Shown here piece after piece: positions 1 through 38,856 of a stretch of DNA of 38,856 nucleotides. The notes under the pieces were generated by a model, which was given only the letters and a program-made list of their open reading frames with translations, did no database searches and was not told the DNA's origin. Within the stretch, counting starts at the first letter, position 1. Every line of letters begins with the position of its first letter. The DNA comes from a bacterium (GTDB lineage: Bacteria > Vulcanimicrobiota > Vulcanimicrobiia > Vulcanimicrobiales > Vulcanimicrobiaceae). Made by a program: the position numbers and the translations under genes. The stretch spans positions 1-38,856 of the forward strand of contig JAKAPO010000001.1 in NCBI GenBank assembly GCA_021807065.1. Reading direction: 5' to 3'.

Positions 1-1355
1 TCTGTTACGAAAACGGCGGCATTAGCAAAGACGGGAGGACGATTACCGTGCACTTGCGTCATGGCGTCAAGTGGTCCGACGGCTACCCGCTTACCGCCGC
101 CGATTGGCTCTTCACCTACCATGCCGTGATGAATCCGGCAAACAACACCAAGACGAACTACGGCTGGGATATGATCCAGTCGGCAAGCGCACCGAATCCG
201 TACACCATCGTCATCCATCTCCAGAAGCCGACCGTCCAAGGGATAGAGATCCTCACGATGGGCGGTGCTGCGTATCCGCCGCTGCCGGCGCACCTGCTCG
301 CCAAGTATCCCAACATCAACAACGTGCCGTTCAACGCGCATCCGATCTCGAGCGGCCCGTACATTCTCAAAGAGTGGCGCCGCGGCGATCGGCTCGTCTT
401 CGTACCAAATGCGCTCTACTTCCGCGGAAAGCCGAAACTCAAAGAGATCATCTGGCGCGTCATCCCCGATCCCAACAGCATTTTGAGCGAGCTGGCCACG
501 CACGAGATCGACGTCTACCCCGCCGTCAACGAAGACGAAGTCGCTCAACTCTCGTCGATTTCCGGTCTTCGCGTCGCGAAGCGCCTCGTCGCATGGTGGC
601 AGCATCTCGGGATCAACACGAGCCGACCGCAGCTTTCCGATTCACGCGTCCGCCAAGCGATCGCAGACGGCGTGGATTGGACGCGCATCATCGACACCGT
701 CTACCACGGCTACGGGACGCCTGCGGTTTCGGATATCTTCCCCCAATCGTGGGCGGCGCCGCATCTGGCACCCTATCACTACGACCCAGCCGAGGCGGCA
801 CGACTCCTGGCACAGGCCGGGTGGAAGATGGGCAGCGACGGCGTGTTGCACAAGGGACCGCTTGCGATGGCTCTCACGCTCGTCGCCGGGGCGGAAGACA
901 ACGAGAACGAGGAATCCGAGGTCATGATCCAGTCGATGCTCAAAACCCTGGGCTTCAAGATCGAGATCAAGAATTTCCCGCGCAACTATTTGTTCGCACA
1001 AGACGGCCCGATCTACTCGGGAAAGTACGATCTCGAATGGTCGCTCGAAACCAACGGTCCGGATCCCGACGATTCCGGCTCCTGGGACGGGCAGTTCATC
1101 CCGCCGCACGGGGCAAATACCGCATGGCTGAACGATCCGACTGTTAATAGGCTCACCGAAGCAGCGGCCAGCACGTTCGACCAAAGTACGCGTAAACGGC
1201 TCTATCAAGCCGAAGCGGAACGGCTGCGCCAGCTCAACCCAAATATCTTCGTTTTCTGGTGGGAGGAGTATTACGGCATCAACACCGACGTGAAGGGTTA
1301 CGTCCCATCGGCGTTCATCGCGGATGAATGGAATGCGTGGCAGTGGTCGATCTAG
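1..1355 (+). CDS. ABC transporter substrate-binding protein, family 5 (peptide/nickel, DppA/OppA-like), 5' end cut by window
   Basis: The reading frame is open from the window edge (..ISKDGRTITVHLRHGVKWSDG..), so the track ATG/GTG at 48 is internal. HGVKWSDG, YILKEWRRGDRLVFVPN and the overall length pattern are typical of solute-binding protein family 5. Confidence 0.85.
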   Translation, partial: CYENGGISKDGRTITVHLRHGVKWSDGYPLTAADWLFTYHAVMNPANNTKTNYGWDMIQSASAPNPYTIVIHLQKPTVQGIEILTMGGAAYPPLPAHLLAKYPNINNVPFNAHPISSGPYILKEWRRGDRLVFVPNALYFRGKPKLKEIIWRVIPDPNSILSELATHEIDVYPAVNEDEVAQLSSISGLRVAKRLVAWWQHLGINTSRPQLSDSRVRQAIADGVDWTRIIDTVYHGYGTPAVSDIFPQSWAAPHLAPYHYDPAEAARLLAQAGWKMGSDGVLHKGPLAMALTLVAGAEDNENEESEVMIQSMLKTLGFKIEIKNFPRNYLFAQDGPIYSGKYDLEWSLETNGPDPDDSGSWDGQFIPPHGANTAWLNDPTVNRLTEAAASTFDQSTRKRLYQAEAERLRQLNPNIFVFWWEEYYGINTDVKGYVPSAFIADEWNAWQWSI

Positions 1356-2052
1356 GAGACGCGAGCCCGACACGCTCGATCTAATCCGGCGACGGATCGT
1401 CGCATGCCGCCGGTGTCCGGAGCTACGTGCGTACTGCGCGAAGATCGCCCGCGAGAAGAAGCGCAGCCACGCTGCCGAGGAGTACTGGGGCAAACCGGTG
1501 CCGGCATTCGGCGACTCGCGCGCGCGGTTGGTGCTGGTCGGCCTCGCACCCGGAGCGCACGGAAGTAATCGCACCGGTAGGATGTTCACCGGCGACGCAT
1601 CGGGCGAGTTCCTCTACGCTGCGCTCCATCGCGCCGGCTTCGCCTCGCAGTCGAATGCGACCCACGATCGCGACGGAATGACGCTGCGCGACTGCACGAT
1701 TACCGCTGCGTTGCGCTGCGCGCCGCCACAGAACAAGCCGACGCCGCAAGAACTGCGCCGCTGTTTCCCGTTCCTGCTCGATGAACTCGACGCGCTCGTT
1801 CGCTTACGAGTCGCGGTCGGGCTCGGGAAGATCGGGTATGATGCGCTCGTCCGCGCCATGCGCGACCGTGGATTCTCGTTCGAGGAACGGCCGCAATTCG
1901 GTCATGGCAGCGAAATGACGGCGCGCAAGGACGGCCGCGTCGTGCACCTTCTCGGCTGCTACCATCCCAGCCGCCAAAATACCAACACCGGGAAGCTCAC
2001 CGCCGCGATGTTCGACGCGGTGCTGCGGCGTGCCCGGACGCTCTTGCGCTAA
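1324..2052 (+). CDS. Uracil-DNA glycosylase, family 4/5 (UdgB-like)
   Basis: CRRCPEL near the N-terminus, GLAPGAHGSNRTGRMFTGD and C-terminal YHPSRQNTNTGKLT motifs. The start is ATG 1324 or 1333, and either overlaps the end of the preceding gene. Confidence 0.8.
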   Translation: MNGMRGSGRSRRREPDTLDLIRRRIVACRRCPELRAYCAKIAREKKRSHAAEEYWGKPVPAFGDSRARLVLVGLAPGAHGSNRTGRMFTGDASGEFLYAALHRAGFASQSNATHDRDGMTLRDCTITAALRCAPPQNKPTPQELRRCFPFLLDELDALVRLRVAVGLGKIGYDALVRAMRDRGFSFEERPQFGHGSEMTARKDGRVVHLLGCYHPSRQNTNTGKLTAAMFDAVLRRARTLLR

Positions 2053-3794
2053 GGTTTGACCTGGACGTGAAGTTCGCGCAGCGCCTCTGCCGGTGCGGGT
2101 GAGGGCGCATCCATCATGAGATCGCGTGCCGTCTGCGTCTTCGGGAACGCGATCACCTCGCGTAAGTTATCTTCGCCGCACGCCAGCATCACGATGCGAT
2201 CGATACCGAGCGCCATTCCGCCGTGCGGCGGCGCGCCGTAATCGAGCGCACGCACGAAGAAGCCGAACTCCGCATCGATCTGTTCGGGCGTCATGCCGAG
2301 CATGTCGAAGATGCGCCGCTGCAGCTCCGGTTGATGAATGCGTATCGATCCCGAGCCGAGTTCGTAACCGTTGAGCACCATGTCGTAGTGCTGCGCGCGC
2401 ATCCGTAGGGGATCGCTCTCGATGAGGTCCCACTCTCCTTCCGCGGGCGACGTGAAGGGATGGTGTGCCGGTATCGGCTTTCCCGTCTCGGCATTGATCT
2501 CGAGGTACGGGAACTCCGTGATCCAGCAGAATCGAAAGTCACCCTCGCGCTGCAAGCCGCAGCGTCGCCCGACTTCGAGCCGCATCCTGCCCGCAACCGC
2601 AAAGGCGGCGTCACGCGCATCGGCAAAGAGCAAGATCGCATCGCCTCGCTCGGCCTGCATGCGCAGCGCCAGTTCGTTTGCGTGGCGCTCTTCGATGAAG
2701 CGCTGCACGGAAGATTTCACGCCGTCCGCACCGAGTGCGATCCAGACCATCCCTTTGGCGCCCAAGAGTTTCGCCTCTTCCACGAGCGCGTCGAACTCGC
2801 GGCGCGAGAGCGCCGCACCGCCGGGATAGCGCACCGCCACGATCTCTCCGCCGCTCTCGATAGTCGATTTGAACACCATGAACTCGGTGGGCGTGAAAAC
2901 GTCGCTCGCCGGAACGAGCTCCAGTCCGAAACGCAAGTCGGGTTTGTCGGTACCGTAGCGAGACATCGCGTCGGCATAACTCATGCGTGGGAAAGGCGGC
3001 AGCTCGATATCGAGTACGCGCAGCCAAATGGACCGCATGCATGATTCCATGATTTCGAGCACGTCCTCTTGCGTGCAGAAGCTCATCTCGACGTCAAGCT
3101 GGGTGAATTCCGGCTGCCGATCGGCACGCAGGTCTTCGTCCCGCAGACAGCGCGCGATCTGCATATACCGCCCGAACCCGGAGATCATCAAGATCTGCTT
3201 GAGCAGCTGCGGCGACTGAGGCAGTGCGTAGAAGCTTCCCGGATGAAGCCGGCTCGGGACGAGATAGTCGCGTGCTCCTTCGGGAGTACCTTTGATCAGG
3301 AGCGGCGTCTCGATCTCCAGGAAATCGCGCTCGTCGAAGAAGTCGCGTATCGCTTTGATGATCCGGTGGCGGACGGTCATGTTGCGTTGCATCCGCGGGC
3401 GCCGCAAATCCAGGTAGCGGTACTCCAAGCGGAGATTCTCGTCGGCATTTTCGTCGACGTTGACCTGGAAGGGCGGTACGAGCGACCGGTTCAGTATCTC
3501 CAGCTGCTCCGCGGCGAGCTCGATTTCACCGGTTGCCAGCTTCGCGTTCTCGGTACCGGAAGGACGGTTGCGTACGCGGCCGCAGACGCGAACGACGTCC
3601 TCGCTGCGCAGATGCTCGGCGTCGGCAAACGCCGGATACTGCGGATCGAAGACGATCTGCGTGATGCCGTCGCGGTCACGCAGATCGACGAAGATCAAGC
3701 CGCCGTGATCGCGGCGGCGATGGATCCAACCGTCGAGCTCGACGTTCGTTCCACTGTCGGTAATTCGCAGCGCACCACACGTTCGGCGCGTCAT
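2049..3794 (-). CDS. aspS: Aspartyl-tRNA synthetase
   Basis: The track ORF (to 4247) is over-extended. The conserved N-terminus MTRRTCGALRITDSG..VELDGWIHRRRDHGGLIFVDLRDRDG begins at ATG 3794. Class II motifs are present: RDEDLRADRQPEFTQLD and PPHGGMALGIDR. ATGA overlap with the stop of the upstream GT2 gene. Confidence 0.95.
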   Translation of the reverse strand: MTRRTCGALRITDSGTNVELDGWIHRRRDHGGLIFVDLRDRDGITQIVFDPQYPAFADAEHLRSEDVVRVCGRVRNRPSGTENAKLATGEIELAAEQLEILNRSLVPPFQVNVDENADENLRLEYRYLDLRRPRMQRNMTVRHRIIKAIRDFFDERDFLEIETPLLIKGTPEGARDYLVPSRLHPGSFYALPQSPQLLKQILMISGFGRYMQIARCLRDEDLRADRQPEFTQLDVEMSFCTQEDVLEIMESCMRSIWLRVLDIELPPFPRMSYADAMSRYGTDKPDLRFGLELVPASDVFTPTEFMVFKSTIESGGEIVAVRYPGGAALSRREFDALVEEAKLLGAKGMVWIALGADGVKSSVQRFIEERHANELALRMQAERGDAILLFADARDAAFAVAGRMRLEVGRRCGLQREGDFRFCWITEFPYLEINAETGKPIPAHHPFTSPAEGEWDLIESDPLRMRAQHYDMVLNGYELGSGSIRIHQPELQRRIFDMLGMTPEQIDAEFGFFVRALDYGAPPHGGMALGIDRIVMLACGEDNLREVIAFPKTQTARDLMMDAPSPAPAEALRELHVQVKP

Positions 3795-4699
3795 CGGTGC
3801 GCCGTACCACCCGAGGCCATCGCTTCTTTGATGCCTCCGACGTAGTAATACTGCTCGATCACGCGGCGCGCCAAGCCGCTCTTCGCCGCCTTTGCATCGA
3901 GGTAACCGAGAACCGGTGGAAGCCCGGTCAGAACGGAGTGCAGACCGCGCCAAAGCGGCGTCATGCCGAGATTGAGCGCTACCGAAAGTTCGGGATGTTT
4001 GCGATAGAAGCGCACGGCTGAGCGTCCGGCGAGCCGCATTTTCTCGCGCTGGTCTTCCTGCGAAAGGTCCTGCCAATGATAGTTGACGGCAAGCGGCTCG
4101 TAAACGATTTCGATTCCCAATTTGCACAACCGGAATCCAAGCTCCAGGTCCTCGTGACCGTATCCGGTGAACGACTCGTCGAAGCCTCCGGCGCGCAGCA
4201 GATCGTCGCGGCTCGCTGACGCGTTGCCCGTGAGAAAGTAGAGCCACGAGAGACGCTTGCGAGCCGCAGGATGCAACGCACCGCGTTCGGAGGGATGATC
4301 GCGCTTGTACAGATAGTCGTCGTAGTCGCGCACCTGCACCTCCCAGCCGACGACGGCGATGCCTCGCCGACTGTCATGGCGGTCGAGGTGGCGGCGAAGC
4401 AGATCCGGCGAGGCGATGATATCCGCATCGTTGAACAGCACGATGTCGCCGCGGGCGGCCGAGATCCCGGCGTTTCGCGCCATCGCGCGTCCGCTGTACG
4501 CTCCGGACAGGTACCGCACGGTGTCAGTCTCCGCCAAGACGCGCGCGAGGAAATCTGCCGTGCCGTCCTGCGAGTTCGAATCGCAGACCAGCACTTCGTA
4601 AGAGTCGGGCGGTACGTCTTGCTCGAGCAGCGACGGCAGCACGTGCCGCAGCGTTTCGAGGCGATTGTACGTCGGGATGATAACCGAAATCTTAGGCAT
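3791..4699 (-). CDS. Glycosyltransferase family 2
   Basis: N-terminal ISVIIPTYNRLETL...VLVCDSNSQDGT and a later DADI (DxD-like) motif, typical of a GT-A fold GT2. The start ATG shares one nt with the stop of the upstream GT9 gene (TGATG). Confidence 0.85.
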   Translation of the reverse strand: MPKISVIIPTYNRLETLRHVLPSLLEQDVPPDSYEVLVCDSNSQDGTADFLARVLAETDTVRYLSGAYSGRAMARNAGISAARGDIVLFNDADIIASPDLLRRHLDRHDSRRGIAVVGWEVQVRDYDDYLYKRDHPSERGALHPAARKRLSWLYFLTGNASASRDDLLRAGGFDESFTGYGHEDLELGFRLCKLGIEIVYEPLAVNYHWQDLSQEDQREKMRLAGRSAVRFYRKHPELSVALNLGMTPLWRGLHSVLTGLPPVLGYLDAKAAKSGLARRVIEQYYYVGGIKEAMASGGTAHR

Positions 4700-5658
4700 C
4701 AGGCTTTCCCTAGTAATTCTTGGACACCGCTCACGATCTCGTTTCGAAACGCCGCAAGGCTCCCAGTGTCCTTGGAGGCGGGCTTACGAACGAGCACGCT
4801 CGGCACCTGGTATGGCGCCCACTCTTGAGAGCTGAGCCGGAAGTAACGGTTTTCGAAGGCGACGACCGTGGGCCTGCGCATCGCGCTTGCGACGTGCGTC
4901 GCAGCGGTGTCCACCGTCACGACGCACGATGCGCGCTCGAAGACGGCAGCCCAGGTGAAGAACGGAAGGTGCCCAAGGATCCTGCAGCGCGGCGGGGCTT
5001 CGAGCCTGGCAGCATATTCGACGCTCTCGCGCGGCGTCGTTGCGACGACGGGGCGCCCGAGTGCGACGAGCTCTCGAAGCAGCCGCTGCGTCGAGTCGAT
5101 CGAGCTTCCTTGATCGAACCACCGGCGCCCCAGGTGCAGCACGATCGGATGCTCCGGCAGCGCCTCGATCGCCCTGCGGTCCTCCTCCCGAACGTCGAGC
5201 CGCAAGCGCGTGATGCGCGTCCTAGCCCCGGCCAATGCCACGAGGTCGAGCAGTTGATCGACCTCGTGCCGGATCCGCAGCGCCGGATCGCGTTCGCAGA
5301 GCACGGGATCGGCCTCGGATATCATCAGCGTGTCGACGAACGCGGGCGCTGTCAGTCGTGCGAACCAGCGTCGCGCGTACGTGTAGCCGACGCGCCTCTT
5401 TGCACGGCTCGCCCCAACGATCCGCAGGTCCGTAATGCGTGGTGCCAGCGCAACCGCGATGTCGTAATCGCGGCGGAAGGATCCGTTAAGCGCCACCAGT
5501 TCGTCGATGTCGTCGTTGCGCTCCATGACGACGCGATTGTACTTGCTCGTAACCAGCGTCACGCGGGCACTCGGGAACGATGCGCGGATGCTCGCTATTG
5601 CCGGCGTCGACAAGATGAGATCGCCGATGCGATCGGTTCGCGTGAGCAGGATACGCAC
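4699..5658 (-). CDS. Glycosyltransferase family 9 (heptosyltransferase-like)
   Basis: MRILLTRTDRIGDLILSTPAIASIR N-terminus and VVTVDTAATHVASAMRRPTVV C-terminal motif, characteristic of the ADP-heptose:LPS heptosyltransferase family. Confidence 0.8.
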   Translation of the reverse strand: MRILLTRTDRIGDLILSTPAIASIRASFPSARVTLVTSKYNRVVMERNDDIDELVALNGSFRRDYDIAVALAPRITDLRIVGASRAKRRVGYTYARRWFARLTAPAFVDTLMISEADPVLCERDPALRIRHEVDQLLDLVALAGARTRITRLRLDVREEDRRAIEALPEHPIVLHLGRRWFDQGSSIDSTQRLLRELVALGRPVVATTPRESVEYAARLEAPPRCRILGHLPFFTWAAVFERASCVVTVDTAATHVASAMRRPTVVAFENRYFRLSSQEWAPYQVPSVLVRKPASKDTGSLAAFRNEIVSGVQELLGKA

Positions 5659-5664
5659 GTCGCG

Positions 5665-6549
5665 TTACTTGCCCAGTTCCTCGAAATACGCCTCGGTCGC
5701 CAGCCGCCGCGCCGCGCGTTCCTGATGCTTGGAAAGCACGGCCTCGGGTTTCACGTCCGCGAGCACCGCACGACAGTGGGCAGCCACTCCGCTGCGGGCG
5801 ATGGCGCCGTGCAACGCTCTCGCCGCTGCGTAGTTGCCGGTGGCGAGGTAGGCGCGCCAGTGCGGATGGAGGCGCACTAGCTCGAGCGCGGTGCGCGCCT
5901 GGGCGCGCGCCTGGCGCTGCATGGCATCGAGGCTCGCACCGCGTAGAGGCGGCTTGTAGTGGTAGACGAGCGCGCGCCGATTGAACGTTGCGCGCACGCG
6001 GGCGGCGCGTAACCGTAAGCCGACGTCGATGTCTTCCCAGCCATACTCCGCAAACGTTTCGTCGAAGCCGCCGACATTACGCAGCGTCTCAAGCGGTACC
6101 GAGACGTTGGTAGTCCAAAAGTAGTTCCCACTGTAATTGCGTATCGACCATACCGGAGGCGGCAGGTCGTCGAAGGATTCGACGTTGATTGCTCCGCCGC
6201 GCACGATGTTACTGGGATACCGCGTGCCGGAACGGAGGTGCTCCTCGACGAAGTTCGGTAACGGAAGAACGTCATCGTCGATGAAAATGATGCGCTCTCC
6301 CGTTGCGGCTGCTATGCCAGTGTTGCGCGCCTTCGCTAGGCCGCCGTTGGGCCGGTCGATCGCGACGAACTTGCATGGCGCAAGCGGCCGCATGCGCTCG
6401 ACGAGCGCACGCGTATCGTCGGTCGAGCCGTCGTTTACGAGGACGACTTCATACGCGTCGCCGTCAACGGTCTGCTCGAAACACGCGTCGAGCACGCGTT
6501 CGAGCAAAGCGCGACGGTTGTAGGTGCAGAGCTGAATCGTCGCCTTCAT
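5665..6549 (-). CDS. Glycosyltransferase family 2
   Basis: TIQLCTYNRRALLERVL...VVLVNDGSTDDT and IIFIDDDV (DxD) motifs. Confidence 0.85.
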   Translation of the reverse strand: MKATIQLCTYNRRALLERVLDACFEQTVDGDAYEVVLVNDGSTDDTRALVERMRPLAPCKFVAIDRPNGGLAKARNTGIAAATGERIIFIDDDVLPLPNFVEEHLRSGTRYPSNIVRGGAINVESFDDLPPPVWSIRNYSGNYFWTTNVSVPLETLRNVGGFDETFAEYGWEDIDVGLRLRAARVRATFNRRALVYHYKPPLRGASLDAMQRQARAQARTALELVRLHPHWRAYLATGNYAAARALHGAIARSGVAAHCRAVLADVKPEAVLSKHQERAARRLATEAYFEELGK

Positions 6550-6552
6550 CTC

Positions 6553-8040
6553 TTATCGTAACCCGCGCGGCCGAACGGCTACCTCTACGCGATAGCTGAG
6601 CTCCTCCACGGCGATGGCGAGCAGCGCTGCCGGTACAGCACCAAGCAGGATCGTGCGTGGATCGTTGAGCGTCAGACCGGTAAGGATGAAGTCGCCGAGG
6701 CCTCCGGCACCGACGAACGCCGCAATCGTTGCCGTGCCCACGGCAATCACCGCGGACGTCCGCACGCCGGCGAGAAGAAACGGCAGCGCCAGCGGCAGCT
6801 GCACCCACGCCAGGATCTGACGCGGTGAAAGCCCGACGCCCTCGGCGGCATCGAGCACGTCGGCCGGTATCTGTCGCAGCCCCGACATCGTGTTCGCGAC
6901 GATTGGGAGAAGCCCGTAGAGCACGAGCGCAACGAGGGCCGGCACGATGCCGATTCCGAAAAGCGGAATCATCAGCGCAAGCAGCGCAAGGCTGGGAATC
7001 GTCTGCAACGTGCCGACGACCTTCATGATCGCGCGCCCCGCTCTCGGACGCAGCGCCGCAGCCACGCCCAGCGGCACCCCGACGAGAACGGAGACGAGCA
7101 CCGTAATGAGCGTTAGTTCGATATGGCGCACGAGCGCTCGCAATACCAGGGCGACGGTCCGATCGGCGACGTGGGTTCGATGGATACCGAATCGCGAGGC
7201 GAGGAATCGCGCGGCAACCTCCGGCGGCGAACGCCGATCGATGTCGACGCTCGCGTTCATCGCCGTCATCGTACGTTCGTCGATCGTCCCTCTCAGCTCG
7301 CGTAGGAGCGGTACGAGCAACGGCGCTGAGCGTATCGTTTCGTCACGCACCAGGTACAGCGCGCGATATTGCGGGAAGAAGTGGCGATCGTCCGCGAGCT
7401 TCACGAAACCGTAGCGCAGCAGCTGCCCATCGGTCGAGTACGCGTCGGTTACCGCAATGGCTCCGCTCGCCAGGGCCTGATATGCCAAGCTTTTCTCGAC
7501 GTCCACCGCGTTCACGGTGCCCAGCCCATAGACGCGCTCGAGCCCCGGCAGGCCGTCGCTGCGATGCATGAACTCCGGCGTCACGCCCCAGCGCAGCTCG
7601 CGGTGCGCGGCAAGATCCGAGATCGTTCGTATGTGCAATCGCGCCGCGTTCTGCGCCTTCATCGCCAACACGTACGTATTGTTGAATCCCAGTTCGGGCG
7701 AGACGAAGATGTGAAAGCGACGCTCCATCTCACGACGTATCTGCGCGTACGATAAGGTTTGATGGAGGATGGCGGCATCGATGGTTCCGGTGTATTCCGG
7801 GTAGACGTCGACCGCGCCGGAACGCAGTGCGGAAAAGACGAGTAGCGTACCGCCGAGGTTTGTCTTGCGTTCCACGAGGTACGGCGTGCGCGCCTCGACG
7901 AGCTGCGCGAGGATCTCGCCGAGGATCTGGCCCTCCGTGTCCTGCTTGGAGGCGATGACGATCGTCGGCGCGGAAAGTTTGGTGCAGCTTGCCAGAAATC
8001 CACAAGCGCAGGCCGCAACAAGCAGCCTCTTGAAACTCAC
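6553..8040 (-). CDS. Fused osmoprotectant (glycine betaine/choline/carnitine-type) substrate-binding domain + ABC permease
   Basis: The track ORF is over-extended. GTG 8040 forms a GTGA overlap with the ATPase stop. The N-terminus VSFKRLLVAACACGFLASC is lipobox-like. An OpuAC/OpuBC-like binding domain follows (..VDVYPEYTGT..), then a C-terminal membrane domain of about 200 aa with the loop DAAEGVGLSPRQILAWVQLPLALP. Confidence 0.8.
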   Translation of the reverse strand: MSFKRLLVAACACGFLASCTKLSAPTIVIASKQDTEGQILGEILAQLVEARTPYLVERKTNLGGTLLVFSALRSGAVDVYPEYTGTIDAAILHQTLSYAQIRREMERRFHIFVSPELGFNNTYVLAMKAQNAARLHIRTISDLAAHRELRWGVTPEFMHRSDGLPGLERVYGLGTVNAVDVEKSLAYQALASGAIAVTDAYSTDGQLLRYGFVKLADDRHFFPQYRALYLVRDETIRSAPLLVPLLRELRGTIDERTMTAMNASVDIDRRSPPEVAARFLASRFGIHRTHVADRTVALVLRALVRHIELTLITVLVSVLVGVPLGVAAALRPRAGRAIMKVVGTLQTIPSLALLALMIPLFGIGIVPALVALVLYGLLPIVANTMSGLRQIPADVLDAAEGVGLSPRQILAWVQLPLALPFLLAGVRTSAVIAVGTATIAAFVGAGGLGDFILTGLTLNDPRTILLGAVPAALLAIAVEELSYRVEVAVRPRGLR

Positions 8041-8771
8041 CTTCGTTCCATCCTGCGCCGCAGAAATCGCGCGATATACTCGGTCGCCGGGTGCGATCGT
8101 AGACCAGCCGGCGTATCGATCTGCACGAGGCGACCATCGTCGAACACTGCGACGCGATCCCCGAGAAAAAGCGCCTCCTCGACGTCGTGTGTCACGAAGA
8201 CGATCGTCTTGTTCAACTCGCGGTGCAATCGCGCAAACTCGTCCTGCAAATCCATGCGCGCGAGCGGATCGAGCGCGGCGAACGGTTCGTCGAGCAGCAT
8301 GATCGGCGGATCTGCGTAGAGCGCGCGAGCGATGCCGACGCGTTGCCGTTGCCCGCCCGAAAGCTCGTCGGGGTACCGTTCGCCCAACGCCTCGAGCCCG
8401 ACCGTTGAAAGGATCTCCGAAGCGCGCGCCTTTCGCCGCTCGAAGCTGTCGCCTGCGGCGCGCCCCACGATCGTGGCGTTCTGCGCGACCGTCATGTGCG
8501 CAAAGAGGCCGCCGCTCTGGATGACGTAGCCGATCCGCCGGCGCAGCGCGGTGACGTCTGTGCCGCCGACGCGCGTGCCGTGGACGAAAACCGCTCCCGC
8601 GTCCGGCAGCACGAGGGCGTTGATGCACCGGAGCAACGTCGTTTTGCCGCTGCCGCTGCGCCCGATGACGACGAGCAGCTCGCCATTTTTCACGTCCAAA
8701 GTCACGTCCCGCAAGGCGACGTGCGACGCGAAACTTCTTCCCACGTTCTCGAAGCGAATTGCGACGCTCAC
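8037..8771 (-). CDS. ABC transporter ATP-binding protein (osmoprotectant-type, no CBS tail)
   Basis: Walker A GRSGSGKTT, signature LSGGQRQRV, Walker B IMLLDEPF. The likely start GTG 8771 (VSVAIRFENV) forms a GTGA overlap with the upstream GT9 stop. The protein is only about 244 aa, so it lacks the tandem CBS domains of OpuCA/ProV-type ATPases. Confidence 0.85.
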   Translation of the reverse strand: MSVAIRFENVGRSFASHVALRDVTLDVKNGELLVVIGRSGSGKTTLLRCINALVLPDAGAVFVHGTRVGGTDVTALRRRIGYVIQSGGLFAHMTVAQNATIVGRAAGDSFERRKARASEILSTVGLEALGERYPDELSGGQRQRVGIARALYADPPIMLLDEPFAALDPLARMDLQDEFARLHRELNKTIVFVTHDVEEALFLGDRVAVFDDGRLVQIDTPAGLRSHPATEYIARFLRRRMERR

Positions 8772-9793
8772 GTGAGGGAACCCATCAACGCTTTCGTCGC
8801 GGCAAGAACGCGAGCAACGTCGAGATGCTCGATGCACGCGTACCGCGCGCCACACCGTTCCTTGGTATCGCCGGCTCTACACGGATACGAAGCACGTACG
8901 ATCGCCGCTTTCTCTCCGAGCGGCGCCCAGCGATCCGGAAAATCCGATTGGAACGGAAATATGCCGACGGTGGGGCAACCGACCGCCGCAGCTACGTGCA
9001 TGGCACCCGTCGTTATGCCGACGAACGCCCGCGCAGATTTGGCGAGCGCTCCGAACCCCCCGACACCGGTCGCTCCAGCTAGGGAGATAACTTTGCCATT
9101 GCGTGCGATGTCTCGTGCGATCGATGCCTCCTCAGTGCTACCCGTAACCGCCACCCTTACGCCGAGCTGATCCGCGAGCTCGTTCGCGAGCGCCGCCCAT
9201 CCAGCGGTCGGCCAAGCGACGCGAGATGCGATGGCGTTGCACGGATGCACGATGACGAACTCCCCGGGAGCGAGTCTGTTCCGCTCCATCATCTCGTGGA
9301 CTTCGGCCTCGTCACTCGCTTTCGGGCAAAAGCGCGGATGCCGATCCTCCGTATCGCAATCGAGAGCGCGGGCGTAATCGAGAAGGATCTGCGTCCAATG
9401 CGAGGTGACGTCACCGCGCTCGCTACGCACGACGACGCGCTTGGTGAAGAGACCCGAGTACAGGCGTCGTGCCTGCCCGACACGCACGGGGATACGCGCG
9501 CGCCGCACGATACGGGCGATGCGCGCCGTCGCCCACGTAACGATCGCCGCAGCATAGGAACGCTCCGCGAGCCGAGCGCCGAGCGTCTGTTCCTCGCCAC
9601 CTTCGTCGACGAGCACGTCGTCGAAGTCGGGAACGCGTTCGAGCGCGCCGCAATGCGACGGCAGCGTTAAGGCGTCGACCCTTCCGTACCTTTGATGCAG
9701 CGCGCGAGCGACGATCGAGGCAAACAGCGAGTCGCCGATTCCGCCGCCGGCACAGAGCACGATGGCCGCAGCATCGTTACCGTTCGAGCGCAC
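8768..9793 (-). CDS. Glycosyltransferase family 9 (heptosyltransferase-like)
   Basis: AAIVLCAGGGIGDSLFASIVARAL N-terminal motif and FVGITTGAMHVAAAVGCPTVGIF C-terminal motif. The start is uncertain. GTG 9793 is proposed, overlapping the upstream GT2 end by 17 nt. The upstream part of the track ORF is Arg/Cys-rich and looks non-coding. Confidence 0.75.
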   Translation of the reverse strand: MRSNGNDAAAIVLCAGGGIGDSLFASIVARALHQRYGRVDALTLPSHCGALERVPDFDDVLVDEGGEEQTLGARLAERSYAAAIVTWATARIARIVRRARIPVRVGQARRLYSGLFTKRVVVRSERGDVTSHWTQILLDYARALDCDTEDRHPRFCPKASDEAEVHEMMERNRLAPGEFVIVHPCNAIASRVAWPTAGWAALANELADQLGVRVAVTGSTEEASIARDIARNGKVISLAGATGVGGFGALAKSARAFVGITTGAMHVAAAVGCPTVGIFPFQSDFPDRWAPLGEKAAIVRASYPCRAGDTKERCGARYACIEHLDVARVLAATKALMGSLT

Positions 9794-10649
9794 GCGCCAA
9801 CTCGCGGGTATAGATGCCGTCCAGAAACTGTGCGCGAGCCAGAGCGCGCAAGGGCGGTGGAAGCCACGCACTGGATGCCGCGCCCGCATAGACGGCAAGC
9901 AGCGCGTCCGGAAAGAAGTACTTCCCGCGCAAGAGATTTGCCGCGTATGCACCGGTTGCAAGCCGCGCACGACGCGTCGGCCGCTTGTGCACGAACCGTG
10001 CCGCCATTTGCGCCTTCTCCATCGCCTTGCGCGTCTCGATCTCGAGCGTGTTCTCCGCGGGAGGTTTCACGTGCCAGAGGTACGTCTCCCAGGCAAAGCG
10101 ATGGTGCATGCCACGGTCTTTCAAGCGGACGCCGAGCTCGGTATCCTCCCAGCCGTAGAGCTGGAACGCCTCATCGAACCCGCCAACCTCGACGAGCGCG
10201 TATCGCGGCACCGACACGTTACACGTGCAGAAGAACGCCCTCGAATAGTTCGCAACCGAAGGGCGAGGGCGTTCCTCATAGGACGCGACGTTGAGTATGG
10301 GACCCGTCACGACCAGAGCATCGTTCGTATGGGCCGCATCGTGTGCGGCTATCCAGCCGGGAGGCACGGTGACGTCGTCGTCGCAGAATAGCACGAGCTG
10401 CCCTTCGGCGACCTCGACGCCGCGATTGCGAGCCTTCCCACGGTTCGGTTCCGGCTCGTAAACGTATCGAAGCGGAGGGCGGCGCATCTCCATCGCGCGC
10501 TCGACGATATCGCGCGTCGAATCCGTCGAACCGTTATCCACCACGACGACTTCGAAGGGGGGTGCGCCGATCTGCCCTTCGAGCGATCGCAACGCTCGCT
10601 CGAGCGCGCGGGCGCGATCTTTCGTCGCGATGAGGACGGAAATTCTCAT
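9777..10649 (-). CDS. Glycosyltransferase family 2
   Basis: MRISVLIATKDRARALERAL...VVVVDNGSTDST and LFCDDDV motifs. ATGA overlap with the stop of the upstream LpxB-like gene. Confidence 0.85.
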   Translation of the reverse strand: MRISVLIATKDRARALERALRSLEGQIGAPPFEVVVVDNGSTDSTRDIVERAMEMRRPPLRYVYEPEPNRGKARNRGVEVAEGQLVLFCDDDVTVPPGWIAAHDAAHTNDALVVTGPILNVASYEERPRPSVANYSRAFFCTCNVSVPRYALVEVGGFDEAFQLYGWEDTELGVRLKDRGMHHRFAWETYLWHVKPPAENTLEIETRKAMEKAQMAARFVHKRPTRRARLATGAYAANLLRGKYFFPDALLAVYAGAASSAWLPPPLRALARAQFLDGIYTRELARALER

Positions 10650-11869
10650 CGGCCGCTGCTCGCGAGTTCAAGCAATGCGTTCGCCATGCGGCTGGCCGCG
10701 CCGCCGTGGGACGCATAGAGCACCCGTAACCTCGCGGCACTCTCGTCGAGCCACTCACGGTCGTCGTAGCTCTGCAACGCTACGCGCGCGACGCGCCCCG
10801 GAGTGAGGGTGCCGTGCAGCTCGCGTACGATCATCTCGCCGAGGTCGATGTTCGGCTGCGTATGAAACGCGTGCTTGCGCGAAATCGAAACCGCCACGGC
10901 GCGCTTCAGATATCTACCGGCAACCGGAACGCGATCGAGATACGTGAGGGGGCCGTTAAACGTGGCTAGCTCCGCCGCGTTGAGCGGCGTGACCGCAAGT
11001 GTCGGCACGCCTACCGCGGCCAGCTCGATGCACTTGGTCCCGGGGATAGTGATTGCCAGCCGCGCTCGTCGTGCGGCCGAAATAGCGTGACGCAGCACGG
11101 CGAATCGAACGCTTCCATCGAGCGATACCAAGAACGTTCGGCCTTCTTCCTCGATCAGCCGTCCACGCTTGGAGTAGACTCGCGGATCGCCGCCGCGCTC
11201 GACCGCGTCGCGCAGTTGGCCGTTCGACGTGAACGGCGAGACGCCGAACGCGACGGGGAATCCCGGCCGCTCGCGCACGACGCGCAGCGCCATCGTAAAG
11301 AAAAACGGCACGAGATGCTCAACTTCGTACTTTCGCGAACCCGGCATCACGAGGATACCGTCGTTCGGCGCGCCGGTCTCCGGAGGAAGCTGCGCCTCGA
11401 TAAGCGCTCCATCTATTGCGAGATTGCCGACGATCGTTATGCGATCTGCCGGCGTCCCAGTCTCTCGAAGCTCTCGCGCGTTCCTTTCATCGACCGCGAA
11501 TGCCCGTGCGAACGTCGTGCGATAAGCGCGGCGGGAGAACTTGTATGTTGCGGCAACGCCGCCGAATCGGCGATGAAGGCGCGCGGCGTGCATCAGGTCA
11601 CCCCCGAGATACTGCACGACGTCGACGTCGCTTGGAAGGTCGCCACGCCGGGCGCCAAATGCAACGGCAAGATACCGTTTGGGATCGTAAACGTGTGCCT
11701 GCGGGAACAGCGCCCGGACGATCTGCGATTCCCTGCCGGTCGCGTAGTCGTCGGGAACGATGAACACATGCACGTCGCAATCCGGCGCAAGCCGATAGAG
11801 GCGCACGAGCAGCGGACGCACCCAACCGGCGACCTCCCCTGGGCCGTTTGCGGTAAGCACCAACCGCAC
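10646..11869 (-). CDS. Lipid-A-disaccharide synthase-like glycosyltransferase (GT19/LpxB-related)
   Basis: The length (about 407 aa) and pattern resemble LpxB-related proteins: VRLVLTANGPGEVAGWVRPL, ..ILVMPGSRKYEVEHL.., ..ITIPGTKCIELAAVGVPTLAV... The first in-frame canonical start after the hldC stop is GTG 11869. The upstream part of the track ORF overlaps hldC and is rejected. The family assignment was made by eye only. Confidence 0.55.
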   Translation of the reverse strand: MRLVLTANGPGEVAGWVRPLLVRLYRLAPDCDVHVFIVPDDYATGRESQIVRALFPQAHVYDPKRYLAVAFGARRGDLPSDVDVVQYLGGDLMHAARLHRRFGGVAATYKFSRRAYRTTFARAFAVDERNARELRETGTPADRITIVGNLAIDGALIEAQLPPETGAPNDGILVMPGSRKYEVEHLVPFFFTMALRVVRERPGFPVAFGVSPFTSNGQLRDAVERGGDPRVYSKRGRLIEEEGRTFLVSLDGSVRFAVLRHAISAARRARLAITIPGTKCIELAAVGVPTLAVTPLNAAELATFNGPLTYLDRVPVAGRYLKRAVAVSISRKHAFHTQPNIDLGEMIVRELHGTLTPGRVARVALQSYDDREWLDESAARLRVLYASHGGAASRMANALLELASSGR

Positions 11870-11885
11870 CTTAACGAGCCTCTGA

Positions 11886-12380
11886 TCAACCGTAACGCGC
11901 GATGATGCGCGCAATCGTTTGCGTCGTGGAAATCCCGGCAACGTGCGGTGCGAGGCGTACCTCGCCGCCGTGCTGGAGCACGACGTTTCGCTCCGGTAAC
12001 TCTTCCTCTTTATACTGCGCGCTCTTCGTGTGGATGTCCGGCCGAATCCGCTCGAGCAGCGCCTCCGGCGTCCGTTCGCCAAACCCCACGACGACGTCGA
12101 CGCTGCGCAGCGCCGCCAGCAATCGCGCCCGTTGCGCGAACGGTACGATTGGACGCTGCGGCCCCTTGATGCGCGCAACCGACGCATCGTCGTTGAGCCC
12201 CACGATGAGGGCGTCGCCCTGGGCGCGGGCCCAGGCGAGATACTCTGCATGCCCGGCGTGCAGCACGTCAAAACAGCCGTTCGTGAAGACGACGCACCTT
12301 CCGGTGGCGCGCTGTTCTTCGCGCCATGCCGCTGCGGCGTCTGCGTCGAGCAGTTTGCCGAACGGCGCTTCAGCGTTCAT
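11886..12380 (-). CDS. hldC: D-beta-D-heptose 1-phosphate adenylyltransferase (RfaE domain II as a separate protein)
   Basis: VVFTNGCFDVLHAGHAEYL (HxGH nucleotidyltransferase motif), LIVGLNDDASV, GISTTQTIARI. 164 aa cytidylyltransferase-like fold. Confidence 0.85.
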   Translation of the reverse strand: MNAEAPFGKLLDADAAAAWREEQRATGRCVVFTNGCFDVLHAGHAEYLAWARAQGDALIVGLNDDASVARIKGPQRPIVPFAQRARLLAALRSVDVVVGFGERTPEALLERIRPDIHTKSAQYKEEELPERNVVLQHGGEVRLAPHVAGISTTQTIARIIARYG

Positions 12381-13350
12381 GGGCTACGAGTGCGAGGATT
12401 TCGTCGGCAGAGGCGGTTGCAGTACCGAGCTTCTCGACGACGGCCCCGGCGGCGAAGTTGGCGAACTCGACCGCGCGCTCGATCGGGGTTGCGGCGGCGA
12501 GTGCCAGGGCGAGCACGGCGACCGCGGTATCCCCCGCGCCGCTCACGTCGTAGACCATTCTCGCCATCGAGGGAACGTCGAGTCGTATTCCTTCGGCCCC
12601 AAAGAGTGACATGCCGTGCTCTCCGCGCGTGATAACGACGTAGCGACAGCGCATGCTTTCGAGCATGCGCGAACCGGCCTCATCCAACGTCGCTTCGTCG
12701 ATGATGTCGATACCGGTCGCGTAACCGGCCTCTTGGACGTTTGGAGCAACGCACGTGACGCCAGCGAAGAGAGCGAGATTCGCCGGCTTCGGATCGGCGA
12801 TGACAATCGGGCAGCGGCGCGCCGCCTCCACGATCTCGCACGACAGCAATCCCTTCGCATAATCGCTCAGAATGACCGCGTCGCTGCGCGCGGCGCGTTC
12901 GCCTACGAAAGCGGCAACCCGTGTCCGATCGTCGGCGCGGAGCGCCGCGTTGGACTCCCAATCCGCACGCACTACTTGCTGGTTGTGGGCAACGATTCGA
13001 GTCTTGCGAGTGGTCGGCCGGTCGGCAACGGTCACGATTCCGCTGGTGTCGATCTCTTCATCTTGGAGCAGGCGACGGATTTCGTTCGCGAAAGCGTCTT
13101 CGCCGACGGCTCCGGCGATCGAGGCCCGCGCGCCCAGGGCGCGCAAATTATTTGCGACATTCCCGGCGCCGCCGAGCGTGAACGAATGGTTCGAAACCGC
13201 AACGACCGGTACCGGCGCCTCGGGAGATATGCGCGAGACGCTTCCCCAAATCCATTCGTCGAGCATGACGTCTCCCACGACGAGAACCGAGCGGCCTCGC
13301 ATGCGCTCGATCAACGCCTTCGCATCCTCGACCAGCATCGCGGTTGACAT
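12370..13350 (-). CDS. hldA: D-beta-D-heptose 7-phosphate kinase (RfaE domain I as a separate protein, PfkB family)
   Basis: VLVVGDVMLDEWIWGSVSRISPEAPVPVV, GGAGNVANNLRALG, DVSGAGDT. Start proposed at ATG 13350 (MSTAMLVED..), because the track start 13416 would overlap gmhA. The stop overlaps the hldC start by 11 nt. Confidence 0.85.
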   Translation of the reverse strand: MSTAMLVEDAKALIERMRGRSVLVVGDVMLDEWIWGSVSRISPEAPVPVVAVSNHSFTLGGAGNVANNLRALGARASIAGAVGEDAFANEIRRLLQDEEIDTSGIVTVADRPTTRKTRIVAHNQQVVRADWESNAALRADDRTRVAAFVGERAARSDAVILSDYAKGLLSCEIVEAARRCPIVIADPKPANLALFAGVTCVAPNVQEAGYATGIDIIDEATLDEAGSRMLESMRCRYVVITRGEHGMSLFGAEGIRLDVPSMARMVYDVSGAGDTAVAVLALALAAATPIERAVEFANFAAGAVVEKLGTATASADEILALVAHER

Positions 13351-13373
13351 CGTTTTAGGAGGCCTGCCTTCGT

Positions 13374-13973
13374 TCAGGAGTCGCCGAAGATCATGCGCTG
13401 TTCGACGAGATCGCACAAAATGTGCGCCATTACCTGATGCACTTCTTGCACGATCGCCGCATATCCACCCGGTCCCAGCAGTAGGAGATCGGCAACCGGT
13501 GCGACGGCGCCGCCGCCGTTGCCGGTGAAGGCAACCGCGATTGCTCCCTTACGCCGCGCCGCCTCGAGTGCGCGCACGACGTTAGGGGAATTTCCGCTCG
13601 TCGTCAACCCGATCACGACGTCACCAGGCTGCGCAAACGCCTCTACTTGGCGCGAAAAGACGTACTCATAGCCGTAGTCGTTACCGACCGCTGTCAGCGT
13701 CGACGTATTGACGGAGAGCGCTTCGCTCGCGAGTCCGGGGCGTTCTCGCAGGAAGCGTCCCGACAGCTCCGCTGCCATGTGCTGCGCCTCGGCGGCGCTG
13801 CCACCGTTACCGCACCACAACACTTTCTTGCCGGCGCGCAGCGCTTTGACGACTGCTTCGGCAATCGCCTCCACTTGCGCTCGATAGTGAGGTGCGTCGA
13901 AGATACCACGGCGGTCTGCAAGCAGCGCGTCGAAGCCGCGTCTGCCGAGGAGATTCTTCACGGCTGAATCCAA
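13374..13973 (-). CDS. gmhA: Phosphoheptose (sedoheptulose-7-phosphate) isomerase
   Basis: SIS domain motifs CGNGGSAAEAQHMAAEL and IGLTTSGNSPNV. The alternative start GTG 13961 would give a GTGA overlap with the BCCP stop. Confidence 0.9.
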   Translation of the reverse strand: MDSAVKNLLGRRGFDALLADRRGIFDAPHYRAQVEAIAEAVVKALRAGKKVLWCGNGGSAAEAQHMAAELSGRFLRERPGLASEALSVNTSTLTAVGNDYGYEYVFSRQVEAFAQPGDVVIGLTTSGNSPNVVRALEAARRKGAIAVAFTGNGGGAVAPVADLLLLGPGGYAAIVQEVHQVMAHILCDLVEQRMIFGDS

Positions 13974-14398
13974 AACAGCTCCTCGCCCTGCGAAACCAAC
14001 TCGCCGTTGCCGGGAAGAACGCGCACGACCGTTCCGGCGTAGTCGCTGCGAATCTCGTTAAAGAGCTTCATCGCCTCGAGCACGCACAGCACCTGGTCGA
14101 CCTCCACGCGGTCGCCTTCGCTAACGAACGGTTCTGCGTCCGGCGATGGCTGGCGATAGAAAACGCCGGTAAGCGGGGCGAGCACGCGCTTGACGTTCGG
14201 CGGCGGCGCGAGCGCTGCAGAGCCACCGGCTTGCGGCGTGGCAAGCGGCACGGGTACCGCGCCATTGGGGTTCGGCGCCGCCGTTTGACGCCGCACCAGC
14301 TCATAGGTGGCTTCGCCGACCTTGACCTTGATGCGATCTAGGTCGTGCTCGCGCATAACGCGCAGCAGCTCCTCGAGTGTCTGCCGCTCTTCTTCCAT
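13958..14398 (-). CDS. accB: Biotin carboxyl carrier protein (AccB-like biotinyl domain protein)
   Basis: Ala/Pro-rich linker followed by a biotinyl domain with CVLEAMKLFNEI (EAMK biotinylation motif). 146 aa. Confidence 0.8.
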   Translation of the reverse strand: MEEERQTLEELLRVMREHDLDRIKVKVGEATYELVRRQTAAPNPNGAVPVPLATPQAGGSAALAPPPNVKRVLAPLTGVFYRQPSPDAEPFVSEGDRVEVDQVLCVLEAMKLFNEIRSDYAGTVVRVLPGNGELVSQGEELFWIQP

Positions 14399-14400
14399 CC

Positions 14401-15684
14401 TCAGAGGCTCCCTCCGGTTGCTTCTACGAGCGCGTCCGCAACGTCTTTCGGACTGAGCAGCGGCAGGCGCCGATCCGTGCGGCCCTCGAGATCGCGCAAC
14501 ACCGCCTGGCCCGATGCCAGCTCCTCGCTACCGACGATCAATGCGAAGCGGGCACCGTTTCGGTCCGCGATCTTGAGGTGCGCCAACAACTTGCGCTCCT
14601 CGTAATCCATGAAGGCTGGGATCTCGGTCGCGCGTCGCAACTCGCCGACGATGGGGAGCAACGTCGCACGCGCCTGCGCTCCGAGCGCGATCGCTTGGAT
14701 GCCTGCCCTCGGCGCAGCCGCACTCCCCCTCGATGCCTCCACGACCATGAGAAAGCGCTCGATGCCGAGCGCAAAGCCAACCGCCGGCATATTCGGCCCG
14801 CCGAGCGAAGCGATCAAATCGTCGTATCGCCCGCCGCCGCAGAGAGTGCTCTGCGCGCCGAGAACGTTCGAAGAGACTTCGAAGACCGTGCGCGTGTAGT
14901 AATCGAGACCGCGTACGATGCGCCAGTCGATGGAGTACGGAATCTCGAGCAAATCCAAGTTCGCGCGCAGCGATGCAAAGTGTTCGCGGCATTCCTCGCA
15001 CAGGAAATCTTCAAAGTGCGGGGCACTGGCGACGAACCGGAGGTCGCGCTCTTCCTTACTATCGAGCAGGCGCAACGGATTTCGCTCGATGCGCCGCTGC
15101 GCTTCCTCCGACAGCTGCGCGATGTTCGGGCGAAAATGCTCGAGCAGCGCCTGCCGGTAACGCGGCCGGCACGACGCGTCGCCGATCGAGTTGATCCGTA
15201 GCGAAACTCCTTCGATGCCGTAGGCGCGTATGAGTTCCCACCCAAGCGAGATGACCTCGGCATCGGCTTCTGCGCCGCGATATCCCGTGCACTCGACGCC
15301 GAATTGATGCGATTGCCGGTACCGTCCTTTTTGTGGACGCTCGTAGCGGAAGATGGGGCCGACGTAATAGAGCCGTTGCGGCCCTCGTGCAAGCATCTGG
15401 TGCTCGAGCGCGGCGCGCACGACCGGCGCCGTCCACTCCGGCCGCAGCGTCATGCTGCGTCCGCCCTTGTCGGTGAACGTGTACATCTCTTTTTCGACGA
15501 TGTCGGTCGTTTCGCCGACGCCACGAACGAAGAGCTCCGTCGCCTCGAAGAGTGGGGTTCGTACTTCAGCGTAGCCGAACCGGCGCGCGAGCGCGTGAAT
15601 TTTCGCCTCCAGCTCCTGCCAACGAGCCGAGTGCGGGGGAATGAGATCCTGTGTTCCGCGCGGTGCGGTGATCTTCGAAGCCAT
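14401..15684 (-). CDS. hisS: Histidyl-tRNA synthetase
   Basis: APRGTQDLIP N-terminus, EKEMYTF, class II core and C-terminal anticodon-binding domain. 427 aa. Confidence 0.95.
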   Translation of the reverse strand: MASKITAPRGTQDLIPPHSARWQELEAKIHALARRFGYAEVRTPLFEATELFVRGVGETTDIVEKEMYTFTDKGGRSMTLRPEWTAPVVRAALEHQMLARGPQRLYYVGPIFRYERPQKGRYRQSHQFGVECTGYRGAEADAEVISLGWELIRAYGIEGVSLRINSIGDASCRPRYRQALLEHFRPNIAQLSEEAQRRIERNPLRLLDSKEERDLRFVASAPHFEDFLCEECREHFASLRANLDLLEIPYSIDWRIVRGLDYYTRTVFEVSSNVLGAQSTLCGGGRYDDLIASLGGPNMPAVGFALGIERFLMVVEASRGSAAAPRAGIQAIALGAQARATLLPIVGELRRATEIPAFMDYEERKLLAHLKIADRNGARFALIVGSEELASGQAVLRDLEGRTDRRLPLLSPKDVADALVEATGGSL

Positions 15685-16912
15685 GAACCCCGTGCTTATA
15701 ACGTGTTGCGTCCTTGCCGCCCTGGCATTGCTGCCGGCGCAGGCGATACGCGGCGTGCTGGCGACGGCCGCGGCCTCCCTGTTCGAAGGCGCCCCGTTTA
15801 TTCTTGCAGGAGTGCTGCTACAGACGCTCGCGGAGCGCTCTCTGTCGGGGAAGTTGCGTGCTCGGGGACGGCTCGCCGCTGCGGCACGTGCGCTCCTGTC
15901 GCGCGTACCGGCCTATCTCGGCTGTGGCTGCGCAGCCGGTCCGGGCGCGCTCTCGCTGCCTACCGGCGTCGCAACCGGCCTCGTGTTCGGCCCGATCCCG
16001 GCACTCCTCCGTTTCGGAGCCGCGCTGCTCGCCGCACGGCTCCTCCACGCTGGTCGTCGCGAGCGAGCCCCTCGTCATCCCGAGCGCGCGCGGCGCTATG
16101 CGCCCCACGGCGTGCACTTGTCATCCCGAACGAGGACGCACGAACGTGCGTCCGACGCCGAGGGAGGTGCCACGAAGCGTTGCTTGCCTGAAGAACCCTT
16201 GCTCTCGCAGCTTGCCGCACTGCTTCCGGCCGCGATTCTCGCCGGCGTGGTCATGCACGTGTTCGCCGACGTACGCTTGGATCGCGCTTCGCCTCCGCTG
16301 CAGTGGCTCGGAGGGGCGATCTTCGGCTTTGCAGCCTCACCGTGCGCGCTCGGTGTCGCCGCAATTGCCGCATCGTTTCATGCGCGCGCTCCGTTCGCTG
16401 CTGCCGGTATGCTGTGCGTCGGTGGAATATTCGACGCTCGCACGCTGCTGCGCGCGCATCACCACAAAGATGGGCACGACGTACTGGCCTATGCGCCGCT
16501 TGCGATAGCGCTCGCATGTGCGGTGCTCGCGGTCGTCCACCGCCGCAGCCAATCTCCGCCTGCGCGGATCCCATCCGCAGTCATGCTCGCCGGCGCCCTT
16601 CTCATCGCTCCACCGCCGGCGTATCACGCAACCGAGACGACACGTGCCAATCTCTTCCCCGGCGAACGCATTACCTTCGCGGGAACGCTCGTCCACGGAA
16701 TAGGCGCGGATGCGCTCGTTCGCTTCGCGATCACCTGCTGCCGCGCCGACGCAAGCCCCGTGGCTCTTCGTCTCGCAAGCCGCGTGCGCTACCCTGCCGG
16801 CGCCTGGCTGTGGGCGGATGGGATCGTCGAGCGCAGCCGAAGCGCGCTTGCATTTCGCGTCGACCGGCTCGAACGCATCGAGCCGCCAGCCGATCCCTTT
16901 ATCTACCGCTAG
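15683..16912 (+). CDS. Membrane protein: COG0701-like permease fused to a TIGR03943/DUF1980-like C-terminal domain
   Basis: Multiple hydrophobic helices (SLFEGAPFILAGVLLQTL, YLGCGCAAG.., GFAASPCALGVAAIAASF). The C-terminal soluble part has LVRFAITCCRADASPVAL, typical of the TIGR03943 partner protein. The start is uncertain: ATG 15683 abuts the hisS ATG, and in-frame GTGs lie downstream. A REP-like repeat sits in the central loop. Confidence 0.6.
   Translation: MNPVLITCCVLAALALLPAQAIRGVLATAAASLFEGAPFILAGVLLQTLAERSLSGKLRARGRLAAAARALLSRVPAYLGCGCAAGPGALSLPTGVATGLVFGPIPALLRFGAALLAARLLHAGRRERAPRHPERARRYAPHGVHLSSRTRTHERASDAEGGATKRCLPEEPLLSQLAALLPAAILAGVVMHVFADVRLDRASPPLQWLGGAIFGFAASPCALGVAAIAASFHARAPFAAAGMLCVGGIFDARTLLRAHHHKDGHDVLAYAPLAIALACAVLAVVHRRSQSPPARIPSAVMLAGALLIAPPPAYHATETTRANLFPGERITFAGTLVHGIGADALVRFAITCCRADASPVALRLASRVRYPAGAWLWADGIVERSRSALAFRVDRLERIEPPADPFIYR
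16074..16170 (+). repeat. REP-like composite repeat (two GTCATCCCGA units) embedded in-frame in the permease gene
   Basis: GTCATCCCGAGCGC at 16074 and GTCATCCCGAACGAGGACGCA at 16120. It contains a perfect hairpin GGACGCACG-AA-CGTGCGTCC (16134..16153). The same composite occurs on the minus strand at 19297..19376. Confidence 0.5.
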
Positions 16913-16926
16913 CCTGTTAGGAGGCT

Positions 16927-17328
16927 TTAAGAAAGCGTTGACGCTTTGCGCGGCTCCAGAAGCTCGACCGGGATACCGTTGGGGTCCTCGACGAACGCGA
17001 TGGCGCGCGTTCCGCTCGGCGACTTGTAGACATCCTTGAGCACTTTCACGCCTTTGCCTTTGAGATTCTCTACATAGGACTTCAGGTCGCCGTCGGCTTC
17101 GATCGCAAGGTGTTCGTAACGGTTGCCAAGTTGATATGGCGGGTGCTCCTCCAAATCGTAGACCAGCTCGACGTACGAGTTCCAGTCGTTGCCGACGAAC
17201 GCCATGTCGGCGTTACCCGGATAATGAAAGGGGCCGTCCAGTAGCTTCAACCCGAGTTTGTCCCGATAGAACGCGATCGACTCGTTCATGTCGTTTACGA
17301 AGATCGACGTATGCAAGAATCGAGGCAT
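16927..17328 (-). CDS. VOC family protein / glyoxalase I (lactoylglutathione lyase-like)
   Basis: 133 aa. FLHTSIFVNDMNESIAFYRDKLGLKL ... YEHLAIEADG ... AFVEDPNGIPVELLE, a typical glyoxalase/bleomycin-resistance fold. Confidence 0.8.
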   Translation of the reverse strand: MPRFLHTSIFVNDMNESIAFYRDKLGLKLLDGPFHYPGNADMAFVGNDWNSYVELVYDLEEHPPYQLGNRYEHLAIEADGDLKSYVENLKGKGVKVLKDVYKSPSGTRAIAFVEDPNGIPVELLEPRKASTLS

Positions 17329-17492
17329 AGGATCGTAGAGTACCCACAGTCGAGCGAAACTCCCTTTGTTCCTTCAGCTACAGGATCCAAAGCAACGCGC
17401 TTCTATTTTTGGGGCAATGTATCGCAGCAGGCTGCGTCGGTTCTACATCGGGTAAGCCGGGTATCTTCCTTCCCCGACTTGGGCAAGGATGA

Positions 17493-17760
17493 TTCAGGGA
17501 ACTCGTGTTGTCGGCGTATGGAAACCAGTGTGCGGTGACGGGAGAGAAAGCGATTCCGGCCGTCGACCCGGCGCACATCGTCGATTTTCCGAGACAGTGC
17601 CGTCACGAACTCTCAAATTGGTATCGCGCTACGTGCCGATATCCACAGGCTGTTCGGTCCCGGCTATGTCTCGATCCGACCGGATGACCGTTTCGTCGTG
17701 AGCAAAGCACTTTGTGAAGAGTTTGACAACGGCAGGGCGTACGACGACCTGCAGCGGGAG
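17493..17760 (+). pseudogene. HNH endonuclease (HNH_2/restriction-type) remnant, frameshifted and truncated
   Basis: Frame 0 reads FRELVLSAYGNQCAVTGEKAIPAVDPAHIV..HELSN. After one extra T near 17618-17619, frame 1 continues GIALRADIHRLFGPGYVSIRPDDRFVVSKALCEEFDNGRAYDDL. A stop (TGA 17490) lies immediately upstream of FRELV, so there is no intact N-terminus. The 3' end runs into the purH stop. Confidence 0.65.
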
Positions 17761-19296
17761 TTAGTGCAGGAAGTGGCGGTGCGAGGAGAAGACCAGCGCG
17801 ATACCGGCACGGTCGGCCGCGCCGATCACCTCTTCGTCGCGTATCGAACCACGCGGAGCGATGACGGCGCTGCAACCGGCGGCAATCGCGGCCTCCAGCC
17901 CATCCACGAACGGAAAGAATCCGTCGCTTGCGAGCGCCGCGCCGCGCGCGCGTTCGCCGGCACGGCACGCCGCGATTTCCACCGCACTGACGCGGTTCGT
18001 CTGCCCCGCGCAGATGCCGCGCGTAACGCCGCCGTTAACTACGACGATGCCGTTGGATTTTACGTGGCGCACGATGTCCCAGGCAAACCGAAGGTCGCGC
18101 CACTCGCTTTCGTTTGGCTCGCGGCGTGACGCGACACGCAACGTTTCGGGTTCGGCCGTAGGATCGGGCTCCTCGACGAGCACTCCGCCCAGAGCGCTGC
18201 GCAGGCTTCGCTCCGACGCCAACCGCTGTGGAAGTTCTCGTGAAAAACGCATGACGCGCAGATTGCGCTTCTTGCGCAACGCCGAGAGTGCCGCATCATC
18301 GAAATCTGAGGCGGCGACGATCTCCAGGAAGACTTGCGCCAGTAGCTCTGCAGCAGGGCCGTCGAGCATTGTATCGGTCGCAAGGATTCCGCCGTAGGCG
18401 GAGATGCGATCCGCGTCGAGCGCTTCACGGACTGCGTCCGCTACGGTCGCACGCTGGGCAACGCCACACGGGATCGTATGCTTGACGACCGCTGCGCGAA
18501 CGCTTGCGTCATCTTGCGAAAACCCCGAGCGCGACAGCAAACGCAGCGTTGCATCCAGATCGAGTAGGTTGTTGTATGAAAGCGCCTTCCCGTGAAGTTG
18601 CTCGGGCACGAGTTCTCCATCGGGCGCGTAGAACGCGCCGCGTTCTTGCGGGTTTTCACCATAGCGCAACGCGGAACGCAGGGGGAGCGACAATGCGAGC
18701 GTTTGGCGTGAGGCGCTTGCCTCGACGTCGGACGCGCCTTCGCGCCTCCTCGCTCGGTATGACACGCTGACACGTTCGGCGTTCGCTATGTCGTATGCAC
18801 CGGTGTGTTGCAGCGCGGCCGCAGCGAGGCGCTTGCGGTACTCGAGCGACGGTCCGTCTCCTCCCAGGGCCGCGATGAACTCGGCGTACTGTGATGGATG
18901 GCAGAGCACGCATACGTGCGCGTGGTTCTTTGCCGCGGCGCGAAGCAGTGCAACGCCGCCGATGTCGATCTCCGGCGGCGAATAGAGCGTTACTGCGACA
19001 ACGTCGATGGGCGCGATCTTGCGCCGCCGAGCTTCGTCGCGCTGCTCGGGCGAATCGCGGTCGAACAGAATCGCGCCGAGAATATTGGGATGCAGCGTCT
19101 TCACGCGCCCGCCGAAGAGTGGCGAGAAACCGGTGAGTCTCTCAACGTCACGCACCTCGATGCCTCGCGCTGCAAGAAATCCTCGCGTGCCGCTGGTCGC
19201 GAAGATCACGAATCCGTGATCGCGGAGCGCGCGTGCAAGATTGTCGGCTCCCGTCGTATCGGAAAGCGAGACGAGGGCGCGCCGGGCAACAGTCAC
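17761..19296 (-). CDS. purH: Bifunctional AICAR transformylase / IMP cyclohydrolase
   Basis: N-terminal MGS-like domain (ALVSLSDTTG, GGRVKTLHP), AICARFT domain, canonical C-terminus ..HRHFLH. GTG start at 19296. Confidence 0.95.
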   Translation of the reverse strand: MTVARRALVSLSDTTGADNLARALRDHGFVIFATSGTRGFLAARGIEVRDVERLTGFSPLFGGRVKTLHPNILGAILFDRDSPEQRDEARRRKIAPIDVVAVTLYSPPEIDIGGVALLRAAAKNHAHVCVLCHPSQYAEFIAALGGDGPSLEYRKRLAAAALQHTGAYDIANAERVSVSYRARRREGASDVEASASRQTLALSLPLRSALRYGENPQERGAFYAPDGELVPEQLHGKALSYNNLLDLDATLRLLSRSGFSQDDASVRAAVVKHTIPCGVAQRATVADAVREALDADRISAYGGILATDTMLDGPAAELLAQVFLEIVAASDFDDAALSALRKKRNLRVMRFSRELPQRLASERSLRSALGGVLVEEPDPTAEPETLRVASRREPNESEWRDLRFAWDIVRHVKSNGIVVVNGGVTRGICAGQTNRVSAVEIAACRAGERARGAALASDGFFPFVDGLEAAIAAGCSAVIAPRGSIRDEEVIGAADRAGIALVFSSHRHFLH

Positions 19297-19376
19297 CTGG
19301 CAGTCCTTCGACTTCGCTCGCTGCGTCCGCTACGTTCAGGATGACACAATGTGTCGCTGCGCTCGGGATGACGCGG
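19297..19376 (-). repeat. REP-like composite repeat filling the smc-purH intergenic spacer
   Basis: The minus strand reads CCGC-GTCATCCCGAGCGCAGCGACACATTGT-GTCATCCTGAACGTAGCGGACGCAGCGAGCGAAGTCGAAGGAC. It shares an exact 14-mer GTCATCCCGAGCGC and the second unit GTCATCCYGAACG..GGACGCA with 16074..16170. Confidence 0.55.
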
Positions 19377-22300
19377 CTACGCGAGGGCGGGGGCACGTTC
19401 GGGCTCGGCGGTGGCGAGCTCCGCCGAGATGATCGAGCTTACTCCCGATTCGCCCATCGTCACGCCGTACAGCCGGGTGGCAAGCTCCATCGTCTTCTTG
19501 TTGTGGGTGACGATGACCGTGTCGGAGTCGCCGGAGAGCTCGCGTACCATCGCTTTGAAGCGCTCGACGTTCGCGTCGTCCAGCGCGGCATCGACTTCGT
19601 CGAGCAGGTAGAACGGCGACGGCTTCACGGTGATGAGCGCGAAGATCAGCGCGGCGGCCGTCATCGCCTGTTCGCCGCCGGAGAGCGCCGGCAGAGGCAT
19701 CTGCTTCTTCCCCGGTGGTTGTACCGCGATCTCGATGCCGGTCTCCGACAAATTCTCCGGATTCGTCTGCCACATCCGCGCGATACCGCCTTCGAACAGA
19801 CGCGCGTAAACCTTGGAGAACTCCTTCGCGACGCGATCGAACGTATCGTTGAACTGCGCTTGCGTCTGCTGCTCGATTTCCTTGATCGACGCGAGCAGCG
19901 TCTCGCGTGCCTTCGAGAGATCGTCGAGCTGTGCGCGCAGGAATCGCTCGCGCTCGGCCACCTCCTCCCGCTCTGCCTCCGCATTGAGATTGACATTAGC
20001 GGAGAGACGCGCCAGCTCGTCGCGTAGCCGTGGTAGCTCCTCCACGATGCCGTCGGGCTCGTCGCGATAACGTCTCTCGACGTCGCGGCACTCCTCGTCG
20101 GTCGCGGGATTCTGCGCGAACTGCGACACGATCATCCCAAGTTCGGCCTCGATTTGCGTGAGCCGCGTATGCGCGCTCTCGCCTTCGCTGGAAATTCGTC
20201 GTTCCTCGCTCTCGGCGACGTGCAGCTCGCCTTCAAGCGAAGTCTGGCGGTCGATAAACGTCTCGCGCTCACGACGCGCCAGATCGACCTGCGCGTCGAC
20301 CTCGATGACGCCTCGCCGCAACCCTTCGATACGTTCGTGCAGTCCGCGTGTCAGGTCGGTAAGCGAGCCGATTTCTGCAAGCATGCGTTCGCGAGCGGCG
20401 CGAGCCCGCTCGTGATCTTGATCGAGCATCCCGAGACGAGCCGAGGCTGCATTGCGCTGCGCTGCAATCGCCGCGCTGCGCTCGCGAATCGCCGCAGCCG
20501 CGGCGATCTCGCGCGATTGCGACTCCTCCGCGCGCGCGATCTCCTCCCGCGCTCGCGCGAGCTCCGCTTCCAGCCGGTGACGCTCACCCTCGCCGCGATC
20601 GCCAATCCCGTCCGTGGACTCGTACTCGCGCTGGCGCGCCTGCGCGTCCTCGAGGCGCGCCAGCGACGTCTGCACCGTCTGCGCTGCCTGTTCGGCCTCA
20701 CGGTGCAGACGCTCGACTTCGGCGTTGCGCGCCACAGCCTCGGCGCGCACTTCGGCAAGCCGCAATTCCTCGCCGGCAAGAATCTCTCGCGTCGCGTCGC
20801 GCTTGGCGCCCGCTTCCTCATCGTGCGCGCTTTCGGTTTGCACTCGCGTTTCATACTCTACGAGCTGCGCTTGCAAACCCGGCAACTGCCGGCGTAGGTG
20901 AGCCGCCTGCGCTCGCCGCGAAAGAATGGATCGTTCGCGCGCGAAGCGTCCGCCGCTGATGGTGCGTCCGCCGGCAACCATTTCGCCCGAGAGCGCCACC
21001 ACGATACCCATGAAGTTCCGCTCGCGAACGATGCGCAACGCCGTGTGGAGGGTGTCGACCACGAGCACGTCGCCCACCAAGTACTGCACGAGCGGAGCGT
21101 ATTGCGCTTCGCAGCGAATGAGGTCCGGCGCATATCCGACGACCCCGGGCTCGCGCAAGAAAGCGGCGCGATCCGCCGTCTGCGCTGGAACGTGCGATGC
21201 AAGTTTTTCGAGTGGCATGAACGTGGCCCGGCCCAGTTCGGTGCGATTGAGGTACTCGATCGCCCGTTCTGCGTCGGCAGCAGTGCGGGTAACGACATTG
21301 GAGAGCCGTGCGCCGAATGCGACATCCATCGCACACGCGTAACGCTCCTCGATCGTGATGAGATTGGCGACGACGCCGTCGATGCCGCGCAGCTCCCCAC
21401 GTTGCGATGCTTCGATCACGGCCCGCGTTCCGGGTACGTGACCCTCGAGGGCGTTTTCGAGTTCTTCGACCGTATGCAGGCGCGACTCGGCGGCCGTCAC
21501 CTCGGCAACGTGCTCGCGATGCAACGTCTGCGCTCGCAGCAAGTCGGCATGAGCCTCTCTCGCTTCGCGCTCGGCGGCATCAAGCGCATCGCGAAAGTCG
21601 GAAACGCGACCCTCGAGCTCGCCAGCGCGTGCGGTGCTTTGCCTGTAGCGCTGGGCAGCAGCTCCCTCCGCGAGCGCGACCGCCGCCGCGTGCTCGCGAG
21701 CTGCATGAAGTTCGGCTTCGACCCGCTCAACCTCCGCGCGGATGTTCTCGCTCTGCACGCGACGCTCGGCGCGGCGTGCAGCGCGCTCGGCTGCATCCGC
21801 TTCGACCGCGCGCAACTGCGTGAAGATCGCATCGAGCCTGCCGCGGGCCTCGGTCAGCGAGGCAAGCGCCGCTGTTTCGCGCTCGCGCGCCCGCGACGTT
21901 TCGCGCTCGAGCGGCACGAGCTGATCGTCGAGCGACGCGATCGACCGTTCGAGCGAAGCGCGCTCTTGCGCGACGCGCTCGACGTCATGCGTGGTCTGCG
22001 TCGATTGCGCTTCCAGTGCCTCGCGGCGCGCGAGCGTTGCCGCATACTCCGTCTCTACACTCGCCAACTCGGCGCGGCGGCTTTGCGCCTGCGAGCGAAA
22101 CTCTTCGAGTTGCAACTCCTGCCGGTAGAGCTGCGTGCGCGTATCGGCAAGATTCGCACCGAGCGTTGCAACCCTCGCGGCTGCAACTGCCCGGCGCTCG
22201 TCGTTCCCTTTCATCGATTCGCGCAGCGTCTCGCGCTCCCGCCGCCGCGACTCGCTCGCACGCAGGTACGACAAGATCTCCAGATCGCGGACGCGGGCGC

Positions 22301-22958
22301 TTACACGGCGATAGCGTTTCGCGCGCCGCACCTGCGTCTCGAGTTCCGGAATTCGCCGCTCTGTCTCCGCGACGAGATCGCTGATGCGAATGGCGTTGGC
22401 CTCGGTCTGCTCGAGCCGGCGCAGCGACTCGTGCTTGCGCGCGAGAAACTTGCTGATTCCGGCGGCCTCTTCGAAGAGTTCGCGGCGTTCCACCGGACGG
22501 CTGCGCAGCACCGCGTCGATCTCTCCCTGCGAGACGATCGCATATGAGCCGGGCCCCAACCCCGTCCCCATCAACAGATCGAGCACGTCCCGCAACCGAA
22601 CCTGTGTGCGATTGATAAAATACTCGCTCTCGCCCGCGCGATAGGCTCGCCGCGTGATCTCGACTTCGGCGAAGTCGATGGGAAGCGCGCGATCCTCGTT
22701 ATCGAACGCCACCGAGACTTCGGCGAGGCCGAGCGGCTTACGCTGTTCGTTGCCGGCGAAAATCACGTCCTCGAGCTTGTTCGATCGGAGCGAGCGGGTC
22801 GACGTCTCACCGAGCACCCAGCGAAATGCGTCGACGATATTCGATTTGCCGGAACCGTTTGGCCCAACGATTGCGGTGATGCCGCCGCTGCCGAACTCGA
22901 TCGTCGTCGGTTCGGCAAACGTCTTGAATCCGAACGCCTTGATCCTTTTGAGTTTCAC
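19377..22958 (-). CDS. smc: Chromosome segregation protein SMC
   Basis: 1193 aa. N-terminal Walker A GPNGSGKSN, long Ala/Glu/Arg coiled coils, central hinge, C-terminal LSGGEQAMTAAALIFA signature and FYLLDEVDAALD Walker B. Confidence 0.95.
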   Translation of the reverse strand: MKLKRIKAFGFKTFAEPTTIEFGSGGITAIVGPNGSGKSNIVDAFRWVLGETSTRSLRSNKLEDVIFAGNEQRKPLGLAEVSVAFDNEDRALPIDFAEVEITRRAYRAGESEYFINRTQVRLRDVLDLLMGTGLGPGSYAIVSQGEIDAVLRSRPVERRELFEEAAGISKFLARKHESLRRLEQTEANAIRISDLVAETERRIPELETQVRRAKRYRRVSARVRDLEILSYLRASESRRRERETLRESMKGNDERRAVAAARVATLGANLADTRTQLYRQELQLEEFRSQAQSRRAELASVETEYAATLARREALEAQSTQTTHDVERVAQERASLERSIASLDDQLVPLERETSRARERETAALASLTEARGRLDAIFTQLRAVEADAAERAARRAERRVQSENIRAEVERVEAELHAAREHAAAVALAEGAAAQRYRQSTARAGELEGRVSDFRDALDAAEREAREAHADLLRAQTLHREHVAEVTAAESRLHTVEELENALEGHVPGTRAVIEASQRGELRGIDGVVANLITIEERYACAMDVAFGARLSNVVTRTAADAERAIEYLNRTELGRATFMPLEKLASHVPAQTADRAAFLREPGVVGYAPDLIRCEAQYAPLVQYLVGDVLVVDTLHTALRIVRERNFMGIVVALSGEMVAGGRTISGGRFARERSILSRRAQAAHLRRQLPGLQAQLVEYETRVQTESAHDEEAGAKRDATREILAGEELRLAEVRAEAVARNAEVERLHREAEQAAQTVQTSLARLEDAQARQREYESTDGIGDRGEGERHRLEAELARAREEIARAEESQSREIAAAAAIRERSAAIAAQRNAASARLGMLDQDHERARAARERMLAEIGSLTDLTRGLHERIEGLRRGVIEVDAQVDLARRERETFIDRQTSLEGELHVAESEERRISSEGESAHTRLTQIEAELGMIVSQFAQNPATDEECRDVERRYRDEPDGIVEELPRLRDELARLSANVNLNAEAEREEVAERERFLRAQLDDLSKARETLLASIKEIEQQTQAQFNDTFDRVAKEFSKVYARLFEGGIARMWQTNPENLSETGIEIAVQPPGKKQMPLPALSGGEQAMTAAALIFALITVKPSPFYLLDEVDAALDDANVERFKAMVRELSGDSDTVIVTHNKKTMELATRLYGVTMGESGVSSIISAELATAEPERAPALA

Positions 22959-22973
22959 CGGTCTCCGGTCGCT

Positions 22974-23675
22974 TTACGTTTCACTCGCCTCCAGTCGCTC
23001 CAGCGCCTCTTGGGCCGCGGCTTGCTGGGCAATCTTCTTCGACGAACCACTCCCGCTTCCCAACATCCGTCCCGCGACGATGACGCGCGAGACGAACGAC
23101 GGCTGCTGCGGAGTGCCGCGGTCTTCCTCGCGGTAGACCGGCGTCGCGCCGAGCTGCGCCTGGGCGATATGCTGCAAGCGCGTCTTTGGATCGAGGAGCG
23201 TTCTCGATTCGTGCTCCAATTGTTCGACGTGCTCGCGAAGCACGAAACGCCGCGATCGCTCGATGCCATAGCGCAGATAGAGAGCACCGATGAACGCCTC
23301 GAACGTGTCGGCGAGGATCGATGCGTTCTCCGCACCACCCGTGCCGCGCATTCCCGAGCCGAGCAGCACGAGATTTGAGAAACCGAGGCGGTGGGCGGTA
23401 CGCGCGAGTTGCGCATCGTTGACGATCGACGCCTTGCGCAACGTCAACTCTCCTTCGGGTTCCCGCGGAAAATGTTCGTACAGCCACGCTGCGACGATCG
23501 TCCCGAGAATGGAGTCGCCCAAGAATTCCAGCCGCTCGTTCGACGCGAGGCCGGCCTCGCGGGCGTAACTCTGATGGACGAACGCGCACTCGATCGAGCG
23601 AAGATCGGGCGCGATGCGGACTCCCGCAAGAGCAAGTAAACTGCGCAACCGCCTCCGCCGGTTGACGTCAGCCAC
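22974..23675 (-). CDS. rnc: Ribonuclease III
   Basis: NERLEFLGDSILG signature and C-terminal dsRNA-binding domain (GSGSSKKIAQQAAAQEAL). Confidence 0.93.
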   Translation of the reverse strand: MADVNRRRRLRSLLALAGVRIAPDLRSIECAFVHQSYAREAGLASNERLEFLGDSILGTIVAAWLYEHFPREPEGELTLRKASIVNDAQLARTAHRLGFSNLVLLGSGMRGTGGAENASILADTFEAFIGALYLRYGIERSRRFVLREHVEQLEHESRTLLDPKTRLQHIAQAQLGATPVYREEDRGTPQQPSFVSRVIVAGRMLGSGSGSSKKIAQQAAAQEALERLEASET

Positions 23676-23681
23676 GCCCTC

Positions 23682-24968
23682 TCAGCGTACCTTCCCGAAG
23701 ACGATGACGCAGTTATGTCCACCGAACCCGAAGCCGTTCGAGAGCGCTATGCGTACGCACGCCTGCCGCGCAACATTCGGAACGTAATCGAGGGTGCACT
23801 CGGGATCCGGGTATTCGTAGTTGATCGTAGGCGGCATGACGTCGTTGGAAACGGCGAGCGCCGTAGCGACACCTTCGATCCCGCCCGCAGCGCCGAGCGC
23901 ATGGCCCGTCATCGATTTGGTCGAACTGACGCCGATTCGGTAAGCGTGCTCGCCGAAGTATCGCTCGATGGCCTTAGATTCCGGTGGATCGCCCATCGGC
24001 GTCGAGGTCCCGTGCGCGTTGATGTAGTCTACTTCATTCGGCGAAATCCCGGCACTCTCGCAGGCGCGCTGCAAGGCGAGGTAGATGCCATCGCCTTCGG
24101 GATCGGGCGCAACGATGTCGTACGCGTCCGCGGACTGTCCGTATCCGAGTAGTTCAGCATAGACGTGCGCGCCGCGCGAGCGCGCATGCTCCGCCTCCTC
24201 GAGCAGCAGCACTCCGGATCCTTCGCCGAGGACGAAACCGTCTCGCTCGCGATCGAACGGCCTCGACGCTCGTGCCGGATCATCGTTGCGCGTCGACATC
24301 GCTCGCATCGAACAGAACCCGCCGATTGCGAGGGGTGAGACGACCGCTTCGGTACCACCCGTAATCATCGCAATGCAATCACCGTGCGCCACGAGATTGT
24401 ACGCCGTCGCGATCGCGTCGTTGGCGCTCGCGCACGCACTCGCCGTGGAGAAAAAGGGGCCTTTGAAACCGTAGGTCATCGAGACGTGCGCCGGCGCGGC
24501 GTTGGCCATCAGCATGGGGATGAAGAACGGTGACGCCTTCGCCCAACTCTGCTGCTCGCGAGCGCGTTCGGCTTGATGCCAGAACGTGAGAATTCCACCG
24601 ATCCCAGTACCAATCACTGCACCGACCCGGCGGCACACCTCCGCATCGTCTACCGGAAACTTCGCATCTTCGATCGCCTGCCGCGCCGCGACGAACGCAA
24701 ACTGGGCGAACCGGTCCATACGGCGCGCTTCCTTCTTGCCGATGATCTGCTCGACCCCGAAATCCTTGACCTCGCCAGCAAAGCGCGTCGTAAAATCGCT
24801 CGCGTCGAACGCGGTGATCGGCGCGATGCCCGATTCTCCCGCAACGAGTGCGCGCCAGAAATCGTCGCGCGTGTTGCCGATGGGAGTGACGGCGCCCAAC
24901 CCCGTGACGAAAACCCGTCGCCGGTCCCCCCGCGCCGTGGCGCGCGCATTCTGCTGTAGTGGCTCCAA
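23682..24968 (-). CDS. fabF: 3-oxoacyl-ACP synthase II
   Basis: RRVFVTGLGAVTPIG, active-site Cys region STASACASANDAI, NAHGTSTPMGD, GFGGHNCVIVF. The only in-frame start is TTG 24968. Confidence 0.93.
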   Translation of the reverse strand: MEPLQQNARATARGDRRRVFVTGLGAVTPIGNTRDDFWRALVAGESGIAPITAFDASDFTTRFAGEVKDFGVEQIIGKKEARRMDRFAQFAFVAARQAIEDAKFPVDDAEVCRRVGAVIGTGIGGILTFWHQAERAREQQSWAKASPFFIPMLMANAAPAHVSMTYGFKGPFFSTASACASANDAIATAYNLVAHGDCIAMITGGTEAVVSPLAIGGFCSMRAMSTRNDDPARASRPFDRERDGFVLGEGSGVLLLEEAEHARSRGAHVYAELLGYGQSADAYDIVAPDPEGDGIYLALQRACESAGISPNEVDYINAHGTSTPMGDPPESKAIERYFGEHAYRIGVSSTKSMTGHALGAAGGIEGVATALAVSNDVMPPTINYEYPDPECTLDYVPNVARQACVRIALSNGFGFGGHNCVIVFGKVR

Positions 24969-25138
24969 ACCGGGTGCAAGTTAGAGCGCAGGACGTGTGG
25001 GTCCCTCTCGCGGCCGCTCGCCTCGCGCATCCGGCGCTCGTTGCTCGCTCGACCTCTGCGGCGCTGGAAGGAGCCTCGTGAGCCCTCCACTCTCGCGGCC
25101 GGGACGCCTCCCTCGCTGGACGAACCCTGGCCCCCGTG

Positions 25139-25147
25139 TGGTATACT
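25139..25147 (+). promoter_or_regulatory. Candidate extended -10 promoter element (TGgTATACT) for rpmA
   Basis: TG at 25139-25140, one nt, then TATACT at 25142-25147. Only 9 nt separate the hexamer from ATG 25157, and there is no Shine-Dalgarno sequence in between. A weak -35-like TGGACG lies at 25117-25122. Sequence pattern only. Confidence 0.3.
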
Positions 25148-25156
25148 TCGTCGGCT

Positions 25157-25435
25157 ATGTTCCGCTTCGACCTTCAACTTTTCGCTTCGAAGAAAGGCGC
25201 GGGTTCGACCCGCAACGGCCGCGACTCGAACGCACAGCGTCTGGGCATCAAGAAGTTCGGCGGCGAGCGAGTCAACGCGGGCAATATCATCGTGCGGCAG
25301 CGCGGTACGCAATTTCATCCGGGCGCGAACGTCGGCATCGGCAAGGATCACACCCTTTTCGCGCTGGCAGCTGGGGTCGTCGAATTTGCGAACCGCCGCA
25401 ACCGCAAGCACGTCAACGTTCGCACAGCGGCATAG
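25157..25435 (+). CDS. rpmA: 50S ribosomal protein L27 with N-terminal propeptide
   Basis: [59 protein letters not shown] 25157 gives the 9-aa extension seen in Bacillus-type L27 (MLRLDLQFF-ASKKG). Track start GTG 25136 is an alternative. Confidence 0.9.
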
Positions 25436-25436
25436 C

Positions 25437-26699
25437 CTGCAATTCATCGACGAAGCGACGATACAGGTTGCGGCCGGTAGCGGCGGCGACGGCATCGTCG
25501 CATGGCGGCGAGAGAAATTCATCCCGAAAGGCGGACCTGCGGGCGGCGATGGCGGCCATGGTGGGAGCGTCTACCTCCAAGCGAACCCCGAGATCTCGAC
25601 GCTGGCCGAGTTCCGTTACCATCGCAGCTTCGAGGCCGAGTCGGGGAAGAACGGAGGCTCCTCCAATAAGTCGGGTCGCAGCGGCGCCGACCTCACCGTG
25701 GGAGTCCCCGTCGGGACGCTCGTTCATCGCTCGTACGAGCGGAAAGCCGAGGTGCTGATCGCCGATCTCCTTGCTCCGGGCGAACGCGTCCTCGTGGCCA
25801 AAGGCGGCCGCGGGGGCCTCGGCAATCAGCACTTTGCGACCAGCATCCGTCAAGCGCCGCGCTTTGCCGAAAAAGGAGAGCCGGGCGAACGGTGCACCCT
25901 ACGGCTCGAGCTGAAGCTCCTCGCCGACTGCGGAATCGTCGGCGTCCCCAACGCCGGCAAGTCGACCCTGCTCTCCGTCGTCTCCGCAGCACGGCCGAAG
26001 ATCGCCGACTATGCCTTCACCACGACCGAACCACAGCTCGGCGTCGTGCGCGTATCGGACGAAGAGTCGTTCCTGCTCGTGGACGTCCCCGGTCTCATCG
26101 AAGGCGCGCATGCCGGTATGGGTTTGGGCGACCGCTTCTTGCGTCACGTCGAACGGACGCGCGTCCTGCTCCACCTACTGGACGGCGCCAAATCGTTCGA
26201 TGAAATCATCCGGGACAAAGCGATGATCGAAGCGGAGCTGCGCGCCTGGAACCCGTCGCTTCTCGACAAGCCGATGTTGCTCTGCGTTTCGAAGCTGGAT
26301 CTTCCGGGCGCACGCGAAATCCTGCGGCGGCTGCGCGCGACGTTTGAAGCCGTCCATGGAATAAGCGCGGTGACGCACGAGGGCGTTTCGGAGCTGGTGT
26401 ACGCCGTCGCACGTGCGATCGCCGCCACGCCTTCTCCGCCTCCGTTGCAACCGGAGGCTCGGATCGATCTCGTCGCCCGCGACGCGTTCTTTATCGAGCG
26501 CGCGCGCAACGGTACGTTCGTCGTCAGCGGTGAGCGCGTCGAACGCCTCGCGGCCATGACGAACTTCGATTCCGCCGAAGCGCTGGCGCGGTTCGAACGG
26601 GCGCTCGAACGCATCGGCGTGGAGCGACGTTTGCGCGAAATGGGCGCGACGCAAGGGGATACGGTGCGCATCGGCGCGTATGAGTTTACGTACTCGTGA
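25437..26699 (+). CDS. obg: GTPase Obg/CgtA
   Basis: QFIDEATIQVAAGSGGDGIVAWRREKF, GGDGGHGGSV, G1 GVPNAGKST, DVPGLIEGA, C-terminal OCT domain (FVVSGERVERL..GDTVRIGAYEFTY). The start is uncertain: CTG 25437 sits at the conserved N-terminus, and the nearest canonical codon upstream is TTG 25386. Confidence 0.9.
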   Translation: MQFIDEATIQVAAGSGGDGIVAWRREKFIPKGGPAGGDGGHGGSVYLQANPEISTLAEFRYHRSFEAESGKNGGSSNKSGRSGADLTVGVPVGTLVHRSYERKAEVLIADLLAPGERVLVAKGGRGGLGNQHFATSIRQAPRFAEKGEPGERCTLRLELKLLADCGIVGVPNAGKSTLLSVVSAARPKIADYAFTTTEPQLGVVRVSDEESFLLVDVPGLIEGAHAGMGLGDRFLRHVERTRVLLHLLDGAKSFDEIIRDKAMIEAELRAWNPSLLDKPMLLCVSKLDLPGAREILRRLRATFEAVHGISAVTHEGVSELVYAVARAIAATPSPPPLQPEARIDLVARDAFFIERARNGTFVVSGERVERLAAMTNFDSAEALARFERALERIGVERRLREMGATQGDTVRIGAYEFTYS

Positions 26700-27295
26700 G
26701 ACTGGGCATTTTCGGCGGAACCTTCGATCCGGTGCACAACGTGCATCTGTTCATCGCGCAAACCGTCGCCGAACTCGAAGATCTCGAGAAGATTCTCTTC
26801 GTTCCGACGGACGGGCATCACTATCGTGAGAAAGCGCACGCCCCTATCGAAGATCGCTGCGCCATGGTTCGCGCCGCTATATCTACCAACCCGCTCTTCG
26901 AATTCGACGACACCGAGCTGCGGCCGGATGCAAGCGGGTATACCGCCGATCTCCTTCCGGCGCTACGCGAGCGCCGGAACGATGCATCGTTCACCTTTAT
27001 CATCGGCGCCGATTCGTTGGTCAACTCCGATTGGATTCGATTCGATGAAGTGCTCGCGGCTCTTGACCGTTTCGTCATCGCACCACGCCCGGGGATAGCG
27101 CACGAAGCGGTGCAGCGAGCGATCGCGGCAATAGACGCGCCGTTGCGCGAACGCGTCCGAACGCTGAACCTTCCCGAGTTCGCGCTTTCCGCAACCCTCG
27201 TACGAGCGCTGCTGTCGCGCGGGCAGAGCGTACGTTATCTCGTTCCCGACCCGGTCTGGGAGTATATTGCGCAGCACGATCTTTACAAAGCGTAA
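26696..27295 (+). CDS. nadD: Nicotinate-nucleotide adenylyltransferase
   Basis: GIFGGTFDPVHNVHL motif. GTGA overlap with the obg stop. Confidence 0.9.
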   Translation: MRLGIFGGTFDPVHNVHLFIAQTVAELEDLEKILFVPTDGHHYREKAHAPIEDRCAMVRAAISTNPLFEFDDTELRPDASGYTADLLPALRERRNDASFTFIIGADSLVNSDWIRFDEVLAALDRFVIAPRPGIAHEAVQRAIAAIDAPLRERVRTLNLPEFALSATLVRALLSRGQSVRYLVPDPVWEYIAQHDLYKA

Positions 27296-27692
27296 CGCCG
27301 CAGGCATTTTCCTACTCGGCCTGCTCGGCCTCTGTGCGTGCTCACCGAAACCGGACGACGCGGTGCTCTGCTCGGCATACAAAGACGAAGCCTCGCACGT
27401 CGAGGTGATCGTCGACGGCTCCATCGCACGGATCCTAGGAACGCAAGAGGGTCGAAGCGGCGAACATGAAGGCTTTCTCTTGCGCCTCGCTTCAGGCTGC
27501 GCGCTTACCGTCCGGGTTGAGACGAACGTCAGCATTACGGGTTCCATTCCGCTGCGCGGTGGAGAGCGCGTCACCGTCAAGGGCGAGTACGAGTACTACC
27601 CGGAAGGCGGCGTCGTTCATTGGACGCACCGCGCTTTCGGCTCGCACCATGCCAGCGGCTACGTCGAGGCCGGCGACCGTCTCTACTGGTAA
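27267..27692 (+). CDS. DUF3465-like lipoprotein
   Basis: Signal peptide plus lipobox-like GLLGLCAC. C-terminal ..GERVTVKGEYEYYPEGGVVHWTHR..HHASGYVE resembles the DUF3465 family. Overlaps the nadD end by 29 nt. Confidence 0.65.
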   Translation: MRSTIFTKRNAAGIFLLGLLGLCACSPKPDDAVLCSAYKDEASHVEVIVDGSIARILGTQEGRSGEHEGFLLRLASGCALTVRVETNVSITGSIPLRGGERVTVKGEYEYYPEGGVVHWTHRAFGSHHASGYVEAGDRLYW

Positions 27693-27695
27693 CGC

Positions 27696-28286
27696 ATGGT
27701 GACCTTGCGCTCGGTCGTCCTGGCGAGCGCCTCGCCGCGCCGCCTAGAGCTGCTTCGCAGCCTCGGGTTGCACGTCGAGGTTGCGCCCAGCACCTACGGG
27801 GAGCCCGAAACGGCATCGCACTCCCCCGCCGAGCTCGCGCAACTGCACTCGCGTGCAAAGCTCGAGCAGGTTCGCCGAACCCGTTCGACCGCCGTGGTGG
27901 TCGCCGCCGACACCGTCGTCGACATCGACGGCCGGGCGCTCGGTAAACCGCGCGATTCGGATGAGGCAAAGCGGATGCTCCGCCTCCTCTCAGGGCGGGC
28001 GCATCTCGTCCATACGGCCTATGCCCTCGCCGTGCCGGAGAGGGCACCGGTCGAGGAGGTGCGCACGACCGTCGTGCGCTTCCGTGCGCTTCAGCCGGAG
28101 GATATCGCGGAATACGTCGCCACCGGTGAGTCAATGGACAAGGCCGGAGCATACGGCATCCAAGGGAGGGCGGCCGCGTTGATCGACTCGATCGACGGCG
28201 ATTACTTCACGGTGATGGGATTCCCGCTCGGCGATTTCATTCGAAACCTACGACGCTTGGGATTTTCACTGCCGACTGCGAAATAG
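27696..28286 (+). CDS. maf: Maf-like nucleoside triphosphate pyrophosphatase
   Basis: VLASASPRRLELL, VVAADTVV, KAGAYGIQG motifs. Confidence 0.9.
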   Translation: MVTLRSVVLASASPRRLELLRSLGLHVEVAPSTYGEPETASHSPAELAQLHSRAKLEQVRRTRSTAVVVAADTVVDIDGRALGKPRDSDEAKRMLRLLSGRAHLVHTAYALAVPERAPVEEVRTTVVRFRALQPEDIAEYVATGESMDKAGAYGIQGRAAALIDSIDGDYFTVMGFPLGDFIRNLRRLGFSLPTAK

Positions 28287-28302
28287 TAGCCCTGGGCCCA
28301 CA

Positions 28303-29103
28303 GTGTACCGAGACGAACGGAAACTCTTCGCGCTGCTCGGCGTGATTATCATCGCCGCGCTCCTTGCGCTCGTACAGATCAGCGCCGCGCGCAGCGGTCG
28401 CGAGGGCCCGATCATTTGGCTGGGCTCTTCGGTCGCAGTCTTCCTCGAAGACGTTGCCACCTCGCTCACGCGAGGCGTACGCGATACCGGCGGGAGCGTG
28501 CTTTCGGTGCCGCAACTCGGCCATGAAAATGCCGCCCTGCGAGCGCAAAACGAACAGCTCGCGGCCGACAACGCCCGCTTGCGCGAGGAGCTAGCGCAAT
28601 ACCGTGCAGCCGCGTCGATAGCGCCCGTTGCCGACCGCTATCCCGACGGCGTCGTCGCCCGTGTCATCGGCTTCCCGCCCGAGAACGAGTCGCGAACGGT
28701 CTCGATCGATCGCGGATCGGCGAGCGGCGTCAAGCCCAACGACGGCGTCGTGACCGGGGACGGCGTGGTGGGAAAAATCGCCGCCGTCACGCCGTTCTCG
28801 AGCCAGGTGGTTCTCATCACCGACTACACCAGCCGGATTCCCGCGATCGTTCGAGAGGGACGCTTTTGGGGAATCGCTCAAGGCAATCTCACGAGCGTTC
28901 GCCTGCGGTACGTCTCGCAGGATGCGCGCTTGCGGCCAGGCGACGTCGTCGTCACCGGTAATGGCCGTTCGTTCGCCTCCGGGATTCCGATCGGCACGAT
29001 CGTCAAGGTCGATCGTAGCGATGCGGCTCTCTACCAAACCGCACTTCTCCGTCCGGCGGTCGAGCTGGGCACGCTCGACCGCGTCGTCGTCCTCACGAGA
29101 TGA
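28303..29103 (+). CDS. mreC: Rod shape-determining protein MreC
   Basis: N-terminal TM helix, coiled coil (ENAALRAQNEQLAADNARLREELAQYR), then beta-rich domains (GDGVVGKIAAV.., VVTGNG..FASGIPIGTIV). Confidence 0.85.
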   Translation: MYRDERKLFALLGVIIIAALLALVQISAARSGREGPIIWLGSSVAVFLEDVATSLTRGVRDTGGSVLSVPQLGHENAALRAQNEQLAADNARLREELAQYRAAASIAPVADRYPDGVVARVIGFPPENESRTVSIDRGSASGVKPNDGVVTGDGVVGKIAAVTPFSSQVVLITDYTSRIPAIVREGRFWGIAQGNLTSVRLRYVSQDARLRPGDVVVTGNGRSFASGIPIGTIVKVDRSDAALYQTALLRPAVELGTLDRVVVLTR

Positions 29104-29651
29104 CCGCTCTCCCCCGGACGGGCACGCGTTCGACCCGCCATCGCGGTCCCTCCTTACGCCGCGCGATCATCTGGCTGTTGCCCGCGCTGCTCGCTCAAGG
29201 AACCGTCATGCATTACGCGATCGTCAATGGTGCCGAACCGAGTCTCGTGCTCGTCGCGGCGGTTTGGTTCGCAATGCGAACGGGCGACCCGGCGAAAGCT
29301 GCGCTCTTCGGATTCCTCGCCGGAGCGGGCGAAGACGTTCTTGCGTTCGACCCGGCCGGCACCTGGACGATCGCGACGACCGTCACCGTACTGCTGGCGT
29401 CGCTCCCGACGCGCCGCTTCTTCGAAGATTCGATTCCCCTTTTCGCCTTAGTGGCTGGGTGTGCCACATTGCTTCGATCGTTCGTCTATTGGAGTGCGAA
29501 AAGTCTCGAGGGATATCCGGCCGGTCTCGCGACGATTCACTTTCACAAGGCGCTCGAAGCATCCGTCTTGAACGCGGCGCTCGCCATCCTCGTCATGGCC
29601 GTCGCGCGACGCTTTGAACGCCGCGATGCTCTCGCGCGAATTCGTAGATGA
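29100..29651 (+). CDS. mreD: Rod shape-determining protein MreD
   Basis: Polytopic small membrane protein in the canonical position, with ATGA overlaps to mreC upstream and mrdA downstream. GFLAGAGEDVL resembles the MreD G..GL..D motif. Confidence 0.65.
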   Translation: MTALPRTGTRSTRHRGPSLRRAIIWLLPALLAQGTVMHYAIVNGAEPSLVLVAAVWFAMRTGDPAKAALFGFLAGAGEDVLAFDPAGTWTIATTVTVLLASLPTRRFFEDSIPLFALVAGCATLLRSFVYWSAKSLEGYPAGLATIHFHKALEASVLNAALAILVMAVARRFERRDALARIRR

Positions 29652-31507
29652 CGCCGCGAGGAGTTCCCGCGAGCGCGCGCGCCGGGTGGGAGAGACCGGC
29701 TTTTCGCATCGCCGTATTCGTGGCAGTCGTCCTACTAGCATTACTCCTCCTCGCAGGCCGGCTCGTCCAGATTCAGCTCATCGACGGCGCGCGTTACCGG
29801 GCGGCGGCGCAGGCGAATCAGATCAGGCTCATCCCCGTCGCCGCGCCGCGCGGCCTCATCTACGATCGTAATAACGTGGTGATCGCGCGCAGCCGGCCTT
29901 CGTTCGTGGTTGGAATCATTCCGTCGGAAATCCACGATATCTCAAAAGAACTCGCCACGGTCTCGAAAACGATCGGCGTCCCCGAAGAGGCCCTGCTGTA
30001 CAAACTCTACCATCATCACGGCATAAACTACACTTCATTCTCGCAGGTCGTGGCTAACGAACCTTACGGGCCGATCGTGTTGGCAACGGACCTGCCAGTC
30101 AGAACCGTTGCGCGCCTCTCCGAAATCCTGACCGATCTTCCCGGCTTCGATCTCGAAGTGCAACCGATTCGCGAATATCCCTATGGAGAAATCGGGTCAC
30201 ACATCCTCGGCTACGTCGGCGATATCACCGCGCAAGAGTACGCGCGGTTGCGAAGGTTCGGGTATTCGGAAAACGACGTCGTCGGCAAGGACGGTCTCGA
30301 AGCGGAGTACGATCGCTATCTGCGCGGTCAACCCGGTGGCGAACGCGTAGAAGTCGATGCAACCGGTGAAGTAGTGAAGAGCGCGCGCTTTCCCGACAAG
30401 CCGGCGGTGCCCGGCGACGCGTTGGTAACGGCGCTCGATTGGCGATTGCAGCGCATCGTCGAAGCAGCGCTCGCCCAGGGGTTGCGCAAGTGGTGCCGCA
30501 CATGTGGGTTGACGGGGGCAGTCGTTGCGGAGGATCCGTACAACGGTGAGATTCTCGCGCTTGCGAGTTTTCCAAACTTCAATCCGAATGCCTTCGCGAC
30601 GTATGACTACGCCAGCATCGAATCGTATCTGACTTCCGCACTCGAACCTCTCTTCGATCGCGCGATCGCTGCAGCAACGCCGACCGGTTCGACGTTCAAG
30701 ATGGTGACTGGCTCCGCGGCGCTGACGGAAGGCGTCATCGGCGAGAACCAGGTCGTCTACGATACGGGTGCGTGGGACTGCGGCGGATACCTCGCGCGAG
30801 ACATCGTCGCCGGCGGCCTTGGCTACACGACGTTCGTTCCAGCTCTGGCCGCTTCGAGCGACGGGTACTTCTTTCGTCTGTCGTGGTATCTCGGCAACGA
30901 ACGTCTGCGCAAGTGGGCGCTAGCGTTCGGCCTCGGGCATCGAACCGGTATCGATCTGCCTGGAGAAAGCTCCGGAAACTGGCCGACGAACGCGTGGATG
31001 GAGAAGAATTACGGCGTTCCGCTCGAACCCGCCGATGTTTGCAGTCTGGGAATAGGGCAGGGCGCCATGCAAGCGACGCCGCTGCAGATGGCCAACGTGG
31101 CGTCTGCGGTCATCAACGGCGGGACTCTGTATCGCCCCCACGTCGTGACCGAGATACGAACGGCGCAAGGCGTCGTGATCAAACGCTTTCCACCGCGAAT
31201 TATCAGGCGGGTTCCCGCGAGCCAGGCCGCACTGCGCGCGGTCCGCACGGGAATGGCGGAAGTTACCGATCCCGGCGGCACTGCATACGGTTTAGCGATC
31301 GCCGGCCTGCCATTCTCGGGGAAAACCGGAACCGTCGAAACAGACGGCGGTCACGGACCCAACACAACGTGGTTTATATGCTGGGCACCGACGCACCACC
31401 CGAAATTTGCGCTCGCCGTCTACGTCGATCGGAGTGGCGGTTACGGCGCAACGGTTGCGGCCCCGATTGCCCGGCAGATTCTCGTGAAGTATTTCAATAA
31501 GAAGTAG
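29648..31507 (+). CDS. mrdA: Penicillin-binding protein 2 (elongasome transpeptidase)
   Basis: N-terminal TM helix, PBP dimerisation domain (RLIPVAAPRGLIYDRNN), and transpeptidase motifs STFK, SSD (SxN-like) and KTGT. Confidence 0.9.
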   Translation: MTPRGVPASARAGWERPAFRIAVFVAVVLLALLLLAGRLVQIQLIDGARYRAAAQANQIRLIPVAAPRGLIYDRNNVVIARSRPSFVVGIIPSEIHDISKELATVSKTIGVPEEALLYKLYHHHGINYTSFSQVVANEPYGPIVLATDLPVRTVARLSEILTDLPGFDLEVQPIREYPYGEIGSHILGYVGDITAQEYARLRRFGYSENDVVGKDGLEAEYDRYLRGQPGGERVEVDATGEVVKSARFPDKPAVPGDALVTALDWRLQRIVEAALAQGLRKWCRTCGLTGAVVAEDPYNGEILALASFPNFNPNAFATYDYASIESYLTSALEPLFDRAIAAATPTGSTFKMVTGSAALTEGVIGENQVVYDTGAWDCGGYLARDIVAGGLGYTTFVPALAASSDGYFFRLSWYLGNERLRKWALAFGLGHRTGIDLPGESSGNWPTNAWMEKNYGVPLEPADVCSLGIGQGAMQATPLQMANVASAVINGGTLYRPHVVTEIRTAQGVVIKRFPPRIIRRVPASQAALRAVRTGMAEVTDPGGTAYGLAIAGLPFSGKTGTVETDGGHGPNTTWFICWAPTHHPKFALAVYVDRSGGYGATVAAPIARQILVKYFNKK

Positions 31508-31524
31508 AGGAACCTAAAACGCTC

Positions 31525-31830
31525 GTGCCTTTCATCGGATTCGCCGTCGTCGTCATACTCGCTCTCGCCGTCTACGGCGTATCCGCGCGGCGCCACCGCA
31601 ATGAGCAGCCGCAGTTGGTGGCACTGGACAGACCCCCGCTTCTCTGGACGAAGGAAGCCGCCGCTGACGCAGGCTCACCGAGAGAGCGTCTCGCCCTCGC
31701 TGCGCGCCTGGGGTTGGTCGGAGATGGTCGCAGCATCGCGATCCTCGAGCATGCGCTCGCGGACGAGACCGACGCTGAAGTCCGGGACGCGATCTGGCGC
31801 GCGCTCTTGACGTTACGAACGAACCGCTGA
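31525..31830 (+). CDS. Small membrane-anchored HEAT-like repeat protein
   Basis: GTG start 13 nt after GAGGAA. One N-terminal TM helix (FIGFAVVVILALAVYGV), then LALAARLGLVGDGRSIAILEHALADETDAEVRDAIWRAL, which matches the HEAT/PBS-lyase repeat pattern. Paralogue of 32400..32843. Confidence 0.5.
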   Translation: MPFIGFAVVVILALAVYGVSARRHRNEQPQLVALDRPPLLWTKEAAADAGSPRERLALAARLGLVGDGRSIAILEHALADETDAEVRDAIWRALLTLRTNR

Positions 31831-32403
31831 AGCCAAACCTGCAGCGGCCCGCAGCGCGTCGAGCACGCTGCGCAGCGCCCGATCGAGTTGCACGTCCGAT
31901 GCGCCCGTCACCCACTGCAAGAACTTGCGTGGCGGCAGTTCCGCAAACGCCGTCAAACGCCGTAGCAGCAGCGCTCTGTACGGAGCGAGCACCTCGGTCG
32001 CGGTGCCGCCGTAGGAAATCATCGTTCCCAAGAGTTCTGCGGAGAGCAGCCACGGGAGTACCGAGCCGAGCGGCGCGACCGATAGCTCGGCGAGCAATGC
32101 GGTTACACGGTCGGAATCGGCGACGCCGTCGATACGGATTGCACCGTCTTGCACCGGCGCAAGCGTTGGCACGCCTTGGGCGATAGCGACCGTGCGCGCG
32201 CGTTCCTCGAACGATTCGAGATCCTCGCCTTCAATTTCGCGTGGATTCCTTACGAACAGGCGCTCGACCCGCGCTCGCATCGGCTCCGCCGGTGCACTGA
32301 AGGCGCACAGCGAGAGCAGGTGTACGATCGGTGTCGTCCACAGCGCGCCTTCGATGAGACGCACGTCGTGCAGCAGCGGCCGCGCGCCGACGTCCCGCGT
32401 CAT
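31813..32403 (-). CDS. Hypothetical protein, paralogue of the C-terminal domain of the DUF11 giant protein
   Basis: 196 aa. ATGA overlap with the upstream gene. Aligns by eye with the last ~180 aa of the 32870..36085 product (for example YRALLLRRLTAFAELPPRKFLQWV versus YRALLVDRLDTFAECDPSQFVEAL). Confidence 0.6.
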   Translation of the reverse strand: MTRDVGARPLLHDVRLIEGALWTTPIVHLLSLCAFSAPAEPMRARVERLFVRNPREIEGEDLESFEERARTVAIAQGVPTLAPVQDGAIRIDGVADSDRVTALLAELSVAPLGSVLPWLLSAELLGTMISYGGTATEVLAPYRALLLRRLTAFAELPPRKFLQWVTGASDVQLDRALRSVLDALRAAAGLASAVRS

Positions 32404-32843
32404 CGCGCTGCGGCGACTGCTTCCCTCGATTCCTCGGGTCTGATCATCAGCGTAAGCGTACCAACGATGCGCTTAGCACGATCGCCAGGATGCTGGGCGA
32501 GGAAACGCTCGACGATCGGCGCGCGCCCAGAACCGGCAAGCGCGTGCGCCGCCGCAAGTGCAACCGTTTCGTTCGGATCGCGTAGGGCGAACTCGAGCAT
32601 GTGCGTCGAGCGTTCGTCCTGCAGCGCAGCAACGGCGAAAATTAAGTCGCACCGTGCCGATTCGGAGAGGCCGGCGAACTCCTGGCCGGCTTCGTTTGTC
32701 CAATCGGTCGTTGCCTGCAACGGTTCGCGATCCACGCTATCGAGTAACGTCGGCTCTTCGGCGGAGCGCCGCGGTGCGACGACGGCATAGATGGCGAGCA
32801 AGATGCCGAGTACGAACAAAACGGCTATGGCGATGGTAATCAT
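32400..32843 (-). CDS. Small membrane-anchored HEAT-like repeat protein
   Basis: Start proposed at ATG 32843 (MITIAIAVLFVLGILLAIYAVV, a TM helix), preceded by GGGGGA. ..CDLIFAVAALQDERSTHMLEFALRDPNETVALAAAHAL.. is HEAT-like. The upstream Arg-rich part of the track ORF is rejected. Confidence 0.55.
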   Translation of the reverse strand: MITIAIAVLFVLGILLAIYAVVAPRRSAEEPTLLDSVDREPLQATTDWTNEAGQEFAGLSESARCDLIFAVAALQDERSTHMLEFALRDPNETVALAAAHALAGSGRAPIVERFLAQHPGDRAKRIVGTLTLMIRPEESREAVAAAR

Positions 32844-32869
32844 AGAGCAGTAGTTCCCCCGGGTTCTTC

Positions 32870-35800
32870 TTACATGACGGTAGCGCGCAGAGAGGTGGTG
32901 AAACCATCGAGCGCCGCATCGAGAACGCCGTCGGCCCGCTGCGCGAGCGCCTCGACGAATTGCGACGGGTCGCACTCGGCGAACGTATCGAGACGGTCGA
33001 CGAGCAAAGCACGATAGTGTTCCGCTTGCGGCGTCGAGTCAGGCAGGAGTCGCGCGAGCGCCGCCCACGGAAGGGCGGTTGCCGGCGGCGCCCCGTGCAG
33101 GCGCTCGGCGATCTCTCGAATGGCGGCAGGATCGTAACCGCCTCGCAGCGAGAGCGCCACTCCCGGCGCGTCCGCGGGTGCTCCGTGCGCGGCGGCGGCT
33201 TCATGGAGAAACCGCTCGATCGTCGCGCGTGACGCCGCCGATTCGATGTCGCGAGCAGTAATCGTAAAGTTGGGCAGGCGCAGCTTGATGAAGAGGCGAT
33301 CCAGCTCCTCGTGCAGCACGTCGGCGACAGGTGCGAGCGAGACCTGCCCTTCGCCCAGGACATCGGGCAGAAACGCTCGCAACGCAAACAGGTGTGTCAC
33401 GAATCCGCCGAAGTGTGCCTCGTCGACGAAACGCAACGTGCGCGCGAGCCATTCGTTACCGAAGGTCAGCAGCGTTCCGACACGGGCGGTCCCGTCCGCG
33501 TATCCGTTACCGTATGCCACTTCCGGCGCCGGAAAGGACGCATACTGACCGATGACCGGCTCGACTGCCGGCTCCACGTGCGTCTCGGCACGCGCGCCGC
33601 TATCGGCCGCTGGGCCGACGACGCCTTCCAACCCGAACTGAAGTCCGGGAATCGCGTTGGCGAAGACCGGTGCCGCCAGTACTTTCAGCTCATCGGAGGC
33701 AATCTCGTCGTAGCGGTCGTTGTCGTAGGTCACGTGCGCGACGCGTACGATCGCTTCACCCGCCGGCAGCTGATTGTGCACGACGTCCCGCCAGCGAATC
33801 GTCGCCTCGACGCCCGGATCGAACTCATTGAGAACGATCCCGCGCTCGCTCGCAAACGGCCCGACCGCGCCCACATCGCGAATCGGCACATCGTTCACCG
33901 TCGTCGAATTTGGCACATAAATAAGCGATGTCGGTTGCGCAACGCGAATCTGTACCTGCCGCGCAGGTCCGTCGCCGCCGTTACGAAGCTTCAAGACCCA
34001 CTCGACTGTCTCGCCGAGGTCCGCTGCGTCGCTCGGATGGCTGCGGAAGCTGCCCACCGAGAAATCCGGCGAAGCCGTCGTTACGATCGTCAGGCGTTCG
34101 AGCGGAACCGGAAGCATCGAGTCGGCCGTGAGCACCGCATCGACCGTCAGCGGATGCTCTTTGGGCACGCTGCGGAGCAGCCGCAGGCCCAGGCGCGCCT
34201 GCGCGGCCGCACCGGGGGCAATCTCGCCGAAGAGAATAGAGGAGCGTTCGCGAGTCGCACCTTCGACGCTTTCGAAACGCGCTTCTGGTGATATCAACAG
34301 GCGAACGCGCACGTTGCGGGCGGCATCGCTGCCGTTGTTGACGAGGTGGACGATCGCCTCGGCAAGCTGGTTTGGCCGTAAGAGCGCGCCGCTGGCGAGT
34401 TCTATGCGCGACGCACTCGTCGAGAACGCAGGATGCGAATCGACGCGCCATGAGGCCTCGCCGAGCTGCGTCTCGCCTAGTTCGCGCGTCACGAGGCTCG
34501 CGCCGACGACGATCTCACTACGATCGGCATACGGGCTGCGGACTCGCGCCTGCATCGTGATGCGGCGCGCCGCGTAGGGGTCGATCGGTCCGAGTTCGGC
34601 TGTCGCGTTCTCGAACGGAATCCGGACGCCTCGTTCTAAGAGACACGCGTCTTCGAGGGCAGGGTCGAGCCGCAATTGCAGCAGCGCCTCGGTAGCCGGC
34701 GCGCTGCCGTCGTTGGCAACGAAGATCGTCGCCTCGATCTCTTGGCCGGGCCGCACGACCTCTTCGCCCGCGCGCGAAATTACATTTCGCCGGCGCGCCA
34801 GCGCGGGTTCCGAATGAACGACGATGCTACGCTCGAAGCGTCTCGATGCCTCGTCTTGCGACGGTTCCCACGCCATCATTGCACGGATGGACAGGGCAGT
34901 GCCATCGGCGAGCGGCGCGACGACGATCGCCTCGCTGCGCAGTTCGACTCGCTCGCCGCCTTCGATGCGGCCGAGGTCGAATGCAAGGTGGTCGGCCCTG
35001 CGCTCGCGTGCCGGGCGTCCGTCGATGCGAGCGCCGCCACGAACGTGGATTAGCGAATCGGGAAGATCGAGGGACAGCGTTGCGGACTCAGCGGCCGCCG
35101 TTCCGCAGTTGTGCGCGACGAACGTGAGCACCACGCGTTCTCCGGGCCGGACTTGCGTCGAGGGCTCGACCGTCAGCACCGTACGATCGTCACCGAAGTC
35201 GGGCGCGGCATGTACGACGAGCGTCGCCGGCTGGACCGAAAATGCGGGAGTCTCCTGCGAGGCAACCTGCGCGTTGGCGACGATGAGCGTTCCGTTGGGA
35301 AGCGGCGAGTCGATCCTTACGCGATAGACGAGCATCGTGCTCGCGCTGGCTGAGAGGACCGCGCCGACGACGGGTGCGTAGACGCGATCGAAACTGCAAC
35401 CGAGATCGCGCTCGATCTCGCGGCCGTTGACGCGCGCCGATCCCGCAACGTAGCTGGTGTGCTCGGGAACCGGAGCAACTACGACGACGTCATGCGCGCT
35501 CGATTCGCCGGCATTGTGCACCCGGACGGTGATCTCCGCTTCGGTTCCCGGCGCGGGGTCTCTGCGCGTTTCGACGGTGACGCCGGTCAGAGCGTTGAGC
35601 AGCTGCGGCCGGCTTCGTGCGATCAACCGCACGACGTTCGATCCAACCGGTTGCACTTCAAACGAAGCGACCGCCGCCTGGAGCTCGATCGTGGTGCCGT
35701 TTTCGATTGCGCCGACGACGCTGTACGCGATCTCGATACGTCGCTCTTCACCCGGGCCGACGTCGCCGATGTGTGCCCCGTTGCGACCGAGAAGCGGCGA

Positions 35801-36085
35801 GTTTCCTAATTCGTCATCCAAATCGGCGCCGTCCAAGCGGCCGCTGCCGACGAGATAGACCAAGCCTTCGGGCAAGTTGAATCGCACCCGCACGCCGGTT
35901 GCCGCCGCACCTCCGTTGTTACGGAACGTGAAGACCGCGCGCACCGTCATCCCAGGTTCCAACTCGCGCTCAGGCGAAACGACGAGCGTTCTGAGACCTT
36001 CAGGCAACGTCGGCGCGCCCGGCGTGAATATTTCAGACAGGGTACGCATACAGGTTGGGCACGTTTGCTTCGCCGCTCCCGCCAT
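32870..36085 (-). CDS. Giant repeat protein: six DUF11/CARDB-like Ig-fold repeats plus an unassigned helical C-terminal domain, with no recognisable signal peptide
   Basis: Six repeats of ~115-125 aa with the pattern PG..V...F.V.N.G...A..V.V...LP..L.YV.GS (for example EPGMTVRAVFTFRNNGGAAATGVRVRFNLPEGLVYLVGSG and DLGETVEWVLKLRNGGDGPARQVQIRVAQPTSLIYVPNS). The start is ambiguous (ATG 36133, 36085 or 36049). The upstream track extension overlaps the divergent aminotransferase gene. Confidence 0.75.
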   Translation of the reverse strand: MAGAAKQTCPTCMRTLSEIFTPGAPTLPEGLRTLVVSPERELEPGMTVRAVFTFRNNGGAAATGVRVRFNLPEGLVYLVGSGRLDGADLDDELGNSPLLGRNGAHIGDVGPGEERRIEIAYSVVGAIENGTTIELQAAVASFEVQPVGSNVVRLIARSRPQLLNALTGVTVETRRDPAPGTEAEITVRVHNAGESSAHDVVVVAPVPEHTSYVAGSARVNGREIERDLGCSFDRVYAPVVGAVLSASASTMLVYRVRIDSPLPNGTLIVANAQVASQETPAFSVQPATLVVHAAPDFGDDRTVLTVEPSTQVRPGERVVLTFVAHNCGTAAAESATLSLDLPDSLIHVRGGARIDGRPARERRADHLAFDLGRIEGGERVELRSEAIVVAPLADGTALSIRAMMAWEPSQDEASRRFERSIVVHSEPALARRRNVISRAGEEVVRPGQEIEATIFVANDGSAPATEALLQLRLDPALEDACLLERGVRIPFENATAELGPIDPYAARRITMQARVRSPYADRSEIVVGASLVTRELGETQLGEASWRVDSHPAFSTSASRIELASGALLRPNQLAEAIVHLVNNGSDAARNVRVRLLISPEARFESVEGATRERSSILFGEIAPGAAAQARLGLRLLRSVPKEHPLTVDAVLTADSMLPVPLERLTIVTTASPDFSVGSFRSHPSDAADLGETVEWVLKLRNGGDGPARQVQIRVAQPTSLIYVPNSTTVNDVPIRDVGAVGPFASERGIVLNEFDPGVEATIRWRDVVHNQLPAGEAIVRVAHVTYDNDRYDEIASDELKVLAAPVFANAIPGLQFGLEGVVGPAADSGARAETHVEPAVEPVIGQYASFPAPEVAYGNGYADGTARVGTLLTFGNEWLARTLRFVDEAHFGGFVTHLFALRAFLPDVLGEGQVSLAPVADVLHEELDRLFIKLRLPNFTITARDIESAASRATIERFLHEAAAAHGAPADAPGVALSLRGGYDPAAIREIAERLHGAPPATALPWAALARLLPDSTPQAEHYRALLVDRLDTFAECDPSQFVEALAQRADGVLDAALDGFTTSLRATVM

Positions 36086-36136
36086 GCCCCCTTGGAGAAC
36101 AACTACTGCTTTCGTCACTGCTAGAGGGACCATTAG

Positions 36137-37333
36137 ATGCTTGCCACGACCCAGGATCGGATAGCCGCCGCCGTCAAGCGGCTCGGCTCCGAAAACGCTT
36201 TCCTCGTCCTCGCCCGGGCACGGGCGCTCGAGAAGCAGGGGCGCAAAGTCGTTCACCTCGAGATCGGCGAACCCGATTTCGATACGCCCGAAGCGATCAA
36301 AGCGGCCGCGGCGGCCGCCATGCGCGCGGGTTACACCCACTACACCCCGTCGGCCGGCTCGATGGACCTACGAGAAGCCATCGCCGACTATGCCGGTGCG
36401 TTTCGGGGCATTCCCTATGCGCCGAGAAACGTGGTCGTCGGTCCGGGCGCCAAGCCGCTCATTTGGAACACGCTCTGCGCACTGCTCGATCCGGGCGATG
36501 AGTTCGTCTATTTCGACCCGGCATACCCGGCCTACGCGTCGGCGGCCAGCTACCTGCAAGCCAACGTGACGGCGATACCACTGCTCGAGTCGCGGAACTG
36601 GCGCATGGATCTCGACGAGCTGGAGCGCCGGGTGAGCGACCGCACCAAACTGCTCGTCATCAACTCACCGCACAACCCCACCGGCGGCGTGCTGCAACTC
36701 GACGATCTCGAACGCATCGCCGAGCTCGCACGGCAGCACGATTTCCTCGTACTCGCCGATGAGATCTACAGCCGCAACTTCTACCTCGATCGCGGGTTCG
36801 TTTCGATTGCGTCACTCCCCGGAATGCGCGAACGGACGATCGTCGTCGACGGATTCTCGAAAGCATACGCGATGACCGGCTGGCGGCTCGGGTACGCGCT
36901 GATGCCCGAAGAACTTGCGAACGTCGTGACCCTCTTCAATAACAATACGTTTAGCTGCGTCACCTCGTTCGTGCAACAAGCCGGCATCGCTGCGCTAAAA
37001 GGACCCGATGAGCCGGTTCGCACGATGAATGCGCTTTTCCGCGAGCGCCGCGATCGCATCGTCGGGGGTCTCAATCAGATTCCGGGATTCTCGTGCGCGC
37101 TGCCGGAGGGTGCGTTCTACGCCTTCCCCAACATCTCGAAGATCACGCGCGACGACCGCGCGCTAGCAAACTTTTTGCTCGAGGAGGCCGGCGTTGCATG
37201 CACGTGGGGCTCCGCCTTCGGCGCGGCAGGCAAGGGATATCTGCGCTTCTCCTATGCAACGTCGCTCGAAGATATCGACGTCGCGCTCGACTCCATCGCA
37301 AAATCGCTGCCGAAGTTCACTCGCTCGGGTTAG
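36137..37333 (+). CDS. Pyridoxal phosphate-dependent aminotransferase, class I/II (aspartate aminotransferase-like)
   Basis: HLEIGEPDFDTP, INSPHNPTGG, FSKAYAMTGWRLGY (PLP lysine). Good SD sequence GAGGGA 7 nt upstream of the ATG. Confidence 0.9.
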   Translation: MLATTQDRIAAAVKRLGSENAFLVLARARALEKQGRKVVHLEIGEPDFDTPEAIKAAAAAAMRAGYTHYTPSAGSMDLREAIADYAGAFRGIPYAPRNVVVGPGAKPLIWNTLCALLDPGDEFVYFDPAYPAYASAASYLQANVTAIPLLESRNWRMDLDELERRVSDRTKLLVINSPHNPTGGVLQLDDLERIAELARQHDFLVLADEIYSRNFYLDRGFVSIASLPGMRERTIVVDGFSKAYAMTGWRLGYALMPEELANVVTLFNNNTFSCVTSFVQQAGIAALKGPDEPVRTMNALFRERRDRIVGGLNQIPGFSCALPEGAFYAFPNISKITRDDRALANFLLEEAGVACTWGSAFGAAGKGYLRFSYATSLEDIDVALDSIAKSLPKFTRSG

Positions 37334-37358
37334 GAACCTGGGAAAGGTTCGCCTCGAA

Positions 37359-37390
37359 CTCCACCCACTCTCGGAGCCGCTCGGGTGGAG
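37359..37390 (+). promoter_or_regulatory. Hairpin (8-bp perfect stem CTCCACCC/GGGTGGAG, 16-nt loop) whose 3' arm is the SD-like sequence of the next small ORF
   Basis: CTCCACCC at 37359..37366 is the exact reverse complement of GGGTGGAG at 37383..37390. It lies directly after the aminotransferase stop and has no T-tract, so it is not a classical intrinsic terminator. Confidence 0.25.
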
Positions 37391-37395
37391 CGAAT

Positions 37396-37557
37396 GTGAT
37401 CGCCATGCTCAGAGTTGCTCTCGCGTTTCTAGCAATGCTTGCAATTGCGGCGATTGTTTTCTTTGCGTCGCGCGGGCACGTGCTGTTCTTTCCGTTCGTC
37501 TTGATCTTGGGTGTGCCGCTCGTATGGTTGATAGGCCCTCCACGAAACCGGGCGTGA
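37396..37557 (+). CDS. Small hydrophobic membrane protein (about 53 aa)
   Basis: GTG 37396 (or ATG 37405) lies downstream of GGTGGAG. The product has two predicted TM helices (LRVALAFLAMLAIAAIVFFA, LFFPFVLILGVPLVWLIG). Its stop TGA shares one nt with the ATG of the next gene (GTGATGA). Confidence 0.35.
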   Translation: MIAMLRVALAFLAMLAIAAIVFFASRGHVLFFPFVLILGVPLVWLIGPPRNRA

Positions 37558-38090
37558 TGAGTAAGAACGCGAGCATGCTCTTGCGTCTCCCCATCGTCGC
37601 CTTCGCCGCGCTGCTTCTGGCGCAGGGTGTGGCGACTGCGGCGCCGCCGCCCATGCCCCCGCAGCCCGGGCAGTCTCAGCAGCCTCCCGTGACGCAACCA
37701 ACGATGCTTCCGTCGTTCTCGCCGACCGCAACGCCGGCGTCTACCGCGGCTCCAACGCCGGCCTACGCGCCCACGCCGCCCAGCGGCGGCGCGGTGATGC
37801 CTCGTGCCAGAGAGTGGATGCAGCGCGTACAGACCGGCAATATCGATCGTTCGCAACTGTCAGCGGCTGCGAGCGCGGCGCTCACCGCGCAGATGGTCTG
37901 GAGAATGAAGGCGAGTTACGCCAAGCTGGGCGATCCGATCGCATTCACGTTCGTGAACGAGCAGAACCTCGGCAACGGCAACACCGCGTACAACTACCGC
38001 GTGCGTTTCACCCACGCAACGCTGATCGAGAAGTTCGTTCTCGACGGCAGCGGCAAGATCAGCGGCTTGAGCTTCGCTCCCGCCTCATAG
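37557..38090 (+). CDS. Secreted hypothetical protein (signal peptide, Pro-rich linker, ~100-aa globular domain)
   Basis: MSKNASMLLRLPIVAFAALLLAQGVATA signal peptide, then PPPMPPQPGQSQQPPVTQP.. low-complexity linker, then a C-terminal domain (..AYNYRVRFTHATLIEKFVLDGSGKISGLSF). The upstream part of the track ORF overlaps the aminotransferase gene and is rejected. Confidence 0.6.
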   Translation: MSKNASMLLRLPIVAFAALLLAQGVATAAPPPMPPQPGQSQQPPVTQPTMLPSFSPTATPASTAAPTPAYAPTPPSGGAVMPRAREWMQRVQTGNIDRSQLSAAASAALTAQMVWRMKASYAKLGDPIAFTFVNEQNLGNGNTAYNYRVRFTHATLIEKFVLDGSGKISGLSFAPAS

Positions 38091-38856
38091 CAGACGCATC
38101 GCGCGTTTCACGTCGCGCAGCAGATCCGCGGCGATCTCGCGAACTCGCGCGGTACCCTCGGCGATAATCCGGCCGACTGCAGCGCGGTCGGCGCGGTAGT
38201 GCGCCAATCGCTCCCGCACCGGTCGCAGATAGGCGTTCAACGCCTCGGCGAAATCGTTCTTGTCCTGCACGCAGCCGAGTTCACCCGAGCGGCAGAGCGC
38301 CGCAACACCGTCGACGCGCAGCGGGTTCGCGAACTTCCAGAGCGCCCAGACGGGACAGATCTCCGGACGCCCCGGATCCCCTCGCCGCACTTTGAGCGGA
38401 TCCGTAACCATCGAACGCACTTTTTTGAGCGTCGTCTCCTCATCGTCACCGATCAAGATCGCGTTGTTATACGACTTGCTCATCTTGCGGCCGTCCGTGC
38501 CGGGAACTTCTGGGAATTCCGAGAGGGTGGGCTGCGGTTCGATCAAGACCGGTTCCCCGTCGGCGTACAGCGAATTGAACCGCCGCACCACCTCGCGCGC
38601 GAACTCCAGGTGCGCGACCTGATCGCGACCGACCGGCACGCGTTCTCCGCGAACGACCGCAATGTCGCACAACTGCAAGAGAGGATATCCGAGGAAACCG
38701 TAGGTAGCGATCTCGGTGCCCAACTGCTCGATCTGCCCCTTGAAACTGGGAACGCGCTCGAGCCACGAGACCGGTACGATCATCGAGAGCAGCGCGTGAA
38801 GCTCGCCGATCTCTGGGACCGCGGATTGTAAGTAGATCGTGGCCTTCGCCGGATCG
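38085..38856 (-). CDS. trpS: Tryptophanyl-tRNA synthetase, N-terminus beyond window
   Basis: KMSKS motif (GRKMSKSYNN) and PVGRDQVAHLEFAREVVRRFN. The frame stays open to the window edge (..DPAKATIYLQSAVPEIGELHALLSMIVPVSWL..). Confidence 0.93.
   Translation of the reverse strand, partial: DPAKATIYLQSAVPEIGELHALLSMIVPVSWLERVPSFKGQIEQLGTEIATYGFLGYPLLQLCDIAVVRGERVPVGRDQVAHLEFAREVVRRFNSLYADGEPVLIEPQPTLSEFPEVPGTDGRKMSKSYNNAILIGDDEETTLKKVRSMVTDPLKVRRGDPGRPEICPVWALWKFANPLRVDGVAALCRSGELGCVQDKNDFAEALNAYLRPVRERLAHYRADRAAVGRIIAEGTARVREIAADLLRDVKRAMRLL

Follow-up and report, generated by a model that had tools for sequence, protein, structure and literature searches.

A two-gene module pairing an unclassified C-terminal domain with a single-pass TM-HEAT protein in Vulcanimicrobiota and related lineages: a possible submembrane, filamin-like Ig arm

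DUF11, CARDB, and NPCBM_assoc domains, as they have been described, are nearly always extracytoplasmic. T1SS adhesins (the LapA/RTX class) lack an N-terminal signal, the information for their targeting residing at the C terminus, and the dockerin of a cellulosome scaffoldin and its cohesin anchor are extracellular, Sec-exported parts whose paralogous pairs are duplicated together. CDI or Rhs loci, in turn, consist of cdiA-CT/cdiI followed by orphan toxin/immunity modules. PBS-lyase-type HEAT repeats are protein-binding modules, and the αRep binder scaffolds derive from natural repeats of this type. A survey of CLIPPER proteins placed DUF11, CARDB, and NPCBM_assoc in signal-peptide-bearing fibrillar adhesins, whose stalks contain a Lys-Asn isopeptide bond that is not universal (bioRxiv 10.1101/2025.04.25.650565).

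The window analyzed here (the whole stretch of 38,856 nt) holds two tandem copies of a two-gene module, defined as a domain at the extreme C terminus of its protein (C-dom) whose next gene encodes a HEAT protein with an N-terminal TM helix (Table 1). Copy 1 is complete (32400..36049, minus strand), and copy 2 is without the repeat array; both fit the definition, with the anchor of copy 2 inverted. The original prediction had read this region as a three-gene operon, a reading that gives way to two tandem two-gene modules once the inverted fourth gene (31525..31830, plus strand) is counted. The unit, a C-dom gene followed by a single-pass TM-HEAT gene, is a previously undescribed pair. Sequence establishes its domain architecture, the paralogy, strict pairing, and co-duplication of its genes, that repeats were lost, and that export signals are lacking.

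Table 1. Features of the two modules and the adjoining region (positions in the window)
Feature	Coordinates	Strand	Description	Basis
TM-HEAT anchor 2, partner of the type-2 C-dom	31525..31830	+	101 aa	BLASTP versus anchor 1, E = 1e-9
Free-standing type-2 C-dom protein	31813..32403	-	196 aa	BLASTP, synteny, distance classification
TM-HEAT anchor 1	32400..32843	-	147 aa; TM helix (residues 2-22), RR, linker, PBS-lyase-type HEAT repeats	
Giant type-1 protein	32870..36049	-	1059 aa, 113 kDa, pI 5.1	ORF list and ortholog comparison
C-dom, type 1	32873..33481	-	Residues 857-1059, 203 aa, unclassified α-rich fold	
Linker, repeat array to C-dom	33482..33670	-	Residues 794-856, predicted disordered	AF2
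Array of six DUF11/CARDB-type β-sandwich repeats, isopeptide-less	33671..35968	-	Residues 28-793, ~130 aa each	
Divergent intergenic region, giant/aminotransferase gene	36050..36136	.	87 nt	Sequence
Aminotransferase gene beyond the 5′ side of the giant	36137..37333	+		

The repeat protein of copy 1 (hereafter, the giant) had been thought to begin at 36085 or 36133. Of its three candidate starts, the ATG at 36049 (MRTLSEIFTPGAPTLPEGLRTLVVSPER; protein start MRTLSEIF) is the sole one kept in orthologs, and the ortholog at locus L008 has an in-frame stop immediately 5′ of the MRTLSEIF start; we therefore take the shorter extent. The divergent intergenic region upstream presumably contains the promoter of the module, and no sigma-70 consensus was found in it.

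The six Ig-like repeats that had been described from the sequence of the giant are confirmed by Pfam (DUF11 [PF01345] at 89.4 bits, cut-off 24.6; NPCBM_assoc at 54.8; and CARDB at 38.0), NCBIfam (TIGR01451, E = 1.2e-27, 95.7 bits, cut-off 24), six N-x-G motifs (residues 44, 179, 314, 446, 571, and 690), and an AF2 model in which the whole array is all-β (pLDDT about 80 to 92). DUF11, CARDB, or NPCBM_assoc repeats are also found in the divergent full-length family members that were tested. Because the giant contains only four lysines (630, 687, 789, and 922), none of which recurs at the same place from repeat to repeat, the Lys-Asn isopeptide bond of CLIPPER stalks is absent. Beyond the array, pLDDT is <50 over residues 794 to 854 (61 aa) of the linker, and the full model resembles beads on a string (pTM 0.37). 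When this model was compared with the PDB by Foldseek, it matched Ig-domain arrays, the best being the ciliary central-apparatus chains 9ijj and 7sqc (E = 1e-25 to 1e-21, but with low TM-scores of ≤0.19), which we take to be intracellular; integrin α, complement/α2-macroglobulin, and PrgB were matched at lower ranks. We treat the ciliary match as a lead, and not as evidence of homology or location.

The C-dom was originally judged to span ~180 aa and to belong to no known family; the domain proves to be longer, and the second judgment holds. Its sequence has no match in Pfam, NCBIfam, or PDB sequences and nothing above noise in PADLOC, and its AF2 model, which is α-helical with a two-stranded sheet (pLDDT 95.2, pTM 0.91), has a best PDB Foldseek match at E = 1.0 (TM < 0.26) and none in BFVD. 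These searches support the view that the C-dom is a member of no described family and that its modeled fold is novel relative to the PDB and BFVD libraries. Recurrent motifs are THLFALRAF, DRLFIKLRLP, RDxE, LPW, YRxLL, and LDAALD, and the invariant or near-invariant residues (His36, Arg68, Asp84, Arg91, Tyr162, and Asp194) are polar or aromatic. An exhaustive HMMER search (E ≤ 1e-3) recovered 237 clusters at 50% identity, and the family occurs in at least 143 species. The domain is carried by proteins of about 800 to 1300 aa or stands alone, ending no more than about 10 residues from the C terminus in 138 of 141 members.

The 196-aa protein aligns with the C-dom of the giant over 194 columns (BLASTP E = 1e-13, 31% identity), which makes the alignment originally noticed a significant one, and all family-invariant residues are present in both; it is a true paralog. 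What does not stand is the idea that it was copied from the giant's own tail. About 30 related species have a second, full-length giant (type 2), and when C-doms are classified by distance, those in first position are all type 1 and those in second position all type 2 (29 fused to repeats and 9 free). The 196-aa gene is the ortholog of the type-2 giant's C-dom, from which the repeats have been lost.

The order of genes (repeat protein-CT, small protein, CT only, small protein) resembles cdiA-CT/cdiI with its orphan modules, and a small gene is indeed present immediately downstream of each CT domain, a likeness in gene order only. A polymorphic-toxin-like locus, in which the giant would serve as the filament that delivers a toxin at its C terminus, the small gene next to it would confer immunity, and the 196-aa gene with the second small gene would form an orphan toxin/immunity pair, is nonetheless largely refuted, and we assign it next to no probability. 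The C-dom is not polymorphic but forms a single family of about 50% identity throughout the species and clusters listed above; its mean pairwise distance is 0.40, versus 0.32 for the repeat array, which is not the pattern of a variable CT on a constant filament. The supposed orphan corresponds to the C-dom of a full-length second giant, the locus occupies a fixed chromosomal site among housekeeping genes, a secretion domain and a pre-toxin motif are both absent, and neither PADLOC nor Pfam gave a match above noise.

Anchor 1 lies between the giant and the 196-aa gene, as the original prediction had it, starting 26 nt past the stop codon of the former and sharing an ATGA overlap (32403..32400) with the latter. 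Anchor 2, which that prediction overlooked, begins 17 nt after the pbp2 stop (31507) and is convergent with the 196-aa gene, overlapping its 3′ end by 18 nt. Compared with its orientation at other loci, anchor 2 is inverted in the lineage of the window and, therefore, is now situated at the 3′ end of the mreC-mreD-pbp2 row on the plus strand. The two window anchors score 17 and 22 bits against Pfam HEAT_2, under the cut-off of 27.7, whereas 14 of 16 TM-HEAT family members match HEAT_2 (E ≤ 0.1; 3.5e-8 for the strongest match), and αRep chains, which consist of PBS-lyase-type HEAT repeats, are matched by the profile of the family at E = 1.6e-35; the soluble part of the family thus appears to be of this type, with about two repeats. 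The anchors share an invariant Trp, located in the linker, and an invariant Arg. By the positive-inside rule, positive charges flank a TM helix on its cytoplasmic side. Every anchor (94/94) has zero K/R before the helix, with a mean of 3.9 in the 15 residues after it, and because K/R occur only after the helix, the anchors would be oriented N-out, C-in; on the positive-inside rule alone, a cytoplasmic location is predicted for the HEAT domain.

In related genomes, the genes of the module are conserved together in many instances. Among 94 loci with sequence, a TM-HEAT gene follows each C-dom gene in essentially all cases, the gap from the end of the C-dom gene to the start of the TM-HEAT domain being typically <30 nt or replaced by an overlap. 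The ratio of C-dom to TM-HEAT genes is 1:1 in 47 loci and 2:2 in 37; five loci show a ratio of 2:1, four of them with a reduced TM-HEAT ORF that falls under the HMM threshold and the fifth (L059) at a contig end. The pair is also retained in distant lineages with other neighbors (Crp, GGDEF, PriA, or ftsAZ): a Crp regulator is upstream of the module in four such loci, a GGDEF gene adjoins it in two of these, and one distant member is about 3 kb from ftsA-ftsZ. Each C-dom type is paired with its own TM-HEAT type, as expected of co-duplication, and the distances within the two families co-vary (partial Mantel r = 0.70 given PBP2, a value reached in 0 of 2000 permutations), the neighboring aminotransferase yielding -0.16 and -0.21. 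Such a mirror-tree correlation can arise without contact, through shared rate shifts such as those between single- and double-module lineages. From the 1:1 pairing and the co-varying distances, we infer that a docking module that connects the repeat protein with a partner at the membrane, as originally proposed, is the best-supported reading of the locus.

The type-2 protein without repeats is kept intact together with its own anchor in at least 10 species, invariant residues included, and because the repeatless copy keeps this core, the C-dom:anchor core probably has a role of its own. One could go further and regard the pair as the functional unit (an enzyme or a ligand-binding or signaling unit at the membrane), to which the Ig array is a dispensable accessory. 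The polar or aromatic character of the near-invariant C-dom residues, the invariant Trp and Arg of the anchors, and the Crp and GGDEF genes flanking distant members are all consistent with such a unit, but no similarity to enzyme or ligand-binding folds was found. Moreover, conservation is on average higher in the array than in the C-dom, which argues that the array, where present, is not dispensable. We consider this reading very unlikely. Loci with a single module, with two, and with a second one that has no repeats constitute a natural comparison series for separating the contribution of the arm from that of the docking core.

At the Vulcanimicrobiota loci for which the downstream flank was captured, the module is tail to tail with pbp2-mreD-mreC, in a region that is syntenic across the phylum (ParB, ThiE/D, TrpRS, and the aminotransferase to one side; Maf, NadD, Obg, and L27 to the other). 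The module might, then, be a cell-elongation accessory whose arm acts, in these rod-shaped or filamentous bacteria, for example as a cytoplasmic elongasome scaffold with MreC, MreD, and PBP2, and both the start of the inverted anchor 2 directly behind pbp2 on the same strand and the distant member near ftsA-ftsZ point this way. The surrounding genes, however, are also syntenic, and because the entire region is so, the pbp2 linkage may be inherited gene order only. In addition, pbp2 and mreCD are not nearby in four of the distant loci, and in most species the module is convergent, not co-oriented, with pbp2. We view an elongation accessory, which is a specific version of our main explanation and compatible with it, as quite unlikely.

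The absence of a signal peptide, as originally observed for the giant, is shared across its family. Motif and hydropathy checks detected no signal peptide, TM helix, lipobox, Tat motif, or LPXTG in the giant: its conserved N terminus (MRTLSEIFTPGAPTLPEG) lacks a hydrophobic core, the Kyte-Doolittle score over 8 residues peaking at 1.2, and the only LPXTG-like string, LPWAA, is inside the C-dom. A signal peptide was found in 0 of 56 full-length family members. Pfam matched neither an adhesion domain nor one for cell-wall/OM sorting (such as LPXTG or the T9SS CTD) in the giant, which also has no RTX motif (GGxGxD). Neither the 38.9-kb window nor the annotated loci of relatives contain ABC, MFP, TolC, or other genes for secretion. 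The non-classical export that was initially suggested for the giant finds no support, given that 94/94 anchors have a predicted cytoplasmic HEAT domain and that no secretion genes are linked at any locus.

The giant might still be an exported surface fiber or adhesin that takes a one-step, signal-independent route (T1SS-like or other), with the C-dom serving in secretion or retention and the TM-HEAT protein as chaperone or anchor. Its repeats are of the type typical of surface stalks, it is acidic, and T1SS adhesins likewise do without an N-terminal signal and are targeted through the C terminus; the Crp and GGDEF genes beside distant members would also suit a fiber. The phylum, furthermore, is diderm (PMC9758169). 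Against a fiber stand, besides the missing RTX repeats and stabilizing isopeptide Lys, the absence of ABC, MFP, and TolC genes from the window and the annotated loci, and the predicted location of the HEAT domain, the nature of the C terminus (a folded, strongly conserved 200-aa domain [pLDDT 95] instead of a loose secretion signal) and the occurrence of the C-dom as a free-standing protein that is retained with its own anchor. On balance, a surface fiber seems unlikely.

Under the explanation that we prefer, each C-dom would dock on the HEAT domain of the anchor paired with it, at the cytoplasmic side of the inner membrane, and the giant would be a flexible, membrane-tethered Ig-domain arm that projects into the cytoplasm and may serve as a scaffold or spacer. 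The length of the arm would be roughly 25 to 30 nm, as estimated from six β-sandwich domains and not computed. Such an arm, with its putative docking, location, and role, has in our judgment about an even chance of being correct. Weighing against a cytoplasmic arm are the usual extracytoplasmic setting of DUF11, CARDB, and NPCBM_assoc domains and the Crp (four distant loci) and GGDEF (two) neighbors, which are also compatible with a role at the surface or in biofilms. The fuller picture of a submembrane, filamin-like Ig arm on a HEAT anchor, possibly working with the elongasome, across Vulcanimicrobiota and related lineages is offered more tentatively, as a possibility that we rate somewhat below even.

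Whichever role applies, the C-dom constitutes an undescribed domain family, with a confident model and no fold match in the PDB or BFVD, within an obligatory two-gene module. At least 143 species of Vulcanimicrobiota/Eremiobacterota, a little-known soil phylum that is abundant worldwide, have this module. If the cytoplasmic reading is true, hallmark surface-adhesin domains are used inside the cell, and annotation pipelines that assign every DUF11 protein to the cell surface would be wrong for the family of the giant. If the arm is filamin-like, it would represent a new class of prokaryotic membrane-skeleton component and, to our knowledge, the first case of DUF11/CARDB-type domains employed in the cytoplasm.

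Among known systems, the DUF11/CLIPPER adhesins are similar in their tandem β-sandwich repeats, which match the same three domain families and form beads on a string, but the giant differs from them in having no signal peptide, Lys-Asn isopeptide triad, or adhesion/sorting domain and in having an unclassified C-terminal domain along with an obligatory TM-HEAT partner gene. The giant adhesins of T1SS (LapA, SiiE, and the RTX class) are likewise giant, acidic, signal-less Ig-repeat proteins with an important C terminus; here, however, there are no RTX repeats, ABC/MFP/TolC genes are unlinked, and the C terminus is a conserved, folded domain of 200 aa that also exists as a separate protein. The cellulosomal dockerin/cohesin system offers a functional analogy, in that a repeat protein with a C-terminal docking domain has a dedicated, co-duplicated anchor, although the folds are unrelated and the binding domain of the anchor is, in our case, predicted to be cytoplasmic. 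Filamin and the ciliary central-apparatus chains are intracellular Ig arrays, and the latter are the top Foldseek matches of the giant; set against this likeness are TM-scores that do not exceed 0.19, the absence of a sequence relationship, and the readiness with which generic Ig arrays match one another. Finally, the soluble part of the anchors appears to be of the type of the PBS-lyase-type HEAT proteins (Pfam HEAT_2/HEAT_PBS), although the two window anchors score under the Pfam cut-off; the anchors differ from these proteins in combining only about two repeats with an N-terminal TM helix and an invariant-Trp linker.

The locus centers on a giant protein of DUF11/CARDB-type repeats that ends in a domain of about 200 aa (C-dom), and comprises two C-dom genes and two genes for small single-pass membrane proteins with HEAT repeats (TM-HEAT; anchors 1 and 2). 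The minus-strand set of the original prediction (giant, anchor 1, and a 196-aa free-standing C-dom joined by an ATGA overlap) stands, with the anchor 1 gene starting 26 nt past the TAA of the giant. Missed there was a fourth gene, on the plus strand, which encodes anchor 2 and shares 18 nt with the 3′ end of the 196-aa gene. Orthologues keep just one of the three candidate starts of the giant, the ATG at 36049 (MRTLSEIFTPGAPTLPEGLRTLVVSPER), so the longer N-termini once considered are not conserved; in the orthologue at L008 (one of the related loci in other genomes, L001 to L095), an in-frame stop lies directly upstream of this start. The predicted N-terminal peptide is (M)RTLSEIFTPGAPTLPEGLR. 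An extension of the giant ORF to 36340 was rejected, as it is just antisense to the divergent aminotransferase gene. A promoter/terminator scan found no sigma-70-like promoter site, and its yield of terminator-like hairpins did not exceed that of shuffled sequence.

Features of the window and of related loci
Sequence	Feature	Position	Strand	Product	Basis or remark
Window	giant gene	32870..36049	-	1059 aa	ORF listing and orthologue comparison
Window	TM-HEAT anchor 1 gene	32400..32843	-	147 aa	ORF listing and orthologue comparison
Window	free C-dom gene	31813..32403	-	196 aa	ATGA overlap with anchor 1 gene
Window	TM-HEAT anchor 2 gene	31525..31830	+	101 aa	paralogue of the 147-aa protein (BLASTP E=1e-9)
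Window	pbp2	29648..31507	+		stop 17 nt before anchor 2 start
Window	aminotransferase gene	36137..37333	+		divergent
Window	maf-mreC-mreD region	27696-29103
Window	ORF without Pfam match	4720-5877	+	386 aa
Window	ORF without Pfam match	10649-12271	-	541 aa
Window	ORF with signal-peptide-like N-terminus	~37560-38090	+
L005	co-oriented anchor 2 gene	8050-8388
L009	co-oriented anchor 2 gene	11379-11999
L091	Crp-linked locus	372-1052
L092	Crp-linked locus	3269-3949
L094	Crp-linked locus	8017-9902
L095	Crp-linked locus	8096-9983
L092	three pilin-like genes	8927-14108	-
L093	three pilin-like genes	6992-9932	-

Pfam and NCBIfam assign the repeats of the giant to DUF11 (now called CLIPPER), NPCBM_assoc, and CARDB. 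These matches, six N-x-G signature motifs (residues 44, 179, 314, 446, 571, and 690), and the AF2 model all bear out the six Ig-like repeats originally read from the sequence. In that model, built from an alignment of 14 full-length relatives, a disordered N-terminus (residues 1 to 27) precedes continuous β-structure (residues 28 to 793; pLDDT about 80 to 92), a disordered linker (residues 794 to 854; pLDDT about 30), and a compact, α-rich C-terminal domain (residues 857 to 1059); its low pTM (0.37) is the value to expect of a beads-on-a-string protein. The full model matches generic Ig-domain arrays in Foldseek, headed by ciliary central apparatus chains (E 1e-25 to 1e-21; TM-scores ≤0.19), with integrin α, complement/α2-macroglobulin, and PrgB ranking below them; we treat the ciliary resemblance of the modeled structure as a lead only. 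Motif and hydropathy checks detected no Sec, Tat, or lipoprotein signal, TM helix, LPXTG, or RTX motif in the giant, in agreement with the first reading of a protein devoid of export and sorting signals. A Lys-Asn isopeptide bond stabilizes the stalks of CLIPPER adhesins (bioRxiv 10.1101/2025.04.25.650565); with four lysines in total and none of them at equivalent repeat positions, the giant lacks this bond.

The last 203 residues of the giant align with the entire 196-aa protein (BLASTP E=1e-13, 31% identity), such that their proposed relatedness holds in a formal pairwise alignment. Alignments of the giant's kind of C-dom (type 1) and of the free protein's kind (type 2) have the motifs THLFALRAF, DRLFIKLRLP, RDxE, LPW, YRxLL, and LDAALD in common. 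AF2 predicts a fold of ten helices and a two-stranded sheet from a 20-sequence alignment (pLDDT 95.2, pTM 0.91). The earlier failure to place this domain in a family extends to database searches: Pfam gave no consistent match for 22 diverse members queried one by one, NCBIfam matched neither the 196-aa protein nor the C-dom region of the giant, and a profile search of PDB sequences returned a single chance-level match (E=1.5). Nor did Foldseek retrieve a relative from PDB (best E=1.0, TM<0.26) or any match at E≤0.001 from BFVD (best 0.6); as such, the predicted fold is new relative to PDB and BFVD only. PADLOC yielded nothing beyond noise level, and a known defense system was rejected on these matches.

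Searched exhaustively with HMMER, 1.84 billion representatives yielded 237 C-dom clusters at E≤1e-3, 181 of them at E≤1e-10. Of 141 members with a complete domain, 138 have no more than about 10 residues between the end of the domain and the C-terminus, the domain being either part of a protein of about 800 to 1300 aa or a free protein of about 190 to 240 aa; DUF11, CARDB, or NPCBM_assoc repeats are also present in divergent full-length members. None of 56 full-length members has a signal peptide (the first β-sandwich begins almost at the N-terminus in each), so that the missing export signal characterizes the whole family and is not due to a wrongly chosen start codon. In long-read MAG contigs from MFD (L006, L007, L008, L036, L040, L044, L048, and L049), pbp2, the aminotransferase gene, and the giant gene are split into several ORFs, most likely through frameshift errors; in protein databases, a split giant passes for a series of short “C-dom proteins” (e.g., the family members P0006, P0012, and P0035).

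Both anchors share one layout: a TM helix from residue 2, a basic cluster, a linker that contains an invariant Trp, a likewise invariant Arg, and roughly two HEAT-like repeats. αRep proteins, which were designed from HEAT-like repeats of the PBS-lyase type, are matched by the TM-HEAT family profile at E=1.6e-35, and Pfam HEAT_2 is matched by 14 of 16 members, the two window proteins falling singly below the cut-off. No Lys or Arg precedes the TM helix in any of 94 distinct anchors; in the 15 residues after it, there are 3.9 on average and at least one in 94/94. Under the positive-inside rule, basic residues flanking a TM helix mark the cytoplasmic side, and the HEAT domain is thus predicted to face the cytoplasm.

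Scanning one genome per GTDB species with the type-1 C-dom alignment, which detected only genomes with DRLFIKLRL or THLF motifs, identified C-dom relatives in 143 species. The best 80 of these are nearly all MAGs of the Vulcanimicrobiota (Eremiobacterota), some eight having other submitter labels or none, and Ca. Tyrphobacter is the closest relative with a name. Vulcanimicrobium alpinum WC8-2 is not among these 80. Six contigs with a typical Vulcanimicrobiota locus (L016, L035, L056, L060, L067, and L068) are labeled Acidiferrales, Acidoferrum, Babeliales, or Verrucomicrobiia and are probably mis-binned or mislabeled. We mapped 94 loci by tblastn and HMM. Within the Vulcanimicrobiota, the module (a C-dom gene followed by a TM-HEAT gene) always sits between the divergent aminotransferase gene and convergent pbp2-mreD-mreC, in one of three layouts: giant–TM-HEAT; giant 1–TM-HEAT 1–giant 2–TM-HEAT 2; or, in the window and its closest relatives, giant 1–TM-HEAT 1–free C-dom–TM-HEAT 2. 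The co-occurrence sought in related genomes is evident from the gene counts, with C-dom and TM-HEAT genes at 1:1 in 47 loci and 2:2 in 37. Among five 2:1 loci, four have a shortened TM-HEAT ORF under the HMM threshold and one lies at a contig end; the other exceptions seem to stem from contig ends or from frameshifts in long-read assemblies. Seven double-module loci (L015, L020, L022, L028, L030, L042, and L056) have 2.5 to 5.5 kb of extra DNA between the second module and pbp2.

A distance analysis of 133 C-doms places all first-position domains nearer that of the window giant (type 1) and all second-position domains nearer the 196-aa protein (type 2). TM-HEAT proteins split into two types in parallel, and therefore the whole two-gene module was duplicated in tandem. 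The genes of the operon originally described are thus real, and their unit is a pair of tandem two-gene modules, in which the 196-aa gene is the C-dom of a second giant and not a copy of the first giant's own tail: beyond its orthologues, the 196-aa protein is closest to C-doms of second giants that are full length (L031 and L032). Type-2 C-doms comprise 29 fused to a repeat array, 9 free, and 3 fragments. Since the fused form is the widespread one, parsimony suggests that the second giant lost its repeat region of about 850 aa in the Tyrphobacter-like clade. In the window and in L001 to L004, anchor 2 has been inverted with respect to the module and now ends the mreC-mreD-pbp2 gene row, and it is co-oriented in L005 to L007, L009, and L012 to L014; inverted repeats flanking it amount to chance-level matches of 10 to 12 nt, none explaining the inversion.

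That the module would have a specific role in the elongasome is a rival reading, given its position beside pbp2-mreD-mreC. The window as a whole is a housekeeping stretch (AspRS, HisRS, PurH, SMC, RNase III, FabF, Obg, Maf, MreC, MreD, PBP2, aminotransferase, and TrpRS), in which maf is directly followed by mreC, mreD, and pbp2 without an intervening mreB, an order repeated in related loci; the remainder of the window likewise showed no mreB, and two ORFs with coding-like GC3 bias lack a Pfam match. Six distant members (L089 and L091 to L095) encode a giant and then a HEAT protein with an N-terminal TM helix (123 to 244 aa; five detected by TM-HEAT HMM or translation, L095 by alignment), the junction being an overlap or a gap of <30 nt. 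Four of these loci, from a high-GC lineage, have a divergent Crp-family regulator (cNMP_binding plus HTH_Crp_2) upstream, accompanied in two by a GGDEF diguanylate cyclase gene, with priA further upstream, which hints at cyclic-nucleotide control of the module in this lineage; ftsA-ftsZ and pseudopilin-like genes lie near one distant locus. Because these neighborhoods differ and the pair is kept, the conserved unit is the gene pair and not its linkage to pbp2. Near the family members of L092 and L093 lie three genes that are homologous between the two loci and whose products begin like type IV pilins (GFTLIE/GFSLLE), in pairs of 665/555 aa (E=9e-63), 287/283 aa, and 152/142 aa; with no counterpart in the window, pseudopilin-like genes were rejected as part of the system.

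Across 46 species, C-dom and TM-HEAT distances co-vary given PBP2 (partial correlation 0.70, a value reached in 0 of 2000 permutations), close to the 0.78 of a same-polypeptide comparison (repeats versus C-dom); the adjacent aminotransferase gave -0.16 and -0.21. This co-variation is not decisive, since shared rate shifts could contribute. Together with 1:1 adjacency over deep divergence and cognate co-duplication, it is supportive of a physical C-dom:TM-HEAT pairing. In the favored mechanism, the C-dom would dock onto its cognate anchor at the HEAT domain on the cytoplasmic side, which would make the giant a flexible, membrane-tethered arm of Ig domains within the cell; such an arm could serve as a scaffold, as a spacer, or as an accessory of the elongasome. 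We see a substantial, though less than even, chance that the system is of this unusual intracellular kind. The docking core may have its own function because it survives without the arm: the free C-dom retains all family-invariant residues and its own anchor. Alternatively, the C-dom and anchor could form an enzymatic or signaling core. A toxin/immunity locus, considered for its “orphan” gene arrangement, is largely excluded, as the C-dom is conserved and not polymorphic.

The main rival to an intracellular arm is export of the giant by an unlinked one-step system in what may be a two-membrane envelope: cells of Vulcanimicrobium alpinum, the phylum's sole cultured representative, are diderm rods or filaments (PMC9758169). 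No T1SS-type transporter is encoded in the window. An ORF downstream of the aminotransferase gene has a clear signal-peptide-like N-terminus (MSKNASMLLRLPIVAFAALLLAQGVATAAPPP...) and a Pro-rich stretch (its enclosing ORF has no Pfam match), and exported proteins of this genome therefore carry ordinary signal peptides. Like T1SS substrates, the giant is missing a signal peptide, but other features of such substrates are absent from it. Its repeats are of the same kind as those of CLIPPER/DUF11 adhesins, although three of four adhesin features (signal peptide, isopeptide bond, and sorting domain) are lacking. The C-dom family and its pairing with TM-HEAT occur in none of Pfam, NCBIfam, and PADLOC, and full-text searches aimed at the CLIPPER/DUF11 domain and the phylum, rather than at the module, did not find the module in that literature. 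Overall, we rate the system as a DUF11-repeat protein with a novel putative tethering module.
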